Part shown: piece after piece, positions 1 to 41,589 of the stretch | How the letters are laid out: each line of letters starts with the position of its first letter | How positions within the stretch are numbered: the stretch's first letter is position 1 | Assembly: GCA_045633025.1 (NCBI GenBank) | Contig: JAZQXS010000058.1 | Location: 1-41,589 of the forward strand | DNA: 41,589 nucleotides | DNA from: Eubacteriales bacterium | GTDB taxonomy: Bacteria; Bacillota; Clostridia; Oscillospirales; CAG-272 | Direction of reading: 5' to 3' | Position numbers and translations under genes: made by a program | The notes under the pieces: generated by a model | Seen by the model: only the letters and a program-made list of their open reading frames with translations | What the model was told of the DNA's origin: nothing | Database searches by the model: none

Positions 1-1261
1 TGCTCACTTTAGAGTCCGTGATGCTATCGATGAGACTCTTATTGTTTTTGATGTACGCCACGATCTCGGACAGCTCATTGAGCGTGCTGTCATCCACGGC
101 CAGCAGAGCATTCACCTCTTCTCGGTGCGCCTCGATCAGCAAGCGAATATCGTTATGCGCCCCGTTGCTGACGTTGTGATCGGACAGCAGCCCCGCCGCC
201 TTTCCGGCAGGATCAGCTCCTACCTCTGATGCCGTATAGGAGGGCTTCGTCGCCGCCTTTGCCCAGTTGTACACGCTCGGGTCTCTTTCCTCGGGCGGTT
301 CGTCCTCCAACGCCCACGCGGGGATCAAACGCCTGATGGTATCCTCCACAGCCTCCTGATCGACACCGCCGGTATTTGTACCGCCACCGACGCCAACAAT
401 CGCGCACGAAGCCTTAAACTCCTTCCCTGTCTCGTTGTCGAGCGTAAAGCACACCGCGGCAAACCGCATGTCCTTGGTTGGCTTGCTCTCGACCACCATT
501 GTTGCGTAAATCGATCCGCCCGCAGCAATCGTGTTAGCTACCTTCAGCCCTACAGCCATAGCCTCGCTGACAGTGTCCGCATCCATTGGTACCAGGAGCG
601 CGGCAAACGCCTTGGTGTCCTCGTTGTCGTCGTAACCTCCGATGGTTCCGATGTAGGACAGAGTCGTCGCGCTGTCAGCGCTCCAAACGTCGGCATCGAT
701 CTCCAGTCGATTTATCTGAAGGTGGTCGTACTTAGCCAGCACGGGAGCCAGCTGCTCTTTGATCAGATCTACGCCGTCCTCCAGCTCCCCGATCTGCTCC
801 GTGTGGGCAGACAGCTCGCTGTTCACCTTATTGATCTCCCTCACAAACTCCTGCAAGGCCGTCAGCCGATCCGAGACCATCGGATCCTTGAGCCGCCTTA
901 CGCTCGGTGTTACGTGCATCCAGATCTTAGGCGACGCCACCAGCTCTCCGCCCTCGTCAAAGACGTCGAACGCCACAGCAAACACGCCCTCCTCGGAGGA
1001 CACGGCATTTGCGGCCACAAAGTCAAATACGATCCGCCCGCCGTCTACGACACAGCTCTCGTACAGTTCGTCGCCGCTCGGGAGCACCCCCGCCAGCACC
1101 GCCGTCCACGTGGGCGGCAGAGCAAAGGGGCTCCCCCTGTCGATCAGCGTCACCTCCAACCGCCTGTTGGTGTCGCCCACGGTCACGCTGACACTCTTCT
1201 GGACGTCGGGCAGCCCCATGTCCAGCGTCAGCCGCGTGACCGCTTGTTTTGCATAGCTCAT
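1..1261 (-). CDS. Tail fibre / baseplate protein with BppU-like N-terminal domain; C-terminus cut by window edge
   Basis: Minus frame is open from nt 2 to ATG 1259-1261. It is absent from the supplied track because it runs off the window. AAAGGA RBS lies 6 nt upstream. Own translation MSYAKQAVTRLTLDMGLPDVQKSVSVTVGDTNRRLEVTLIDRG... is Ig-like and BppU_N-like. It is followed by a shaft-like ...NELSEIVAYIKNNKSLIDSITDSKVS. Confidence 0.6.
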   Translation of the reverse strand, partial: MSYAKQAVTRLTLDMGLPDVQKSVSVTVGDTNRRLEVTLIDRGSPFALPPTWTAVLAGVLPSGDELYESCVVDGGRIVFDFVAANAVSSEEGVFAVAFDVFDEGGELVASPKIWMHVTPSVRRLKDPMVSDRLTALQEFVREINKVNSELSAHTEQIGELEDGVDLIKEQLAPVLAKYDHLQINRLEIDADVWSADSATTLSYIGTIGGYDDNEDTKAFAALLVPMDADTVSEAMAVGLKVANTIAAGGSIYATMVVESKPTKDMRFAAVCFTLDNETGKEFKASCAIVGVGGGTNTGGVDQEAVEDTIRRLIPAWALEDEPPEERDPSVYNWAKAATKPSYTASEVGADPAGKAAGLLSDHNVSNGAHNDIRLLIEAHREEVNALLAVDDSTLNELSEIVAYIKNNKSLIDSITDSKVS

Positions 1262-1304
1262 ATGTTTTCCTTTCCGGGGAGGCCGCAGCCTCCCCTAAAA
1301 AATA

Positions 1305-4300
1305 TTACGACTCTTGGATCCACCTCTGCGCCATCGTGGCCACGTCGTTGTACCCTCCGTACAGCTCCGTTCCCTCCAGCAGCTCCAGGATCCGCTTCAT
1401 TTCGGCGGTGTTATTCTCGTCCCACGCCGCCAGGTACTGCTTTTTCCAGTAGGATGTGATTCCGGATTTCACGGCAGCCTTGGCCTGTGCCTCGGTCTTG
1501 CCTTGCTCCTGCTTGGTGGCCAACAGACAATAGTAGATGTCCTCGAAGTCTTCTCGGTCGCCTCGGGTCAGGGCGTCGTTGAGATCCGATGCGTTGTACA
1601 GAGACTCGGGGTTGTCCTCGTCCTCGTCGGCGGCATCCGCCACAGGTGCCGTCACCTGCTCCGCACTGTCCTTGATGTCCAGCACCTCGTTGTTGATGGC
1701 ACGAATAATCAGGTTTCGATCGAAGCGCCCCTCGCTCTCGATCTGATCGATGATGGATTCGTAGGCCTCCAGCTCGCCCGAGATTTTCGCCTCAGCGGCC
1801 TCGGCGATCCGCTTGTCATTCTCCCGCAACGCGGTTCTCAGAGCCATCTCGGCGGCCTGCTCGCTCTTGTAGCGGGACTTGACACGGTTGTAGTGCGCCT
1901 CGTCTCCGCTCTTGGCGGCCTTGTACAGCTGGTTGGCATTTGTGGTGTCCGCGCCGAACAGATTGGTAATGAGTGAGAATTCGTCGGCCATCGCCGCGGA
2001 GATTCCCTTTCCGGTCGTCCGCTCGCCGCTCATGGCACCCTGTACCAGATTGACCGGCATCATGGCATCGCGTACCAGATTGCGGATGGGCACCCCGAAG
2101 AACGCGCCCACAGCCCCCGCCACCTCAGTGGTTTTCTCCACAGGGGTTCTGGTGGAGCTTGTGATTCGTTCAAATGACTTGAATAGATCCGCAAACAGAG
2201 CCATGTCCGTGCGCTCGATGTCGTAGCCCTTCATCAGGGACATGACGTCTCGGGTGTACGGCAAGTATTCCAATGGGTTGAAGCCCTCCGCCGTCTCGGT
2301 AGCCAGCGTGGCCAGATACTTCTCGGTGTAGGTCTTCTCCTCGTCGTCGTCGCGGGCAGCGTAGATGAGAGACACGGCCAGCGCGTTAAAGATCACCGAT
2401 GCCGCGATAGCTCCTGCTGTCCTCTTCAGAAATGCCTTATCCCCGCGGTTCGCGCGGATGAGGCCGTCCAGCATCATGGAGACAACGGTTGTGGGCTCAG
2501 CCATGAAGGCCGTCGCCATTTTCATGCCCGTGTCCTTGGATCTCATGTACTCGGATCTCGTGAGGGTAGAGTCGTATACCTGAGTACGTCTCACCGCCTC
2601 GGTGAACCGCTTCCCTGCCGCCTCCAGCACCTCTTCGGAATCCATGGGTTTCCCCAGCTTCTCGGCCTGCTCACGCTTGCACGCGTCGAACATCTGGATC
2701 CACGCCAGCTCATCCGCGTAGGCCGCTCCCTTGCCGAAGATCTCGGCGCGGTAGTTGGAGTCGCCTCCATATACGTCGGGCAGGAAGAACGCCTTGGCTC
2801 TCTCTCCCCACGTCTTGTAGTCCTTGGAGTTGAGGTAATCGGCGGTACGTGTTCCCACGCCCGTGTCGTATCCGCCCATCTCCTTGATGGCGGCAACCTT
2901 GGCGTACTTCTTGACTTGCTCCCAGGCCTCCTTGTGTCCCTTGATATCTAAGGCCGCAAGGCTTCGGAAGTGCTTGGGATCGATGTATGCCATCGCCCTA
3001 AAAACGGACGTAGGCTGCTGGACCAGCACCGACAGGGATGCCATGGTGCTTGCCCGCTTAAAGGCTGTAATGCCCTTGTCGATCAGGTTGGCAGCCGCCT
3101 CGCGACGGGCACCGCCGTTGAGATCGCGGATCAGCTGCTCGATGTAGGCGTTGGCCTGTGCGCCGTACTTGGATTCAATGACGGCTTTGAGGGTGGAGTA
3201 CTCCTTCCGCTCCTTGTCCTCGGCCCAGTTTCCGTCCTCGTCGATGATGGCGTTGGATGGCTGGTAGTTGAGCACACGGGTCAGATCCTCCACAGGGAGC
3301 ACGAATGCGTGATAGGTGGCCATGTCGTTGACGTGGCCGGATACAATGGTCATAAAGTCCTGGAGCACCAGCGGATTCTGTGCGTCCGGCACAGTCTCCT
3401 TGGACATGCCTCGGTTCTTGATCTTGGGATCGCCCGTCTTGCCTGTCTGAGATTCCAGATACTCGGACTTGACCTTGATTGGGAAGTAGTGCTCCTCCTT
3501 GAACAGATCCAGCCCGTAGAGCTTCCGGGAGATCTCATTGCCTTTCTCGCCCAGGCTCGTCAGATAGTCCTGGATCTCGGTGGCATACTTCTTCTGCTCC
3601 TCGGTCAGCATACCGGCCAGCTTGCCCATATCCTCCTCGGTCATGGTGTACCGCTCGGTGAGGTTCAGCACCCGCTCGGTGCGGATCTTGCTCTTCTCGG
3701 TGATCTCGGTAGCCCCGGCATCCAGCACGAAGCCTCCGCCCCGCAGGTGTCCCATGGCCTGCTTACGCTTGGCGTACGCGTACAGCGACATCATTTCACC
3801 GACGGTCAGCCTCACGGTCTTACCCTCGCCGTTGGTAAACTCTCGGCGGGTCTTGAGATCCCACGTATCGTAGCCGTACTGTTCCTTCGCCTTGACGATG
3901 ACCTCCCGCGCCTCCAGAACGTCGGTGATCCATACCTCCTCACCGTCCAATACCGATTGGAACAGCTCCATCAGCTTGGGTGATCCGATGGCCTCAAAGG
4001 CCGTCAGGGGCTTCATGTTTTTCCAGAGGAACTCGCGGACGTCTCGGGCGTTTTTGATCTCCATGGACTTGGGAGACAGCCACTTGAGGGGCTTGCTCTC
4101 GGCGGCCTCGCGGCTGGCGGCGTTGCCCCAGTCGGAGACCTGCTCGCCACGCTTCTGCAGGAACAGGTCGTTTGCGCTGTTGATCTGATGGCTCAACGCC
4201 TTGACAAACGTCTCCACAGCTCGGAGGGATTCCAGACCCATCTCCTTCAGCGGCTTGTCTTCTATCGTGTCCACCAGCTTGGACAGCTCCGCCATCGGCC

Positions 4301-7300
4301 CTTCCGGAATCTGCATGTCCTTGGGCAACGTCTCGTTGTACAGCTTGTAAGCGGTATACAAGGCCTCGGCCTGCTTCTTCAAGGGCATGGTCTTGGCTTC
4401 CAAGATCTCGTACTTGGATTTCATGGCATCCAGACGCTCCTGCTCCCGCTCGGTTCTGTCCACCTTTCTCTCCAGCTTTTCGATGCCTGCGGCCAGATCG
4501 CCCATCTCACGGATGTTCTTGCGGTTTTCGTCCCACGCCTTGGGATCTGCGGTCTGCATGATCTTGATAGCCAGGTCGTGCAGCTCCTTGGGCACGTGGT
4601 TGGTCTTGGTTGGATTGTAGAGCTTGGTCTGCAGACTACCCAGCACCCGCATGATCGTCCGCTTTCGGGAGGTCATCTCCTTGCGCATCCGACCTTCCTC
4701 GGCCTTGCGGTTCATTTTCTCCCTGAAGTATCGGTTCTTCTCGTCTGCTTTCTCGTAAGCTCGGCGGTACACAGCGTTCTTGTACTCGGTTGCGTCACGC
4801 CTTGCCTTGTAGACTCTCTCCATGGAGGTTTTGTGGATGGCCGTTTTGTAATCTTGCGCGTCCTGTCTGGCCTTCTTGACCCTCTCGTCTGCTTTCTCGC
4901 GGATTTTGGCTTCTCGTTTGCGGCTCCTTTCTCTCTCGGCTGTAATATGGGCTTTTTCTCTCTCCCTCGTTCTTTCTGCCGATCTTTCCATAGCTGCAGC
5001 CTTTTTCTCCGCCTCACGAAGCAAGCTTCCAAACGGCTTGGTCGATGTCAAAGATAAAAGCTTGTGTTTTTCGTCGCTGATCCTTTCTTTGATTTTGTCC
5101 ATTTCCGCAAGCCAAACGGTCTTTTGCGCCATCGCCCCGTCCAGCTCCTTTGTGATCCATTCGGGTCGGTTTTCTTTATCGTACCCCTTCGCCTTGCTTT
5201 GAAGTTCTTCAATGTTCCGGTTTAAAGCAGCCGTTCTCTTTCTGAGCTCTACAAGGTTGATTTCCAGTTTTGCCAATTCTTCGGCTTTTGCCTTATAGTT
5301 TTTTGCAACCTCGTATTCGTGCTGGCTTTGCGCCGCTTCCATCAAGGCATCCGCCAACATGATGTGATCTTCGATCAGCCGACGTCTCATGTCATCGTTC
5401 CCACCGGCAAACAATGATGCTTCCGCAGTTCTTTTCTCCGCTTCGGGCGCGACTTCATCCAAGCCCTCTACAATGTCAGACAGCCCGGATCTGCGCAACG
5501 CCTCATCAAAAGCGGATACGTCTGCGTTTTCTGGGCTCTCGTCGATGGAGTACATCCTCCCCTCGTCATCACCAACGACCTCCGCTTCCACTCTCTCCAG
5601 TGCTCGCTTGAAGGCAGGGCTCTCTGCTTCGGTCTTTGCCTTTTCCCCGGCGACGTACTTCTCGGTCAGCTCATGGAGCAGATCCGCGTCGAATTCGGGA
5701 ATGACAGGCTCCTGTGGCAGGTAGGTGCCGTCCTTGTCGAACATCTTGAAGTCAAGGAGCAGCTTGTAGTAGCCCTTGGTGTAGACGTACTTGCCATCAG
5801 CGTTGGTGTTGAGGAAGTCGGAGAATCGCGGGCGCAGGCCTCGCTCCTCGCAGACCTTGAGGAACCGCTCCACGAACTGTCTCTCGTTGCGGATGGGGTT
5901 CCCCTCTCGCTCGGCGGCGGCGATCACGTCGGTGTAGACGTTCACGGGCTTGGCCTTGCTTCCGGATTCCAACGGCTTTTCCACCTGCTCGTTCTTGTAG
6001 TTTTTCCACTTGCCGATCTTCTTGATCTGGCGCACCACCTCGGTCTGGCCGGTGTGGAAGGGGATGATGTAGTCGATGAAGTCATCCTCCATGGCGGTGC
6101 GGATATGGTCATCGTTGATTCCTACGAGGATGGTACCGATGTTGGGGTTTCCTCTTGCTACCTTCTTGAAGTCGGGATTGTTGAAGTCGATACCCTCCAC
6201 GGGATCGTAGACCAGAACACGCTCGCCGTTCTTCATCTCGTATCCGAGATCGCCCTTGGGGATCAGGCTGAGGTTACCCTTGGCCTTGGTGTCCTTCATG
6301 AGGAGAGCGAAGCTCGGCACCTTGGTGTAAAACTGGATCTTGATGCCCATGGCCGCGCAGTCCTGCACGGCTTGGATGATGTCGATCAGGTGGAACTCCT
6401 CAAAGTCCGAGAAGGAGAAGACACGGAGGCCGCCGAGATCGTTGATGCGCTTGACTTGATCCTTTCTGTATCTGAGGATCTGCCGTTGGTACTCGGCCTC
6501 GTTGGTAAGCAGTCGTGCCGACGACATGCCTCGTGCATTATTGAAAGCTTTCCACGCTTGGAGAATGTCCTTGTGCTCGGTTTGGAGCTTGTTCATGCCC
6601 TCCACCGTGGTCAGATCCGCGATGGTCGGCACGTAGTCTCCACCCTCCAGCATGGCCATGGCCTTGGCCTGTCCCTTGTTGTAGGCACTTTCCACGTTGT
6701 TCTTGGTATCGTAGTAGGTGTCTCGGTTGCCATTTCTCCATGCTTCTACGGCCCTCTGGAAGGTCTCTGCGATGTAGCCTTCGTTCTGACGGCGATCCTC
6801 CACGTAGCACAGACCGCAGGCCACCTCCAGGCCCTCGTCCACCATGATCTTACGAATGGTGGCGAATTCCTCGGCAGTGAATCGGCGGTTGGGGAACGCC
6901 TGCTGGATTCTCTGCATCATGCGGGTGTACTCTCTGCGCTTGCGGCAGATGTTGGAAAAGTCCAGCGTGCCCTGCTTGTAGTCACTGTTCTTGACGATGG
7001 CAGTGAGACGGCGGTCAGCCTTGCGGTGCGCGTAATCTACCATGTCGTCGCGGAGGATCAGGGTGGCGAGAGAGATCTCGTCCTCGACCCACTTACGGGC
7101 GCGGGACTCGTCTACGCCCAGCTTCTGCACCAAGCGGTTGACGGCATCGTCGATCTCCTGTTCGGTTTTGGGGATGTCGTCCACCGACAGCATGGCTGTG
7201 CCGCTTGTGGGGTCGATCATGACGCCGTCTTTTTTGTCAAAAGAATTTTCGGTGTAGGTATTGACAAAACCATCTGGTTGTGTTATACTATCATCGTAAG

Positions 7301-10300
7301 ACATTCGGTCAGTTCGCAGGAGGCCTTTCACGGCTGTATTGCTGAGACCGGGTGTCTTATTCTCTTTGAATTCTATAAGGTATTGATACTGCTCTTTTCC
7401 TTTGTCCCGGATGTTGAATGTGACTGTGTAAGGAACGCCATCAAAAACGATTTCGTTTCTGAACTTGTACCAGTATTTTACGTTTTCATGTGCTTTGTTT
7501 TTAGGCTTGATGGCAGGGTTTGCGTAGCTGTCTTCTGTATTGGTTGCAGTGGGATCGTATGTTGAAGTAGCAAGAATATCAGCTAAATCATACAGAGAGC
7601 TTATTTTTGCTTTATACTCCTCGCCCTCTACTCTTTGATCGCCGTAAATATTTTTTTGTGCCGTGAAACGATCACCCAAAATGCGAATTTTCTTGACATC
7701 GGTCTTAAGCTCTACCGCTCCAAGGTTGAAAATTGTCGCAATTCTTTCTTTGAACACCTTGATACGCTCGTCCATGTCCACGCTTTTATCAAATCCGGAC
7801 ACATAGCAGGGTCTACCGTCTTTGGTCTCGCCAATATAAGAGAATACTTTTCTTTCTTCTCCTTGCGCAGCCTCTCCAACCTCCGCCGTTCTCGTTCTCT
7901 CCCCCGCCTCTCTCACGCCCTCCGTGAACAACCGCTCGATCTCCTCCAGAGACTCCACCGTCTCCTTCAGCACCTGCGCCGTCTTGGAGGCTTGGTTCAG
8001 GCTCTCCCAGCTTCGGCGGATCTGCCCGATGATATCGAAGATCCAGTCGCGGATCTTCTCCCACAAGGTCTTGTCGGTCTTGGCCAGCTCCTCCAGCACC
8101 TTGCCGTCGGTCAGAACCAGCTCCATGCCCTCGGCCACCAGCTCCTCGCGGGCAAGGGCGTTGGCCTCGGCTACGGTCATGGTGTCCGTGACAATGCCCA
8201 GCCGCTTGAGGGATGCCAGTTTGTCTGCGATGGCTTCTTCGGCATCCACGCCCATCTGCTCCAGCACGAAATCGGCCAGAGCCTCAAATTTTGCAGGCGA
8301 CCACTCCTTGATGTAGTGGGCCACCTCGTGCCCGAGTGTGTAGAGTGATATGTTCTTTCCGTCGCGCATGGCGTTGATGTTGACGTGCAGGCGGTTGGTC
8401 TTGGTGTCGTAGTAGCCGTTGACCGTCCGTCCCTTCTTGTCCGTGATAGCCTGCTCGATCACGATCTCCGTTCCCAGCACCTCGGCCAGCACCTCGGCGG
8501 CCTTATAGGCGGCGTACTGTTCATCCGACAATGTCTTGATTTCCAGCCCCTTGCCCCGTACCACGGTTCCCTTCTTGCCTGCCATCTCGGCGGGCTTTTT
8601 CTTTGCCTTGGCTTTCTCCTCGGCAGCCTTGCGCTCGGCCTCCTCGGTCTCCCGACCGAACTTCATGGCAGCTTCCCGGGCTTCGGGTCTCATGCGGGAC
8701 AGAGGCGACTCCTCACCCACGTCGAATCCGTATCGTCCGTAGATGTGGACACCGTCCGACCACGCCGCCGCGAACTCTTCGGGGGTCATGTCCGTTCCTT
8801 TGCGGAACTCGTCCAGCATGGCCTGTACCGATCCGCGGGGGACACTCTCTTTCACAGCAGCCTTCAAGAGGGCTTGTTCTGCCTCCCCTGTGGCTCCAAG
8901 AGCCGCTATATCCGTATCAGCAGGCATCCCTGCCCATACGTCCTCCTGCGCCTCCACGGGGCTCTGCTGGGCTTCTGCGGTCTCTCCCGCCATCTCCCGC
9001 ATCATGCTCTCCAGAACAGCTCGACCCACCGTGGAGGTCAGAATATCGTCCACGTTGTTCTCCAGATCGGCCACCGTGTAGTCGCTTCTCTTCGCTCCTC
9101 TCTTGGCGGCCTCAGCATTGATCACGTCCACGATCTGCTGCTTTTGCTCAGGCTCTGCGTCCATCAGGATGGCCTCGTAGGTCTCCATCTGATAGGCCAC
9201 CTGCGCCAAGTACATGTTGCCTCTCAGCTCACCGAGGAGAGCGTCCGCCGCGCTGCTGGTAGCCCGCGTAGGATCTGCCATGATCTGACGGTAGGCAGCC
9301 ACGTTCCGACGGAGCTTGTCCGCCATCTCCCCCGCCGCCGATGCCGCCCGGCCTCTCTTAATGCCGCCAACCACACCCGTGGCCGCGCCCTTTATCTTGT
9401 CAGCGGTGCTTGCGGCCTTGTCGGCCTTCTCGGCAGCCTTGGTCTCCTTCACCTTGGTCTGTGCCCGCTCCGATCCCTTGATCAGCATCTCGGCGGTATG
9501 CAACACCTGCTCAACCTCGCCGCCCTCGCGAATCGCCTTGCCTGTCTTGCGCGCCGACTCAAAATTGATCGCCGCAGGCCCGGCCGTCATCAAGCCGCCC
9601 GAGAGGGCACCGACAACGCCTGCGTACAGAACGTTCCCGAGATTGAATTGCGCGTTCTCGTCGACGTTGAAAAGTCTCAGCAAAGCAGGATCCACCGCTT
9701 CGGAGATCGCCTCCTCTGCAAACTCTCCCGCCGCGCCCTTTGCCGTATCGACCAAGACAGAGGCGATCATAGACTTACCGCCGACCTTAGCCGCGCTCTT
9801 GGCTACGTTGACTCCCGTTCTTTTCAAGGCAGCCGAGCCAAGGCTCTTGACCGCGTTTACGCCCGCGCCCAGCTTGCTCTCCAGAATTCCTTCAACAGCT
9901 CCTACCGTCGCACCGTAGCCGAGCTCTTTGAGCCCCACGTCACCTGTCCGACCGGCGGCAGAGGATACGCCCTGCGACCCAATGGAAGCAAACATCAGCG
10001 GCTTTCCAACGATCGGAATCGCGGACAGCAAACCATAGCTGACGCTCTGACCCGCGCCGCTCACCACGTCACCCGCAAGCTGCATTCCCTTTCCGGGATT
10101 GTACCACTCGGTAAGGCTCTGCTGGGCGTCGGCTGTGCGGTTATCAAGGAATCGGTATTTGGCCATCTCTGTGTCACCGCGCAGGATGTCTCGGCTGGCA
10201 GCGGCAATATCCAGAACGCCCTCACCGACTCCGGCAAGACCAAGACCAAGTGATCCTGCCACGTACCCCGCACCTTCTGCAAGGCCGCCTCGGTTTCTTT

Positions 10301-10385
10301 CCGCATCGGAATAGGCGCTCACGTATTTCTTCTTCTTCGGCTCTTCTCTCTTCACACCGCTGTATGCCGATACGTACTTACTCAT
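1305..10385 (-). CDS. Giant 3,026-aa multidomain virion protein; candidate injected internal/ejection 'polyvalent' protein with a zincin metallopeptidase motif
   Basis: Uninterrupted 9,081-nt ORF joined TAAATG to the upstream gene. Gly/Ala-rich hydrophobic N-terminus with duplicated KYVSAYS. HEVAH at aa 686-690 (nt 8316-8330). AT-rich module at aa ~845-1060. Cys-containing central domain (ACGLCYVEDRR ... IPFHTGQ). Coiled coil of ~400 aa rich in K/E/R. Hydrophobic C-terminal segments. Confidence 0.6.
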   Translation of the reverse strand: MSKYVSAYSGVKREEPKKKKYVSAYSDAERNRGGLAEGAGYVAGSLGLGLAGVGEGVLDIAAASRDILRGDTEMAKYRFLDNRTADAQQSLTEWYNPGKGMQLAGDVVSGAGQSVSYGLLSAIPIVGKPLMFASIGSQGVSSAAGRTGDVGLKELGYGATVGAVEGILESKLGAGVNAVKSLGSAALKRTGVNVAKSAAKVGGKSMIASVLVDTAKGAAGEFAEEAISEAVDPALLRLFNVDENAQFNLGNVLYAGVVGALSGGLMTAGPAAINFESARKTGKAIREGGEVEQVLHTAEMLIKGSERAQTKVKETKAAEKADKAASTADKIKGAATGVVGGIKRGRAASAAGEMADKLRRNVAAYRQIMADPTRATSSAADALLGELRGNMYLAQVAYQMETYEAILMDAEPEQKQQIVDVINAEAAKRGAKRSDYTVADLENNVDDILTSTVGRAVLESMMREMAGETAEAQQSPVEAQEDVWAGMPADTDIAALGATGEAEQALLKAAVKESVPRGSVQAMLDEFRKGTDMTPEEFAAAWSDGVHIYGRYGFDVGEESPLSRMRPEAREAAMKFGRETEEAERKAAEEKAKAKKKPAEMAGKKGTVVRGKGLEIKTLSDEQYAAYKAAEVLAEVLGTEIVIEQAITDKKGRTVNGYYDTKTNRLHVNINAMRDGKNISLYTLGHEVAHYIKEWSPAKFEALADFVLEQMGVDAEEAIADKLASLKRLGIVTDTMTVAEANALAREELVAEGMELVLTDGKVLEELAKTDKTLWEKIRDWIFDIIGQIRRSWESLNQASKTAQVLKETVESLEEIERLFTEGVREAGERTRTAEVGEAAQGEERKVFSYIGETKDGRPCYVSGFDKSVDMDERIKVFKERIATIFNLGAVELKTDVKKIRILGDRFTAQKNIYGDQRVEGEEYKAKISSLYDLADILATSTYDPTATNTEDSYANPAIKPKNKAHENVKYWYKFRNEIVFDGVPYTVTFNIRDKGKEQYQYLIEFKENKTPGLSNTAVKGLLRTDRMSYDDSITQPDGFVNTYTENSFDKKDGVMIDPTSGTAMLSVDDIPKTEQEIDDAVNRLVQKLGVDESRARKWVEDEISLATLILRDDMVDYAHRKADRRLTAIVKNSDYKQGTLDFSNICRKRREYTRMMQRIQQAFPNRRFTAEEFATIRKIMVDEGLEVACGLCYVEDRRQNEGYIAETFQRAVEAWRNGNRDTYYDTKNNVESAYNKGQAKAMAMLEGGDYVPTIADLTTVEGMNKLQTEHKDILQAWKAFNNARGMSSARLLTNEAEYQRQILRYRKDQVKRINDLGGLRVFSFSDFEEFHLIDIIQAVQDCAAMGIKIQFYTKVPSFALLMKDTKAKGNLSLIPKGDLGYEMKNGERVLVYDPVEGIDFNNPDFKKVARGNPNIGTILVGINDDHIRTAMEDDFIDYIIPFHTGQTEVVRQIKKIGKWKNYKNEQVEKPLESGSKAKPVNVYTDVIAAAEREGNPIRNERQFVERFLKVCEERGLRPRFSDFLNTNADGKYVYTKGYYKLLLDFKMFDKDGTYLPQEPVIPEFDADLLHELTEKYVAGEKAKTEAESPAFKRALERVEAEVVGDDEGRMYSIDESPENADVSAFDEALRRSGLSDIVEGLDEVAPEAEKRTAEASLFAGGNDDMRRRLIEDHIMLADALMEAAQSQHEYEVAKNYKAKAEELAKLEINLVELRKRTAALNRNIEELQSKAKGYDKENRPEWITKELDGAMAQKTVWLAEMDKIKERISDEKHKLLSLTSTKPFGSLLREAEKKAAAMERSAERTREREKAHITAERERSRKREAKIREKADERVKKARQDAQDYKTAIHKTSMERVYKARRDATEYKNAVYRRAYEKADEKNRYFREKMNRKAEEGRMRKEMTSRKRTIMRVLGSLQTKLYNPTKTNHVPKELHDLAIKIMQTADPKAWDENRKNIREMGDLAAGIEKLERKVDRTEREQERLDAMKSKYEILEAKTMPLKKQAEALYTAYKLYNETLPKDMQIPEGPMAELSKLVDTIEDKPLKEMGLESLRAVETFVKALSHQINSANDLFLQKRGEQVSDWGNAASREAAESKPLKWLSPKSMEIKNARDVREFLWKNMKPLTAFEAIGSPKLMELFQSVLDGEEVWITDVLEAREVIVKAKEQYGYDTWDLKTRREFTNGEGKTVRLTVGEMMSLYAYAKRKQAMGHLRGGGFVLDAGATEITEKSKIRTERVLNLTERYTMTEEDMGKLAGMLTEEQKKYATEIQDYLTSLGEKGNEISRKLYGLDLFKEEHYFPIKVKSEYLESQTGKTGDPKIKNRGMSKETVPDAQNPLVLQDFMTIVSGHVNDMATYHAFVLPVEDLTRVLNYQPSNAIIDEDGNWAEDKERKEYSTLKAVIESKYGAQANAYIEQLIRDLNGGARREAAANLIDKGITAFKRASTMASLSVLVQQPTSVFRAMAYIDPKHFRSLAALDIKGHKEAWEQVKKYAKVAAIKEMGGYDTGVGTRTADYLNSKDYKTWGERAKAFFLPDVYGGDSNYRAEIFGKGAAYADELAWIQMFDACKREQAEKLGKPMDSEEVLEAAGKRFTEAVRRTQVYDSTLTRSEYMRSKDTGMKMATAFMAEPTTVVSMMLDGLIRANRGDKAFLKRTAGAIAASVIFNALAVSLIYAARDDDEEKTYTEKYLATLATETAEGFNPLEYLPYTRDVMSLMKGYDIERTDMALFADLFKSFERITSSTRTPVEKTTEVAGAVGAFFGVPIRNLVRDAMMPVNLVQGAMSGERTTGKGISAAMADEFSLITNLFGADTTNANQLYKAAKSGDEAHYNRVKSRYKSEQAAEMALRTALRENDKRIAEAAEAKISGELEAYESIIDQIESEGRFDRNLIIRAINNEVLDIKDSAEQVTAPVADAADEDEDNPESLYNASDLNDALTRGDREDFEDIYYCLLATKQEQGKTEAQAKAAVKSGITSYWKKQYLAAWDENNTAEMKRILELLEGTELYGGYNDVATMAQRWIQES

Positions 10386-12035
10386 TTACCGACCTCCTCT
10401 GCTGTAATAGCTAAGCAGCTCCTTCATGGATTTTTCCTGATCGCTTGTAAGGCCCAGTTGCTTGCGGTACCAGTCCCAATGAGGCAGTATCGTCGATTGC
10501 ACCAGGCCCGCCACCTTTCCGATGTCCATTATGCCGTTCGGGCTAATAATTCCTCCGATCGCGACGGTGCCAACATCCACGGCCGCCTTTGCCGTTTTCT
10601 GCAGCCACTTCGGCATGTCCTTCTTGTCCAGCCACTGCTCCGCCTTCTCGCCCAGCGTGATTGCTTGCTGGTTTATCAGCTCCGGCGCGTTCAGCTCTCT
10701 GGCCGCCTCAGCCATAAGCGCGTCGTAGGTCTCCTCGCTCATGTAGCCTCTGTCGCGGTAGTTTTGCCATGTGGTCACCATGTCGCATACTTCGGAGGCA
10801 GGACGGTCAATCTCACCCTCTTCAATTGCCTCCTTGACGTTGGCCACGTCACCCAAGAGGATACCCTTGTAGTCTTCCTCGGTGATCGCGCCTTCCTTAC
10901 GGATCACGCCCGCCCGTTCAAGAACCAAAGCTTTTCGCTTTCCGTCATCGTAGGCCGCCCACGTCTCCTGAGGAATATCCAGTGCGCTCCATGCCGACTC
11001 CAGATCCTTTAGTGCATCAGTCACGACGGTTGCCGTCTCTCGGCTTACTTCCGACTGTACTTTCTCCCACGTTCCGGCAGACTTAGCCGCGTTCATCAGA
11101 TCCACCGCACCGCTCATCGTGGGCTTCATCGCGAACTGGTTGACCGCATCCGTAGTAGCCGCCGCGGTCTCGGCTGTCAGCTGATTCATGATCGCATCCA
11201 CGTTGATCTCAGGATTCCCCGCCGCAATCGTGTTGAGCCTTGCACGCAAGGCTTCCTTGTTGGTACCCGTGTACCAGCCCTCATTGGCCGCCTGAATCAT
11301 CAGATTGTAGGTGTCCTCGTTCATGCCGCTGGCTCGTATCGCTGCCTCGGCCTTTTCGACCTCTTCCAACGAGGCGGCATCCGCATACAGCTGCTTCGTG
11401 GCGTTGTACCAGTCAAGAGCCGACCGGTTCTCTGCCTCAAACTCAGACCGCGCCGCCTCATAGAGCGCAAGCTGCTGGTCGTCCAGCTCTCGCATGGCCT
11501 GCCTGCCCGCCTCGTCTGCGGCAAGAGTGGCGTAGGAGGAGCCGTAGCCGCCTGTGGCCGCCTTGGCCTGGGCATAGGCTCTGCCGGAGGCCAGTCGGGC
11601 GTTCTCCTCGGCCTGCTTCTGCACGATGGAGTAGAGAGGGCTGGACTTGGCGTCGTACTTAAATTTGCGGTTCTGCATTTCCAGCAGTCCCTGTAGGGCG
11701 GACTCCATCAGCTGCTTGGTGTAGGCCGTGGTCATCTGGGACTGGGTCAGAGTACCGCCGCCTGCGCTCGCCCCGGTATCGGGATTGGCGATGCCCACGG
11801 TCACGTTTTGCCCGGTGCTTACCGCGGCCGCCCCATTGCTCGCAGGCTTCTGCACCACGTGAGGAGGCTTTACGGCTATTCCCTTGACCGTGGGCACGGC
11901 GGATGAGTTAGTAGGTGTTGCAGCTGCGTTTTGCCCAACGCCCGACGCGCCTCCTCTCGATAGGGGCTGCGCAGCTCTTGCCGCCTTATCCTGCAGGTAG
12001 TCGTCAAGGCGGTACTTCTGTTTACTTCCGTTCAT
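10386..12035 (-). CDS. Internal virion / tail-associated protein (549 aa), function unknown
   Basis: Complete ORF abutting the giant gene. Ala/Gln-rich helical composition. Its position between the nozzle-like gene and the giant gene parallels T7 internal core proteins. Confidence 0.4.
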   Translation of the reverse strand: MNGSKQKYRLDDYLQDKAARAAQPLSRGGASGVGQNAAATPTNSSAVPTVKGIAVKPPHVVQKPASNGAAAVSTGQNVTVGIANPDTGASAGGGTLTQSQMTTAYTKQLMESALQGLLEMQNRKFKYDAKSSPLYSIVQKQAEENARLASGRAYAQAKAATGGYGSSYATLAADEAGRQAMRELDDQQLALYEAARSEFEAENRSALDWYNATKQLYADAASLEEVEKAEAAIRASGMNEDTYNLMIQAANEGWYTGTNKEALRARLNTIAAGNPEINVDAIMNQLTAETAAATTDAVNQFAMKPTMSGAVDLMNAAKSAGTWEKVQSEVSRETATVVTDALKDLESAWSALDIPQETWAAYDDGKRKALVLERAGVIRKEGAITEEDYKGILLGDVANVKEAIEEGEIDRPASEVCDMVTTWQNYRDRGYMSEETYDALMAEAARELNAPELINQQAITLGEKAEQWLDKKDMPKWLQKTAKAAVDVGTVAIGGIISPNGIMDIGKVAGLVQSTILPHWDWYRKQLGLTSDQEKSMKELLSYYSRGGR

Positions 12036-12195
12036 TGTTCTGGATCTCCTTTCTCATCCGCTCGATCTCGCGGTCTTTTTCCTGCAGGGCGCGGTTGATC
12101 TCGTCCACCACGCGATTTACCTGCTCCCGCAGCTTGGCGGTCTGCTCGGCGGGTGTCCCCGTTAGTTGGGGGATCTTTTGTACCAGCTTAGACAT
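12022..12195 (-). CDS. Small coiled-coil protein (57 aa), below the ORF-track size cutoff
   Basis: Own translation: MSKLVQKIPQLTGTPAEQTAKLREQVNRVVDEINRALQEKDREIERMRKEIQNNERK. GGAGG RBS lies 8 nt upstream of ATG 12195. It fills the gap between the 12199 stop and the 12035 start and overlaps the next start by 14 nt. Confidence 0.55.
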   Translation of the reverse strand: MSKLVQKIPQLTGTPAEQTAKLREQVNRVVDEINRALQEKDREIERMRKEIQNNERK

Positions 12196-12198
12196 GTC

Positions 12199-14112
12199 TT
12201 ATACCTCCGCTCCCGCCTGCATGGTCTTGGTGATGGAGTAGACCTTGCAACCGCCTACTCCCTCCAGCCTCAGTCTCATGTGGTCGCACCTCGCAGGGAC
12301 GACGGGCATAGTCACCGTCTTGACGGAGGTCGCTTCCGTTGCGCCAATCTGCTTCCAGTATCCCGAGGAATTGTACTGCACCATGATTCTCATGAAAGTC
12401 CCTGCTTCAAGGCTCATGCGGATCGCGAGCTTGCTGATGTACTTGGCATCGGGGTCGTTCAGCCCGATCAATCCCGTCTCGGCGTACCAGTGGACGGGCT
12501 CAGTCTCTGTCGGGTCATTCGCAGACAGCGGAGTAACCGTGCGGATCTCATGGGTCACAGTCTCCTCTTCGCCTACCTTCTTTCTGAGAACGCGGACGAA
12601 GTACATATTGCCGGAGACGGCTGCCATGCTCTCTACCTCGGTGGCGTCCTCCTTGTGCCAGACGCCCTGCGTGGTGTCCATGGCGTACAGCACCGCTCCC
12701 TGCCCCTTGTAGCCGTAGAGGGACAGGTAGTATTTATCTCCGCACGCGCCGCCTACGGCTCTTGTGTAGCCCGTGAGTTTGCCCAACCGCTCGGATACCG
12801 ACACGGGGGCCGATCCGTCAAAGCCCATGACCGCCGTGGGCCCCTTGTAGTAGAGGGCGTTTCCAACTACAGCCAGGGACTTGTGTGCGCCTCGCGCCAC
12901 GCCCACGCAGGGGGTGTCGTTGACCGCAAAGCCCGACGCGCCGTAGCCGCTGATGCGGAACATGGTATGCTCCTTGAAGAATGTTGGGTATCCTTGGAAG
13001 GTGACAGCTCCCGTAAAGCCTCCGTCCGCGCCTACCGAGAAGGTCACGGGGGAATCGTCATTCGTCACGTCCCCTAGGATCCAACGGTAGAAGTCGCCGC
13101 TTGCGGAGCAGTAGATCTCGTTTACAAAGCGGCCGCTGCCGTCATCGCCGTATCGGCATCCCCACAGGCGGTTGCCCGCCTCGATGAGGTGGTCCATGAC
13201 GGGGATGGGACGCTTGATGGTGACAGGCTTGTCCGACGTTGCATCAGTCTCGACGACCGAATCGGGAATGATGCCCTTGACAATGATCGCCAGCACGGCA
13301 TTTTCCACGTTGGCATAAGTCTCTGTTTTGATCGCCATCTTGACCCCGTCAATAGACGGATGGATCCCGGAGAATCGCAAAGCATCTCCCGCTTGAATCA
13401 TGGATTTCATGGTTATGGGTTGGATCCCCAGCAAGTCTGCCGTGTCTATATGGGCGGTCAACCGCAGATGAGGCTCGATCTCGTACCATTCTCCCCTGTC
13501 TTCGTCGTATCGTCTGAGTTTGGCACCGCTCCCTGTCTCGTGCCACGTATCACCGTTCACAGCCTCTGTCGGCTCGGCGGCCTGGATAAAGGTCGCAGTT
13601 ACGCCCTCATAGTCGCAGACCTCCAGACGGAAACGGTTGCTTTTGTTGACGTACTCGTCCTCGATCTTGCCCACGTCGGTAGGCGCGACCGCTCTCCCAT
13701 CTGCCGTCTCCACAGCATTGACGTAGATCATGTCGGGAAACACGATGATGTACACGCCCATGGCCACCAGCCGCCGCTCGGTGCCGTCGTCGGTCATGCC
13801 GTAGGACGCAAGATCCAGCGTCCAGGAAAGGCCGTAGTGCAGGACGGTTCCGTCCAGCCATACCGCCTGATCCACGCCGAGGCCTCCTGCGCCGCGTACC
13901 GCAATGGCCGCGGGCTTTGTCTGCTTCTCGTGCGAGAACGGGATCCCTCGCTTTGGGCGCACCGAGAGCAGAGGTGCGTCGTCGGACGTCAGGTTTTGCA
14001 TATCAAAAAACTCCCCGTCCGCGATTACGGGTCGGCGATTGAGTCCGCCGAAGGAGGCGGTCATAGTTCGCGTGGACGGGATCGAGTACAGGGGAGATTG
14101 GTAGAGCGACAT
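12199..14112 (-). CDS. Tail hub / nozzle-like structural protein (637 aa), probable beta-propeller
   Basis: Recurrent G/Y/W-rich strand-like repeats (VWLDGTVLHYG, GNALYYKG, GDKYYLSLYG, AVLYAMD, SGNMYFV). Sits immediately after the adaptor-like gene, as T7 gp12 does. Confidence 0.4.
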   Translation of the reverse strand: MSLYQSPLYSIPSTRTMTASFGGLNRRPVIADGEFFDMQNLTSDDAPLLSVRPKRGIPFSHEKQTKPAAIAVRGAGGLGVDQAVWLDGTVLHYGLSWTLDLASYGMTDDGTERRLVAMGVYIIVFPDMIYVNAVETADGRAVAPTDVGKIEDEYVNKSNRFRLEVCDYEGVTATFIQAAEPTEAVNGDTWHETGSGAKLRRYDEDRGEWYEIEPHLRLTAHIDTADLLGIQPITMKSMIQAGDALRFSGIHPSIDGVKMAIKTETYANVENAVLAIIVKGIIPDSVVETDATSDKPVTIKRPIPVMDHLIEAGNRLWGCRYGDDGSGRFVNEIYCSASGDFYRWILGDVTNDDSPVTFSVGADGGFTGAVTFQGYPTFFKEHTMFRISGYGASGFAVNDTPCVGVARGAHKSLAVVGNALYYKGPTAVMGFDGSAPVSVSERLGKLTGYTRAVGGACGDKYYLSLYGYKGQGAVLYAMDTTQGVWHKEDATEVESMAAVSGNMYFVRVLRKKVGEEETVTHEIRTVTPLSANDPTETEPVHWYAETGLIGLNDPDAKYISKLAIRMSLEAGTFMRIMVQYNSSGYWKQIGATEATSVKTVTMPVVPARCDHMRLRLEGVGGCKVYSITKTMQAGAEV

Positions 14113-14132
14113 GGGCTCACCTCCTTATGTGG

Positions 14133-14504
14133 TTAGTAGTAGATCACGGGGGCGTGAGGCAGAGCCTGATGCTCCCGTGCGTATTTCCGGGCAAAGGCGT
14201 CCATCAGCTCGTTGTAGCGCGTCAGGGCGTTAGCCTGTCGGTCGATCTCCTGAAGGGTGTAGCAGATCTCCGACTCCAATCGGTATACATACAGCATATC
14301 GTAAGGAGAAGGCACCAGCAGCGTCTTCTCGCCGTCGTTGTCTGTGTAGGTAGGGAAATCGACAGCCTCAGCGCCCTCGCGTCCCTTGATGATCTCCTCG
14401 TAGACCTGTCTGTCTACAGCCTCCAGATGCATGATTTTGATGTCCGCAGTCATAGAGTTGTCGCGCAGATTGTCGATCCGCGCAATGGCTTGATTGATGG
14501 TCAT
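14133..14504 (-). CDS. Head-tail adaptor/connector-like protein (123 aa)
   Basis: Size and position downstream of the capsid genes. AGGAGG RBS (caaaaggaggtcgcacgatATG). Confidence 0.35.
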   Translation of the reverse strand: MTINQAIARIDNLRDNSMTADIKIMHLEAVDRQVYEEIIKGREGAEAVDFPTYTDNDGEKTLLVPSPYDMLYVYRLESEICYTLQEIDRQANALTRYNELMDAFARKYAREHQALPHAPVIYY

Positions 14505-14533
14505 ATCGTGCGACCTCCTTTTGTATGGTGCAA

Positions 14534-14553
14534 GGGGCGGAAATTTCCGCCCC
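14534..14553 (-). terminator. Perfect 20-nt palindromic hairpin ggggcggaaatttccgcccc between two late genes (no U-tract)
   Basis: Read directly from the sequence. Lies 4 nt after the stop of the 14558 gene. Confidence 0.3.
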
Positions 14554-14557
14554 TCAA

Positions 14558-14833
14558 TTACAGGAAGGAAACGCCTTCCTGAGTCTGCCTTTCGCGCAGC
14601 TCCTGCGCCATTCTTTCGCGCTCGCGGATCTTGCGGCCTGCCATGGCCATGCGGTGCTTGTACGCCTCCGCGAACCGCTCGGGCACCTTGTGCATCTGCC
14701 CTCTCTCCAGCATGATGGTCTCGCCGTTGACGGACACCATCAGGTACTTGTTGGAGGGGTTTTCCATGTCGTAAGGTATGGGGCCGATCTCGACCTTCTT
14801 TTCGGTGTCGATCTTCACTTCATCTTTTTCCAT
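14558..14833 (-). CDS. Small head-associated protein (91 aa), unknown function
   Basis: Complete ORF with GGAGAA RBS, directly downstream of the major capsid gene. Confidence 0.4.
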   Translation of the reverse strand: MEKDEVKIDTEKKVEIGPIPYDMENPSNKYLMVSVNGETIMLERGQMHKVPERFAEAYKHRMAMAGRKIRERERMAQELRERQTQEGVSFL

Positions 14834-14851
14834 TTTTATTCTCCTTTCATA

Positions 14852-14877
14852 GCGGGGGAGATTTTGTTCTCCCCCGC
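14852..14877 (-). terminator. Stem-loop gcgggggag-N8-ctcccccgc just after the major capsid stop (partial terminator / mRNA stabiliser)
   Basis: 9-bp GC stem located 12 nt after stop 14890-14892. Confidence 0.4.
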
Positions 14878-14889
14878 GTTGTCATCTCA

Positions 14890-15966
14890 TTACCACGAGG
14901 CGGTGTTGAGATCGGTTGCGGCGATGGAACCGGAATTGAAAGAACCGGTCATCACCTCGATAACGGCCAAAGGATCCTTGACTTTGGCGCCATAGGCCAT
15001 CTTCCAGCCCACGGTAGCTCTCTGATCCAGAGGATCGGCAGTGCCGCCGGAGCCCAGACCCTTACCGATGGTCTTGATGCCTCCCTCGGCCAGCTTGATC
15101 TGGTCAACGGCGTCTGCGCCCATCATAATGGCGTGGTATACGCCTGCAGAGGACGCGCCGTCCTTAGTGACCAGAACCGTGGAGGTCTCCACGAAACGGC
15201 ATCCGGAGATGCGGCCGATCTCACCGGTCTGCAGAGGAGTGGGATCTGCGTACTGGTGCATAGCCTTGTACTCCTCGTCGTTGGTCAGATCATACCACTG
15301 GTCGGGATGAATGAACATGACGTAGTCGCCGCCGACGGCAGGGCGAATGTTGTTGCGCTTCATGGTGGCAACCAGCTTCTTGACAACGGCCACGGTCAGC
15401 TTGTGGTTAGCGGTAATGGCCGATGCGGCCGTGGCGGCAGTTCCCCCGCTCTCACCGTAGGCAGTAGCCACCTCGGGGTCGGCCAGGATGTCGTCGCGGA
15501 GCAGGGCGTTCTTGATCTCGGCGGACTGGTAAGCCTGTGCCTCGCGGGCAACGCCCATAAGATCGTAGATGGAGGTGCCCAGAGCCACGTCGGTGAACAT
15601 GACGTAGTCACCATGCTGCTCCACCTGACCGGTAACGAAGCTCAGGGAGATCTTGCTGGGATCGGGGGTCTTGCCCTCGGTCAGCTTGGTGTTCTTGACA
15701 GCGATGCGCACCTTCTTGGGGAAGCGTGCAGTACTGCCGCTGTGGGCGGGAATATTGGTAGAGCCGACGTACTGGTCGAACACCAGCGCTGCCTTGTGGA
15801 TCTCCACGAACTTGGCGTCGTTGGCCTTCTGAAACGCGCCGCTGATACCATCGCTGCCGGTGGTCATCATGTTGGTAGCCGCGTTCTCGGGAACGACGGT
15901 AGCCGCGAACAGCTGCAGGTCAATGGTGATAGCCTCGATAGTGAGGCCGTTGAACTTGGTTTTCAT
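14890..15966 (-). CDS. Major capsid protein with a short N-terminal propeptide ending LQLFA
   Basis: Position after the scaffold and a ~358-aa size. The GGAGAA RBS favours the ATG at 15966 over 15978. N-terminus MKTKFNGLTIEAITIDLQLFA|ATVV carries a Prp/L27-type cleavage motif. Confidence 0.75.
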   Translation of the reverse strand: MKTKFNGLTIEAITIDLQLFAATVVPENAATNMMTTGSDGISGAFQKANDAKFVEIHKAALVFDQYVGSTNIPAHSGSTARFPKKVRIAVKNTKLTEGKTPDPSKISLSFVTGQVEQHGDYVMFTDVALGTSIYDLMGVAREAQAYQSAEIKNALLRDDILADPEVATAYGESGGTAATAASAITANHKLTVAVVKKLVATMKRNNIRPAVGGDYVMFIHPDQWYDLTNDEEYKAMHQYADPTPLQTGEIGRISGCRFVETSTVLVTKDGASSAGVYHAIMMGADAVDQIKLAEGGIKTIGKGLGSGGTADPLDQRATVGWKMAYGAKVKDPLAVIEVMTGSFNSGSIAATDLNTASW

Positions 15967-16014
15967 ATTTTTCTCCATTCTGCGGAGGGTGTTTGTGTTT
16001 TGTTTTCTTGGATT

Positions 16015-16884
16015 TTAGTGCGTCATAAAGGATTCGAGGAAGTCGTCCAGAGCCTTTCCTGTCAGCTTGGAAGGATCCACGGATGCGTTCCCCGTGTAGC
16101 CCGCCGCCCCCTCTCGCGGTCTTCCTTCGTTGGCCTCGCGCTCGGCCAGAGCCGCAGCTCTCGCCTCCTGCTTGGCAACCTCGACGGCCGCCGCGTGAAG
16201 CTCCCTGCCGAAGGCCATCTCGTATGCCTCCCGCATAGAGAAATTTCCGGTGTCGTACAGCGCCTTGAATGCGGGATTCTTCTGTGCCTTTGCCATGTCA
16301 AAGTCGGGATAGGCCTCTTTGACCTCCTGCTCCTGCGCTTGCGCACGCGCAAAAGCATCCGCCCTAACCTGTTGCGCCGCTCTCGCTCTGCTCAAAGCCT
16401 CGTTTGCATCCGCCGCGACGAGGCTTTTCGCCACGTCCTCCGTCACGCCCATCTCTTTTGCTTTTGCTCTTACGTGAGCAGGATCATTGAGGATGGCCTT
16501 GGCAAAGGCCTCGGGGTCGTCTACGGATACGCCGTACCGCTCGGCCACGGCCTCTAAATGGGACGCGAGGGCATCGTACTTGCCCGCCTTGTCCACAGAG
16601 CCTTGGTAGCGCTTGGCGGCCGCCTGGTGGTGCATGAGGCCGTGCTTCTTGAGGAAAGCGTTGCGGCTCTCGGTGTCCATCTGCTCGAAGAAATCCTGTT
16701 CGGCGGTACTACCGCCCGTTCTTGTGGTGGTATCGGTACCGGTGCCGCCCGCAGGCGCTCCCATGTCACCGCTCCCGGACGAGTCGCCGCCTGTGCCGCC
16801 CTCGCCGCCTCCCTCCGCGAAGAACTGGAGAGACAGTCTCAGCAGCTTGCCGTCCTGCCACGTGGTGTTATTGTCGAGTCGCAT
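16015..16884 (-). CDS. Scaffolding protein with N-terminal propeptide ending LQFFA
   Basis: AAAGGAGG RBS lies 9 nt before ATG 16884; the track ORF start at 17028 would overlap the Prp gene. N-terminus is MRLDNNTTWQDGKLLRLSLQFFA|EGGGEGG. Gly-rich linker, then Ala/Glu/Lys helical protein. Confidence 0.7.
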   Translation of the reverse strand: MRLDNNTTWQDGKLLRLSLQFFAEGGGEGGTGGDSSGSGDMGAPAGGTGTDTTTRTGGSTAEQDFFEQMDTESRNAFLKKHGLMHHQAAAKRYQGSVDKAGKYDALASHLEAVAERYGVSVDDPEAFAKAILNDPAHVRAKAKEMGVTEDVAKSLVAADANEALSRARAAQQVRADAFARAQAQEQEVKEAYPDFDMAKAQKNPAFKALYDTGNFSMREAYEMAFGRELHAAAVEVAKQEARAAALAEREANEGRPREGAAGYTGNASVDPSKLTGKALDDFLESFMTH

Positions 16885-16963
16885 ATATCTGCGCCTCCTT
16901 TCCCCTCGTTTCGTGAGGTCTCCGTAAGTGTATATAGTAGCCCTTGTCGCGGGCAAGTCGTCT

Positions 16964-17290
16964 TTAGTACCGCTCAACGCGGAGCGAGTCCGGAAAGCTC
17001 CCGGCGTAGGCGTCGATGGCGGCCTCAACGGGAGTCAAGTACCGCTCAACGCGCTTGTAGTCCTTGGCGGTGGCCAGCTTAACGTCTACGATGCCGTCTC
17101 CGTACTGCACACGGATGATGCCGTCGAGGATCTTGTTTCCCATGGCCGCCACGGCCTTGGAGTATCCCAGCATCTGGGAGGATATCGCCGCGCACAGAAG
17201 GCTCTGCCCCTGTGCAGTCTCCGCGTGTCCTTTGGCCTCTACGGCGATCCTCCGTGCAGTCTTGTCCTTCAGGATTTTGATCTCGATCAT
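16964..17290 (-). CDS. prp: Prp-like (ribosomal-processing cysteine protease family) prohead maturation protease
   Basis: 108 aa. KGHAETAQGQSLLCAAISSQ matches the His...Cys dyad region GHA-x(n)-VCAA/G-S of Prp (DUF464). Lies between the portal and scaffold genes. Confidence 0.75.
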   Translation of the reverse strand: MIEIKILKDKTARRIAVEAKGHAETAQGQSLLCAAISSQMLGYSKAVAAMGNKILDGIIRVQYGDGIVDVKLATAKDYKRVERYLTPVEAAIDAYAGSFPDSLRVERY

Positions 17291-17291
17291 G

Positions 17292-19214
17292 TTACGTGGG
17301 CGATGCCGCGCTCGCCGCCTCCTTCCTGGCTTGATTGATGCCGGGACCCACAGAACCGCTCAGGCTTGCAGATCGTCCGCTTCCTTGCGGCTCTGCACCG
17401 CCGAGGATCTGAGACAGCACCGCCTGCGTCTGCTCCACGTAGCTGGGCACGTCCTCCGAGGGGAGCCCATCGGCCGCGTCTCGGGCGGCACGGTCTGCAT
17501 TCAGCTCGTCGATGACCTGCGCGTACTCCATGAGCGCCTGTCCCAATGCCTCCTTTTCTTCCTGCTCCTCCATGTTGGCGCGAATGATGCGGATGAGCTC
17601 GTCCTTTCCGTCGAAGTCCATTTGCTGGAGGCACGCCAACGCCTGAGACGCCAGCTGAGGAGAAAAGAACCCCGCAGAGAAGAAATTGAGCATGAGGTCG
17701 TTGTTGCTCATGCGGGTGTACTCGCTCTGCTTCTCCGTGGTGACCTCGATGTCGTAGGCAGGGTGTCTGCCGTCTCTGACAGCCGTGCGGCCGTTGTAGG
17801 TCACGTACTGCGCCTCGCCGTCCTCACCTACGATGCGATAGAAGTGATCCTCGTCGTAGAACTGGCGGATGAGTGAGATGAGCTTGTACACGATTCGCTT
17901 GTAGCACTCGTATGAGGAACGGTTGGAGAGTCGCCCCTGCTTGCCCTGCGCCTCCTGCAGAGCTCCGATGGCCTGCGCAGCCGTTACGCCGCCGGGGGTC
18001 GCGCCGGTGGCCACCTCGGTGGTTCCCGAGTTGGTGCGCTGCTCATCGATCATGGATGCCTGCAGGCTCAGCACGTTGCCGTCGATCCGAGGCACCTCAA
18101 TGGGGAAGATCTCCTCGCGGCCGCCGCTGCCCTGATACTTGACCAAGGTCTTGTTGACGTCAAGGAAGTCCGACTCATTGACGCCCGCAGACTCCTTGTA
18201 GAAGTAGCGGGGGCGAGATCCCCACAGGGCGTTCTGCACCAGAGCCTTTCCGATGTAGTCGATGTACTGCTGGGTGTTGAGTCCCACGGCCACCTTACCA
18301 AAGCCCGCTGCCTGTCCCTGCAGGGGGTATAGGACGTCGATCTCGAAGGGGTAGTCCCCATGCTCGTACCAGCCGACCTCGGAAAGCTCCGCGTCGTTTT
18401 CGGAAGCGTACAGGACGACGTCGCCCACGAACTTGCAGTAGTGCAGAACGCGCTTGCGATCCTTGTTGCGCTTTTTGTAGTACCAGTCCACCACGGTGAT
18501 CTTGGTGGGCTTGCCGTTGGTGGGGTTGTCGTCATACCGCTCATAGTCGCCGTCGTTGCAGGAGGCCTCCCGCTCCAGCTCGGGGTACTCGCGGATCAGT
18601 TCATCTCTGTCCATCTGGGTGAGGTAGAATATGTCCGAGGACTCTTGAATGTCCTTTTTCTCGAGATCCCAGTAGAAGTTAAGGATCTGCGCGTCCTTGA
18701 CGTAGAGAGTCTTGGTCTCGCGGTCACATCCATGGGTGTAGAGGCACCAGCCCTGGGTGCCCTTGACGTACTGGTTGTCGTCGTAGACCTTCTCAAAGCC
18801 CATGCGGCGAAGCTCTACGGGGATGACCTTGCCGAGGAGGTAGGCCTCCTCCTCATCTTGCGCCTCCTGCGGGATGATGTTGGCGCGGGGACGGTTGTCT
18901 GATGCGTCTCCCACGAAATTCATGACCGAATTGAACAACCACGCCGACTGGGGATTGACCAGCTCGCCCCTCTTGCGGGGCTCGGTGTCGCCGATCAGGG
19001 CGTAGCCGCTCGCATCCGTGCCGGCGTACTCCTGATAGCGGCGCCGGAACCACTGCTCGTTGAACTTGATGGTGTTGTTGATGGTGCCCTTGGCGGCCTT
19101 GAACATCTCCAGCTTGATCCGCGCCTTTTCGACCTGCTCCTTGCCGATGCGCTTGGCGACCGCTTTCTTTTCCTCGGCCTTGGGGGCTTGGGTTTTTTCG
19201 TTAATATCGTTCAT
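17292..19214 (-). CDS. Portal protein
   Basis: 640 aa. Immediately follows the large terminase with an ATGA overlap, the canonical position. Confidence 0.7.
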   Translation of the reverse strand: MNDINEKTQAPKAEEKKAVAKRIGKEQVEKARIKLEMFKAAKGTINNTIKFNEQWFRRRYQEYAGTDASGYALIGDTEPRKRGELVNPQSAWLFNSVMNFVGDASDNRPRANIIPQEAQDEEEAYLLGKVIPVELRRMGFEKVYDDNQYVKGTQGWCLYTHGCDRETKTLYVKDAQILNFYWDLEKKDIQESSDIFYLTQMDRDELIREYPELEREASCNDGDYERYDDNPTNGKPTKITVVDWYYKKRNKDRKRVLHYCKFVGDVVLYASENDAELSEVGWYEHGDYPFEIDVLYPLQGQAAGFGKVAVGLNTQQYIDYIGKALVQNALWGSRPRYFYKESAGVNESDFLDVNKTLVKYQGSGGREEIFPIEVPRIDGNVLSLQASMIDEQRTNSGTTEVATGATPGGVTAAQAIGALQEAQGKQGRLSNRSSYECYKRIVYKLISLIRQFYDEDHFYRIVGEDGEAQYVTYNGRTAVRDGRHPAYDIEVTTEKQSEYTRMSNNDLMLNFFSAGFFSPQLASQALACLQQMDFDGKDELIRIIRANMEEQEEKEALGQALMEYAQVIDELNADRAARDAADGLPSEDVPSYVEQTQAVLSQILGGAEPQGSGRSASLSGSVGPGINQARKEAASAASPT

Positions 19215-20686
19215 TTCAAATCTCCTTGCTTAACGTCAAGATACAGGTACAGGGGGTTGTGCTGCCAGACCTCACGTCTTACCGTGATGCGAGGCTCGAT
19301 GACGTAGGTCATGCACATGTAGCGGGTCTCGTCGGCTATGTGATCCTCCCCCTCGGTGTCCACGTCCTCCACGTGGGTCTCGCTGTAGACCAGCGATGGC
19401 ACGGTGCGAATGAAGTGAGGACAGGTGTTGAAGACGTAGTACATAGCGCGGCCTTCCTCGTCGAACTTTAGCCGCTCGTGCAGCTGCTGCCAGCCCATGA
19501 TCCGAGCGTTTTTGCCCTTCTCAAAGTAGATGCCTTGGCTCTCGGCGATGTCGTTGATGCTGGGCCCGTGGGACTTTTCCCAGATGGCAGGGTCTGCCAC
19601 GCCGTAGATCTTGTGGCCGCGGATGTTGTAGTCCTCCTGCTCGAAGCGCCGCACCTCCGCGAAGATCTCGCTGGCGGGCATCTCCAAGCCCTTGTTGACC
19701 TCGCCCTCCTTGCAGCCGTAGAACTCCTTGATGCGGTACAGGGTCTTGTCGGGTCCCACCGCGTGCCAGCCCACCGAGAAGGGCTTGGAGAAGCCCCAGT
19801 CGAAGGATCTGTAGATCGGCCAGTGCTTGGGGATCTCAAAGGGCTCGATGACGTGAGTCCAGCGGTGGTCTCCGTAATGGGCGGGATCGTTTTTGAACTC
19901 GCGGAAGACCTGCCCGGAGTAGGAGTCCCAGTCTCCGTAGAGCATGGCGTTGCGCTGTGCCTCGCTCATGCTGGCGAGCTTGAAGATGTAGTTGGGGTCG
20001 TTCTGCCGCAGTGCCGGATTGTCCTGCAAAAAGGACGGGATAAAGATCCGCGACATACGGCGGGTGTACTTCGTGCCGTCTCGGTCTGTGAAGGTGGAAT
20101 TCTCCCAGATCGTGGTGTTGGGCGGCGCAGGGGTGATGAATCTGTCCTTGACCCAGCCGTGGCCGACTCCGCCCGGGTTGGCCGTGGCTCTCATGTAGAC
20201 CAGCATCCCCGCGTCGTTGGGACGGTTACGGGATCGGAGAAAATCGTATTCGTCCCACGTAAAGTGGGTCAGCTCGTCAAAGCCGATGAAGTCGTAGGCG
20301 ATACCCTGATACTGGAATCGGTCGTTCTTGTGTGGCATGGAGCCGAACTGGATCTTCGCGCCGCTGGAGAACCGCCATGTGTGGCTGGTGGAGTGGTAGA
20401 AGGCCTTGGGGTCGATGACGGGGTAGAGGGCGAGGGACTTGTCTATGAGCTCCTGCAGCTGGGGGAAGGTCTTACGGAGGATGATCCCCTTGTACTTGGG
20501 CTTACCGATCTGCCGCAGAGCCTCGGCCACCAGCGCGTCGCTCTTGCCTCCTCCTGCCGCTCCTCCAAACAGTACCTCATCCTCAAAACGCCGCATGAAC
20601 TCGGCTTGGCGCGGCTGAGGCACCCAGGCCACACGCTTTCCGTTTACTACATCACCGGCCTTGTACAGATCCATTAGCTCAGCCAC
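19211..20686 (-). CDS. terL: Terminase large subunit
   Basis: 491 aa. Walker A-like FGGAAGGGKSDA near the N-terminus. Follows the small-subunit-like gene with an 8-nt overlap. Confidence 0.85.
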   Translation of the reverse strand: MAELMDLYKAGDVVNGKRVAWVPQPRQAEFMRRFEDEVLFGGAAGGGKSDALVAEALRQIGKPKYKGIILRKTFPQLQELIDKSLALYPVIDPKAFYHSTSHTWRFSSGAKIQFGSMPHKNDRFQYQGIAYDFIGFDELTHFTWDEYDFLRSRNRPNDAGMLVYMRATANPGGVGHGWVKDRFITPAPPNTTIWENSTFTDRDGTKYTRRMSRIFIPSFLQDNPALRQNDPNYIFKLASMSEAQRNAMLYGDWDSYSGQVFREFKNDPAHYGDHRWTHVIEPFEIPKHWPIYRSFDWGFSKPFSVGWHAVGPDKTLYRIKEFYGCKEGEVNKGLEMPASEIFAEVRRFEQEDYNIRGHKIYGVADPAIWEKSHGPSINDIAESQGIYFEKGKNARIMGWQQLHERLKFDEEGRAMYYVFNTCPHFIRTVPSLVYSETHVEDVDTEGEDHIADETRYMCMTYVIEPRITVRREVWQHNPLYLYLDVKQGDLK

Positions 20687-21161
20687 GATTGCTCACGTCC
20701 TCCGCCGGTGTCTCCATTCGCTCTTGCACAGGTATGAAAGACACGACATTCTCTCCGGCGTCTGCTTCTACAGTGACCTTCTCTTGCCATCTGCCCGGAC
20801 TCCGATTCGTCAACACAAACCTCTGCGCCCGCGTGTCTGCCGGTATCACCTGCTCCTTGACCTCCTCCAGATCGTGTACCACTCCCTCGCGGTCCACTAC
20901 CTGCTTCTTGATCTTGACCTTGACCTTGCGGTCGAAACAGCTCTCAATAACCGCCTGCTCCACTCGCCTGGCCGTCTCCTCGTCAAGCTTCTGTCTGAGC
21001 GCGTCGTTGATGGACTCGCTCCGTATACACCACTTGTTCAGGGTGGTTCGGCTGATGCCGATGATTCCGGCGATCTCCTCCAGCTTCAGCTTGGCCATGC
21101 TTCTAAGCAGAGCCAGCCCCTCCGGGGTCTCCCAGTCTTCGATTCTGACTCTTTTTCCCAA
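20679..21161 (-). CDS. terS: Terminase small subunit (HTH)
   Basis: 160 aa. TTG start with GGAGGG RBS 5 nt upstream. HTH segment LKLEEIAGIIGISRTTLNKW. First gene of the late operon. Confidence 0.65.
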   Translation of the reverse strand: MGKRVRIEDWETPEGLALLRSMAKLKLEEIAGIIGISRTTLNKWCIRSESINDALRQKLDEETARRVEQAVIESCFDRKVKVKIKKQVVDREGVVHDLEEVKEQVIPADTRAQRFVLTNRSPGRWQEKVTVEADAGENVVSFIPVQERMETPAEDVSNRG

Positions 21162-21277
21162 AATTTCCCTCCTTTCGCAAGTTTTATCTCATAAAACGCG
21201 CCCGCGCACCCGTGCGCCCGCACCGCTGTGCGCTCGCGGCGGCGTTCATTTTGTGCCGTTTTGTCTCTTTGCGCAGA

Positions 21278-21307
21278 TTATAGCATTTTTTTCTTGATTT
21301 TGTCAGC
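21278..21307 (-). promoter_or_regulatory. Late-operon promoter: CTGACA-18 nt-TGcTATAAT
   Basis: Minus strand. -35 at 21302-21307; extended -10 TATAAT at 21278-21283. A ~110-nt GC-rich leader precedes terS. Confidence 0.55.
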
Positions 21308-21360
21308 CCCCAAAATTTGCGAATTTACATTTTGTTCATACTCCCCAATCAAGCGAACGC

Positions 21361-21399
21361 AAAACGCCCGCCAAAGTCGGTTTTTTCCGACTTGGCGGG
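21361..21399 (-). terminator. Rho-independent terminator ending the early/replication operon
   Basis: Minus strand: cccgccaagtcgg-aaaaaa-ccgactttggcggg followed by cgtttt. Confidence 0.7.
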
Positions 21400-21440
21400 T
21401 GTTTTAATTCGGTTTTTTCCGACTTGGTGGGTGTTTTAAT
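21377..21440. repeat. 32-bp tandem duplication (31/32 identical) of the terminator 3' arm and flank
   Basis: tcggttttttccgacttgg(c/t)gggtgttttaat occurs at 21377-21408 and 21409-21440. Confidence 0.85.
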
Positions 21441-21445
21441 TCGCT

Positions 21446-21694
21446 TTATTCTGCCTCTATTTTGGCGTCTGGCCTCTTAAATCCCAATTTACTATCGTTC
21501 ATTTGCAGCAAAGGGCACAAGGAATAGTACCGTCTACAGTATTTTCCCATGAAATCCTTCTTTTTCTCCGACGTTCGAAACTTCGTTACCGTTTTACATC
21601 CGGGCTCCACTCCACCGTCGCACGTGATGCACCTGCCTTCGTTGTCGTTATAGTATGGGCACTCAATACCGGCATCCTGCTTGTTCTTTCCCAC
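21446..21694 (-). CDS. Cys-rich small protein (82 aa), unknown function
   Basis: GTG start with AGGAGG RBS 5 nt upstream. CPYYNDNEGRCITCDGGVEPGC suggests metal binding. Last gene before the late operon. Confidence 0.45.
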   Translation of the reverse strand: MGKNKQDAGIECPYYNDNEGRCITCDGGVEPGCKTVTKFRTSEKKKDFMGKYCRRYYSLCPLLQMNDSKLGFKRPDAKIEAE

Positions 21695-21703
21695 TGCTGC
21701 CTC

Positions 21704-21847
21704 CTATCTGGGCATCCTCGCCCGCCACTTGAACCATGCGATCAGCCGCCACCTCGGCGGCTCCTGCTGATACCACGCCGCCATAGCGCGTCGGTACCAA
21801 TTCTTGCGCTCCCTCTCTTTGGCTCTCCTGTCCTGCCTGTTACTCAT
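21704..21847 (-). CDS. Small basic Trp/Arg-rich protein (47 aa)
   Basis: GGAAAGGAGG RBS before ATG 21847; the track start at 21904 overlaps rep. Sequence begins MSNRQDRRAKERERKNWYRR... Confidence 0.4.
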   Translation of the reverse strand: MSNRQDRRAKERERKNWYRRAMAAWYQQEPPRWRLIAWFKWRARMPR

Positions 21848-21869
21848 ATAGTCCTCCTTTCCGCGCTCG

Positions 21870-22796
21870 TCAAAGCGCTCCAAACGCCGCACGGCGTGCC
21901 GCAATGTCTCGCCGCTCGTCCCTGCGTCTTCTCGTCTCTCTCTTTCCTGCCTCGGTGTCCTTTCGGTACAGCTTGAGGTGGATCACCCACTCCCCGAACT
22001 GCTCGATATGTACCGCGCTCGCCTCGGCCAGATAGTAGCCGGGATACCGCTCCTCGATGGCCGCGAACCGCTCCTCCGTGGGAACCACACCCTCACCGAT
22101 GTGGGCGTTGATGTCCTCAATCTCCTTGGCCAGTTCCTCTACAGAGTCCTTGCCGATCTGACCGTTGTGCTCGGCGGTCTCGGGCTTGACCATGTTGCGA
22201 CTGGCGTACCAATGGTGCTCGCCTTTTTCAAGCCCGCCCTGCTTGCTCACGTACTCAGTCATTGCCTCGAAGCCCTTCTCCGACGCCTGCAGCGTGCGGG
22301 CGTTGACGATCTGCGCCTTCCCCCACAGCTCTTTTATTCGCTGCTCGGAGAGCCCGCCCGTGATGTTAAGGTGCACGTGGAATCGCTTCCCACCGTCGTG
22401 CCCCTCGATCACGTACACGTACTTCAGAGGGAGCAATCTCCCCTTGTTGTGCTCCGCCTCCCAGACAGAGGGCTCTCGCTTCTCCCAGGCGCGCTTGACG
22501 CGTCGAAGAAACTTGTCCATCTCGGCCTTGACCTCCGCTCTGGATTCCGGCTTGTGCCCCTCGTCAAAGGTCAGCAGCACCCACAGATCCCGCCCTTCCG
22601 CAAAATTGGCCACGATCATCCGCTCAAAAGCCATCTTTCGATTCCGCTCGTTGACCAGTTCCTGGCTCTCCTTGGTAGGCTTGCCCAGGGATCTCCGCTG
22701 TCCCTTCTTGGCCTTGCACCGACAAACGGTAACGTCGCAGTACTCCAATCCCGGATTGTGCACCGTGTCCCGATAGTAGCTCACCATCGCATTCAT
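21870..22796 (-). CDS. rep: HUH-superfamily rolling-circle replication initiator (Rep)
   Basis: Motif I VLLTFD; motif II RFHVHLNI (HVH at nt 22371-22379); motif III AMTEYVSKQ (Tyr codon 22251-22253). GGAGAG RBS lies 5 nt before ATG 22796; an alternative GTG is at 22835. Confidence 0.65.
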   Translation of the reverse strand: MNAMVSYYRDTVHNPGLEYCDVTVCRCKAKKGQRRSLGKPTKESQELVNERNRKMAFERMIVANFAEGRDLWVLLTFDEGHKPESRAEVKAEMDKFLRRVKRAWEKREPSVWEAEHNKGRLLPLKYVYVIEGHDGGKRFHVHLNITGGLSEQRIKELWGKAQIVNARTLQASEKGFEAMTEYVSKQGGLEKGEHHWYASRNMVKPETAEHNGQIGKDSVEELAKEIEDINAHIGEGVVPTEERFAAIEERYPGYYLAEASAVHIEQFGEWVIHLKLYRKDTEAGKRETRRRRDERRDIAARRAAFGAL

Positions 22797-22845
22797 GCCA
22801 TCTCTCCTTTCGCTCTTGTTTCTGATTTTTTTCACACGGGGATGC

Positions 22846-23349
22846 TCAAACCCACCCCATGTCCCTCTTTACCTGCTCCGACAGCTTTGCCTCGGCTGTC
22901 CCGAACTCAAAGACCTTGTTGTACAGTGCGCTACGCAGATACGCCTTGAGACAGGTCACGCCCGGCAAGGCCGCCCGAAGCTCCTCGGCTCTCTCCTCTG
23001 CCATCTCCTGCGTGACCTCGGCCAGCACCTCGGCCACCATCCCCGCCTCCAAGTCCTCTCCGTTGATGCGGATCATGGCTCGTGGCGGCATCATGTAGAC
23101 CTCGGCCATCACGCGGCACATGTCGTGCAGGATCCCGTAGCAGGCGTGGAGCCGGCTGTACTCATGGAATCCGATCTGATCCTCCGCCCTGGTGATCGCC
23201 TCCCGGAAGCTCATACGTCTGGGCTTTGGGGTATCCCCCACACCCGGTAGGCTTTGCTCACGTCCCCCGAAGGCAGGCAGGCTGGCAGGCATCTCTCGAT
23301 CAAGGATCTGATCTCTCTCGCTTGACTCGCTCCTCTTGTTTCTCGTCAT
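22846..23349 (-). CDS. Replication-module accessory protein (167 aa), unknown function
   Basis: AAAGGGGA RBS. The C-terminal pattern IRINGEDLEAGMVAEVL...KAYLRSALYN recalls C-terminal domains seen with Firmicute replication-initiator/organiser proteins. This is from memory only. Confidence 0.3.
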   Translation of the reverse strand: MTRNKRSESSERDQILDREMPASLPAFGGREQSLPGVGDTPKPRRMSFREAITRAEDQIGFHEYSRLHACYGILHDMCRVMAEVYMMPPRAMIRINGEDLEAGMVAEVLAEVTQEMAEERAEELRAALPGVTCLKAYLRSALYNKVFEFGTAEAKLSEQVKRDMGWV

Positions 23350-23465
23350 TCTCTTGTTCCCCTTTCGTGGTTCTATACTTAATACAGCAATGCCAGCCTA
23401 TGAGGATGGCGAGTCCTCAAATTAACGCCGTTATGCAGTTGCTGTCGCCGGGCTTTGCCCGTAGC

Positions 23466-23531
23466 CAAGGGCGGCGGAATCGAACCGCCTGCGGGCTTGT
23501 CCCGCGCTCCCTGCGCCCTTGATATAATAAA
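23466..23531. other. Candidate replication origin: cloverleaf (tRNA-like T-arm plus acceptor-like stem) ending in CCCTTGATATAATAAAGG
   Basis: Outer stem caagggc (23466-72) / gcccttg (23515-21). Inner hairpins ggcgg-aatcgaa-ccgcc and gcggg-cttgt-cccgc. CTTGATA at 23518-23524 on the plus strand. Confidence 0.45.
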
Positions 23532-23541
23532 GGTAGGCTTT

Positions 23542-23561
23542 GCCCTCCCCGAAGGGAGGGC
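23542..23561 (-). terminator. Hairpin gccctccc-cgaa-gggagggc after the 23573 gene
   Basis: 8-bp GC stem with tetraloop, 11 nt after the stop. The downstream U-tract is weak. Confidence 0.35.
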
Positions 23562-23572
23562 TACGTCTTGCA

Positions 23573-23989
23573 TCAAAGCTCGATGTGCTCGATCTCCGCT
23601 CTGATCTCCAGAACGTGGAGGTAATGCCTCATTGCGTTCAGTTGCTCACGGAGCAGATCCAGATCGCAGTCATGCTTGGGCATGTCCACCTTTTCCGGAT
23701 TCCGCATGGCCGCCTCAATGCGATTGCAGAACCTATTCAGCCGCTCGTAGCGGATCTTGGTCTGGCGATACTCGGCAACAAATCGCGCCTTGTAGTCCTC
23801 GCTAAGCATGAGAGGCACGGTCTCCTCAAACTCGTTGTAGGGCTTGCAGGAGCAGGCCATCATCTTGGTTTCATCCATCGATTTCGCCTCCTTTCTTCTC
23901 AAAATATTCAACTCGCAGATCCCGCACAGCTCCCTGTCCTCACACCGTAGGCAAGGATCGCGCCGGATCGCAAATCCGTTTTCGGTCAT
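23573..23989 (-). CDS. Conserved phage early protein (138 aa) with N-terminal Cys cluster
   Basis: CLRCEDRELCGIC, then KARFVAEYRQTKIRYERLNRF...LREQLNAMRHYLHVLEIRAEIEHIEL. I recall this helical pattern from uncharacterised phage proteins. Confidence 0.35.
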   Translation of the reverse strand: MTENGFAIRRDPCLRCEDRELCGICELNILRRKEAKSMDETKMMACSCKPYNEFEETVPLMLSEDYKARFVAEYRQTKIRYERLNRFCNRIEAAMRNPEKVDMPKHDCDLDLLREQLNAMRHYLHVLEIRAEIEHIEL

Positions 23990-23990
23990 T

Positions 23991-24350
23991 TCATCCGTCC
24001 TTTCTCCTGATGATATCCGTATCGGCAGGGCCGTGTCGGTTTTTCGTGCCGCAAATCGGGCAGATCGTCATGAAACCCTTTACGTAGTCCACCGTGTATC
24101 GGTATCCGCACCCGCACAGGTCGCAGTCTGTCTCGAAGATCTCCGCCTGTGGCCGCAGGATGGTCACAGGGTCCGGGATTTCGATCTCTTCCGGCTCGTC
24201 TTCAAGTTCCTCAAGTTTGTTGTCGTGCCATACCCACATGATCACAACGCTGATCAGCACCAAAAACATCGCAAGTGCCGTCCACATCGGCACAGGCTCG
24301 TCAGCGTACCCAAAAAACCGGTTAAAGGCGTCAATCAACCTTTCTTTCAT
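23991..24350 (-). CDS. Membrane-anchored zinc-ribbon protein (119 aa)
   Basis: TM segment WTALAMFLVLISVVIMWVW. CDLCGCG...CPICG motif. ATGA-coupled to the upstream gene. Confidence 0.45.
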   Translation of the reverse strand: MKERLIDAFNRFFGYADEPVPMWTALAMFLVLISVVIMWVWHDNKLEELEDEPEEIEIPDPVTILRPQAEIFETDCDLCGCGYRYTVDYVKGFMTICPICGTKNRHGPADTDIIRRKDG

Positions 24351-24979
24351 ATCTTCATCCGCTCCTGCTCCGCCGCCACGCCCGCGGCATTGTAGACTGC
24401 TCCGAGGGTCTCCACCAGCTGCTCCCCAATCTTATAGGGATAGATCAGGCCGCGCAGGACAAAACCGCTCATCACCGCCACATAGGGGCATCCCGCGCTG
24501 TCCACACGCTTGAAGCACTCGCATTCCTTCCAGGCCTCAAAAGGCTTGCGGTAGGCCGACTTGATCACCACAAGGCCTCCTCCTCCGTCTCGGAACAGGG
24601 TCAGTTCGTCCCCTCCGAGGCTCATCTGGAAGTCCAGCTGCTCCAGCCGGTCGTCTCCTTGATGGACGTCAGTGAAGTCCATGCCCTCGGGCAAAGCCCC
24701 CTTGTGACTCACCACCAGCTTGTCCCGCTTCTTGGCGTCGATGTCGAAGATCGCGCAGATGGACTCCTCGTCCAGATAGGGCAGACCGTCCAATGGGTAG
24801 CAGGCCACGCCGTCGGAGATCCATTGGCGGGGAGGTGTCGGAACGCGATCCTCGTCCATTTCCTCCGTCAGCATCTCCAACAGCTCCTCGGGGCTCATGA
24901 CCGGCTCCTTCGCCGACTCGTCGAACAGCCTCACGCACCCGGAGGCTTTGCATAATTTTTCTACTGCTTTAAGTTTCAT
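24347..24979 (-). CDS. Hypothetical early protein (210 aa)
   Basis: AAGGGAG RBS before ATG 24979; the track start at 25018 is less supported. Confidence 0.4.
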   Translation of the reverse strand: MKLKAVEKLCKASGCVRLFDESAKEPVMSPEELLEMLTEEMDEDRVPTPPRQWISDGVACYPLDGLPYLDEESICAIFDIDAKKRDKLVVSHKGALPEGMDFTDVHQGDDRLEQLDFQMSLGGDELTLFRDGGGGLVVIKSAYRKPFEAWKECECFKRVDSAGCPYVAVMSGFVLRGLIYPYKIGEQLVETLGAVYNAAGVAAEQERMKI

Positions 24980-25361
24980 GCAGCCATCTCCCTTCATAAA
25001 ATACCCACGCCCGGCCATCCTCGTCCACGTGCACCGTGATCTGCTCCTCGTTGGTGGCGATCACCAGGGCGGCGCGGAAGGTCTCCTCGTCGGGGGCCTC
25101 CTCGGCCTCGGTGAACTCGGTCGCGGCCAGCTCGGCAAGCACCGCCTCCAGCTTCTCCCCGCCGATCCACTTCTGCTCGTATGGCCTGGCCAGGTCGGGT
25201 ATGTAGTAGCAGACCGTCACATCGGAGGCGGCGGGGAGTCCAAACGGCTCGCCCTCCCGGTCTCTCCGAAACCGGACTCCCAGCACCAGCAGCGCGAAGG
25301 CCAGCACCAGAACCAACAAGACCATCAGCCGCAGGGCGTAGTCCTTACAGGCTTGTTTCAT
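24969..25361 (-). CDS. Signal-anchored/secreted small protein (130 aa)
   Basis: ATGA overlap with the parB-like stop. N-terminal hydrophobic LRLMVLLVLVLAFALLVLGV. Confidence 0.45.
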   Translation of the reverse strand: MKQACKDYALRLMVLLVLVLAFALLVLGVRFRRDREGEPFGLPAASDVTVCYYIPDLARPYEQKWIGGEKLEAVLAELAATEFTEAEEAPDEETFRAALVIATNEEQITVHVDEDGRAWVFYEGRWLHET

Positions 25362-27181
25362 GCACCCGCCTCCTTCATCAACGTGTGGAATCCCCATCTT
25401 TTCTTTTCGTTGAACCAACGGTCAATGCATACCTCGCAGGATATATCGTCGCCGTTCTCATCAACCGTGCAGAGAATGTCGCAGCAGAACCAATCGTGCA
25501 GCTTGTGCGTCAGCTCCTCAACGGTTTCGCATGCGGGGATCAGTTTCAAAAGCTCCGACGCTCTATCCGGATCTCTGCCTCGGTCAAACGCGGCCACCCA
25601 CTTCGCCAGCTGCTCCTTGCTCAACAGCTTCAACGCCTCAAATCGGGTCATCTCCTTGCCCGGCTCGGCAGCGACTTCTGCGGCCTCGTTCGCCCCGACC
25701 TTTACCTCCCCCGGATCCTTGCCGCCGTTGGCGTAATACATGGGGCTTGTTCCATCCAGCAGGGCCCGCTCATAGGGCTCCACCTCGTATCCGAGCGCCT
25801 CCAGGAGCTTGTAGATCAGATCCAGCTTATCACTTTTTTCGTAATCGCCCATGTACTGCCTGGCGGTCTTGTCGCCGCTGTACTGCCACGTGTGGAACGG
25901 ATGGTGGCCTCCTCCGTTGTTCTCGATCCCCGCATAGATCGCCCACAATGCGGTCTGCACAGGGTGTCTGCGAGCATCATTTTTAACGTCGTTGAGGAGG
26001 TCATTGTCAGTCTTCCCCTCATGATCTGTCCAGTCACCGAGGAATTCCTCCAGATCGTCTCTTCCGGTGTACGGGTTTCCGTTATTATACGCCCAGTAGT
26101 CCACCGCTCCGGCCATGAACGCGCCGAACACAGCGGTACACGTGGCGGAGTCCAGACCTCCCACCCAGAACTTCCGCTTTTCAGCCAGTTCCTCAAATAC
26201 CTGCTTCAAGCCGTCTGCAACGCGCTTGCGCTCGTTCCATTCGGCATCCCATGCGGCCTTGGCAGGATCCTCGTTCACAGGATCTGCGCCGGTCTTGGCG
26301 AACAGTCGCACCTCGGAGGGATACTCTTCCAGCCAGTAGGCTACCTCCCACTCGGGCTTTACGGTTCCGTCCAACTTCGCGCCGAGGAACTTCTCGTTGG
26401 AGGGCTTGGCGGACTTGGAAACGCTCACAACATGCTTCCATTCGCCCGAATACCGCTCCTTCTGCTCAAGCCTGCGCAGACCCATGCTCTCCATGACCTC
26501 CGTCCAGGCCGACTCCTGCTCTCGCTTCTTCTCGATATCCTTGGCGTTCTTGACCTGCCACTCAAAGTTGGCCGTTCCAATGGCTCCGAGAGCCTTGTCG
26601 CGCAGCTCCTCATCGTTGATCTCGCCCACCTTCTCCAGATCGCCAATGGAGATCTGCTTGCCCTTGGCCGCCTTTTCCAGCTGCTCGGGGGCAATGGCCG
26701 CCACCTTCAGGCGGCGGCGCACCGTGGACTCGCTGATACCCGTCTTCTCGGCGATCTGGGCGGCACCCAGACCCAGATCCATGGAGAGCTGACGCAGACC
26801 CTGCGCCTGCTCCACGGGGGTCAGATCGGTTCTCTGCAGGTTCTCGGTCACCATGGTTGCCAGCTGATCCTCGTAGCTCATGTCCGCGATCACGCAAGGC
26901 ACCTCGGGCAGTCCTGCCAGCTTGGCCGCGCCCAGACGTCTGTGACCGATGACCGCCATGTAGTAGCCGCCGTCGATCTGCTCCGCGGTGATCCCCAGCT
27001 CAGCGATCCGCTCGGCGGGAAGATTCCCGACCTCCACCACCGTCAGGTTCTGCATGATTCCATTTGACTTGATGCTCTCGGCCATCTCGGTGAGATCCCC
27101 CAGCTCCTTGCGGGGGTTCTTGGGGTGCGGCAGGATCTTCTCCGTCCGCAGGTATACGAGGTTGTTTCTTACGGTTTCCAT
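25358..27181 (-). CDS. ParB/Srx-like N-terminal domain protein (607 aa) with HTH and long C-terminal extension
   Basis: KILPHPKNPRK and VIGHRRLGAAKLAG motifs of the ParB-like nuclease domain. HTH segment AAQIAEKTGISESTVRRRL. Confidence 0.75.
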   Translation of the reverse strand: METVRNNLVYLRTEKILPHPKNPRKELGDLTEMAESIKSNGIMQNLTVVEVGNLPAERIAELGITAEQIDGGYYMAVIGHRRLGAAKLAGLPEVPCVIADMSYEDQLATMVTENLQRTDLTPVEQAQGLRQLSMDLGLGAAQIAEKTGISESTVRRRLKVAAIAPEQLEKAAKGKQISIGDLEKVGEINDEELRDKALGAIGTANFEWQVKNAKDIEKKREQESAWTEVMESMGLRRLEQKERYSGEWKHVVSVSKSAKPSNEKFLGAKLDGTVKPEWEVAYWLEEYPSEVRLFAKTGADPVNEDPAKAAWDAEWNERKRVADGLKQVFEELAEKRKFWVGGLDSATCTAVFGAFMAGAVDYWAYNNGNPYTGRDDLEEFLGDWTDHEGKTDNDLLNDVKNDARRHPVQTALWAIYAGIENNGGGHHPFHTWQYSGDKTARQYMGDYEKSDKLDLIYKLLEALGYEVEPYERALLDGTSPMYYANGGKDPGEVKVGANEAAEVAAEPGKEMTRFEALKLLSKEQLAKWVAAFDRGRDPDRASELLKLIPACETVEELTHKLHDWFCCDILCTVDENGDDISCEVCIDRWFNEKKRWGFHTLMKEAGA

Positions 27182-27187
27182 TTTTCT

Positions 27188-27532
27188 TTATCCTTCCTTT
27201 TGTTCTTTAAGTTTCCTTTTTTCTGCATCGGTCATAATTGCGACCAGCACGGCCGCAAAAAGCCAATCCTCGTTCTGGAACTCGTAGCACTCTATACGAT
27301 CATTTTCGCGTATCTCGAGCCTTATGTCCACTTTGTACTTGACATCTATGGGATCTGATACGCTTGATTTTTTTGGCGTACAGGTGATGCTAACTTTTGT
27401 CCCTAATCCTATCATTTCTCTTGACTTAAACTTGGTGCATCGTATATCTGCCGTGTCACCGCAAAGCACCCTTCTGAAAGAGCAAATTTTAAGGCATTCT
27501 TCGTTGTTTGTGCAGTCTTCGCATCGTGCCAT
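27188..27532 (-). CDS. Cys-rich small protein (114 aa)
   Basis: ATG 27532 lies 1 nt after the upstream stop; an alternative GTG is at 27541. Contains CEDCTNNEECLKIC. Confidence 0.4.
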   Translation of the reverse strand: MARCEDCTNNEECLKICSFRRVLCGDTADIRCTKFKSREMIGLGTKVSITCTPKKSSVSDPIDVKYKVDIRLEIRENDRIECYEFQNEDWLFAAVLVAIMTDAEKRKLKEQKEG

Positions 27533-27533
27533 A

Positions 27534-27761
27534 TCACTCACCGCCTTTCTTAAGTGCTTTTATCTTGGCATTGATGTGATTGACCACCATGTTTTCAACG
27601 TCCATCAGCCCGTTAATCGCCTGCCAACACCTTTCTCTGCACCAGGACGGCTGTTTCTTTACGTTTTTTATTACATCGAGGCAAAAAAGAAACGTACCGC
27701 GAGACCAGCATCCGTCGCAGGCTCGCTCGTTGCACCAAGCCTTGAATTCCTGGAATGTCAT
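27534..27761 (-). CDS. Cys/Trp-rich small protein (75 aa)
   Basis: ATGA overlap with the upstream stop. Sequence begins MTFQEFKAWCNERACDGCWSRG... Confidence 0.4.
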   Translation of the reverse strand: MTFQEFKAWCNERACDGCWSRGTFLFCLDVIKNVKKQPSWCRERCWQAINGLMDVENMVVNHINAKIKALKKGGE

Positions 27762-28057
27762 TCCGCGCCGCCTCCCATCTTCGCAAAACTGCAATACTCT
27801 TCCGGCTCTACACGGCAATTTCGCGCATAACAATACCACGACTCTTTCGCCTCTTCGCCGATCTCCTTAATCGGGTATCTGTGTTCGCAAAACTTGCAAT
27901 TCTTACACAGGATCACCATGCGCCATCCTGCGTTGTACAAGGCTTTTGCATACCACGCACCAAACCCATCGTTCATGCTCCCGATAGTCGCAAGAGCGTT
28001 TACTTTGGCCGTCTCAAGATCCTCGGCCATCTCCTCAATCTGCTTTTCTTCGCTCAT
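27758..28057 (-). CDS. Cys-rich small protein (99 aa)
   Basis: ATGA overlap at 28054-28057; the long 213-aa track ORF is an upstream extension across the neighbouring gene. Contains CKNCKFCEH...CYARNC. Confidence 0.45.
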   Translation of the reverse strand: MSEEKQIEEMAEDLETAKVNALATIGSMNDGFGAWYAKALYNAGWRMVILCKNCKFCEHRYPIKEIGEEAKESWYCYARNCRVEPEEYCSFAKMGGGAE

Positions 28058-28479
28058 CGTTTCTTCCTCCACGGTGCGAAATACACACCACCCTCGGCAT
28101 CCATCGTCACGCCCCGCTCCCACTCCAGCACGTCCGCTCCCTTCTTGCGCAGCTCCTCCCGCATGTAGTAGTCCTCCACGTTCTTGCCGGTGGCCGCCAG
28201 CTCGTAGCGGCCCTCCTGCACTCGCAGATCCCTGCGAGCCTCCGCCCGACAGCGGATCATGCCCTCCCAGTCTTGACGCAGTCTCTCGGCGCCATGCGGG
28301 TCCTTCTCCTTCGTTGCGAGGTAGTAAAGCATAGAGATCAGCATCGCATCGGCCGTGGCCTCGTGCTCCAGCATGCGGTATTTGGCTACCCGATTCCACG
28401 CCCGGATGTCCGCATCGGTCATATCCGGGAACTGCCGCAGGATCATGGGCGGCTCCTTTTTCTCAAAGTTTGCCTTCAT
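28054..28479 (-). CDS. Hypothetical early protein (141 aa)
   Basis: AAAGGA RBS lies 8 nt before the ATG. Confidence 0.4.
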   Translation of the reverse strand: MKANFEKKEPPMILRQFPDMTDADIRAWNRVAKYRMLEHEATADAMLISMLYYLATKEKDPHGAERLRQDWEGMIRCRAEARRDLRVQEGRYELAATGKNVEDYYMREELRKKGADVLEWERGVTMDAEGGVYFAPWRKKR

Positions 28480-28506
28480 GTTCTTGTTCCTTTCTTTTTT
28501 CCGAGA

Positions 28507-28776
28507 TCAGACCTCGATCTCAAAATCCTTGTTTTCCTTCCCAAAAGCCAGCTCCCGCGTCTTGGGCACGTAGGTCGCATGGCGGTATATGATACCACCT
28601 CGCAGTTTGAAAACGCCGTAGCGGTAGTCAGGCACGCCTATCCAGCTGGCCTGCACCTGGCCGTTGATCAAAAAGTCGATCTCATAGCCCTCGACCACCC
28701 GGCGCTCGCCCTTGAAATCGTAGACACGCCGCTTGTAGTCTCCGCGCCTCCACTTGGCCGTGTACTTGGCCATCAC
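28507..28776 (-). CDS. Hypothetical early protein (89 aa)
   Basis: ATGA overlap with the upstream stop. Confidence 0.4.
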   Translation of the reverse strand: MMAKYTAKWRRGDYKRRVYDFKGERRVVEGYEIDFLINGQVQASWIGVPDYRYGVFKLRGGIIYRHATYVPKTRELAFGKENKDFEIEV

Positions 28777-29051
28777 GCCACCTCCTCCGGCTTCAGCATC
28801 CTCGTCACCAAGTCCCCAACGGGGATCTCAAACATCTTGGCCGCGCTCTCGATGTTGGACACCGTCCAGCGGTCGGGGTGCTTCATGCGGTCGTAGTAGG
28901 TCGCCCTGCATACGCCCATGTACCCCATGACGTTCTCCGCCGGCACGTGTCTCTTGTCGCAGATCAGCTTTAGGTTGGCACAGAAGGTGTCGCCGATGCC
29001 CATCTTCCGGATCGACTTCTTGACCGTCTTCTTGACCGCCTTCTCAGCCAT
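28773..29051 (-). CDS. Small HTH-like protein (92 aa)
   Basis: Start trimmed to ATG 29051, adjacent to the upstream stop. VCRATYYDRMKHPDRWTVSNIESAAKMFEI is HTH-like. Confidence 0.4.
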   Translation of the reverse strand: MAEKAVKKTVKKSIRKMGIGDTFCANLKLICDKRHVPAENVMGYMGVCRATYYDRMKHPDRWTVSNIESAAKMFEIPVGDLVTRMLKPEEVA

Positions 29052-29191
29052 CAGCTCTCCCCCCTCTTCCACTTCTTGCGGGTCCTCTCTCTCTTGCAAG
29101 GGCTGTCCCACAGCTCCGCGTCATCCTCATATGTAAGAACTACCGACAAGCCCTTAAAAAACCAAACGATATTTTCCCAAATGGCTCTCAT
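29051..29191 (-). CDS. Small hypothetical protein (46 aa)
   Basis: Start ATG 29191 lies just after the 29196 stop. Weak call. Confidence 0.25.
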   Translation of the reverse strand: MRAIWENIVWFFKGLSVVLTYEDDAELWDSPCKRERTRKKWKRGES

Positions 29192-29195
29192 GATT

Positions 29196-29618
29196 TTATA
29201 CCTCCTCCAGATGTTCCTCACAGCAAAACCAGCCGCGCTCAAATTTTGGTTCAATGCCTATGTCCCGCGCCCGGTAGTCCGTCACCCCGTCGAAGATCTC
29301 CCGCGGAAACTCCACCGTATACGTCCGCGTATCCACGTAGATTACGGTACCCACCCATCCGTCAATGTCCGGATTCCCGGTACCGTCGGTGTGATACTTT
29401 ACCTTGTCACCTATATTGAACTTGCGATCCACGTTGATCTCTCCGCTCCGCACCTTGGCGTCGCACAGCCGGCAGACGTATTTGACAAACTTGATAGGCC
29501 CCGTATATCTCGTCCGCATCATCTTGGTGCCGGTCGGGAACCGCTCGTGGCAGATAGCGCACACGTGCGGAGCCTTCACCACCGTTAAGCCCTGCTCCTT
29601 GATCTTGAGGTCGCTCAT
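29196..29618 (-). CDS. Zinc-ribbon protein (140 aa)
   Basis: ATGA overlap at 29615-29618. CAICHERF...CRLCDAK motif. The 182-aa track ORF is an upstream extension. Confidence 0.45.
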   Translation of the reverse strand: MSDLKIKEQGLTVVKAPHVCAICHERFPTGTKMMRTRYTGPIKFVKYVCRLCDAKVRSGEINVDRKFNIGDKVKYHTDGTGNPDIDGWVGTVIYVDTRTYTVEFPREIFDGVTDYRARDIGIEPKFERGWFCCEEHLEEV

Positions 29619-29866
29619 TGACTCGCCTCCTGCTCCTGCCGCCCGCGGCGGGGAGGAGCCGTGAACCACGTCCGCCCGAGATCGCAGTAGGGATAGTATG
29701 TGCCCAGATCCTCCTGAGGCGGGTTGTGGTCGCTCACGAAGCATCCCTTGGACGCAACCTCTGTTACCGTCACAGCAATAAGCCCGTCCTCGCCGTCATC
29801 ATCCTCATACGGTACGTAAATCTTCTGCCCGATCTTGACAGGCGCATAAAACACATGCTTCTCCAT
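29615..29866 (-). CDS. Hypothetical early protein (83 aa)
   Basis: Complete ORF packed tightly after the 29868 stop. Confidence 0.4.
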   Translation of the reverse strand: MEKHVFYAPVKIGQKIYVPYEDDDGEDGLIAVTVTEVASKGCFVSDHNPPQEDLGTYYPYCDLGRTWFTAPPRRGRQEQEASQ

Positions 29867-29867
29867 G

Positions 29868-30188
29868 TCAGTCCTCCTCCGAGTCTACCTCGACCATTTT
29901 TTTCTTGGACTGCGTGATCATCATGAGAAGCTGCATCGTCGGGTCTTCTTCCATGACTTCTTTTATAATTCCTTGCAGCCCCTCCAGCAAGCTCAATTTT
30001 TCAAACGGATCGACGCCGAACAGATGCTGTCCTGACGCCATACCCACAGCTATTCTCTCGGGCTCTACGTCATCCTTTATCTCGTCAAGATGCGCGTACA
30101 TGATCCCCCAAGTCGTGAAATCCTGGATGACCCTCCCGGTGTTCTCCTCCACGATTTTTACGCGAAGCATTCTTTTTTCCTTGCTCAT
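29868..30188 (-). CDS. Hypothetical early protein (106 aa)
   Basis: AGGAGA RBS. Confidence 0.4.
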   Translation of the reverse strand: MSKEKRMLRVKIVEENTGRVIQDFTTWGIMYAHLDEIKDDVEPERIAVGMASGQHLFGVDPFEKLSLLEGLQGIIKEVMEEDPTMQLLMMITQSKKKMVEVDSEED

Positions 30189-30211
30189 GCTCTTGTTCTC
30201 CTTTTCGTTTT

Positions 30212-30610
30212 TTATTTCACCTTCCGCCCGGTGACCCGCATCAACGCAGGCTCCAGCGGCATGATCTTCTTGGTTTCAGGGCTCCATACCCCCACGGGCA
30301 AGCCGTCCTCGGTTACCACGTACATCCAGTCCTCGGGGATGATCACCGACAGCTCCCCCTGCAGCTCGGGGTACTTCCCCCGCACTTCCTCGATCTCCGC
30401 GGCTACCCGGCTGCGCTCCTCGTCGCACGCGCCCGTCAGCTTGAGGTCGATCTGCACCCGCATGCTCTGCGCCGCAGGGGTGTTGTCCCCGCGCAGGGCC
30501 TCGATCACCCGCGTCTTGGCCTTTCCAAACATGGCACCCAGGGCCTCGGTGGTGATCCCGAAGGACTTCATCCGCATCTCACAGCGGTGCTTAAACTCAT
30601 CTTTTCTCAT
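30212..30610 (-). CDS. Cro/antirepressor-like HTH protein (132 aa)
   Basis: GITTEALGAMFGKAKTRVIEALRG is HTH-like. It is the first gene of the tightly packed early block. RBS is weak. Confidence 0.4.
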   Translation of the reverse strand: MRKDEFKHRCEMRMKSFGITTEALGAMFGKAKTRVIEALRGDNTPAAQSMRVQIDLKLTGACDEERSRVAAEIEEVRGKYPELQGELSVIIPEDWMYVVTEDGLPVGVWSPETKKIMPLEPALMRVTGRKVK

Positions 30611-30638
30611 AATACTCAGTTTTTTTCTCCTTTTTCTA

Positions 30639-30667
30639 TTGACAAATCTGATTTTGTGTGCTAATAT
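30639..30667 (+). promoter_or_regulatory. Sigma-A promoter TTGACA-17-TGcTAATAT for the plus-strand 110-aa gene
   Basis: -35 at 30639-30644; -10 at 30662-30667 inside the palindrome ctaatattag. Confidence 0.65.
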
Positions 30668-30755
30668 TAGTTCGAAAGTTAGATTTCAGCCCGCGCCAAC
30701 GGGCTATCTTTATCACCGTGCCTGTACCATTGGTACGGGATAGTTAGGGGGCTCC

Positions 30756-31088
30756 ATGAATTTAAGCCGTCGCCAAACCGCTCTCCTGAAGCGCATCGGT
30801 CAACGACGTGTCATCAGGACGAACAAGAAAAGCATTGACGATCTCGTTTACCTGTACGATCTCAGTCTGATCTCCGTCGTCAGTTGTCCGAAGGAAGACG
30901 ACTACTATTTTGAAGCATCCGGTCTTACCGAGAAAGGCAAGGCTGTTCTCGATGAAAGGATTCTGTATTACAGAGACCGCCGCGTTCCTCACGTGGCCCT
31001 CGGTCTATCTGTAGCGGCTATCCTCATATCTCTCGCCTCTCTGGTTCTCCAGTTCCTCGGCCTCAGCCTGCCGCCATTTTCAGTATGA
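30756..31088 (+). CDS. Lysogeny-strand membrane-anchored protein (110 aa), possibly wHTH-like N-terminus plus C-terminal TM
   Basis: AGGGGG RBS. C-terminal VALGLSVAAILISLASLVLQFLGL. Runs antisense to the early lytic transcript. Confidence 0.5.
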   Translation: MNLSRRQTALLKRIGQRRVIRTNKKSIDDLVYLYDLSLISVVSCPKEDDYYFEASGLTEKGKAVLDERILYYRDRRVPHVALGLSVAAILISLASLVLQFLGLSLPPFSV

Positions 31089-31329
31089 TCGATGCTACCG
31101 CGAGCAGGATCGCCACCACGTTCAGTACAATGCACACGTAGTACACCTTCTTCGCGTCCGTCGGGAACCGCTCCCACGTTGGGATCTCGTGCCCCCGTCC
31201 GAATCGCTTACGGATCTGCTTGTTGATCCATTTCATTTCCTGTTTGGTTTCCACCACTAACGACTCTTGGAAAAGCCCCAGATATTCGTCGTAGTGTTCC
31301 GAGAAGTATCTGTCCTTTTTCCGACTCAT
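31063..31329 (-). CDS. Small C-terminally membrane-anchored protein (88 aa), first ORF of the early transcript
   Basis: GGAAGGGAAG RBS. C-terminal YYVCIVLNVVAILLAVASIIL. Its 3' end overlaps the convergent 110-aa gene by 26 nt. Confidence 0.5.
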   Translation of the reverse strand: MSRKKDRYFSEHYDEYLGLFQESLVVETKQEMKWINKQIRKRFGRGHEIPTWERFPTDAKKVYYVCIVLNVVAILLAVASIILKMAAG

Positions 31330-31386
31330 CCATTCACTTCCCTTCCTATATTATAGTCCGTACCCTCGGTACTCCCCGCGCCCTAA

Positions 31387-31432
31387 TTTTTCCCCCGCTC
31401 GACGAAAGGTAGAAAGACGAGCGAGGGAAAAA
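31387..31432. promoter_or_regulatory. 15-bp inverted repeat TTTTTCCCCCGCTCG-N16-CGAGCGAGGGAAAAA in the early leader
   Basis: Read directly. A-tract follows the stem in both orientations, so this is not a canonical terminator. Confidence 0.5.
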
Positions 31433-31582
31433 TCAGAACAAGAGGCAATGCTAAGGAAAATACCGAATGGCACCAACCCGCCACGGACGGCGATAATCGA
31501 CCGGCCGAGAACTATGAAAAACTCGGCAGCCTTCTGCCGGAGGGGAGATACCAGCCTCTCTCCCTCGGCGGGTTGTGGCTTT

Positions 31583-31611
31583 ATTATATCTCATGAATCT
31601 CATTTTGTCAA
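31583..31611 (-). promoter_or_regulatory. Consensus early lytic promoter TTGACA-17-TATAAT
   Basis: Minus strand: -35 at 31606-31611, -10 at 31583-31588. Embedded among the operator repeats. Confidence 0.75.
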
Positions 31612-31669
31612 TGCCTATTTCTCATTTTTCTTATTTTTGTGCGTCTGCACAAAATGAGAAATATGAGAT
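31588..31669. promoter_or_regulatory. Operator array: five (A/T)TCTCAT half-sites plus central palindrome TTTTGTGC-gtct-GCACAAAA
   Basis: Forward copies at 31588-94, 31597-603 and 31619-25. Reverse copies at 31654-60 and 31663-69. Palindrome at 31635-31654. Confidence 0.55.
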
Positions 31670-31702
31670 TGGTAAATCTAAACAACACAAGGAGAAAAAA
31701 CA

Positions 31703-32038
31703 ATGTTCTGGGAACGTCTTGTACAGTTATGCGCAGAACGCAACACTAAACCCAACCCCGTGGCCAAGGAACTCGGCATCTCCTCGGGGTCTGTCACAAA
31801 TTGGAAAAACGGTGCCGTCCCCCATAGCGCAACCTTAAAAAAGATTGCCGACTACTTCGGTGTCAGCACGTCTTATCTGCTCGGCGTGTCAGACGATCCC
31901 GACCCCATCGCTCTGGTGGATCCAAGCAAAAAAGAGCCACCCATGCTGGAGTGGCTCACTAAGCTCGACGATATGACCCCCGACGAGCTCGCAGAAGTAG
32001 AGCAATTCGTGGACTTTGTTTTGTCCAGAAAGAAGTGA
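31703..32038 (+). CDS. XRE-family HTH repressor (CI-like, 111 aa)
   Basis: VAKELGISSGSVTNWKNGAVPHSATLKKIADYFGVSTSYLLG is a classic XRE HTH. AAGGAGA RBS. Divergent from the early promoter. Confidence 0.8.
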   Translation: MFWERLVQLCAERNTKPNPVAKELGISSGSVTNWKNGAVPHSATLKKIADYFGVSTSYLLGVSDDPDPIALVDPSKKEPPMLEWLTKLDDMTPDELAEVEQFVDFVLSRKK

Positions 32039-32066
32039 AATTTCAGTTGTTCTTCATTTCTGCTAA

Positions 32067-32120
32067 ATTTCCGCAAATATCCCCTATTATTTCGCAAATA
32101 TCCCCCTGTTATTCCGCAAT
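32067..32120. repeat. 22-bp tandem direct repeats (about 2.5 copies) ATT(T)CCGCAAATATCCCC(C)T(A/G)TT
   Basis: Copies at 32067-32088, 32089-32110 and a partial one at 32111-32120. Confidence 0.8.
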
Positions 32121-32146
32121 AAAAAAGCCCCGCCGTATGGCGAGGC
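32121..32146 (-). terminator. Rho-independent terminator after toxN (gcctcgccatacggcggggc + tttttt)
   Basis: Sits 13 nt after the toxN stop. Identical 26-mer to 33021-33046. Confidence 0.75.
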
Positions 32147-32158
32147 TGTGTGTATGTA

Positions 32159-32659
32159 TCATTTTGATTTGGGCTTGTGGTTTGGATCGTAACGCTTGCA
32201 CGCCCGCTCCAGCTTCTTGAAATCGCAAGAAATGCTTGCCAAGAACTTGTTGTCCCCGGACACAACGTCAAAGTACGTCTGTTGCGCGTGGAACAGTATG
32301 CTTGCCTTGGAACGGTTGCAGATCGTGATCTGCCTTTGCAAAAGGTTTCTGTATTTATCGTCGGACTCTTTGGAGATGTCGTACTCGATCAGAGCCTCAT
32401 CGGGAACGGGTATCATGTTGTTGAATCCCAGCAGCCCGTAGTTTCCGCCGTCCAGCTTCATGATGTGCTTCCCTGCCTTGATCTTGGCGTGGTTTGGCTT
32501 CGGAGATTCCATCGGCACGAAATACTTAAATTTCCCAAAGGCGAACACCACACCCACGTAAGGTCTCTTGGCGTTCTTATTGTACTGCACGCGGGAGTCT
32601 GTCCCGTTCAGATATCGCACGTAGTGATCGGTGATTCTGTAAATTCTCAGGTTTTCCAT
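32159..32659 (-). CDS. toxN: Type III toxin-antitoxin toxin, ToxN/AbiQ-family endoribonuclease
   Basis: 166 aa. GGAGAG RBS before ATG 32659. Blocks RIYRITDHYVRYL, RPYVGVVF, KYFVPMESPKPNH, LGFNNMIPVP, YRNLLQRQ and CDFKKLE align with remembered ToxN (KFYTISSKYIEYL, AFIGIVL, KYLAPLTSPKKWH, MIPI, YKRMLYKQ, CNFSLLE). Confidence 0.85.
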   Translation of the reverse strand: MENLRIYRITDHYVRYLNGTDSRVQYNKNAKRPYVGVVFAFGKFKYFVPMESPKPNHAKIKAGKHIMKLDGGNYGLLGFNNMIPVPDEALIEYDISKESDDKYRNLLQRQITICNRSKASILFHAQQTYFDVVSGDNKFLASISCDFKKLERACKRYDPNHKPKSK

Positions 32660-32676
32660 TGTCTCTCCATTTAGTA

Positions 32677-32710
32677 ATGGCGAGACGGAGAACCGCCTCG
32701 CCATTTTTTT
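32677..32710. terminator. Hairpin atggcgag...ctcgccat between the RNA repeats and toxN; the T7 run lies on the plus-strand side
   Basis: 8-bp outer stem plus 3-bp inner stem. On the toxN sense strand it is preceded by A7 and lacks a U-tract. Confidence 0.45.
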
Positions 32711-32712
32711 GA

Positions 32713-32820
32713 CTCCCTACTTACGGCAAGGGATCTCCGCTTTTTTAAGGCTCGTATCACGGAACAAGCTAACCGCTTTTTTAAGGACGAACTTACGGCA
32801 TCGTCTATCCGCTTGGATGG
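32713..32820 (-). ncRNA. toxI: Candidate type III antitoxin RNA (ToxI-like): about three tandem 36-nt repeats
   Basis: Period is exactly 36 nt; ccgcttttttaagg starts at 32737 and 32773, with degenerate copies at 32701 and 32809. On the sense strand each unit starts CCTTAAAAAAGCGG, and GCCGTAAGT recurs. Located between the promoter and toxN. Confidence 0.7.
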
Positions 32821-32883
32821 AGGTGATGAGAGGACGTGGGAGCACGTTCACTATCACGTTGCGTGGATTTTCTCCACGCCTAT

Positions 32884-32912
32884 ATTATATTACAAAGCCC
32901 CGCAAATGTAAA
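32884..32912 (-). promoter_or_regulatory. toxIN promoter TTTACA-17-TATAAT
   Basis: Minus strand: -35 at 32907-32912, -10 at 32884-32889. An A/T-rich UP-like tract lies upstream. Confidence 0.7.
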
Positions 32913-32980
32913 CCCCCATTTTGCACAATTTTTTATTCCCAAACTTGTAAAGATTAACCGCATTTTGCCACCTCCGGCAA

Positions 32981-33011
32981 AATGGTAAAGCCCCCGCCTC
33001 TCGGCAGGGGC
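32981..33011 (-). terminator. Second insulating terminator gcccctgcc-gaga-ggcgggggc + tttaccatt
   Basis: Read on the minus strand, just downstream of the 33021-33046 terminator. Confidence 0.5.
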
Positions 33012-33020
33012 GTGGCAAAC

Positions 33021-33046
33021 AAAAAAGCCCCGCCGTATGGCGAGGC
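33021..33046 (-). terminator. Terminator identical to 32121-32146, upstream of the toxIN promoter
   Basis: Perfect 26-nt direct repeat aaaaaagccccgccgtatggcgaggc, exactly 900 bp from its twin. Confidence 0.7.
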
Positions 33047-33111
33047 ATACAAAAGTATGTTTACACATACTTTTTGTTGAAAATTACTATAAAAAATTCC
33101 CTCAAAAGGTA

Positions 33112-33140
33112 TTGACAAATATCTCTCGGTGTGGTATCAT
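33112..33140 (+). promoter_or_regulatory. Sigma-A promoter TTGACA-17-TGgTATCAT with no downstream ORF
   Basis: -35 at 33112-33117; extended -10 at 33132-33140. Confidence 0.6.
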
Positions 33141-33146
33141 GAAGGC

Positions 33147-33230
33147 GTAGGAGCTACCTGCAACGGTCGCTTCCTCGGTTTTGGTTAAAGATAACCGCAC
33201 TTGGGAAAATGGGGGCGGTTATCTTTTTTT
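33147..33230 (+). ncRNA. Candidate ~85-nt small RNA (promoter-to-terminator unit)
   Basis: Terminator gataaccgc-N16-gcggttatc + ttttttt at 33190-33230. No ATG with an RBS in between. Confidence 0.45.
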
Positions 33231-33294
33231 GTTACCCAGTACCAGTGATACGATTGCGATGACCATCTTTGCGGATTTGTCAATATTTTTTGAC

Positions 33295-33322
33295 AAAAAA
33301 CACCCCGCCTCTCGACGGGGTG
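33295..33322 (-). terminator. Rho-independent terminator of the 66-aa gene
   Basis: Minus strand: caccccg-N8-cggggtg followed by tttttt. Confidence 0.7.
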
Positions 33323-33370
33323 CAGCAAACCTCACGCTCCTCTCCAATATAACGCATATATGAGCAGGCA

Positions 33371-33571
33371 TCAATCCCGCGGCTTCTTCTCGCGGCGGGA
33401 CACGACCCCCACCACGTACCGCAGGATCTCCTCCTCGTCATCCTCTGTCAGCTCCCCCGTGGCCTTGGCCTTGTAGAGCTTGTCCTTCAATCGGGCTCTC
33501 GCCGTGTCGGCTGTGTTCTCGGCTTTGACGGTCTTCTGGTTTCTTTTGGTGTCGCTCATGATTTGTATCAT
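33371..33571 (-). CDS. Small charged protein (66 aa) in a stand-alone transcription unit
   Basis: GGAGG RBS lies 8 nt before ATG 33571; the track start at 33640 falls inside the promoter. Sequence begins MIQIMSDTKRNQKTVKAENTADTARARLKDKLYKAK... Confidence 0.5.
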   Translation of the reverse strand: MIQIMSDTKRNQKTVKAENTADTARARLKDKLYKAKATGELTEDDEEEILRYVVGVVSRREKKPRD

Positions 33572-33611
33572 CCTTTCTGCCTCCGGCTTGGAGTGCCCTC
33601 TTGATGGCATC

Positions 33612-33640
33612 ATTATATACCCCCGCTCCCCTGCCGTCAA
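33612..33640 (-). promoter_or_regulatory. Near-consensus promoter TTGACG-17-TATAAT for the 66-aa gene
   Basis: Minus strand: -35 at 33635-33640, -10 at 33612-33617. Confidence 0.7.
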
Positions 33641-33701
33641 GGACGGCGTTTACCGTTTCCGTAAAAATTATCAGACAACTTTATAAAGGAGATTACCGAA
33701 A

Positions 33702-34109
33702 ATGTACCTCGACAAACTGAATGCCATGAAAAAATCCACCAATACCCGGACAAAGACTCTCGCGGATGCCGTCCATCGGTCAGAACGCACCGTAGGACGT
33801 ATGCTGGCAGGCGAGGCAGGCATCGACATGAGCGAGCTCCAGACCATGGTCTCGGTCATGGGCGGCACGCTGGATGACATTTTTGACGGGTCCGACATGC
33901 GCCTCCCCCGCCCTGAGGTGGAGACACTCAATAAGCAGATTGAGGCTCTGACCGAGGAAATCGGCATCTTAAAAGCAGAAAACGCCATGCTGCGGGACAA
34001 AAACACCGCCCTCGATACAGAAAACGACAAGCTCCGCCTCACCTTGGCGCATAAAGAGGAGCTTCTGACGCTCCACTCCTACTATATGGGACTTCGTAAA
34101 GGTGACTGA
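33702..34109 (+). CDS. HTH plus coiled-coil protein (135 aa) coupled to the integrase (candidate directionality factor or regulator)
   Basis: AAGGAGA RBS. TKTLADAVHRSERTVGRMLAG is HTH-like. Leucine-zipper-like C-terminus. The stop lies 2 nt before the int ATG. Confidence 0.45.
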   Translation: MYLDKLNAMKKSTNTRTKTLADAVHRSERTVGRMLAGEAGIDMSELQTMVSVMGGTLDDIFDGSDMRLPRPEVETLNKQIEALTEEIGILKAENAMLRDKNTALDTENDKLRLTLAHKEELLTLHSYYMGLRKGD

Positions 34110-34111
34110 AT

Positions 34112-35188
34112 ATGCCAAAAAAGCGCAACACAAAGCTCCCCGCCATTAAGCAGCTCCCCAGCGGAGCGTATCACGCATCTGTATACAGCCACACCGATGC
34201 GGACGGCAAGCGGCATTATGAGTCCTTCACCGATTTCGACTACAATGCCGTTCTCCTGGCAGTGGCGCAGTTCAAGGCGGACAAGAAGCAGGACAAGATC
34301 GACCGCGCTACCGGTAAGATCAAGATGACACTGGGGGAGGCCATGGAGAAGTACATGGAATCCAAGTCTGCTGTTCTGTCCCCCGCCACGATCCGCTCCT
34401 ACCGCACTATTATCCGCAACTATCTAAGAGTACTCCAGACTGTCCATGTGGACGAGCTCACCCGAGATCAGGTCCAGGTGGCTATCAATCAAGAGTCCAT
34501 GGCCCACTCCCCTAAAACTGTTCGCAACATTCACGGCTTTCTGACCGCCGTCCTGCAGGTATACCGCCCCGACTTTGTCCTGCACACAACTCTTCCCCAA
34601 AAGAAAAAGCCCTCGATCTCCATCCCCACCGAGGACGAGATCAAGAAGCTCTTTACTATGACCGAGGGAACTGACCTGTATATCCCCGTCCTGCTCGGTG
34701 CGGTTTGCGGTATGCGTCGCGGAGAGATCGGAGCGCTCACGTGGGACAGCATCGACTTCGGAAAAGGCACTATCACCATCGACCAGGCACTCGTGCTTGG
34801 CGAGGATCACGAGTGGATCGAAAAGACCACCAAGACCACAGCCGGTACCCGCACCATCCGTATGATCCCCCTCGTGGCCGGCACCCTTAAAAAAGCCAAG
34901 GAGGAGAGTCCCTCTACTGACGGCTATATCACTATCCGCCCGGACCTTATCAGCAACCGTTTCTACAACCTGATCCGCGAGTCAGATATCCCAAACTACC
35001 GCTTTCACGATCTGCGCCACTATACCGTTTCCGTCATGCTGTCGTTAAATATTCCTCAAAATTATATTGCCGGATTTGTCGGCCACAGCAGCACCAGAAT
35101 GATTGAAACCGTCTACGGCCACCTTATGGCATCAAAAAAGACATCCGTTGAAGACCAAATGCAAGACTATTTCGCCAAGTTTCTGTAA
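34112..35188 (+). CDS. int: Tyrosine recombinase / phage integrase
   Basis: 358 aa. SAM-like N-terminal core-binding region. GMRRGEI (Arg), FHDLRHY (HxxR) and ETVYGHL (catalytic Tyr) motifs. Adjacent to the att site. Confidence 0.9.
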   Translation: MPKKRNTKLPAIKQLPSGAYHASVYSHTDADGKRHYESFTDFDYNAVLLAVAQFKADKKQDKIDRATGKIKMTLGEAMEKYMESKSAVLSPATIRSYRTIIRNYLRVLQTVHVDELTRDQVQVAINQESMAHSPKTVRNIHGFLTAVLQVYRPDFVLHTTLPQKKKPSISIPTEDEIKKLFTMTEGTDLYIPVLLGAVCGMRRGEIGALTWDSIDFGKGTITIDQALVLGEDHEWIEKTTKTTAGTRTIRMIPLVAGTLKKAKEESPSTDGYITIRPDLISNRFYNLIRESDIPNYRFHDLRHYTVSVMLSLNIPQNYIAGFVGHSSTRMIETVYGHLMASKKTSVEDQMQDYFAKFL

Positions 35189-35306
35189 TCCGTTTTGCAT
35201 TTCTGTTTTGCATAAGGTGTATAATAGGGCATACTTTTGTATGCGTAGGCATACAAACACCACTTTTCACCGCCCGTAAAAACCATTGTCACGTATAGAA
35301 AAACAG

Positions 35307-35338
35307 AAAAACCCTTGCATGGCAAGGGTTTTCTCTTT
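35307..35338. terminator. Bidirectional terminator aaaacccttgc-atg-gcaagggtttt between int and the tRNA-derived core
   Basis: On the plus strand it follows int. On the minus strand it sits exactly where a terminator for a reconstituted tRNA gene would lie. Confidence 0.7.
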
Positions 35339-35362
35339 GGAGCGAGTAACGGGAATCGAACC
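35338..35362 (-). other. att core: 3'-terminal 25 nt of a tRNA gene (fragment, not a functional tRNA)
   Basis: Minus strand: GGTTCGATTCCCGTTACTCGCTCCA = T-loop, T-stem 3' strand, acceptor 3' strand, discriminator and CCA. Upstream sequence has no D or anticodon arms. Confidence 0.7.
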
Positions 35363-35457
35363 ATTTAATAATTTCTATTTATCATTGTCGCAAAACGATT
35401 TTTTAAATATTGTTTTGCATTTCGTTTTGCGTATTGCATAATTGCCATTAAAATGCA

Positions 35458-35496
35458 AAACGAACCCCCGCCCTCTATTGAGGATGGGGGTTTTTC
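35458..35496 (-). terminator. Terminator after the last distal gene
   Basis: ccccc...ggggg hairpin followed by ttcgtttt on the minus strand. Confidence 0.55.
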
Positions 35497-35859
35497 TTAC
35501 ACGACCCAGTAACAATCCACAATCTCGTCAGAGCAGTCCCAGATGTCCAGCACCTCCCCGAAGATCGAGCACGTCAGATGGCCGTCCACTCGGATGATTA
35601 GTTTCTCGTCATCACGTCGCCGGGATAGCTCACCGACCGTTTCTTCACGGCGCGGCCGCCATGCCTCCAGCCCGAATATATCCTCCAGTAGACTGTGGTA
35701 ACAACACACGCATAGCGGTTCGCACCTCCTCCGCTCGGCAACGAGGTGTATCAGCTTGTCTGCCGCGCTGTACCGGATCCCTAATGCCGTGCTGATCGCC
35801 CGGCAGACACAGTCCTCTTCTTCACGCTTGTCGGGATTGCTGTTGTAATATCTCCACAT
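35497..35859 (-). CDS. Small Cys/His protein (120 aa), possible papain-like hydrolase
   Basis: TAATG coupling at 35859. The order EDCVCRAIS ... VDGHLTC ... DIWDCS suggests a Cys-His-Asp arrangement. Low confidence. Confidence 0.3.
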   Translation of the reverse strand: MWRYYNSNPDKREEEDCVCRAISTALGIRYSAADKLIHLVAERRRCEPLCVCCYHSLLEDIFGLEAWRPRREETVGELSRRRDDEKLIIRVDGHLTCSIFGEVLDIWDCSDEIVDCYWVV

Positions 35860-36446
35860 TAGTCGCTGTCGGCTATGCAAAAGAAGTACATAGCCAGTTT
35901 TGCGGAGCCGTCGGGCGCGTCCTTATCCTCCAAGAAGGCCTTGGCCATTTTCAAGTAAAAGTCCGCTTCCTTTTCCGGCTCCCTGGAAATATACGGATGA
36001 AGCACCTCGCAGTAGTCCGAATAGAGCATGTTGGCGGCCATGCAGAGATCATCCTCAGTGTACCCCTCCGGCTCATGCCCCATGTGCTTGATCCGCTCAC
36101 GAAGCATGCGCTTCTCAAAGTGCGGCCCGTCTGTGCCGTCCTCGTTTTCGAGGTTCTCAGCCCACCTCTTCATGTCCTCCTTGGGGAGCTTCAGCTTAGT
36201 GCTCTGCCCGTGCCCATGTCGGTCATCGTAGGGCTCGTAGCGGTCGTACCGCTCGTCTCGGCCGTCGTCACGATCACGGACGTATCGGCCGTTTGCTCCC
36301 CTTCTGCTGTCCTCGTGGGCTACGTGATCCATTGCGCGGTCTCTCATGCCGCGTCTGTCTGCATAGTCCGAGTCGTCATCGTATCCACGCCCTCGGGCTC
36401 TATCCATAATGCGATCACGGAGCATTCGCTTTGCCATATCAGTCAT
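35859..36446 (-). CDS. Hypothetical protein (195 aa) with R/D/Y-rich disordered N-half and helical C-half
   Basis: TAAGGAGGTG RBS. Confidence 0.4.
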   Translation of the reverse strand: MTDMAKRMLRDRIMDRARGRGYDDDSDYADRRGMRDRAMDHVAHEDSRRGANGRYVRDRDDGRDERYDRYEPYDDRHGHGQSTKLKLPKEDMKRWAENLENEDGTDGPHFEKRMLRERIKHMGHEPEGYTEDDLCMAANMLYSDYCEVLHPYISREPEKEADFYLKMAKAFLEDKDAPDGSAKLAMYFFCIADSD

Positions 36447-36460
36447 TTGTCATCACCTCC

Positions 36461-36853
36461 TTACGTCGCCGCCGGTATCGTGGCCGTATCCACGACAGGC
36501 GCCAGGTACGGCCCTGCGACCAGTTTAAAGCTTGCGTTTCCGTTTGCGGTGTTGGCTACCAGACGGTAGACACCTCTCGTCCGAATCCGCCCCGCCGTCA
36601 CCTGTGCGCAGTTGTATTTGACGATTGGATACACCGGATCCGTCACGCCTCCGATGCTGATCGCCACGGGCATGCCAATAGTGGCGGTTTCAGGGATCGC
36701 CTGCGCCACGATCAGCTCGATTGCGTCCTTGTTGCGGTACACAGCCGCCGGGATGTCAATGACCAGAGTGTTCACGGTTCCAACCGTTACTACCGATACC
36801 CCAGCGGATACGACCACGCATGGACCCAGGAATCTGCAACAGTTATTATACAT
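36461..36853 (-). CDS. Hypothetical beta-rich protein (130 aa) starting MYNNCC
   Basis: GAAAGGAGGG RBS. Val/Ala/Thr-rich. Confidence 0.4.
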   Translation of the reverse strand: MYNNCCRFLGPCVVVSAGVSVVTVGTVNTLVIDIPAAVYRNKDAIELIVAQAIPETATIGMPVAISIGGVTDPVYPIVKYNCAQVTAGRIRTRGVYRLVANTANGNASFKLVAGPYLAPVVDTATIPAAT

Positions 36854-36907
36854 AGTTTGCCCTCCTTTCTTTTACGGGGGGCTAATGCCCCCCCTTCCGC
36901 AGATTGG

Positions 36908-37606
36908 TTAGCCGCACAGACCGCAAGCGTTACCGCCAAAACCGGGTGCTGCCTGGTAAGGCGAGCAGGTGATGTAGGCGGGACGAGCGATCGGGCGCAG
37001 CTCGCTGAGCAGAGTCGCAGTCTGGGCATTCTGGCTCAGCTGGGCGGTGAGTGCTGCCTTCTCAGCGGTGAGCGTGGCAATCTTGTCGTTGGTCCACAGC
37101 TCGATCAGACGGTTGGTGTTGTCCGCGATGGCCTGACGGGTCTTGCATGCCTCGGTAGCCATGTTGTAATTCACGCCGTCGATGGCGCGGAGATTCTGGC
37201 AGCAACAATCTTTCAAGGCGTAGCCCACGTCCGTGATCGCGCTGCGGGTCTCGTAGCCGTTCTGCAGGATGGATCTCTCCACGCCGGCAAAGCCGTTGAG
37301 CATACCCGTGTTGACGGCGTAGAAGCCATCACAGAGTCCGTTCTCAATGCCATTCAGCTTGTTGTTGATGCCCGCGGTATCAAAGCCGCGCTGTACCTCT
37401 CCGTACACGCCGCCACCCGCTCCGTAGCCGCCGCCGAAGCCGCCAAAACCGCCGAAGCCGTAGCCACCGCCGAACAGAGCCGCCAGCAGGAAGATGGCAA
37501 TCCAGTCGCCGCCAAAGGCGCCAAAGCCTCCGTAGCCGTTGCAGCAGTTGTTGTTCATGCCCTGACCGACGGCAAAGCCCTCGGTAAAGCCGTTCATTTC
37601 ATTCAT
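36908..37606 (-). CDS. Gly/Cys-rich membrane protein (232 aa) with C-terminal coiled coil
   Basis: AAGGAGG RBS. N-terminus GMNNNCCNGYGGFGAFGGDWIAIFLLAALFGGGYGFGGFGGFGGGYG is compositionally like YjcZ-type sporulation peptides. Also contains KDCCCQN and a C-terminal NACGLCG. Confidence 0.4.
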   Translation of the reverse strand: MNEMNGFTEGFAVGQGMNNNCCNGYGGFGAFGGDWIAIFLLAALFGGGYGFGGFGGFGGGYGAGGGVYGEVQRGFDTAGINNKLNGIENGLCDGFYAVNTGMLNGFAGVERSILQNGYETRSAITDVGYALKDCCCQNLRAIDGVNYNMATEACKTRQAIADNTNRLIELWTNDKIATLTAEKAALTAQLSQNAQTATLLSELRPIARPAYITCSPYQAAPGFGGNACGLCG

Positions 37607-37671
37607 AGTAGTTCCTCCTTTTGATTTTGAATTTTATACGCACCGTGCGCCGTACGCTCGCTCGGATAGTA

Positions 37672-37905
37672 TCATCGTCTGTTAATCTGCCCCAGAAACG
37701 CTCCCGGGTTTTGGAAAAATTGCTGAGGGTCTATCCCCATCTGCTGGAGAGCCTGCGCCGCCATCTGCTGGACGTTCTGGCCTTGGATTGCTTGGGCAAA
37801 CTGAGGATTTCTCCTGAGCAGCTCCTGAACGTATGCCTGCGGATTTCCTCCGCTCTGCTGCATCATCATGGCCACCTGCTGCATGATCTGATTACTGTTC
37901 ATCAT
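37672..37905 (-). CDS. Gln/Met-rich small protein (77 aa)
   Basis: ATG 37905 is preferred over GTG 37917 because of the GGGAGG RBS. Sequence begins MMNSNQIMQQVAMMMQQSGGNPQAYVQELL... Confidence 0.35.
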   Translation of the reverse strand: MMNSNQIMQQVAMMMQQSGGNPQAYVQELLRRNPQFAQAIQGQNVQQMAAQALQQMGIDPQQFFQNPGAFLGQINRR

Positions 37906-38284
37906 CGGATGCCGCACCTCCCTTCATCTTTTCTACCGCGGCCTTGAGGTCCTCAAACTCCTTACGGGTCACCATGCCCGTCTGGGCCGCCGCAGGCTGT
38001 ACGTCTACCAGCGTCCGGGTGCGGATGAGCTTGCGGCCCTGTGTGTCGGTATACACCTCATGGATGGCGCTCTCATCCTGCTGGACGTACAGCACGATGG
38101 TGTCCGGCATAGCCTGTCTCGTCAGCGCGTCGTTTGCATCCATAACGTAGATCTTGTTGCTTCGGATCTGATTCTGCGCGGGGGCCGGGGCCGGCTGGCT
38201 GAACCCGCCAAAGCTCTGATTCCCGCCAAACCCCTGACCACTTCCAAGGTTCGGAACGTAGGTTGGTGTATAATTGTTAAACAT
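37892..38284 (-). CDS. Hypothetical protein (130 aa) with G/Q/N-rich N-terminus
   Basis: AGGAG RBS lies 8 nt before ATG 38284. Sequence begins MFNNYTPTYVPNLGSGQGFGGNQSFGGFSQPAPAPAQNQ... Confidence 0.4.
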   Translation of the reverse strand: MFNNYTPTYVPNLGSGQGFGGNQSFGGFSQPAPAPAQNQIRSNKIYVMDANDALTRQAMPDTIVLYVQQDESAIHEVYTDTQGRKLIRTRTLVDVQPAAAQTGMVTRKEFEDLKAAVEKMKGGAASDDEQ

Positions 38285-38343
38285 ATCATCACTCCTGTCG
38301 TGTGGGGGTACGGCTCTCTCACCGTCCACCTACATTGTACAAC

Positions 38344-38382
38344 AAAAGCGCCACAAACCCCTGTCAGGTTCGTGGCGCTTTT
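38344..38382. terminator. Bidirectional terminator aaaagcgccac-N17-gtggcgctttt
   Basis: Follows the stop of the 38435 gene. A tandem 11-mer tatgcgttatt x2 lies at 38384-38405. Confidence 0.65.
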
Positions 38383-38434
38383 ATGCGTTATTTATGCGTT
38401 ATTTGGACATCGGAAACCCTCGGCGCGGTCGTGT

Positions 38435-38677
38435 TCACGCCAACCCGAGCTCTCGCAACGCGGCCTTTACCTTGTCTATCACGATCTTTTTTTCTGCGTG
38501 ATAGCGGTGCGGGTCCAGCCTCAGATGCAGTGCGATCCCCTCGTTGTTGTAGGTCTCCTTGCAAAGCTCTATAAAAATATCAGCCTGCATGGGCGTGAAG
38601 TTCGCGGTATCCAGCACTCTCTGCATCAACGACTTCGTCGTGATGACCGTGCTCACCCGAAACTTCTCTATGCTCAA
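38435..38677 (-). CDS. Small sigma-region-4/LuxR-like HTH protein (start uncertain)
   Basis: FTPMQADIFIELCKETYNNEGIALHLRLDPHRYHAEKKIVIDKVKAAL resembles a sigma-70 region 4 HTH. The TTG start at 38677 has an RBS too close. An alternative ATG at 38587 overlaps the upstream stop. Confidence 0.4.
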   Translation of the reverse strand: MSIEKFRVSTVITTKSLMQRVLDTANFTPMQADIFIELCKETYNNEGIALHLRLDPHRYHAEKKIVIDKVKAALRELGLA

Positions 38678-39599
38678 TCTCCCCTTTCTTCAAAAAAACA
38701 TGAATATGTCTCGTCTTCTTCGTAAGCCGCTGGGAGTAATCCCCCACCATGAAGCTCATGGTGGACATGTACTGCATAGCCCCCGCCACCAGGAAGAAGA
38801 CCGTCTGAAAGATACGGGTCACCAGCACCACCGCCGAGAAGTCCGCGATCACGTCGGCGCAGTAGTAGCCCAGGATCAGGGAGATCACGATCTTGGATAC
38901 CATGTTCTTCCCCGCTACCTTCTTCATGTACTCGGCAATTCCCTGCCCCATGTAGAAGGGGTCGTCGCTGTGGCCGCCCTCTCCCGTCAGCTCTCCCGCG
39001 GAGATCTCGGTCAGCTTCAGACAGACCGCCTTGGAGTATACCTTGTTCTGCCGCCTTGCCCGCTTTCGCCGCGCGATCCACAGGCGCAGTCCCGTGCTCG
39101 GAAGAGCTTTGAGACTCGGGAGTCGGATGGAGACCTCCTTGGGGCTTCCGTCGTCGTTGAAGCATGTGTCGTAGGACAGCCCCTCCGTGGACAGGATCCT
39201 CGTCCGCTGGGCCTTGTAGTTCTTGCGGTTCTCCTCCCGGCAATGCTCGTCCAGCGAGTCGATCAGGCTGCCGTCGAAGATCCTGTCTACCGCGTCGTCG
39301 TACTTCTTTCGCGGCTCGGTGACCTCCGGCTTGATCAGGCCATCCCGCACCGCCTTGTTGTTGAACAGGGTGTTGATGCTCATGGAGGCCGCGAAGGCGA
39401 GGATACTGCCCATGATGATGTCGTACAGGCTCATGCCCGTCTTGCTCGGCTGCAGGATGGCCGTGGAGGCGAAGATCAGGCACACGCCCAGAATGGTGAT
39501 GTTGGAAAAATTGAGGGCAAAGATCTTGCGCAGGCTTTCCATGCGTCGGCTCTCGCCCGCGGTCTCCGCGCCTACGCCAAAGGTCTCCAGCTTATCCAT
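38580..39599 (-). CDS. Polytopic membrane protein (339 aa)
   Basis: Two N-terminal and two or three C-terminal hydrophobic helices flank a charged central domain. The last ~33 codons overlap the HTH gene. Confidence 0.45.
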   Translation of the reverse strand: MDKLETFGVGAETAGESRRMESLRKIFALNFSNITILGVCLIFASTAILQPSKTGMSLYDIIMGSILAFAASMSINTLFNNKAVRDGLIKPEVTEPRKKYDDAVDRIFDGSLIDSLDEHCREENRKNYKAQRTRILSTEGLSYDTCFNDDGSPKEVSIRLPSLKALPSTGLRLWIARRKRARRQNKVYSKAVCLKLTEISAGELTGEGGHSDDPFYMGQGIAEYMKKVAGKNMVSKIVISLILGYYCADVIADFSAVVLVTRIFQTVFFLVAGAMQYMSTMSFMVGDYSQRLTKKTRHIHVFLKKGEIEHREVSGEHGHHDEVVDAESAGYRELHAHAG

Positions 39600-40044
39600 C
39601 TGTCTCCTCCTTCTTGGCCGTCGGGTTTACTACGTTGGCCACCGCATCCATGCCCCACCCCGCCGCGCAGCTTCCCGCCGTACCGAACAGCATGGTCTTC
39701 ACGTCACCGATCAGCGGGTACAGATATTCCACTCCGACGCATACGCCGAACATGACGCCGCACAGGATCAGGAGCATCAGGTACGGGCCCTTGACCTTTC
39801 CCAGAAGGGTCAGAAGCGGCTTTGCCAGCGTATGGAACTTGGACAGCAGCACGGCGGCCAGAATGACCACGCCGATCACGCCCGCACCCGTAAGGGCTAC
39901 GCCCGCCTCCTGCTCCCGAAACCACTTGGGTGCCAGCTCTCTGAGCATCAGGAGGGGCACCCCCGCCGCCACAGCGGCAGAGGTTACCCGAAGCGACCCG
40001 CCCGCGATCTTACGCTTGGTCGTCGCCTTCATTGGCAACGTCAC
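39592..40044 (-). CDS. Four-helix membrane protein (150 aa), holin-like by position only
   Basis: Hydrophobic segments AAVAAGVPLLML, GVIGVVILAAVLL, YLMLLILCGVMFGVCVGV and FGTAGSCAAGWG. Confidence 0.4.
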   Translation of the reverse strand: MTLPMKATTKRKIAGGSLRVTSAAVAAGVPLLMLRELAPKWFREQEAGVALTGAGVIGVVILAAVLLSKFHTLAKPLLTLLGKVKGPYLMLLILCGVMFGVCVGVEYLYPLIGDVKTMLFGTAGSCAAGWGMDAVANVVNPTAKKEETDG

Positions 40045-40645
40045 CTCCCTTGATGTCCTCGTTGGCCTCGGGGTTGTTCTTGATGTCCTCGTAGCCCTTG
40101 AGGATCTCGTCCTTGCGCATGGTGGTCATCCGCGCGTCCTTGATCATCTCGCTGAGCAGGAACGAGTTGGCGGCGGTCTCTTGCTTGAGTGCTCTCACCT
40201 CCTCGGTGTTCCGCTCGATGGCGTTCGTGATCTTGCTCATCTCGGTGCCCAGAGCCTTGACCGCCTCGCCCACGAGACTCCCCACGGTGCTGACCATATT
40301 CGTCACGTCGGTCTTGACCTTGCCCGCCAGCTCCACGGCGTTGTTGTTGATCTGCCCGCTGTTGGCCTTCAGAGCCGCCGACTCCTTGCTGATGGAGCGC
40401 CGTGTCTTGCGGTTGCTCACGCCCCCCGCCAGGTTCACGCCGCCCGCAATGCCGGTGATCACCGCGGCGACTACCGACTCGGGGTTTTCGGCCATCCAGG
40501 CCATAGTGCTCTCCAACGCGCCCGTGAGAGCCATAGTCTCTCCCCCCTCCGCATCACTCGCGGCGCAGGGGACGGCCAGCAGAACGGCCATGAGAGCCGT
40601 TACCATGATGACGGGCAGGATCTTTCTGATCTTGGTCTTACTCAT
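40010..40645 (-). CDS. Secreted/lipid-anchored coiled-coil protein (211 aa)
   Basis: Signal-like N-terminus KILPVIMVTALMAVLLAVPCAAS. Confidence 0.45.
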   Translation of the reverse strand: MSKTKIRKILPVIMVTALMAVLLAVPCAASDAEGGETMALTGALESTMAWMAENPESVVAAVITGIAGGVNLAGGVSNRKTRRSISKESAALKANSGQINNNAVELAGKVKTDVTNMVSTVGSLVGEAVKALGTEMSKITNAIERNTEEVRALKQETAANSFLLSEMIKDARMTTMRKDEILKGYEDIKNNPEANEDIKGGDVANEGDDQA

Positions 40646-41045
40646 TTTCTTCTCCTCCGATATTCATGTGTCCCAGGGAATCGGGCTGAATCTGCCCTCT
40701 CACGTCCAGCAGCTCCCGGGTCAGCCGCTCGATCTCTCTTGCTTGCCTGTCGATGAGCAGGCGAAGCGTCAAGGTGTTGTTGTCCACGGCAGAGTATGGA
40801 ACGCCGTGAACCATACGGGGGTTGATGATCCGCCAGCGGATCCCGCGTGCGTCCGTGTAGTGAGCGCGGACGTGGCCGATCAGCTCGGGATTTTGGGGAA
40901 GGCCCTCCTGTCCGTTTCGCACGGGAAAGCGATCGCCCTCGACGATCAGACATCCCGTGTCCGTCTCCTCGTTGATTACGGTGATCCTTTCTGTCTTGTC
41001 ATCAATCAGGTAGGCCTCATGGTTATTCAACAAATAAATCTTCAT
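40638..41045 (-). CDS. Hypothetical protein (135 aa) following the fibre gene
   Basis: GAGAGGAG RBS. Confidence 0.4.
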   Translation of the reverse strand: MKIYLLNNHEAYLIDDKTERITVINEETDTGCLIVEGDRFPVRNGQEGLPQNPELIGHVRAHYTDARGIRWRIINPRMVHGVPYSAVDNNTLTLRLLIDRQAREIERLTRELLDVRGQIQPDSLGHMNIGGEENE

Positions 41046-41058
41046 GTTGCTCCTCTCT

Positions 41059-41589
41059 TTATGAAATCTCTTGGTTCACGGTTATGATCATTTTGCTGCC
41101 GTCTGCCAGCGTATATCCGCTCACACGCATGAACGCGATATCGGCGTGAGGAGGGGCGACCCAAACATACACACCCGTTGGATTTTCCACAACAGAAGCC
41201 CAGCCGTAGGAGGAATAAGCGGCACCGTTGCCAAAAATTCCGTAGCCATTCGGGGCGGTATTCGCCACTGCTTGGCCAATATTTTCCTTACTTGCGTTAA
41301 AAACATTTATAGCATTCTCAGCGACACCATACATGGCGTTATACCCACTCATACGCACCGTGTCGCCGGCCTTCAAAGGAATAAATCCAGTGCAAGATCC
41401 TGTGGTAGACGTTCCCTCCGCGCCTCCCGAGCGAACACGATACCCGTCCTTGTATCCAAGTCCACCGTTGTAGATGGTCACCCCGTCTGCCTCGGTGGAA
41501 AACCTTGCCCAGTTTTTCATATTTTCCCATATGGTAACGCCGCCGACTGTGATCTTGTTTACCTCACCCTCGGGTATGACCAGCTTTTT
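41059..41589 (-). CDS. Tail-fibre C-terminal (receptor-binding-like) domain; N-terminus cut by window edge
   Basis: Frame is open to nt 41589: KKLVIPEGEVNKITVGGVTIWENMKNWARF... DGVTIYNGGLGYKDGYRVRSGG...TGFIPLKAGDTVRMSGY is typical of Firmicute phage fibre tips. Confidence 0.55.
   Translation of the reverse strand, partial: KKLVIPEGEVNKITVGGVTIWENMKNWARFSTEADGVTIYNGGLGYKDGYRVRSGGAEGTSTTGSCTGFIPLKAGDTVRMSGYNAMYGVAENAINVFNASKENIGQAVANTAPNGYGIFGNGAAYSSYGWASVVENPTGVYVWVAPPHADIAFMRVSGYTLADGSKMIITVNQEIS

Follow-up and report, generated by a model that had tools for sequence, protein, structure and literature searches.

A single reading frame of 9,081 nt takes up 21.8% of the window, meaning the whole 41,589-nt stretch of DNA that was analyzed, and raises the question of whether it is a genuine gene and which kind of protein it encodes. 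The original prediction placed it in the ejection-protein slot of a phage, described a mosaic build, and likened it to the polyvalent proteins. These presumably act earlier in the infected cell than any other phage protein, and, to our knowledge, very few of them have been studied experimentally. The gene probably encodes such a giant polyvalent protein, belonging to a temperate, podovirus-like gut-Clostridia phage with a P22-type portal and consisting of a conserved chassis and a swappable cargo slot. The features of the locus are compiled in Table 1.

Table 1. Features of the giant gene and its borders, with window positions in nt.
Feature	Position	Strand	Description	Basis
Whole gene	1305..10385	-	3,026 aa + stop; probable giant polyvalent-type virion protein	ORF translation, homologues, PHROG 22978
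Ribosome-binding site GAGGAGG	10393..10399	-		direct sequence reading
Twin peptide KYVSAYS	10308..10379	-	aa 3-9 and aa 20-26, KKKK linker between	motif positions
Gly/Ala-rich region	9516..10298	-	aa ~30-290, partly hydrophobic, conserved chassis	
Zincin-like metallopeptidase domain (putative)	7986..8558	-	aa 610-800	
Module A	7227..7853	-	aa 845-1053, AT-rich, putatively divergent LPD3-like, inserted between zincin and module B	
Module B	5511..7226	-	aa 1054-1625, conserved core aa ~1098-1565, predicted enzyme-like	
Spacer	4686..5510	-	aa ~1626-1900, K/E/R-rich helical, coiled-coil-like	
C-terminal conserved core (C-core)	1308..4685	-	aa 1901-3026, family-defining chassis	
GC-rich hairpin GGGGAGGC-tgcg-GCCTCCCC	1276..1295	-	between giant-gene stop and next gene	direct sequence reading

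Integrity and surroundings of the gene

The frame had been described as single and uninterrupted and is, indeed, intact. It starts with an ATG according to the ORF list and its translation, and the TAA of the upstream gene (10386-10388) directly abuts this ATG, which indicates tight coupling. The next gene is fiber-like, has its ATG at 1261, and continues past the window start. Homologues of the giant protein number 219 and reside on phage contigs of 40 to 47 kb. The 120 independent relatives listed are 2,168 to 3,145 aa long and show an identical order of parts. An orthologue of 2,953 aa is present on two near-complete contigs, and comparison of the gene with a relative reveals purifying selection in every alignable segment (dN/dS 0.07-0.26). 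A long frame may also be an artefact, arising either through an assembly or sequencing mistake that joins several genes or through the decay of a prophage gene. This has next to no chance of being correct and is effectively refuted already by the like-built relatives, the orthologue, the selection across all alignable segments, and the proper ribosome-binding site and start. Nothing positive speaks for it, the only related observation being short "solo" module B proteins on low-coverage contigs of 2 to 3 kb. Every motif that the original prediction had listed was found at its position. Circular closure of the window was considered as well and rejected, since the reading frames fail to join cleanly.

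The gene order comprises TerL, a P22-type portal, Prp, a scaffold, a capsid protein, a PHROG "internal virion protein," the giant gene, and the fiber gene. In relatives, the gene that follows the giant gene carries Phage_fiber_rpt. The giant gene, hence, stands among virion genes with a fiber gene downstream, in agreement with the ejection-protein slot. Scaffold and capsid protein carry the sites LQFF/A and LQLF/A (the slash marking the break). Sites of this type are absent from the giant protein, and cleavage of it by Prp was, therefore, rejected.

The same location, between tail-proximal genes and the fiber gene, would also suit a protein that is mainly a structural device for envelope penetration, namely an ejectosome, a tail-associated lysin, or a tape-measure-like ruler. 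Module B would herein be a hydrolase of the cell wall or of surface polysaccharides that clears the path of the DNA, and not an intracellular effector. The long helical spacer and the membrane-type helix described below fit such a device. However, Pfam, PHROGs, and NCBIfam yield no match to tape-measure, lysin, or glycosidase families, neither tail-tube nor chaperone genes came to light, and the portal is P22-type. In particular, an ordinary tape-measure protein had been named beforehand as the finding that would speak against a polyvalent protein, and neither Pfam nor PHROGs yields a tape-measure match. We consider the structural device unlikely, and further evidence on it is given with the slot and with module B.

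Conserved chassis and exchangeable slot

The duplicated KYVSAYS is found at aa 3 and aa 20. Relatives contain two copies too, but of lineage-specific motifs; the copies thus co-vary. The Gly/Ala-rich, hydrophobic N terminus that had been proposed corresponds to the region that follows, which is hydrophobic in part (aa 117-137). According to the coverage map, it is present in 118 to 119 of the 120 listed relatives, and G151, E165, E221, E224, and E225 are invariant in it.

The HEVAH sequence, interpreted from the beginning as a zincin motif, lies at aa 686-690 (nt 8316-8330). Among 21 to 40 aligned members, H686, E687, and H690 are invariant, and E747/E748 and E755 nearly or fully so. Both HExxH and a downstream Glu are, hence, conserved across the family, as is required of a zincin. 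PADLOC gives a CapP match to this region (E 1.2e-4), and sub-threshold Pfam signals come from the zincin families DUF6782 (10 of 21 members), YgjP-like, M91, M78, SprT-like, and MPTase-PolyVal, the last one only at E 0.15 and in 2 of 21 family members. The topology predicted by AF2 follows the element order of a zincin core, with a helix, three strands, the HExxH helix, and then further helices (pLDDT 65-85), with the model of zincin and module A having low overall confidence (mean pLDDT 58.6). In a Foldseek search with this model, anthrax lethal factor occupies the six top ranks, but without reaching significance (E 0.011-0.06, probability up to 0.90), and a profile search of PDB sequences with the zincin alignment returned only coiled-coil or designed-repeat noise. 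Several weak but concordant, sub-threshold tests on sequence and model, thus, support a zincin-like domain. After ejection, it would probably free or activate the cargo.

For the coiled coil, the K/E/R-rich helical character and the KAR(Q/R)DA(Q/T)(D/E)YK repeats hold true, the latter as a 22-aa duplication with KARQDAQDYK at aa 1838 and KARRDATEYK at aa 1860, but the length is ~275 aa and not ~400. This spacer is variable among relatives, and over it the family profile matched only coiled-coil proteins in the PDB. The large C-terminal region is present as described, but of the hydrophobic helices expected there, only one is strongly hydrophobic. This transmembrane-like helix (aa 2655-2678, nt 2352-2423) is followed by an invariant RDDD...EK cluster. 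The C-core of ~1,100 aa occurs in all 120 listed relatives, contains many invariant polar residues, and evolves at a dN/dS of 0.08. PHROG 22978 is matched at E 3e-215 over aa 1819-2899, and no relative was found among PDB sequences. Twin peptide, Gly/Ala-rich region, zincin, helical spacer, and the C-terminal domain with its one membrane-type helix together form the conserved chassis, of which the N-terminal region with the zincin and the C-terminal region recur in 120 of 120 listed relatives. The chassis may bring the protein into the capsid and then, with the DNA, out through the tail.

The slot between zincin and C-core measures between 193 and 1,176 aa among relatives. In this protein, its cargo lies between zincin and spacer and comprises two modules, the low-GC LPD3-like module A and module B. 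Identities to the relative P0010 are discordant, with 45% for the N terminus, 94% for the zincin, 98% for module B, and 52 to 63% for the C terminus, and between two phages dS ranges from 0.21 to 1.3 depending on the segment. The slot cargo differs between sisters: P0010 and P0017 contain PBECR3 at aa 906-1035, P0024 contains ART-PolyVal, and other relatives contain MuF_C, LPD23, or LPD3 with ART-PolyVal. Precomputed Pfam annotations mark ~49 of the 120 listed relatives. The slot is, hence, recombination-prone, and its modules are swapped by recombination, which bears out both the mosaic build and the module swapping that related phages had been expected to reveal. The corresponding slot of relatives, thus, clearly contains signature polyvalent domains. 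Among them are effectors of intracellular type (ART, RNases), which argue against the structural device.

In the protein itself, every domain falls short of the curated Pfam and NCBIfam cutoffs, which weighs against the polyvalent reading. Scans of Pfam, NCBIfam, and PADLOC with the whole protein and nine segments gave nothing above threshold. Likewise, phmmer and profile searches of PDB sequences with module B, the zincin alignment, the whole protein, and the family profile gave only coiled-coil or designed-repeat noise, and in GenBank phages the C-core found one weak match and module B none. The resemblance to polyvalent proteins is supported by the shared chassis, the zincin-like domain, the polyvalent Pfam domains in sister slots, and the virion-gene neighbors. 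Several disparate activities would be joined in one chain (zincin-like, LPD3-like, and the enzyme-like module B, in addition to the chassis), the gene has late or virion-gene neighbors, and the architecture varies among orthologues, as the definition of a polyvalent protein demands.

The cargo modules

The AT-rich insertion, first placed at aa ~845-1060, is real and spans residues 845 to 1053, with a GC of 0.41 and a GC3 of 0.43 versus 0.57-0.61 and 0.73-0.80 in the rest of the gene. Module A shows the same AT richness in a related phage, is carried by only ~16 of the 120 listed relatives, and shows a dN/dS of 0.09 versus a relative. The RNase PBECR3 was considered for it in view of the presence of PBECR3 at that position in P0010 and P0017. 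This was rejected, as the alignment shows different modules and the type present here matches LPD3 instead. Three variants of module A with 27 to 83% mutual identity reach 17 to 18 bits against Pfam LPD3 (PF18798; cutoff 27), and the 17.6 bits of the protein itself constitute its best Pfam signal. An hhalign comparison with bona fide LPD3 domains of relatives yields a probability of 87.5% (E 3.6e-6, 65 columns), and Foldseek with the model of zincin and module A found nothing for module A. These sub-threshold but concordant sequence signals point to an LPD3-like module.

Module B, with a size of ~520 aa, corresponds to the domain of ~470 aa with Cys/His/Asp strings that had been left unassigned, and it fits no family searched. 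Its motifs are confirmed as ACGLCYVEDRR at aa 1189, VFSFSDFEEFHLID at aa 1322, and INDDHIRTAMEDDFIDYIIPFHTGQ at aa 1423. Three Cys are invariant (C1147, C1190, and C1193, spaced C-x42-C-x2-C), as are, among others, K1149, R1150, E1196, R1198, R1199, GGLR 1318-1321, S1324, S1326, D1327, Y1353, T1354, K1355, and H1444. The dN/dS of 0.065 denotes strong purifying selection. Module B is present in 37 of the 120 listed relatives at 65 to 98% identity. The other 83 lack it, so that infection as such does not require it, and this absence also weighs against a structural device.

Beyond these relatives, module B is found in 2,078 representative protein clusters at E<1e-3. Almost all of the proteins are 2,000 to 6,000 aa long (132 of the 148 best representatives analyzed have at least 2,000 aa), and module B directly follows the zincin in 56 of 69 representatives. 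It, hence, commonly accompanies the zincin across a metagenomic superfamily of very large size and is neither lineage-specific nor special to this phage. Among 185,579 species genomes, it occurs only in MAGs of gut and rumen anaerobes, and none was found in GenBank phages or PLSDB plasmids. Its association with both Clostridia and Bacteroidales, whose envelopes differ, again speaks against a device for envelope penetration. The "solo" short forms lie on tiny contigs and are uninformative.

The AF2 model of module B (pLDDT 88.7, pTM 0.86) shows an alternating order of strands and helices, that is, a predicted β/α core, and the invariant polar residues follow predicted strands. No significant match was obtained in Pfam, NCBIfam, PADLOC, PDB sequences, or PDB folds, the last with nothing at E<=0.001 in Foldseek. 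BFVD yielded one significant match, an uncharacterized homologue. Weak Foldseek matches in the PDB include GH10, GH99, and other β/α barrels. The glycoside-hydrolase barrels among them would agree with a polysaccharide hydrolase in a structural device, although an invariant Cys triad and many Arg/Lys are unusual for a wall hydrolase. The proposal that the central domain could be a new enzymatic effector accords with these data, as module B looks enzymatic in sequence and model and lies outside all families searched. The alternating β/α core and the invariant Cys triad suggest a metal-dependent enzyme. In the polyvalent protein, it would probably act on a phosphate-rich host substrate, nucleic acid or nucleotide, and may thereby serve host takeover or counter-defense; the target is a guess because a functional homologue is lacking.

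A bolder and rather improbable alternative regards module B as a very divergent radical-SAM-like (rSAM) or other Fe-S enzyme with a split cluster motif (C1147 ... C1190-x2-C1193), which phages of strict anaerobes would carry in their virions and which would chemically modify a host or phage macromolecule on entry. The three invariant Cys, with a CxxC followed by an aromatic residue, and the predicted strand/helix alternation are compatible with it. Further weak and independent hints are the Foldseek PDB matches to the sactipeptide rSAM enzyme CteB (E 0.36) and to viperins, signals for Elp3 (E 0.015) and a COG1032 Fe-S oxidoreductase, and an NCBIfam twitch-rSAM model over the Cys region (E 0.15). 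The restriction to gut and rumen anaerobe MAGs and the absence from GenBank phages and plasmids fit too, but may only mirror the host range of the phage lineage. All of these signals are at noise level (TM-scores ~0.2, probabilities <=0.18), Pfam rSAM models match 0 of 28 module B members, generic TIM barrels score as well as rSAM folds, and the Cys3 site could be a mere structural zinc site. The canonical CX3CX2C motif after the first strand is replaced by C1147-x42-C1190-x2-C1193. A few rSAM enzymes have noncanonical Cys spacings, and for this reason a distant relationship is still conceivable. As a long shot, module B may found a new enzyme superfamily, possibly of Fe-S or radical type with a split Cys motif, that phages of strict gut anaerobes inject with the genome and that alters a host nucleic acid, a nucleotide signal, or a defense component within seconds. 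If true, this would be an injected chemistry so far unknown for any virion protein.

Comparison with known systems

The giant-protein family occurs abundantly in metagenomes from gut and rumen, is without a cultured representative, and separates a delivery chassis clearly from an exchangeable cargo slot. Module B is the commonest cargo of the family, with more than 2,000 protein clusters in Clostridia- and Bacteroidales-associated phages. Because it is widespread, constrained, confidently modeled, and without relatives in the searched libraries, it constitutes a well-defined and easily expressed target for a new, possibly anti-defense, enzymatic activity. The chassis offers a natural scaffold for learning how a podovirus-like capsid of ~42 kb takes up and expels proteins of 300 kDa.

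The virion RNA polymerase (vRNAP) gp50 of the podovirus N4, a protein of ~3,500 aa that is packaged and ejected, contains an HExxH subdomain adjoining a mostly helical domain of ~1,125 aa without structural relatives (PMC13434306); it is also discussed in PMC5512222. Giant size, HExxH motif, large domain, and a central payload, enzymatic in N4 and predicted to be so here, are shared. In contrast, the zincin precedes the payload in the giant protein, the host is a Gram-positive anaerobe, the phage is temperate, and no sequence similarity emerged even when PDB sequences were searched with the family profile. Nor did Pfam, PDB sequences, or folds yield an RNA polymerase of any kind.

Another giant podovirus protein with LPD domains is gp47 of the Stx phage phi24B, with 2,811 aa and LPD5, LPD1, and LPD38 plus MuF_C. 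Proteomics found it in virions, but the cryo-EM map does not show it, and it was proposed to be an encapsidated ejection protein (bioRxiv 10.64898/2026.04.10.717836). The conduit role that its authors propose favors the structural device discussed above (bioRxiv 10.64898/2026.04.10.717836). The domain set differs, and the virion evidence for gp47 is experimental, whereas packaging of the giant protein is predicted; tblastn against GenBank phages revealed no gp47-type relative.

DarB and DdrB of phage P1 are large, head-packaged proteins that are injected with the DNA against host defense, and DdrB has a C-terminal zincin and is proteolytically processed (PMC5512222). Size and the DdrB zincin resemble the giant protein, but the payloads are methylase-helicase or ParB-like, P1 is a myovirus, and there is no sequence relation.

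The polyvalent proteins (Iyer, Burroughs, Anand, de Souza, and Aravind 2017, PMC5512222) are encoded among virion genes (PMC5512222). The giant protein differs from them in that its own domains lie below every curated threshold, in that no Pfam model, LPD models included, recognizes its N-core, its C-core of 1,100 aa (PHROG 22978), or module B, and in that it lacks a MuF or portal fusion. It resembles them in its very large multidomain build, its location among virion genes, a zincin-like hub, LPD-type domains, and domain shuffling, and its sisters carry ART-PolyVal, PBECR3, MuF_C, LPD3, and LPD23.

Phage genome surrounding the giant gene

The giant gene is, as originally predicted from the sequence, a single uninterrupted frame occupying 21.8% of the window; ORF calling and translation bear this out, and every sequence string cited in that prediction is found at its residues in the translated protein. 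The RBS GAGGAGG lies 8 nt 5′ of the start, and the stop codon of the preceding gene directly adjoins the ATG. A protein search returned 219 relatives, of which the 120 listed measure 2,168–3,145 aa and lie on contigs of mostly 40–47 kb. Since these relatives exist and purifying selection acts on every alignable segment (compared with one orthologue), the ORF is no assembly artefact.

Features of the phage genome and segments of the giant protein (aa, residues of the giant protein)
Feature	Position	Strand	Remarks
Large terminase gene	upstream of giant gene	minus	
Portal gene	upstream of giant gene	minus	P22-type in relatives
Prp-type cysteine protease gene	16964-17290	minus	between portal and scaffold genes
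Scaffold gene	16015-17028	minus	Prp-type site ...LSLQFF/AEGG
Major capsid protein gene	14890-15978	minus	Prp-type site ...IDLQLF/AATV
Two small-protein genes	upstream of giant gene	minus	
637-aa protein	upstream of giant gene	minus	match to PHROG "internal virion protein"
549-aa protein	upstream of giant gene	minus	
Giant ORF	1305-10385	minus	3,026 aa, ATG start, single open frame
Duplicated N-terminal peptide	10308-10379 (aa 3-26)	minus	
Module A cassette	7227-7853	minus	counterpart in locus L001: homologue P0001, aa 840-1045
GC-rich hairpin	1276-1295	minus	GGGGAGGC-tgcg-GCCTCCCC; between giant gene's stop and fibre-like start 1261
Fibre-like gene	1-1261	minus	downstream of giant gene; runs off position 1
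Replication initiator	21870-22835	minus	
ParB-like protein	25358-27181	minus	607 aa
Tyrosine integrase	34112-35188	plus	
Low-GC islands	~27000-28000, ~31500-33500, ~34500-36000		GC 0.47-0.49 vs ~0.58 elsewhere
N-terminal core incl. zincin	aa 1-~840		in ~100-119/120 listed relatives, depending on position
Module A	aa ~845-1053		in ~16/120 listed relatives
Module B	aa 1054-~1625		in 37/120 listed relatives
Helical spacer	to aa ~1900		variable among the 120 listed relatives
C-terminal core	aa 1901-3026		in 120/120 listed relatives

The scaffold and major capsid proteins carry classic Prp cleavage sites (LQFF/A and LQLF/A, respectively), and this motif is absent from the sequence of the giant protein. 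Tail-tube, sheath, and tape-measure genes were not detected in the window. The integrase, the ParB-like protein, and the replication initiator point to a temperate lifestyle; in combination with the virion gene set and the lack of these tail genes, they identify the element as a temperate, podovirus-like phage. Herein, the giant gene takes the usual place of genes for internal or ejection proteins. GenBank phages gave no DNA match and one weak protein match only. Each end of the window cuts into a minus-strand gene (1-1261 and 41059-41589, the second ORF entering at 41589), and their frames do not join to a clean circle; hence, the window probably lacks ~1–3 kb of the phage, the relatives measuring 42–45 kb. 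The low-GC islands outside the giant gene may be further acquired cassettes. The hairpin downstream of the giant gene is not followed by a T-run and may serve in transcript stability or attenuation.

Mosaic architecture of the giant protein

The layout was obtained by mapping the BLAST coverage of the 120 listed relatives (of 219) onto the query. The C-terminal core matches PHROG 22978 (E 3e-215), and the stretch between it and the zincin, the slot, measures 193 to 1,176 aa across relatives. Segment identities are discordant: the homologue P0010 shares 45% with the query in the N terminus, 94% in the zincin, 98% in module B, and 52–63% in the C-terminal core, whereas P0006 shares 78%, 64%, 65%, and 93–98%, respectively. 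Synonymous divergence to a single orthologue likewise ranges from 0.21 to 1.3 depending on the segment. The exchange of modules between related phages, a comparison proposed originally, is thus seen in slot length, identity, and synonymous divergence alike, which speaks for a swappable middle slot; by these comparisons, recombination has made the giant gene a mosaic whose breakpoints fall on the module borders.

Where the query has its variable region, Pfam places PBECR3 in P0010 and P0017, ART-PolyVal in P0024, and MuF_C, LPD23, or LPD3 together with ART-PolyVal in other homologues. Precomputed Pfam marks on the 120 listed relatives comprise ART-PolyVal (~32), PBECR3 (~10), LPD3 (8), MuF_C (5), and LPD23 (2). 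Polyvalent proteins were defined by Iyer et al. through such domains (ART-PolyVal/PBECR3/MuF_C/LPD type), with a zincin peptidase as hub domain and a site among virion genes being typical (PMC5512222). The mosaic build, the zincin, and this cargo support the earlier interpretation as a polyvalent protein; no tape-measure match was found, and putative enzymatic modules are present, which speaks against an ordinary tape-measure protein.

The HEVAH motif (aa 686-690), recognized early on as zincin-like, has H686, E687, and H690 invariant in the 120 listed relatives; Glu residues of a subsequent helix are invariant as well. The query region exceeds no curated family threshold; matches are weak and repeatedly of zincin type, namely PADLOC CapP (E 1.2e-4), Pfam DUF6782 in 10 of 21 family members, and YgjP-like, M91, M78, SprT-like, and MPTase-PolyVal among these 21. 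AlphaFold modeled aa 610-1053 at a low mean pLDDT of 58.6; in the zincin part (65–85), a helix, three strands, the HExxH helix, and additional helices follow one another as expected. All of the model's top six PDB hits are to anthrax lethal factor (E 0.011–0.06). The HExxH domain (aa 610-800) is accepted as a putative zincin-like peptidase.

Module A, the suspected AT-rich insert, is real: GC and GC3 drop to 0.41 and 0.43 at aa 845-1053, compared with 0.57–0.61 and 0.73–0.80 in its neighbors (values for the helical spacer are reduced too, 0.505 and 0.59). Four relatives whose identity is 50–70% elsewhere carry an almost identical module A, and a second variant with 27–30% identity to it occurs in others. 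Three variants each match Pfam LPD3 slightly below threshold, and a profile–profile comparison against genuine LPD3 domains from relatives gave a probability of 87.5% (E 3.6e-6). Module A is under purifying selection (dN/dS 0.09). Because its GC of 0.41–0.42 is retained in two phages despite a dS of about 1.3, low GC is a persistent property of the cassette and not simply a mark of very recent transfer. For 56 of 69 representatives of the wider superfamily, the gap between zincin and module B is at most 30 residues; module A is hence an insertion into this junction.

Module B as a candidate enzyme family

The central domain that could initially not be assigned, and was suspected to be a new effector, indeed has no family match in Pfam (28 members scanned), NCBIfam, PADLOC, or PDB sequences. 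Its invariant residues include C1147, K1149, R1150, C1190, C1193, E1196, R1198, R1199, G1318-R1321, S1324, S1326, D1327, D1335, Q1338, D1342, Y1353, T1354, K1355, and H1444 (dN/dS 0.065). In the AlphaFold model (pLDDT 88.7, pTM 0.86), strands alternate with helices in the C-terminal two-thirds, and the invariant polar residues track the strands. Foldseek gave no PDB match at E ≤ 0.001 and one uncharacterized homologue only in BFVD; weak fold matches are mostly beta/alpha barrels. A relationship to radical-SAM-like enzymes, at which a few of these matches (CteB, viperins, Elp3, a COG1032 protein) and a faint NCBIfam twitch-rSAM match over the Cys region hint, is a lead of low probability. Module B is concluded to be an enzyme-like domain, probably metal-dependent, whose family is as yet undescribed.

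Among the 37 relatives bearing it, module B is 65–98% identical, more than its flanks. An exhaustive search covering 1.84 billion representatives gave 2,078 clusters (E ≤ 1e-3), 760 of them reaching E ≤ 1e-30; 132 of the 148 best representatives analyzed reach at least 2,000 aa, and about half contain zincin and C-terminal core. By tblastn, module B is absent from 50,697 GenBank phages and 72,556 plasmids. In species genomes, its relatives fall in Clostridia and Bacteroidales MAGs from gut and rumen. Relatives with 43–56% identity lie on MAG contigs assigned to Bacteroidales (L004/L008/L009/L010/L013) as well as on Clostridia contigs (L003/L005-L007/L011/L012); hence, the domain crosses bacterial phyla. 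Some contigs with relatives span 240–310 kb, consistent with integrated prophages. "Solo" forms of 614–627 aa (L017, L018) lie on low-coverage contigs of 2–3 kb with abutting ORFs and probably represent pieces of giant genes, not independent enzymes. Module B is widespread and lends itself to study as a candidate new enzyme family.

Chassis elements and comparison with known systems

The first ~35 residues contain a short motif twice, separated by a basic linker. The duplication is kept in relatives with lineage-specific motifs (YVNPHAG/YINPHSG, HVSAYRA/HVSAYLA, GLIALGK/GLIALGQ, KHVLAHS twice), and the best 7-mer pair scores 25.2 on average compared with 16.6 in shuffles. The two copies hence co-vary, which suggests that they may be a paired docking or (capsid-)targeting signal. 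In the C-terminal core, many polar residues are invariant; its single membrane-type helix (aa 2655-2678) precedes an RDDD...EK cluster that is likewise invariant. A family profile search found no PDB sequence relative.

The giant protein is probably packaged and ejected, with the zincin probably mediating processing and module B acting on a target. By analogy only, it can be likened to the N4 virion RNA polymerase, in which an HExxH subdomain adjoins a helical domain of ~1,125 aa that has no structural relatives, and in which encapsidation requires the MPTase-containing region (PMC13434306; PMC5512222). A precedent is the LPD-bearing phi24B gp47 (2,811 aa), which proteomics detected in virions (bioRxiv 10.64898/2026.04.10.717836).

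What the first reader, a model, noticed from the sequence alone, without database searches (positions are those of the whole stretch)
23350..23572. Structured intergenic element: tRNA-like cloverleaf ending in a phiX174/pC194-type nick motif, upstream of an HUH Rep
This 223-nt non-coding gap in the replication module folds as follows:
- An outer 7-bp stem (caagggc 23466-72 / gcccttg 23515-21).
- Two enclosed hairpins, one with the canonical T-arm sequence GGCGG-TTCGATT-CCGCC on the minus strand.

The 3' arm of the outer stem runs into CCCTTGATATAATAAAGG (23516-23533). The remembered phiX174 origin core is CAACTTG^ATATTAATAAC, and the pC194-family nick site is CTTG^ATA. The match here is CTTGATAT(-)AATAA, identical apart from one missing T.

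The nearby gene at 21870-22796 has RCR motifs I (LLTF), II (HVHLNI) and III (EYVSK). This may be the double-strand origin, perhaps combined with a single-strand origin, of a rolling-circle replicating tailed phage. The motif is on the strand opposite rep, which is atypical.
Basis: partly seen in the sequence, partly recalled or inferred. Interest (0 to 1): 0.7.

Follow-up and report, generated by a model that had tools for sequence, protein, structure and literature searches.

The report
tRNA-shaped element beside replication origin box
The gap holds a real, evolutionarily conserved tRNA-shaped fold with no anticodon, read on the gene strand. About 100 bases downstream on that strand is a conserved sequence box found next to this replication gene in many phages.

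Summary
The fold exists at the stated coordinates, on the minus (gene-sense) strand:
- 7-bp acceptor stem, 23521-15 / 23472-66
- small GG-loop hairpin
- variable hairpin
- T arm, GGCGG-UUCGAUU-CCGCC

All 16 distinct relatives (Rep 44-91% identical) carry it. Of 22 modelled pairs, 20 show compensatory changes. Wobble is strand-asymmetric (22 G.U against 4 A.C). Most keep the T-loop consensus UUCRA, and seven keep an NCCA tail. It is not a tRNA gene (ARAGORN finds none, Rfam is below threshold, there is no anticodon arm) and matches no Rfam family.

The proposed nick motif CTTGATATAATAA (+ strand) is only the complement of the acceptor stem plus an A/U box. It is not conserved: the closest relatives read CCTGTTATAA. 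CTTGATA occurs 6 times in the window against about 3 expected.

The conserved Rep-linked sequence lies elsewhere in the gap, on the rep strand at 23396-23367: CTGGCATTGCTGTATTAAGTATAGAACCAC. Its consensus is GGGCTTGTAATGGGTATTAA-N7-RAC. A regex for it hits 42 times against 0.8 expected, always rep-sense, in 41 of 76 loci whose Rep is only 24-35% identical. It shares ordered blocks with the phiX174 origin.

Best reading: an RNA tRNA mimic cut by tRNA-processing enzymes, upstream of a probable Rep nick or recognition box. The main rival is that the cloverleaf works as single-stranded DNA, as a lagging-strand origin.

The parts
23542..23561 (-). GC-rich hairpin GCCCUCCC-UUCG-GGGAGGGC just after the stop codon of the upstream (sequestin-like) gene. 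No U-tract follows it.
   Evidence: Sequence. The MFE keeps it. An equivalent GC hairpin with different sequence is present in relatives. Not called a terminator.
23522..23536 (-). Conserved CUAC plus an A/U-rich box (UUUAUUAUAU) that abuts position 1 of the cloverleaf. Positions -4 to -1 read A-U-A-W in 14 of the 15 relatives listed (L201 has C at -4).
Evidence: Alignments. Only one such motif on the minus strand of the window.
23462..23521 (-). tRNA-like cloverleaf (TLS).
- acceptor 5' strand 23521-15
- GG-loop mini-hairpin 23514-06
- variable hairpin 23505-491
- T arm 23489-73 (loop UUCGAUU)
- acceptor 3' strand 23472-66
- tail G-CUA 23465-62
   Evidence: Fold. Covariance model R1 scores 90 bits here and gives one hit per family locus. 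Covariation. Wobble asymmetry. Sub-threshold tRNA-Sec hit of 28.4 bits against a gathering score of 47. ARAGORN finds none.
23450..23460 (-). Small hairpin GGGC-AAA-GCCC right after the tail. Present only in the closer subfamily.
   Evidence: Helix 5 (59% paired overall; covaries as GGGC/GCCC, CGGC/GCCG, GGGG/CCCC). Sequences.
23401..23429 (-). Domain 2 helices.
- hairpin S2: UGAGGA (23419-14) / UCCUCA (23406-01), with conserved loop yUCGCyA (23413-07)
- S1: GGCG (23429-26) pairing with loop CGCC (23411-08). S1 and S2 form either a pseudoknot or alternative folds.
   Evidence: Manual register on 16 sequences. S2 is 100% paired with compensatory changes. S1 is paired in 61 of 64 cells, and 24 of 5000 shuffles reach this. 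RNAalifold finds S1.
23367..23396 (-). Rep-linked box CTGGCATTGCTGTATTAAGTATAGAACCAC. TATTAA (23384-79) is invariant in the 15-sequence alignment A5 (14 of 15 end in a sixth A; L203 reads TATTAT). ACCAC is 23371-67. Probable Rep nick or recognition site (double-strand origin core). The alternative is a Rep-module promoter or operator.
   Evidence: Invariant columns. The superfamily regex CT[TC]G-N6-GTATTAA gives 42 hits, all rep-sense, in 41 of 76 distant loci, against 0.8 expected. A looser form hits 23 of the remaining 35 loci, of which about 15 lie upstream of rep and 8 inside or just past it. phiSM101 and Saumur carry it. Only one copy in the window. The phiX174 origin 30-mer was verified.
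23347..23366 (-). Purine-rich ribosome-binding site (GAAAGGGGAA) and the ATG of the 167-aa gene that heads the Rep module.
   Evidence: ORF list, alignment.
23516..23533 (+). Not a feature in its own right: it is the complement of the acceptor 5' strand plus the A/U box.
22846..23349 (-). 167-aa protein of unknown function, first gene after the element. Homologues of it precede Rep in 10 of the 14 gene-called family loci. In L201, L203, L204 and L206 a gene of 56-201 aa holds this position, and its homology was not tested.
   Evidence: 88 homologues, no Pfam hit. AlphaFold2 pLDDT 77, no PDB fold match.
21870..22796 (-). HUH rolling-circle Rep (motifs LLTF, HVHLNI, EYVSK).

Best explanation
The gap is the cis-acting control region in front of the rolling-circle replication module (167-aa gene, rep, small ORF, terminator). 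The host phage is a temperate, roughly 42-44 kb Oscillospiraceae phage. The gap holds two separate things on the gene-sense (minus) strand.

(1) A 60-nt anticodon-less tRNA mimic.
- It has a 7-bp acceptor stem stacked on a 5-bp T stem, a T loop UUCRAYY, and a small hairpin whose loop offers GG like a D loop.
- It also has a dispensable variable hairpin and an N-CCA-like tail.
- I infer it acts as RNA inside the early polycistronic transcript and is recognised by host tRNA-processing enzymes.
- RNase P would cut at its 5' end, after the conserved A-U-A-W leader. RNase Z or the CCA-adding enzyme would act at its 3' end.
- This would split the variable upstream accessory genes from the Rep operon. 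The upstream mRNA would end in a protective GC hairpin, and a small stable tRNA-like RNA would be released.

(2) About 70-100 nt downstream, after a conserved hairpin (S2), a box CTNGYATT..(G/C)TATTAA-N7-ACCAC.
- It is the local version of a motif (GGGCTTGTAATGGGTATTAA-N7-RAC) tied to this Rep superfamily.
- I infer it is the site Rep recognises and nicks (double-strand origin), on the rep strand as in phiX174 and f1.

Inferred: RNA rather than DNA action, RNase P/Z cleavage, nicking at the box.
For: tRNA mimic:
- The cloverleaf is the MFE in the window and in 11 of 15 relatives folded independently.
- The covariance model gives one hit per family locus, always sense strand and always at the same place. 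It finds none in about 48 distant-Rep loci and no second copy in the window.
- 20 of 22 pairs show double changes, 85.6% of cells are paired, 0 of 500 shuffles reach this, and slid controls give 37-46%.
- G.U 22 against A.C 4, so the sense strand folds. Wobble is 8.6% of paired cells in the cloverleaf against 1% in hairpin S2.
- The T loop obeys UUCRA in 13 of 16 sequences, with G53, C56 and C61 equivalents invariant.
- The tail is NCCA in L002, L005, L007, L195, L197, L204 and L208, and one transition away (CUA) in the window.
- The variable arm is absent in L113 and L193, so only the minihelix and elbow are kept.
- A 7-bp acceptor makes a bacterial tRNA-like module an RNase P substrate that also receives CCA in vivo (YrlA, PMC4201824).
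- There is no sigma-70 promoter in the gap, whereas a canonical TGcTATAAT promoter is conserved ahead of the late genes. Co-transcription with upstream genes is therefore plausible.

Rep box:
-, with strand specificity 42 of 42.
- An 18-nt stretch is identical between L001 and L127, whose Rep is 27% identical.
- Blocks CTTG, ATATTAA and ACCAC occur in the phiX174 order.
Against: - No transcript or cleavage data exist. RNA-level action rests on tRNA-like signatures only.
- The NCCA tail and T loop have decayed in some members. L196 and L199 have loop GUCGGCA, and L193 has tail AAAA. Strict tRNA-enzyme recognition is therefore not universal.
- The cloverleaf sits immediately 5' of the putative nick site on the strand that rolling-circle replication would displace. 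That is exactly where plasmid and f1 lagging-strand origins sit, and G.T wobble is also compatible with ssDNA.
- The box always lies 21-57 nt from the first start codon of the Rep module. That geometry also fits a promoter with TATTAA as the -10 element.
- The resemblance to phiX174 is three short blocks found after the fact. Homology of Rep to gpA is not demonstrable (hhalign probability 0.6%).
Confidence: 0.45

Rival explanations
1. The cloverleaf works as single-stranded DNA. After Rep nicks the sense strand at the box, the displaced sense strand folds into the cloverleaf. It then serves as the lagging-strand (single-strand) origin, a structured site where RNA polymerase, primase or PriA starts the complementary strand.
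For: - It is on the same strand as the Rep box and immediately 5' of it.
- From established knowledge, single-strand origins of rolling-circle plasmids and the f1 minus-strand origin lie just upstream of the nick site, so they are exposed last.
- The strand-specific wobble is what an orientation-dependent ssDNA signal would show.
- The DNA fold of the gap is also unusually stable (z = -3.5 on the + strand).
- Three hairpins closed by a stem recall G4-type priming signals. Vertebrate mitochondrial light-strand origins sit among tRNA genes (my knowledge).
Against: - Conservation of the tRNA-specific T-loop sequence, a GG loop and an NCCA tail has no known role in DNA.
- The wobble frequency is RNA-like (8.6%).
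- Distant relatives with the same box have no cloverleaf, only a simple hairpin.
- A 42-kb dsDNA phage is not expected to depend on a single priming site.
- No ssoA-type RS_B or CS-6 elements are seen on the folding strand.
Confidence: 0.22
2. The released tRNA-like RNA is itself the product. It would be a small decoy or regulator, for example one that titrates a host tRNA-binding enzyme or defence factor. Alternatively it acts like the RNase P-processed antisense RNAs C4 (P1/P7) and CI (P4). The cut in the mRNA would then be incidental.
For: - The tRNA signatures are the same as for the best explanation.
- The neighbouring upstream genes are counter-defence or accessory genes. They include sequestin, a sponge for immune signals.
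- The variable arm differs between phages, as a specificity determinant would.
Against: - The variable arm is missing altogether in two lineages (L113, L193).
- No complementary target was found for the loops.
- The element is linked to the conserved Rep module rather than to the variable upstream genes.
- It matches no Rfam family, including C4.
Confidence: 0.18
3. One reading: CTTG^ATATAATAA on the + strand (23518-23530) is the Rep nick site, presented by the cloverleaf.
For: The string is present. It resembles CTTG^ATA of pC194 and the first part of the phiX174 core.
Against: - It is not conserved. The relatives with 91% and 85% identical Rep have CCTGTTATAA..., and L195 and L204 have CCTTATATAG....
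- The changes are compensated within the RNA-sense stem.
- CTTGATA is no commoner than chance.
- It lies on the strand opposite to rep and opposite to the folding strand.
- A far better conserved Rep-linked box exists elsewhere in the gap.
Confidence: 0.03
4. The Rep-linked box is not a nick site. It is the promoter or operator of the Rep module, with TATTAA as the -10 element and the conserved RAC 7 nt downstream as the start point. Rep or another phage factor may recognise it.
For: - The box lies 21-57 nt upstream of the first start codon of the module in the window, L157, L171 and phiSM101.
- In distant loci a hairpin plus a short T run precedes it, like a terminator of the upstream unit.
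Against: - There is no -35 element or TG at a workable spacing. The sigma-70 scan finds nothing.
- The same phages use a canonical extended -10 promoter elsewhere.
- A 20-nt sequence held across hosts from Clostridium to Oscillospiraceae, alongside Reps only 24-35% identical, is typical of nick regions of rolling-circle families.
- It shares blocks with the phiX174 origin.
Confidence: 0.25
5. A decaying tRNA gene, or a tRNA fragment left by integration or excision (an att remnant), with no present function.
For: - The T arm and CCA look like tRNA.
- The phage is temperate and integrates next to a tRNA 3' end.
Against: - Compensatory substitutions in every helix across 16 lineages show selection on the fold.
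- The real att-like tRNA fragment is at 35338-35362 beside the integrase and has a different sequence.
- The element keeps both acceptor strands, unlike att fragments.
- ARAGORN calls no tRNA in any of the 16 distinct members: the window and 15 relatives.
Confidence: 0.03

Closest known systems
tRNA-like modules of bacterial and phage Y RNAs (YrlA)
   Same: Both have a T arm with tRNA consensus, a D-like loop and an acceptor-like stem. The M. smegmatis YrlA, with a 7-bp acceptor, is cut by RNase P and receives CCA (PMC4201824).
   Different: No Ro60/Rsr gene is nearby, no Ro-binding helix continues from the acceptor stem, and Rfam gives no YrlA hit. Here the element is embedded in an mRNA leader next to a Rep gene.
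RNase P-processed phage regulatory RNAs (C4 of P1/P7, CI of P4) and tRNA 'punctuation' / t-elements of organelle transcripts
   Same: The principle is the same: a tRNA-like fold inside a longer phage or organelle transcript directs RNase P (and RNase Z) cleavage and sets mRNA ends (my knowledge).
   Different: There is no sequence or Rfam similarity and no antisense target was found. Cleavage has not been shown here.
tmRNA tRNA-like domain / tRNA minihelix
   Same: Both have acceptor plus T arm plus a D-loop analogue without an anticodon arm, and a CCA end. L001 and L002 even have G3.U70 with A73.
   Different: There is no tag reading frame or pseudoknots, and ARAGORN finds no tmRNA. G3.U70 is not conserved: the window has A3-U70 and G73.
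phiX174 origin (CAACTTG^ATATTAATAACACTATAGACCAC) and pC194-family nick site CTTG^ATA
   Same: The Rep-linked box has CTTG, (A/G)TATTAA and (G/A)ACCAC in the same order and on the rep strand. It lies next to an HUH Rep.
   Different: - The spacers differ: 6 nt are inserted after CTTG, and 7 rather than 11 nt precede ACCAC.
- The window's own copy reads CTGG, not CTTG.
- Pfam assigns Rep to PF23343, not to the gpA or Rep_1 families.
- The nick position is unknown.
Single-strand origins (ssoA/T/U/W of rolling-circle plasmids, f1 minus-strand origin, G4-type priming signals)
   Same: All are strand-specific, heavily folded elements just 5' of the leading-strand nick site.
   Different: No RS_B or CS-6 elements are present, and there are tRNA-specific loop sequences and a CCA tail. 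Function has not been tested.

Membership tests
tRNA gene | 7-bp acceptor stem and 5-bp T stem with loop T-psi-C-R-A | tested here: met
   The loop is UUCRA in 13 of 16 sequences.
tRNA gene | Anticodon arm (5-bp stem, 7-nt loop with U33 and R37) and a full D arm | tested here: not met
   - The middle hairpin has a 3-7 bp stem and a 3-7 nt loop.
- It is absent in L113 and L193.
- The D-like hairpin is 2-3 bp.
tRNA gene | Detected by tRNA finders or reaches the Rfam gathering score | tested here: not met
   ARAGORN finds 0 in the window and in 15 relatives. The best Rfam hit is tRNA-Sec at 28.4 bits against a gathering score of 47, and nothing passes at gathering threshold.
tmRNA | tRNA-like domain plus tag reading frame and pseudoknots | tested here: not met
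   ARAGORN finds no tmRNA and Rfam finds none.
   Relatives have CCTGTTATAA and other variants. The count in the window is at chance level.
phiX174 / pC194-type double-strand origin (at the Rep box, - strand 23396-67) | Conserved core linked to the Rep gene, on the rep strand, with CTTG...ATATTAA...GACCAC blocks | tested here: inconclusive
   Linkage and strand are met. The blocks are present in the superfamily and in phiSM101, but the spacers differ and the window has CTGG. The phiX core itself was verified.
phiX174 / pC194-type double-strand origin | Cognate Rep belongs to the gpA (PF05840) or Rep_1 (PF01446) family | tested here: not met
   The only Pfam hit is PF23343. hhalign against phiX174 gpA aligns the HUH region only, with probability 0.6%.
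phiX174 / pC194-type double-strand origin | Site-specific cleavage and joining by the Rep | not testable with these tools
   Needs purified Rep and oligonucleotides.
HUH rolling-circle Rep (the neighbouring gene) | Motifs I, II (HUH) and III (Yxx K) conserved | tested here: met
Single-strand origin (sso / ssi) | Orientation-dependent conversion of displaced ssDNA. For ssoA, RS_B and CS-6 (TAGCGT) elements. | not testable with these tools
   The position and strand fit. No CS-6 is seen on the folding strand: the S2 loop reads yUCGCyA. The function needs a plasmid ssDNA assay.
Y RNA (YrlA) | Adjacent Ro60/Rsr gene, Ro-binding helix, Rfam model | tested here: not met
   There is no Rfam hit. No TROVE domain is found in the large ORFs scanned.
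RNase P substrate (tRNA-like) | 12-bp acceptor/T stack, T-loop/D-loop elbow, RCCA tail, cleavage at +1 | not testable with these tools
   The structural prerequisites are present. Cleavage itself was not tested.

The most novel reading that the evidence does not exclude
A tRNA-shaped element has been recruited into the origin region of rolling-circle tailed phages and couples host tRNA machinery, or tRNA-shaped DNA, to replication. Two versions are open.
- The displaced strand folds into a DNA 'tRNA' that primes lagging-strand synthesis.
- RNase P cleavage of the tRNA mimic licenses expression or activation of the adjacent origin.

Alongside this, a phiX174-like origin core would be shared by a large, previously unnoticed superfamily of HUH Reps of Clostridia and Lactobacillales tailed phages. 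That would link Microviridae-type origins to dsDNA phages.
Probability: 0.2. Interest if true: 0.8.

Novelty: new variant of a known kind. Interest (0 to 1): 0.6.

Why it matters
tRNA mimics are well known in RNA viruses, tmRNA and Y RNAs. A covariation-supported, anticodon-less tRNA mimic conserved in the replication-control region of gut dsDNA phages is in neither Rfam nor the searched literature.

If it is an RNase P/Z punctuation signal, it shows organelle-style tRNA punctuation in phage operons. If it acts as folded DNA, it would be a new kind of lagging-strand origin.

The Rep-linked box gives a concrete, testable origin for a widespread but uncharacterised family of HUH Reps. That family includes cultured phages phiSM101, PhiS63, Saumur and Latilactobacillus phages. 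The box also hints at a link to the phiX174 origin.

The element also creates false ORF calls: an 82-aa 'gene' lies over it in L007.

Tried and rejected
- **Known tRNA or RNA family.** ARAGORN and Rfam at gathering and permissive thresholds give no family. Only a sub-threshold tRNA-Sec hit appears.
- **Close DNA relatives in annotated phages.** None.
- **Exact-pattern scans.** IMG/VR had no relative by the T-arm pattern. The 17-mer scan of JGI metagenomes returned 97 stretches, and none of the fetched loci carried the element. Relatives had to be fetched through Rep protein look-ups.
- **Sigma-70 promoter or terminator in the gap.** None.
- **A repeated phage promoter made of CUAC plus the A/U box.** Only one copy on the gene strand.
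- **Function of the 167-aa neighbour.**
  - No Pfam or PHROG hit.
  - The AlphaFold2 model (pLDDT 77) has no significant PDB fold match.
- **Rep against solved structures.** No sequence hit.
- **Rep against phiX174 gpA by hhalign.** Only the HUH stretch aligns, which is inconclusive.
- **Long-range helix in domain 2 (ACAGCAA/UUGCUGU).** It is present in the window, but my by-eye comparison of the sequences found only partial support in relatives. It was not tested with a pair count, so I did not claim it.
- **T-box-like pairing of the NCCA tail with UGG in domain 2.** By eye it did not hold across relatives. It was not tested formally.
- **Origin in the intergenic region after the Rep module.** That region is a terminator plus a canonical late promoter and leader.
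- **Literature.** Searches for the motif and for phage tRNA-like elements next to Rep found nothing relevant.
Full report
**Layout.** All genes around the finding run on the minus strand.
- ParB: 25358-27181.
- A sequestin/crAss001_48-like protein: 23573-23989.
- The 223-nt gap: 23350-23572.
- A 167-aa protein with no family: 22846-23349.
- Rep: 21870-22796 (homologues start at the Met of 22796).
- An 82-aa ORF, a strong terminator, then small and large terminase.
- Rep hits Pfam PF23343 (REP_ORF2-G2P) and phrog_3584. In 32 homologues H140, H142, Y182 and K185 are invariant and L75-T76-F77 nearly so.
- A tyrosine integrase (34112-35188) shows the phage is temperate.
- MAG titles of relatives point to Oscillospiraceae hosts.

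**The observation.**
- Read on the minus strand, 23521-23462 is CAAGGGC-GCAGGGAGC-GCGGGACAAGCCCGC-A-GGCGGUUCGAUUCCGCC-GCCCUUG-GCUA.
- It folds as a cloverleaf that takes 80% of the ensemble (-31.8 kcal/mol, z = -2.5).
- ARAGORN finds no tRNA or tmRNA in the window.
- Rfam finds nothing at gathering thresholds. A permissive scan gives only a tRNA-Sec match of 28.4 bits against a gathering score of 47.

**Relatives.** Rep has 71 homologues, many on contigs of about 43.6 kb.
- I fetched loci through Rep and through the 167-aa protein.
- This gave 16 distinct versions of the gap, spanning Rep identities from 44% to 91%.
- Every one has the element on the sense strand, at the same place upstream of the gene that precedes rep.
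- The genes further upstream vary: sequestin, a methyltransferase, DUF6275, DUF6440 and others. The element therefore belongs to the conserved Rep module and marks its left edge.

**Structure test.** I built a covariance model from eight sequences.
- It finds exactly one hit per family locus, one in the window (90 bits), and none in about 48 loci with distant Reps.
- On the resulting alignment 85.6% of cells are paired, against 37-46% when partners are slid by 1-3 columns.
- 20 of 22 pairs show changes on both sides, and no shuffle out of 500 reaches the observed values.
- That alignment is fitted to the model. However, 11 of 15 sequences give the same cloverleaf when folded independently.
- G.U/U.G pairs outnumber A.C/C.A 22 to 4, so the gene-sense strand is the one that folds.
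- The T loop is UUCRA in 13 of 16 sequences.
- Most small first hairpins appear to carry GG in the loop. I judged this by reading the sequences and did not tabulate it.
- The middle hairpin varies from 3 to 7 bp and is missing in two lineages.
- The four bases after the acceptor stem are NCCA in seven lineages and GCUA in the window.
- What is conserved is the acceptor/T minihelix plus the elbow. That is the part of a tRNA read by RNase P, RNase Z and the CCA-adding enzyme.
- Neutral decay of a tRNA gene is excluded by the compensatory changes.
- The phage's real att-like tRNA fragment lies beside the integrase at 35338-35362 and is unrelated in sequence.

**The proposed nick motif.**
- On the + strand, CTTG is the complement of acceptor positions 1-4, and ATATAATAAAGG is the complement of the A/U box that precedes the cloverleaf.
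- In the relatives with 91% and 85% identical Rep the sequence is CCTGTTATAA / CCTGTTATAAAAT. The A-to-G change is accommodated as a G.U pair in the stem.
- CTTGATA occurs six times in the window, with 2.9 +/- 1.6 expected.
- The motif also lies on the strand that shows mismatches rather than wobble.
- It is a chance resemblance.

**What else is in the gap.** The 3' half (domain 2) is better conserved in sequence than the cloverleaf.
- It holds a hairpin S2 (UGAGGA/UCCUCA, 23419-23401). S2 is 100% paired with compensatory changes, and its loop yUCGCyA is conserved.
- The loop can pair with an upstream RGCG (S1). 61 of 64 cells are paired, variants include AGCG:CGCU, AACG:CGUU and GGUG:UGCC, and 24 of 5000 shuffles reach this.
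- The connecting loops are too short for a relaxed pseudoknot. In L208 the hairpin loop is only 5 nt. S1 and S2 may therefore be alternative folds.
- Next comes CTGGCATTGCTGTATTAAGTATAGAACCAC (23396-23367).
  - TATTA is invariant in the 15-sequence alignment. The sixth base is A in 14 of 15 (L203 has TATTAT).
  - ACCA is nearly invariant.
- The ribosome-binding site and ATG follow directly.

**The box is tied to the Rep superfamily.** I tested 76 IMG/VR loci whose Rep is only 24-35% identical.
- The pattern CT[TC]G-N6-GTATTAA occurs 42 times against 0.8 expected from composition.
- All 42 hits are on the rep strand, in 41 loci. All but one lie upstream of the Rep match; the sampled offsets run from about 100 to 720 nt upstream.
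- A looser form hits 23 of the remaining 35 loci. About 15 of these hits lie upstream of rep. In the other 8 (the L130 group) the hit lies inside or just past rep and may be chance.
- The consensus is a GC hairpin, a few T, then GGGCTTGTAATGGGTATTAA-N7-RAC.
- L127 (27% Rep identity) shares 18 identical bases (GTATTAAGTTTACGACCA) with L001.
- Cultured phages carry it too:
  - Clostridium perfringens phage phiSM101: CCTTGTACTAGATATTAACTTAACGACCA, 57 nt before rep.
  - Clostridium phage Saumur: GGGCTTGTATGGGGTATTAAC.
- The window has only one copy.

**Comparison with phiX174.**
- I checked my recollection of the phiX174 origin. CAACTTGATATTAATAACACTATAGACCAC is at 4299-4328 in gene A and is identical in 544 microvirus records.
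- The box shares CTTG, (A/G)TATTAA and (G/A)ACCAC in the same order, but with different spacers.
- This is a lead, not proof. hhalign between the Rep profile and gpA aligns only the HUH stretch, with probability 0.6%.
- The box could also be a promoter. It always sits just before the module's first ribosome-binding site. However, it has no -35 or TG element at a usable spacing. The same phages also use a canonical TGcTATAAT promoter ahead of the late genes.

**Mechanism.**
- I commit to a two-part reading. The cloverleaf is an RNA tRNA mimic inside the early transcript, and the box is where Rep acts on DNA.
- For the cloverleaf, the closest experimental precedent is the YrlA module of M. smegmatis. 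With its 7-bp acceptor stem, it is cut by RNase P and receives CCA in vivo (PMC4201824).
- From my own knowledge, the P1/P7 C4 and P4 CI RNAs and organelle tRNA punctuation work on the same principle.
- Cleavage at 23521 would leave the upstream message ending at the GC hairpin 23561-23542. That hairpin has no U-tract and so is not a terminator.
- It would also free a roughly 60-nt tRNA-like RNA and give the Rep operon its own 5' end.
- All of this is inferred. No tool here sees RNA ends.

**Main rival.** The cloverleaf may act as folded single-stranded DNA.
- It lies immediately 5' of the putative nick on the strand that would be displaced. Plasmid single-strand origins and the f1 minus-strand origin sit in that position.
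- Its strand-specific wobble would fit this reading too.
- Against it:
  - The tRNA-specific loop sequences and the CCA tail have no known DNA role.
  - Wobble frequency is 8.6% in the cloverleaf against 1% in S2.
  - Distant relatives that keep the box have no cloverleaf.
- I rate RNA action at about 0.65 and ssDNA action at about 0.25-0.3.

**Novelty.**
- Rfam 15 has no matching family.
- Full-text searches found nothing on phage tRNA-like elements beside an HUH Rep, and nothing on the box sequence.
- tRNA mimicry and rolling-circle origins are both known kinds. This combination, and the breadth of the box, appear undescribed.

**Dead ends.**
- The 167-aa neighbour has no Pfam or PHROG family. 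Its AlphaFold2 model (pLDDT 77) matches no PDB fold.
- Rep has no solved homologue by sequence.
- The JGI metagenome pattern scan returned 97 stretches, none of which carried the element among the fetched loci.

Noticed in passing
window 35338-35362 (minus strand), next to ORF 34112-35188 (+): GGTTCGATTCCCGTTACTCGCTCCA is the T arm, acceptor 3' strand and CCA of a tRNA. A hairpin plus T-run terminator follows (35331-35300). It lies about 150 nt beyond a tyrosine integrase (PF00589), so this is the likely attP core, and the phage integrates into a host tRNA gene.
   Followed up: partly
window 21200-21310 (minus strand): A canonical promoter (CTGACA, 18 nt, TGcTATAAT at 21285-21277) is followed by a conserved GC-rich leader ending in GCGCGGGCGCG-UUUU, just ahead of the small terminase gene. 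It is conserved across the family (A7). It looks like a late promoter with a leader terminator, which suggests antitermination control.
   Followed up: partly
window 21361-21437: A 32-nt unit occurs twice in tandem (94% identical). Together the copies form a long hairpin, AAAACACCCGCCAAGTCGG-AAAAAA-CCGACTTTGGCGGGCGTTTT. This is the likely terminator of the Rep operon.
   Followed up: partly
L209 (phiSM101) 1233-1261 and 1343-1375: phiSM101 has a second copy of TACTAGATATTAAC. It lies inside a perfect 10-bp hairpin (GGCGTTAATA...TATTAACGCC) about 100 nt upstream of the Rep box. The arm GGCGTTAAT is identical to the S1 region of the window family.
   Followed up: no
L005 3990-4140, L208 110-250: About 130 nt of extra non-coding sequence is conserved between L005 and L208 upstream of the cloverleaf (AAGTCACATAAAAAAGCCAC...GGTAATCA..CTCGGAAG). 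A permissive Rfam scan that covered L208 gave no hit, and L005 was not scanned. The sequence is absent from the window.
   Followed up: no
L007/L008 4187-4435: Gene callers placed an 82-aa ORF exactly over the cloverleaf and domain 2. It is almost certainly a false gene call caused by the structured non-coding element.
   Followed up: partly
window 23573-23989 (minus strand): The upstream neighbour carries the crAss001_48/'Sequestin' domain (PF21825). Recent papers describe this as a phage sponge for nucleotide immune signals. This position is variable among relatives: four other relatives (L001, L002, L197, L203) also have a Sequestin-domain gene here, while L005, L007 and L206 have DUF6275, an unannotated ORF and a DUF6440 gene.
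   Followed up: partly
window 1305-10385 (minus strand): A 3026-aa ORF with no Pfam domain. Its C-terminal third matches phrog_22978 (unknown function, profile length 3513).
   Followed up: no
window about 32850-32900 (+ strand): In the lysogeny region, a hairpin (CGTGGA-TTTTC-TCCACG) is followed by CCTATATTATATTAC. This resembles the hairpin / CUAC / A-U-box arrangement upstream of the cloverleaf, but no cloverleaf follows.
   Followed up: no

Follow-up and report, generated by a model that had tools for sequence, protein, structure and literature searches.

A prophage-borne ToxIN/AbiQ cassette with predicted pseudoknot RNA units in the lysogeny module of a gut Clostridia phage

A separate toxIN unit between the repressor and integrase genes

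Analysis of the window (the whole 41,589-nt stretch of DNA) uncovered a minus-strand toxIN cassette in the lysogeny slot of a prophage, carried by a temperate phage of a gut Clostridia bacterium. The cassette runs from a promoter through a two-hairpin leader, three 36-nt units, and a hairpin to toxN. An earlier reading made from the letters alone (the sequence-only reading) had described an insulated ToxIN/AbiQ cassette lying between the repressor and integrase genes. A separate unit does lie there, and all the elements claimed for it are present at or near the coordinates given for them. Protein family, fold, RNA covariation, and comparative context support the ToxIN/AbiQ identity, and the cassette appears from its sequence to be a complete, ordinary member of this known type III family, with its own promoter and terminator. 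The comparative data derive from >800 homologs and approximately 150 related loci examined in gut Clostridia genomes and viral contigs.

The promoter proposed earlier, a sigma-70-type TTTACA-17-TATAAT, was confirmed on the minus strand (32912–32884) with 11 of 12 matches. It is identical in the closest relative phage (L001/L082), and family members carry a -10 box at the equivalent relative place. As in ToxIN loci, the promoter stands at the start of toxI, where a leader of ~55 nt containing two hairpins precedes the first unit. Hairpin H1 (GCGTGGA-GAAAA-TCCACGC; minus strand, 32861–32879) folds at the 5′ end of the transcript or close to it, followed by the folded hairpin H2 (GTGATAG...CTCATCAC; minus strand, 32823–32857). 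Of 60 non-redundant relatives, 57 are predicted to have such a two-hairpin leader (mean z −3.5), and 39 contain the GTGA...TCAC frame of H2.

About three tandem 36-nt repeats had been reported upstream of toxN, and the three minus-strand units (32822–32715) indeed recur with a period of exactly 36 nt. The start said to be shared by every unit was found in unit 2 (U2, 32751–32786; stem GCTTG/CGAGC) and unit 3 (U3, 32715–32750), both of which begin with CCTTAAAAAAGCGG, but not in unit 1 (U1, 32787–32822). This unit starts with CCTCCATCCAAGCGG, lacks a 5′ A-tract, and carries GCGG, a GACGA/TCGTC stem, and the loop TGCCGTAAGT. The first unit lacks an A-tract in relatives too, and only two of the three units have A-tracts on both flanks; a fourth A-tract (32710–32704) extends into the hairpin between toxI and toxN. 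Across 123 related loci, arrays contain three units in 114 cases and two in 9, with a unit spacing of 36 nt (n = 98) or 37 nt (n = 131).

Tandem repeats of ~34–36 nt directly upstream of a toxin gene are the criterion of Blower et al. 2012 (PMC3401426), and the three units show this arrangement. Tandem Repeats Finder, which that study employed, missed the array at default settings and reported only unrelated 22-bp repeats, because the units are only ~55–60% alike outside their conserved boxes. Rfam searches of 2.9 kb and of the 251-nt array by itself returned no ToxI match at E values as high as 10, nor did any other family match the array at that threshold, and across the whole window no family reached the gathering score. 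Weak Rfam matches to GP20-b and CRISPR-DR were judged to be chance. ToxI sequences vary among ToxIN loci (PMC5086642), so the missing ToxI match counts little against a functional reading of the array.

The ToxN protein and its putative active site

The toxN gene (ORF 32659–32159, minus strand) follows a ribosome-binding site, GGAGAG, read off the sequence at 32663–32668 on the same strand, and encodes a 166-aa protein predicted to be a ToxN/AbiQ-family endoribonuclease toxin. This family assignment, made in the sequence-only reading, was borne out by Pfam, PADLOC, a PDB search, and the fold. Profile searches in Pfam and PADLOC matched ToxN/AbiQ families only, with 168 bits to PF13958 (cut-off 25; profile positions 1–159 of 159) and 150 bits to PADLOC AbiQ. 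Sequence matches in the PDB comprise 4ATO (ToxN_Bt, 1e-21), 4GLK (AbiQ, 7e-15), 7D8O, and 2XD0; a profile search aligned the protein with ToxN_Bt at 3e-27, while the match to ToxN_Pa is distant (6.5e-07). When the AlphaFold2 model (pLDDT 79, pTM 0.79, with a low-confidence loop at residues 55–76) was searched with Foldseek, the top four hits were 4ATO, 4GLK, 7D8O, and 2XD0 (TM 0.68–0.71, probability 1.0), and beyond these four ToxN/AbiQ structures nothing scored below E = 1. The toxin is thus modeled with a ToxN fold. CptIN and TenpIN systems are defined by a CptN or TenpN toxin accompanied by repeats of about 45 nt or 37–51 nt, and the cassette falls outside both: Pfam and PADLOC gave only ToxN/AbiQ, and the sequence search of solved structures returned no CptN chain.

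Active-site residues of ToxN_Pa are Tyr29, Lys33, Thr52, Ser53, and Lys55 (PMC5086642). In an alignment with that protein, Ser52 and Lys54 of the cassette toxin coincide with Ser53 and Lys55, whereas Arg32 replaces Lys33 and Glu51 replaces Thr52. The equivalent of Tyr29 falls in a 4-residue indel, where its assignment is uncertain, with Tyr26 nearby. Arg32, Glu51, Ser52, and Lys54 do not vary among 27 relatives, which argues that Glu51 is a trait of the clade and not a sign of decay. Codon changes in toxN relative to the closest relative comprise 11 synonymous and 5 non-synonymous substitutions, and the gene appears to be under purifying selection.

Covarying RNA units and the hairpin before toxN

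Each unit is able to form a 5-bp hairpin together with a GCGG/CCGU pseudoknot. In U3, on the minus strand, the hairpin stem would pair TCCCT (32733–32729) with AGGGA (32718–32714), and the pseudoknot stem GCGG (32740–32737) with CCGT (32726–32723). All 191 distinct units form at least four of the five stem pairs, using 55 different arm combinations, and their pseudoknot pair is either GCGG/CCG (168 units) or GAGG/CCT (GAGG/CCU in RNA; 23 units), with no mixed cases. On 114 units, 92% of cells pair versus 75% in shuffles and 23–48% in slid controls, and double-sided changes number 195 versus 59 in shuffles, a count matched by none of 500 shuffles. The pseudoknot, which the sequence-only reading had named as a feature to look for in the 36-nt unit, is supported by covariation of both helices, and the ToxI-like units are predicted to be a conserved, covarying, hairpin-type pseudoknot. 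Together the comparative data yield a testable RNA model in which an A-tract serves as the cleavage site and the unit folds through a GCGG/CCGU pseudoknot stem and a 5-bp hairpin.

These comparisons bear on whether the cassette could be a decaying relic, with a toxin inactivated by the Thr52 to Glu change and repeats that are drifting apart. The low identity of the units outside their conserved boxes, which hides them from Tandem Repeats Finder, and an active site in which one or two of the five ToxN_Pa positions differ would fit such decay. Yet the toxN ORF is intact and full-length, its substitutions are mostly synonymous, Glu51 does not vary across the 27 relatives, the differences between units are compensatory and keep both helices, and nothing in the region is better conserved than the non-coding block. 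We therefore consider decay very improbable.

A hairpin of 12–13 bp, a putative attenuator, separates toxI from toxN (32676–32705, minus strand), and a hairpin is found at this junction throughout the family. It overlaps the final A-tract (AAAAAAA, 32704–32710, minus strand), the predicted last ToxN cleavage site. The sequence-only reading had noted as an oddity that the T-run of this hairpin lies on the antisense side, and had suggested an attenuation unlike that of ToxIN or a block to antisense read-through from the repressor gene. The hairpin and its plus-strand T-run are real, but no new attenuation mechanism is needed, because the T-run is the opposite strand of the conserved sense A-tract at the last predicted cleavage site. 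Among 72 non-redundant relatives, 62 have at least five A residues within the 8 nt before the hairpin. The cassette itself has a weak sense U-tail, with 3 T in 8, compared to at least 4 in 59 of the 72.

Folding favors the sense RNA (−23.9 kcal/mol, versus −18.4 kcal/mol for the antisense), as a G-U pair turns into an A-C mismatch on the opposite strand, and 50 of 71 family hairpins are likewise more stable in sense. A hairpin acting chiefly as an antisense terminator of repressor read-through was rejected on these grounds: the upstream A-run is a family-wide part of the repeat, and the sense fold is the more stable. The hairpin may have a bidirectional role as a secondary one. The comparative data in this way resolve what seemed to be a terminator on the wrong side.

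Three characterized systems offer the closest comparisons, with repeat arrays of 36 nt × 5.5 (ToxI), 34 nt × 2.9 (ToxI_Bt), and 35 nt × 2.8 (antiQ) (PMC5086642). Cleavage occurs at A^AAAA for ToxN_Bt and at A^AAA for AbiQ (PMC7781912). The best match in both sequence (1e-21) and fold (TM 0.71) is ToxIN_Bt from the Bacillus thuringiensis plasmid pAW63 (PDB 4ATO). It has the same order of promoter, repeats, hairpin, and toxin, with approximately three repeats of 34–36 nt preceding the toxin gene and a run of A residues where units meet. However, protein identity is only ~28–30%, the unit is 34 nt there and 36–37 nt here with unrelated sequence, and the carrier is a Bacillus plasmid there and an integrating gut Clostridia phage here. 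A further difference is the two-hairpin leader that precedes the array in the cassette; we know of no equivalent leader in published descriptions of ToxIN_Bt.

AbiQ/antiQ of Lactococcus lactis (4GLK) belongs to the same Pfam and PADLOC family and has 2.8 repeats of 35 nt, but it is plasmid-borne, matches at 7e-15, and has an unrelated RNA sequence. It acts by abortive infection, and cleavage of its RNA falls within an A-rich tract, A^AAA (PMC7781912). The founding member, ToxIN_Pa of Pectobacterium atrosepticum pECA1039 (PDB 2XD0/2XDB), resembles the cassette in its 36-nt hairpin-type pseudoknot units and in the terminator between toxI and toxN, and forms a 3:3 triangular complex (PMC3401426, PMC5086642). 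It differs in having 5.5 identical repeats where the cassette has three diverged units, in cutting AA^AU, and in its active-site Thr52, which is Glu in the cassette toxin.

By analogy with ToxIN_Pa, ToxIN_Bt, and AbiQ, the promoter would produce precursor RNA in excess, and only part of this transcription would pass the hairpin into toxN. ToxN would then cleave the precursor at the A-tracts (32782–32777, 32746–32741, and 32710–32704), freeing U2 and U3 fully as unit-length pseudoknots and leaving U1 joined to the leader in a predicted species of ~95 nt. These pseudoknots would join ToxN in a head-to-tail arrangement, giving a closed complex in which the toxin is inactive. If an infecting phage stopped host transcription or degraded RNA, the short-lived ToxI would not be replaced, and the freed ToxN could cut A-rich RNAs, so that infection aborts and the lysogen population is protected.

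Host defense against other phages is the most likely role of this phage-borne ToxIN, by analogy with known systems. The cassette might alternatively act mainly as an addiction or stabilization device that kills or arrests cells cured of the prophage, a role compatible with abortive infection. ToxIN_Bt is reported to promote plasmid retention (PMC4615649), and the cassette sits in the lysogeny module, where expression is expected from the repressed prophage. ToxIN_Pa and AbiQ, on the other hand, were discovered as abortive infection systems (PMC5086642, PMC7781912), and post-segregational killing would bring little to a prophage that is integrated and has an integrase and attP. The sequence contains nothing that tells addiction from an anti-phage role, and we regard addiction as an unlikely main function.

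Flanking repeats and the exchange of cassettes between phages

Homologous cassettes in unrelated gut prophages also adjoin an integrase or serine recombinase and XRE/CI-type genes. ToxN is accessory, as only 1 of 61 related genomes carries it. In the closest relative phage, the promoter-leader-toxI block is 98.8% identical, above toxN itself at 96.4%, and the cassette is the best-conserved block shared by these two otherwise mosaic phages. Searches of viral contigs yielded no close relatives of the integrase or of the small ORF; relatives of the repressor are all at most 54% identical and were uninformative. The clade is almost absent from deposited phage genomes, with four records that all share <40% identity, and a DNA-level search against deposited phages gave no match. 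The cassette and its relatives add a well-supported ToxIN clade on integrating phages of uncultured gut Oscillospirales.

The perfect 26-bp direct repeat that brackets the cassette was confirmed, with exactly two copies where none is expected by chance (100 shuffles), and both copies score as terminators, as the sequence-only reading had proposed, on the minus strand. Copy B (32121–32146) is the toxN terminator in the terminator scan, and the homologous terminator of L001 has a different loop. Copy A (33021–33046) belongs to an extra segment (33012–33300) that constitutes a small-RNA unit, a multi-copy neighbor of toxIN, and is not part of the conserved cassette. In G016, G005, and G017 this hairpin likewise lies ahead of the small-RNA unit, and the closest relative (L082, with a 97% identical ToxN) lacks the upstream copy; the bracket was rejected as a conserved cassette boundary on both counts.

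A supposed second terminator on the minus strand, upstream of the cassette promoter (32981–33011), is a real hairpin with a weak T-tail, for which reason the terminator scan did not list it. It is an imperfect copy of 33300–33323 (family D1), and its homolog in the related phage terminates the upstream small ORF. The bracketing repeat is genuine and identifies the cassette as cargo that was swapped in; it is best read as a scar, left where the small-RNA unit and toxIN, each an independent unit bounded by terminators, were stacked in one slot. Taken as a whole, the locus is very probably a prophage ToxIN module with a pseudoknot-RNA antitoxin and a bracket of this origin.

Exact repeats of at least 21 nt hug both cassette ends at 14 of 99 non-redundant loci, compared to none of 668 shifted controls, and at 19 of 107 loci when mismatches are allowed. 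The left copy ends 258–384 nt before the ATG, and the right copy begins between −9 and +145 nt relative to the stop codon. These duplications are locus-specific, vary in length, and are unrelated to one another in sequence. Their recurrence supports a portable module in general. That description, given earlier to this cassette on the strength of its bracket, holds for the family through the recurrent duplications and the conservation of the cassette block; the 26-mer as a conserved feature does not.

The recurrence of the repeats and their positions could also point to dedicated mobility. The toxIN unit might be excised as a circle with one repeat copy and re-enter phage genomes in Campbell fashion by way of the segment shared with them, or generate a long target duplication on insertion, and near-identical cassettes with different flanks, in which homology stops at the repeats (L015/L018, −407 to +58), would be in keeping with this. 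Such an origin seems doubtful, since 81–86% of loci, including the closest relative, have no such repeat, the repeats differ in sequence and length by locus, and the toxIN unit has no recombinase. Moreover, the longer repeats are 93–97% identical, which fits copies from two parental phages recombined out of register, and in the source phage the upstream 26-mer belongs to the small-RNA unit. Neither an empty site nor a circle junction was found: a joined-flank query for an empty site had no hit in 301 genomes of the family, a search of viral contigs with the L018 repeat also failed to find one, and exact junction patterns for the L150 group were absent from viral and metagenome contigs.

We thus hold it improbable that the ~0.9-kb toxIN unit is itself mobile and enters lysogeny modules duplicatively, with the repeats around approximately one in seven cassettes, the 26-mer included, as its footprints. 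If it were so, the slot would be a small array of terminator-bounded cassettes, here the small-RNA unit and toxIN, shuffled between phages. The recurrent flanking duplications provide a handle on how defense cargo moves between temperate phages.

Phage morons are independent promoter-to-terminator units added to phage genomes (PMC3594210). The cassette resembles them in having its own promoter and terminator, a GC content below that of its phage (49% versus 57%), an expected expression from the prophage, and a presence that varies between related phages and contexts. It differs in the recurrent duplications that flank the toxIN unit, which to our knowledge lie outside the moron definition.

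Anatomy of the cassette and identity of the toxin

The window is an entire contig (C58, 41.6 kb) from a draft genome of 2.57 Mb, and the cassette lies on its minus strand. A TTTACA-17-TATAAT promoter (32912-32884, promoter scan), as the sequence-only reading had placed it, precedes two hairpins identified by RNA folding, leader hairpin 1 (32879-32861) and leader hairpin 2 (32857-32823). Three toxI units with a spacing of exactly 36 nt follow, U1 (32822-32787), U2 (32786-32751), and U3 (32750-32715), and beyond U3 an extra A-tract (32710-32704) runs into an inter-gene hairpin of 12-13 bp (32705-32676; hairpin search and folding). The toxN ORF (32659-32159, 166 aa) has GGAGAG ahead of its start, in agreement with the ToxN/AbiQ-type gene after 36-nt repeats read earlier from the sequence. 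The common start proposed for every unit is shared by U2 and U3, which begin CCTTAAAAAAGCGG, but not by U1, which begins CCTCCATCCAAGCGG. Because the unit stems differ, the array was not detected in the window by Tandem Repeats Finder. The GC content of the cassette is 49%, vs. 57% for the contig, and this is the only toxI-type array in its own genome.

Profile searches place the protein with the ToxN-type families as predicted, with 168 bits to Pfam ToxN_toxin over the entire profile and 150 bits to the PADLOC AbiQ model. Its sequence matches among solved structures include ToxN_Bt (4ATO, 1e-21), AbiQ (4GLK, 7e-15), and ToxN (7D8O and 2XD0), and a profile built from 27 relatives improves these four matches to 3e-27 through 5e-16. 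The same four entries are the only PDB fold matches (TM 0.68-0.71) of an AlphaFold2 model (pLDDT 79, pTM 0.79). The active site of ToxN_Pa consists of Tyr29, Lys33, Thr52, Ser53, and Lys55 (PMC5086642). In the profile alignment, the last four positions correspond to Arg32, Glu51, Ser52, and Lys54 of the window toxin, all invariant across the 27 relatives, while the Tyr29 position aligns within an indel. The active-site Thr of ToxN_Pa is thus Glu in the window toxin, and since Glu51 is invariant, the change appears to be a clade trait rather than decay. Of the codon changes that separate toxN from its closest relative, 11 are synonymous and 5 are non-synonymous.

Together, anatomy, fold, and RNA covariation (see below) make it very probable that the cassette is a genuine ToxIN-type type III toxin-antitoxin module, a known kind of system to which it adds a member. 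By analogy with ToxIN_Pa, ToxIN_Bt, and AbiQ (PMC5086642, PMC7781912), the precursor would be cut in its A-tracts, freeing 36-nt pseudoknots that would assemble with the toxin into a closed inhibitory complex, from which phage infection would set the toxin free.

Conserved RNA elements of the toxIN transcript

A protein search recovered 834 homologues (E ≤ 1e-10), and 157 loci were fetched, comprising 80 from gut Clostridia genomes (Faecousia, Acutalibacteraceae, Oscillospiraceae, and others) and 77 from IMG/VR viral contigs. Loci with ≥50% protein identity carry the same array upstream of toxN, with three units in 114 and two in 9, and unit spacing in related loci is 36 nt (98 instances) or 37 nt (131 instances). 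In the unit, an A-tract is followed by G[C/A]GG and, after 3 nt, by two complementary 5-nt arms that enclose a loop with CC[G/T]. At least four of five stem pairs form in all 191 distinct units, which use 55 different arm combinations, and the stems of the three window units differ in a compensatory manner (GACGA/TCGTC, GCTTG/CGAGC, and TCCCT/AGGGA). The tetramer is predicted from covariation to pair with the loop, forming a hairpin-type pseudoknot; GCGG occurs with CCG in 168 units and GAGG with CCT in 23, with no mixed cases, and both helices covary. GAGG/CCT occupies entire arrays in one clade and lone first units in several others, which means that it originated more than once. A formal count over 114 units gave 92% paired cells (75% in shuffled data) and 195 double-sided changes (59 in shuffled data), values reached by none of 500 shuffles, and pairing fell to 23-48% in a slid-partner control. 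Folding of the 221-nt precursor as a whole gives z = -5.9. The array has no match in Rfam (window searched at gathering score; no ToxI match at E up to 10).

The stretch from the -10 box to unit 1 contains exactly two predicted hairpins in 57 of 60 non-redundant relatives (mean z -3.5), and the leader (window 32823-32879, minus strand) keeps its shape but not its sequence. Classical ToxIN loci are not known to have an equivalent two-hairpin leader. The A-tract is absent from the first unit family-wide; this unit probably stays joined to the leader after the predicted processing, and the simplest reading of the leader is a putative protective 5′ structure. Short conserved motifs seen by eye directly 5′ of the -35 box (window 32913-32945, minus strand, and relatives), TTTTTGTGCAAAAT in the clade of the window and CCTACATCTTG in others, could be a regulator site or UP-like element.

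The antisense T-run of the inter-gene hairpin, earlier regarded as an oddity, is real but needs no special reading, since it is a sense A-tract kept in the family. At least 5 A in the 8 nt 5′ of the hairpin are found in 62 of 72 non-redundant relatives, which argues that a last, incomplete unit starts with the A-run, the predicted final cleavage site, with the antisense T-run incidental. At least 4 T in the 8 nt 3′ of the hairpin occur in 59 of 72, the sense U-tail of the window (3 T in 8) being at the weak end of the range. A stem G-U pair in sense RNA becomes an A-C mismatch in antisense, and the window hairpin has a predicted energy of -23.9 kcal/mol in sense vs. -18.4 in antisense; across the family, the sense form is the stabler one for 50 of 71 hairpins and the antisense form for 14. 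This bias and the conserved flanks suggest selection of the hairpin as part of the toxIN transcript.

The 26-bp repeat and the neighbouring small-RNA unit

There are exactly two copies of the 26-mer AAAAAAGCCCCGCCGTATGGCGAGGC, 900 bp apart (copy A, 33021-33046; copy B, 32121-32146), where chance would give none, and both are predicted minus-strand terminators. The perfect terminator repeat is therefore upheld, but not its role as a conserved bracket of the cassette, as the upstream copy is absent from L082, the closest relative phage. There the same cassette directly adjoins the small-ORF terminator, and window positions 33012-33300, with copy A and with an orphan unit that runs from promoter to terminator, are missing. 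This putative small-RNA unit (plus strand) has TTGACA-17-TGgTATCAT followed by a strong terminator and matches no Rfam family. Its core (33092-33234) is present in multiple copies in the host genus: 18 of 61 related genomes have a match (≤10 copies per genome, 72-86% identity). In three other genomes (G016, G005, and G017), the copy A hairpin AAAAAGCCCCGCCGYRTGGCGAGG precedes the unit as in the window, which, along with the absence of the segment from L082, argues that copy A belongs to the small-RNA unit.

Read in toxN sense, the order is T2 (33323-33300), small-RNA unit, T1 (the 26-mer, 33046-33021), T2′ (33011-32981), toxIN, and T1 (32146-32121), so that the small-RNA unit and toxIN are each bounded by the same hairpin pair. 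GTTTGC at the T1/T2′ junction also occurs in the sequence after T1 and before T2 in L082, and an out-of-register join at this microhomology would fit. Directly 5′ of copy A is a perfect 10-bp A/T-rich hairpin, AAAAGTATGT-GTAA-ACATACTTTT (33050-33071, minus strand), which together with copy A resembles the 3′ terminus of a small transcript from the minus strand and hence draws weak Rfam sRNA matches.

Flanking duplications and genomic setting

Exact direct repeats of ≥21 nt (up to 77 nt) flank the cassette in 14 of 99 non-redundant loci, one copy just 5′ of the promoter and the other just 3′ of toxN, compared with 0 of 668 control frames of unchanged geometry placed 1.5-3 kb away. With mismatches allowed, 19 of 107 loci carry repeats of 21-130 nt (83-100% identity); examples with flanking repeats are L016, L018, L034, L049, L052, L040, L150, and L004. 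The repeat is locus-specific in sequence and can be a terminator or the 5′ part of a gene, encoding either a serine recombinase or a membrane protein. At L049, the serine recombinase gene is intact 3′ of toxN, and a truncated 5′ piece of it makes up the left repeat copy. Where near-identical cassettes occur in differing flanks, homology ends at or near the repeats. These features mark toxIN as independently acquired cargo, consistent with the portable module proposed by the sequence-only reading. Candidate origins of the duplications are out-of-register recombination between related phages and re-entry of an excised circle. No empty site was found with a joined-flank query in 301 family genomes, with exact L150-group junctions in viral and metagenome contigs, or with the L018 repeat in viral contigs. 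The duplication pattern is the single aspect that may merit further study.

In 34 of 157 loci, the cassette has an integrase or XRE-repressor homologue (20-45% identity) no more than 4 kb away, and at three Pfam-labelled loci in unrelated prophages its neighbours are a tyrosine integrase or serine recombinase on one side and CI/XRE-type genes on the other. ToxN is carried by 1 of 61 related genomes, and only four deposited phage records have a homologue, each below 40% identity. The lysogeny region is strongly mosaic, and between the window and L082 the cassette is its best-conserved block: nucleotide identity is 98.8% for promoter-leader-toxI and 96.4% for toxN, vs. 71% for the integrase block, 82% for the small ORF, 89% for the repressor, and 75% for the switch. 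Two genes are unmatched at the DNA level in L082, which is syntenic in other respects, one for a 135-aa HTH/coiled-coil protein 5′ of the integrase (33702-34109) and one for an 88-aa membrane protein (31063-31329). A 22-bp tandem repeat of 2.4 copies (32069-32119) lies between the stop codon of the repressor gene and the terminator of toxN, a block that is 92.6% conserved in L082.
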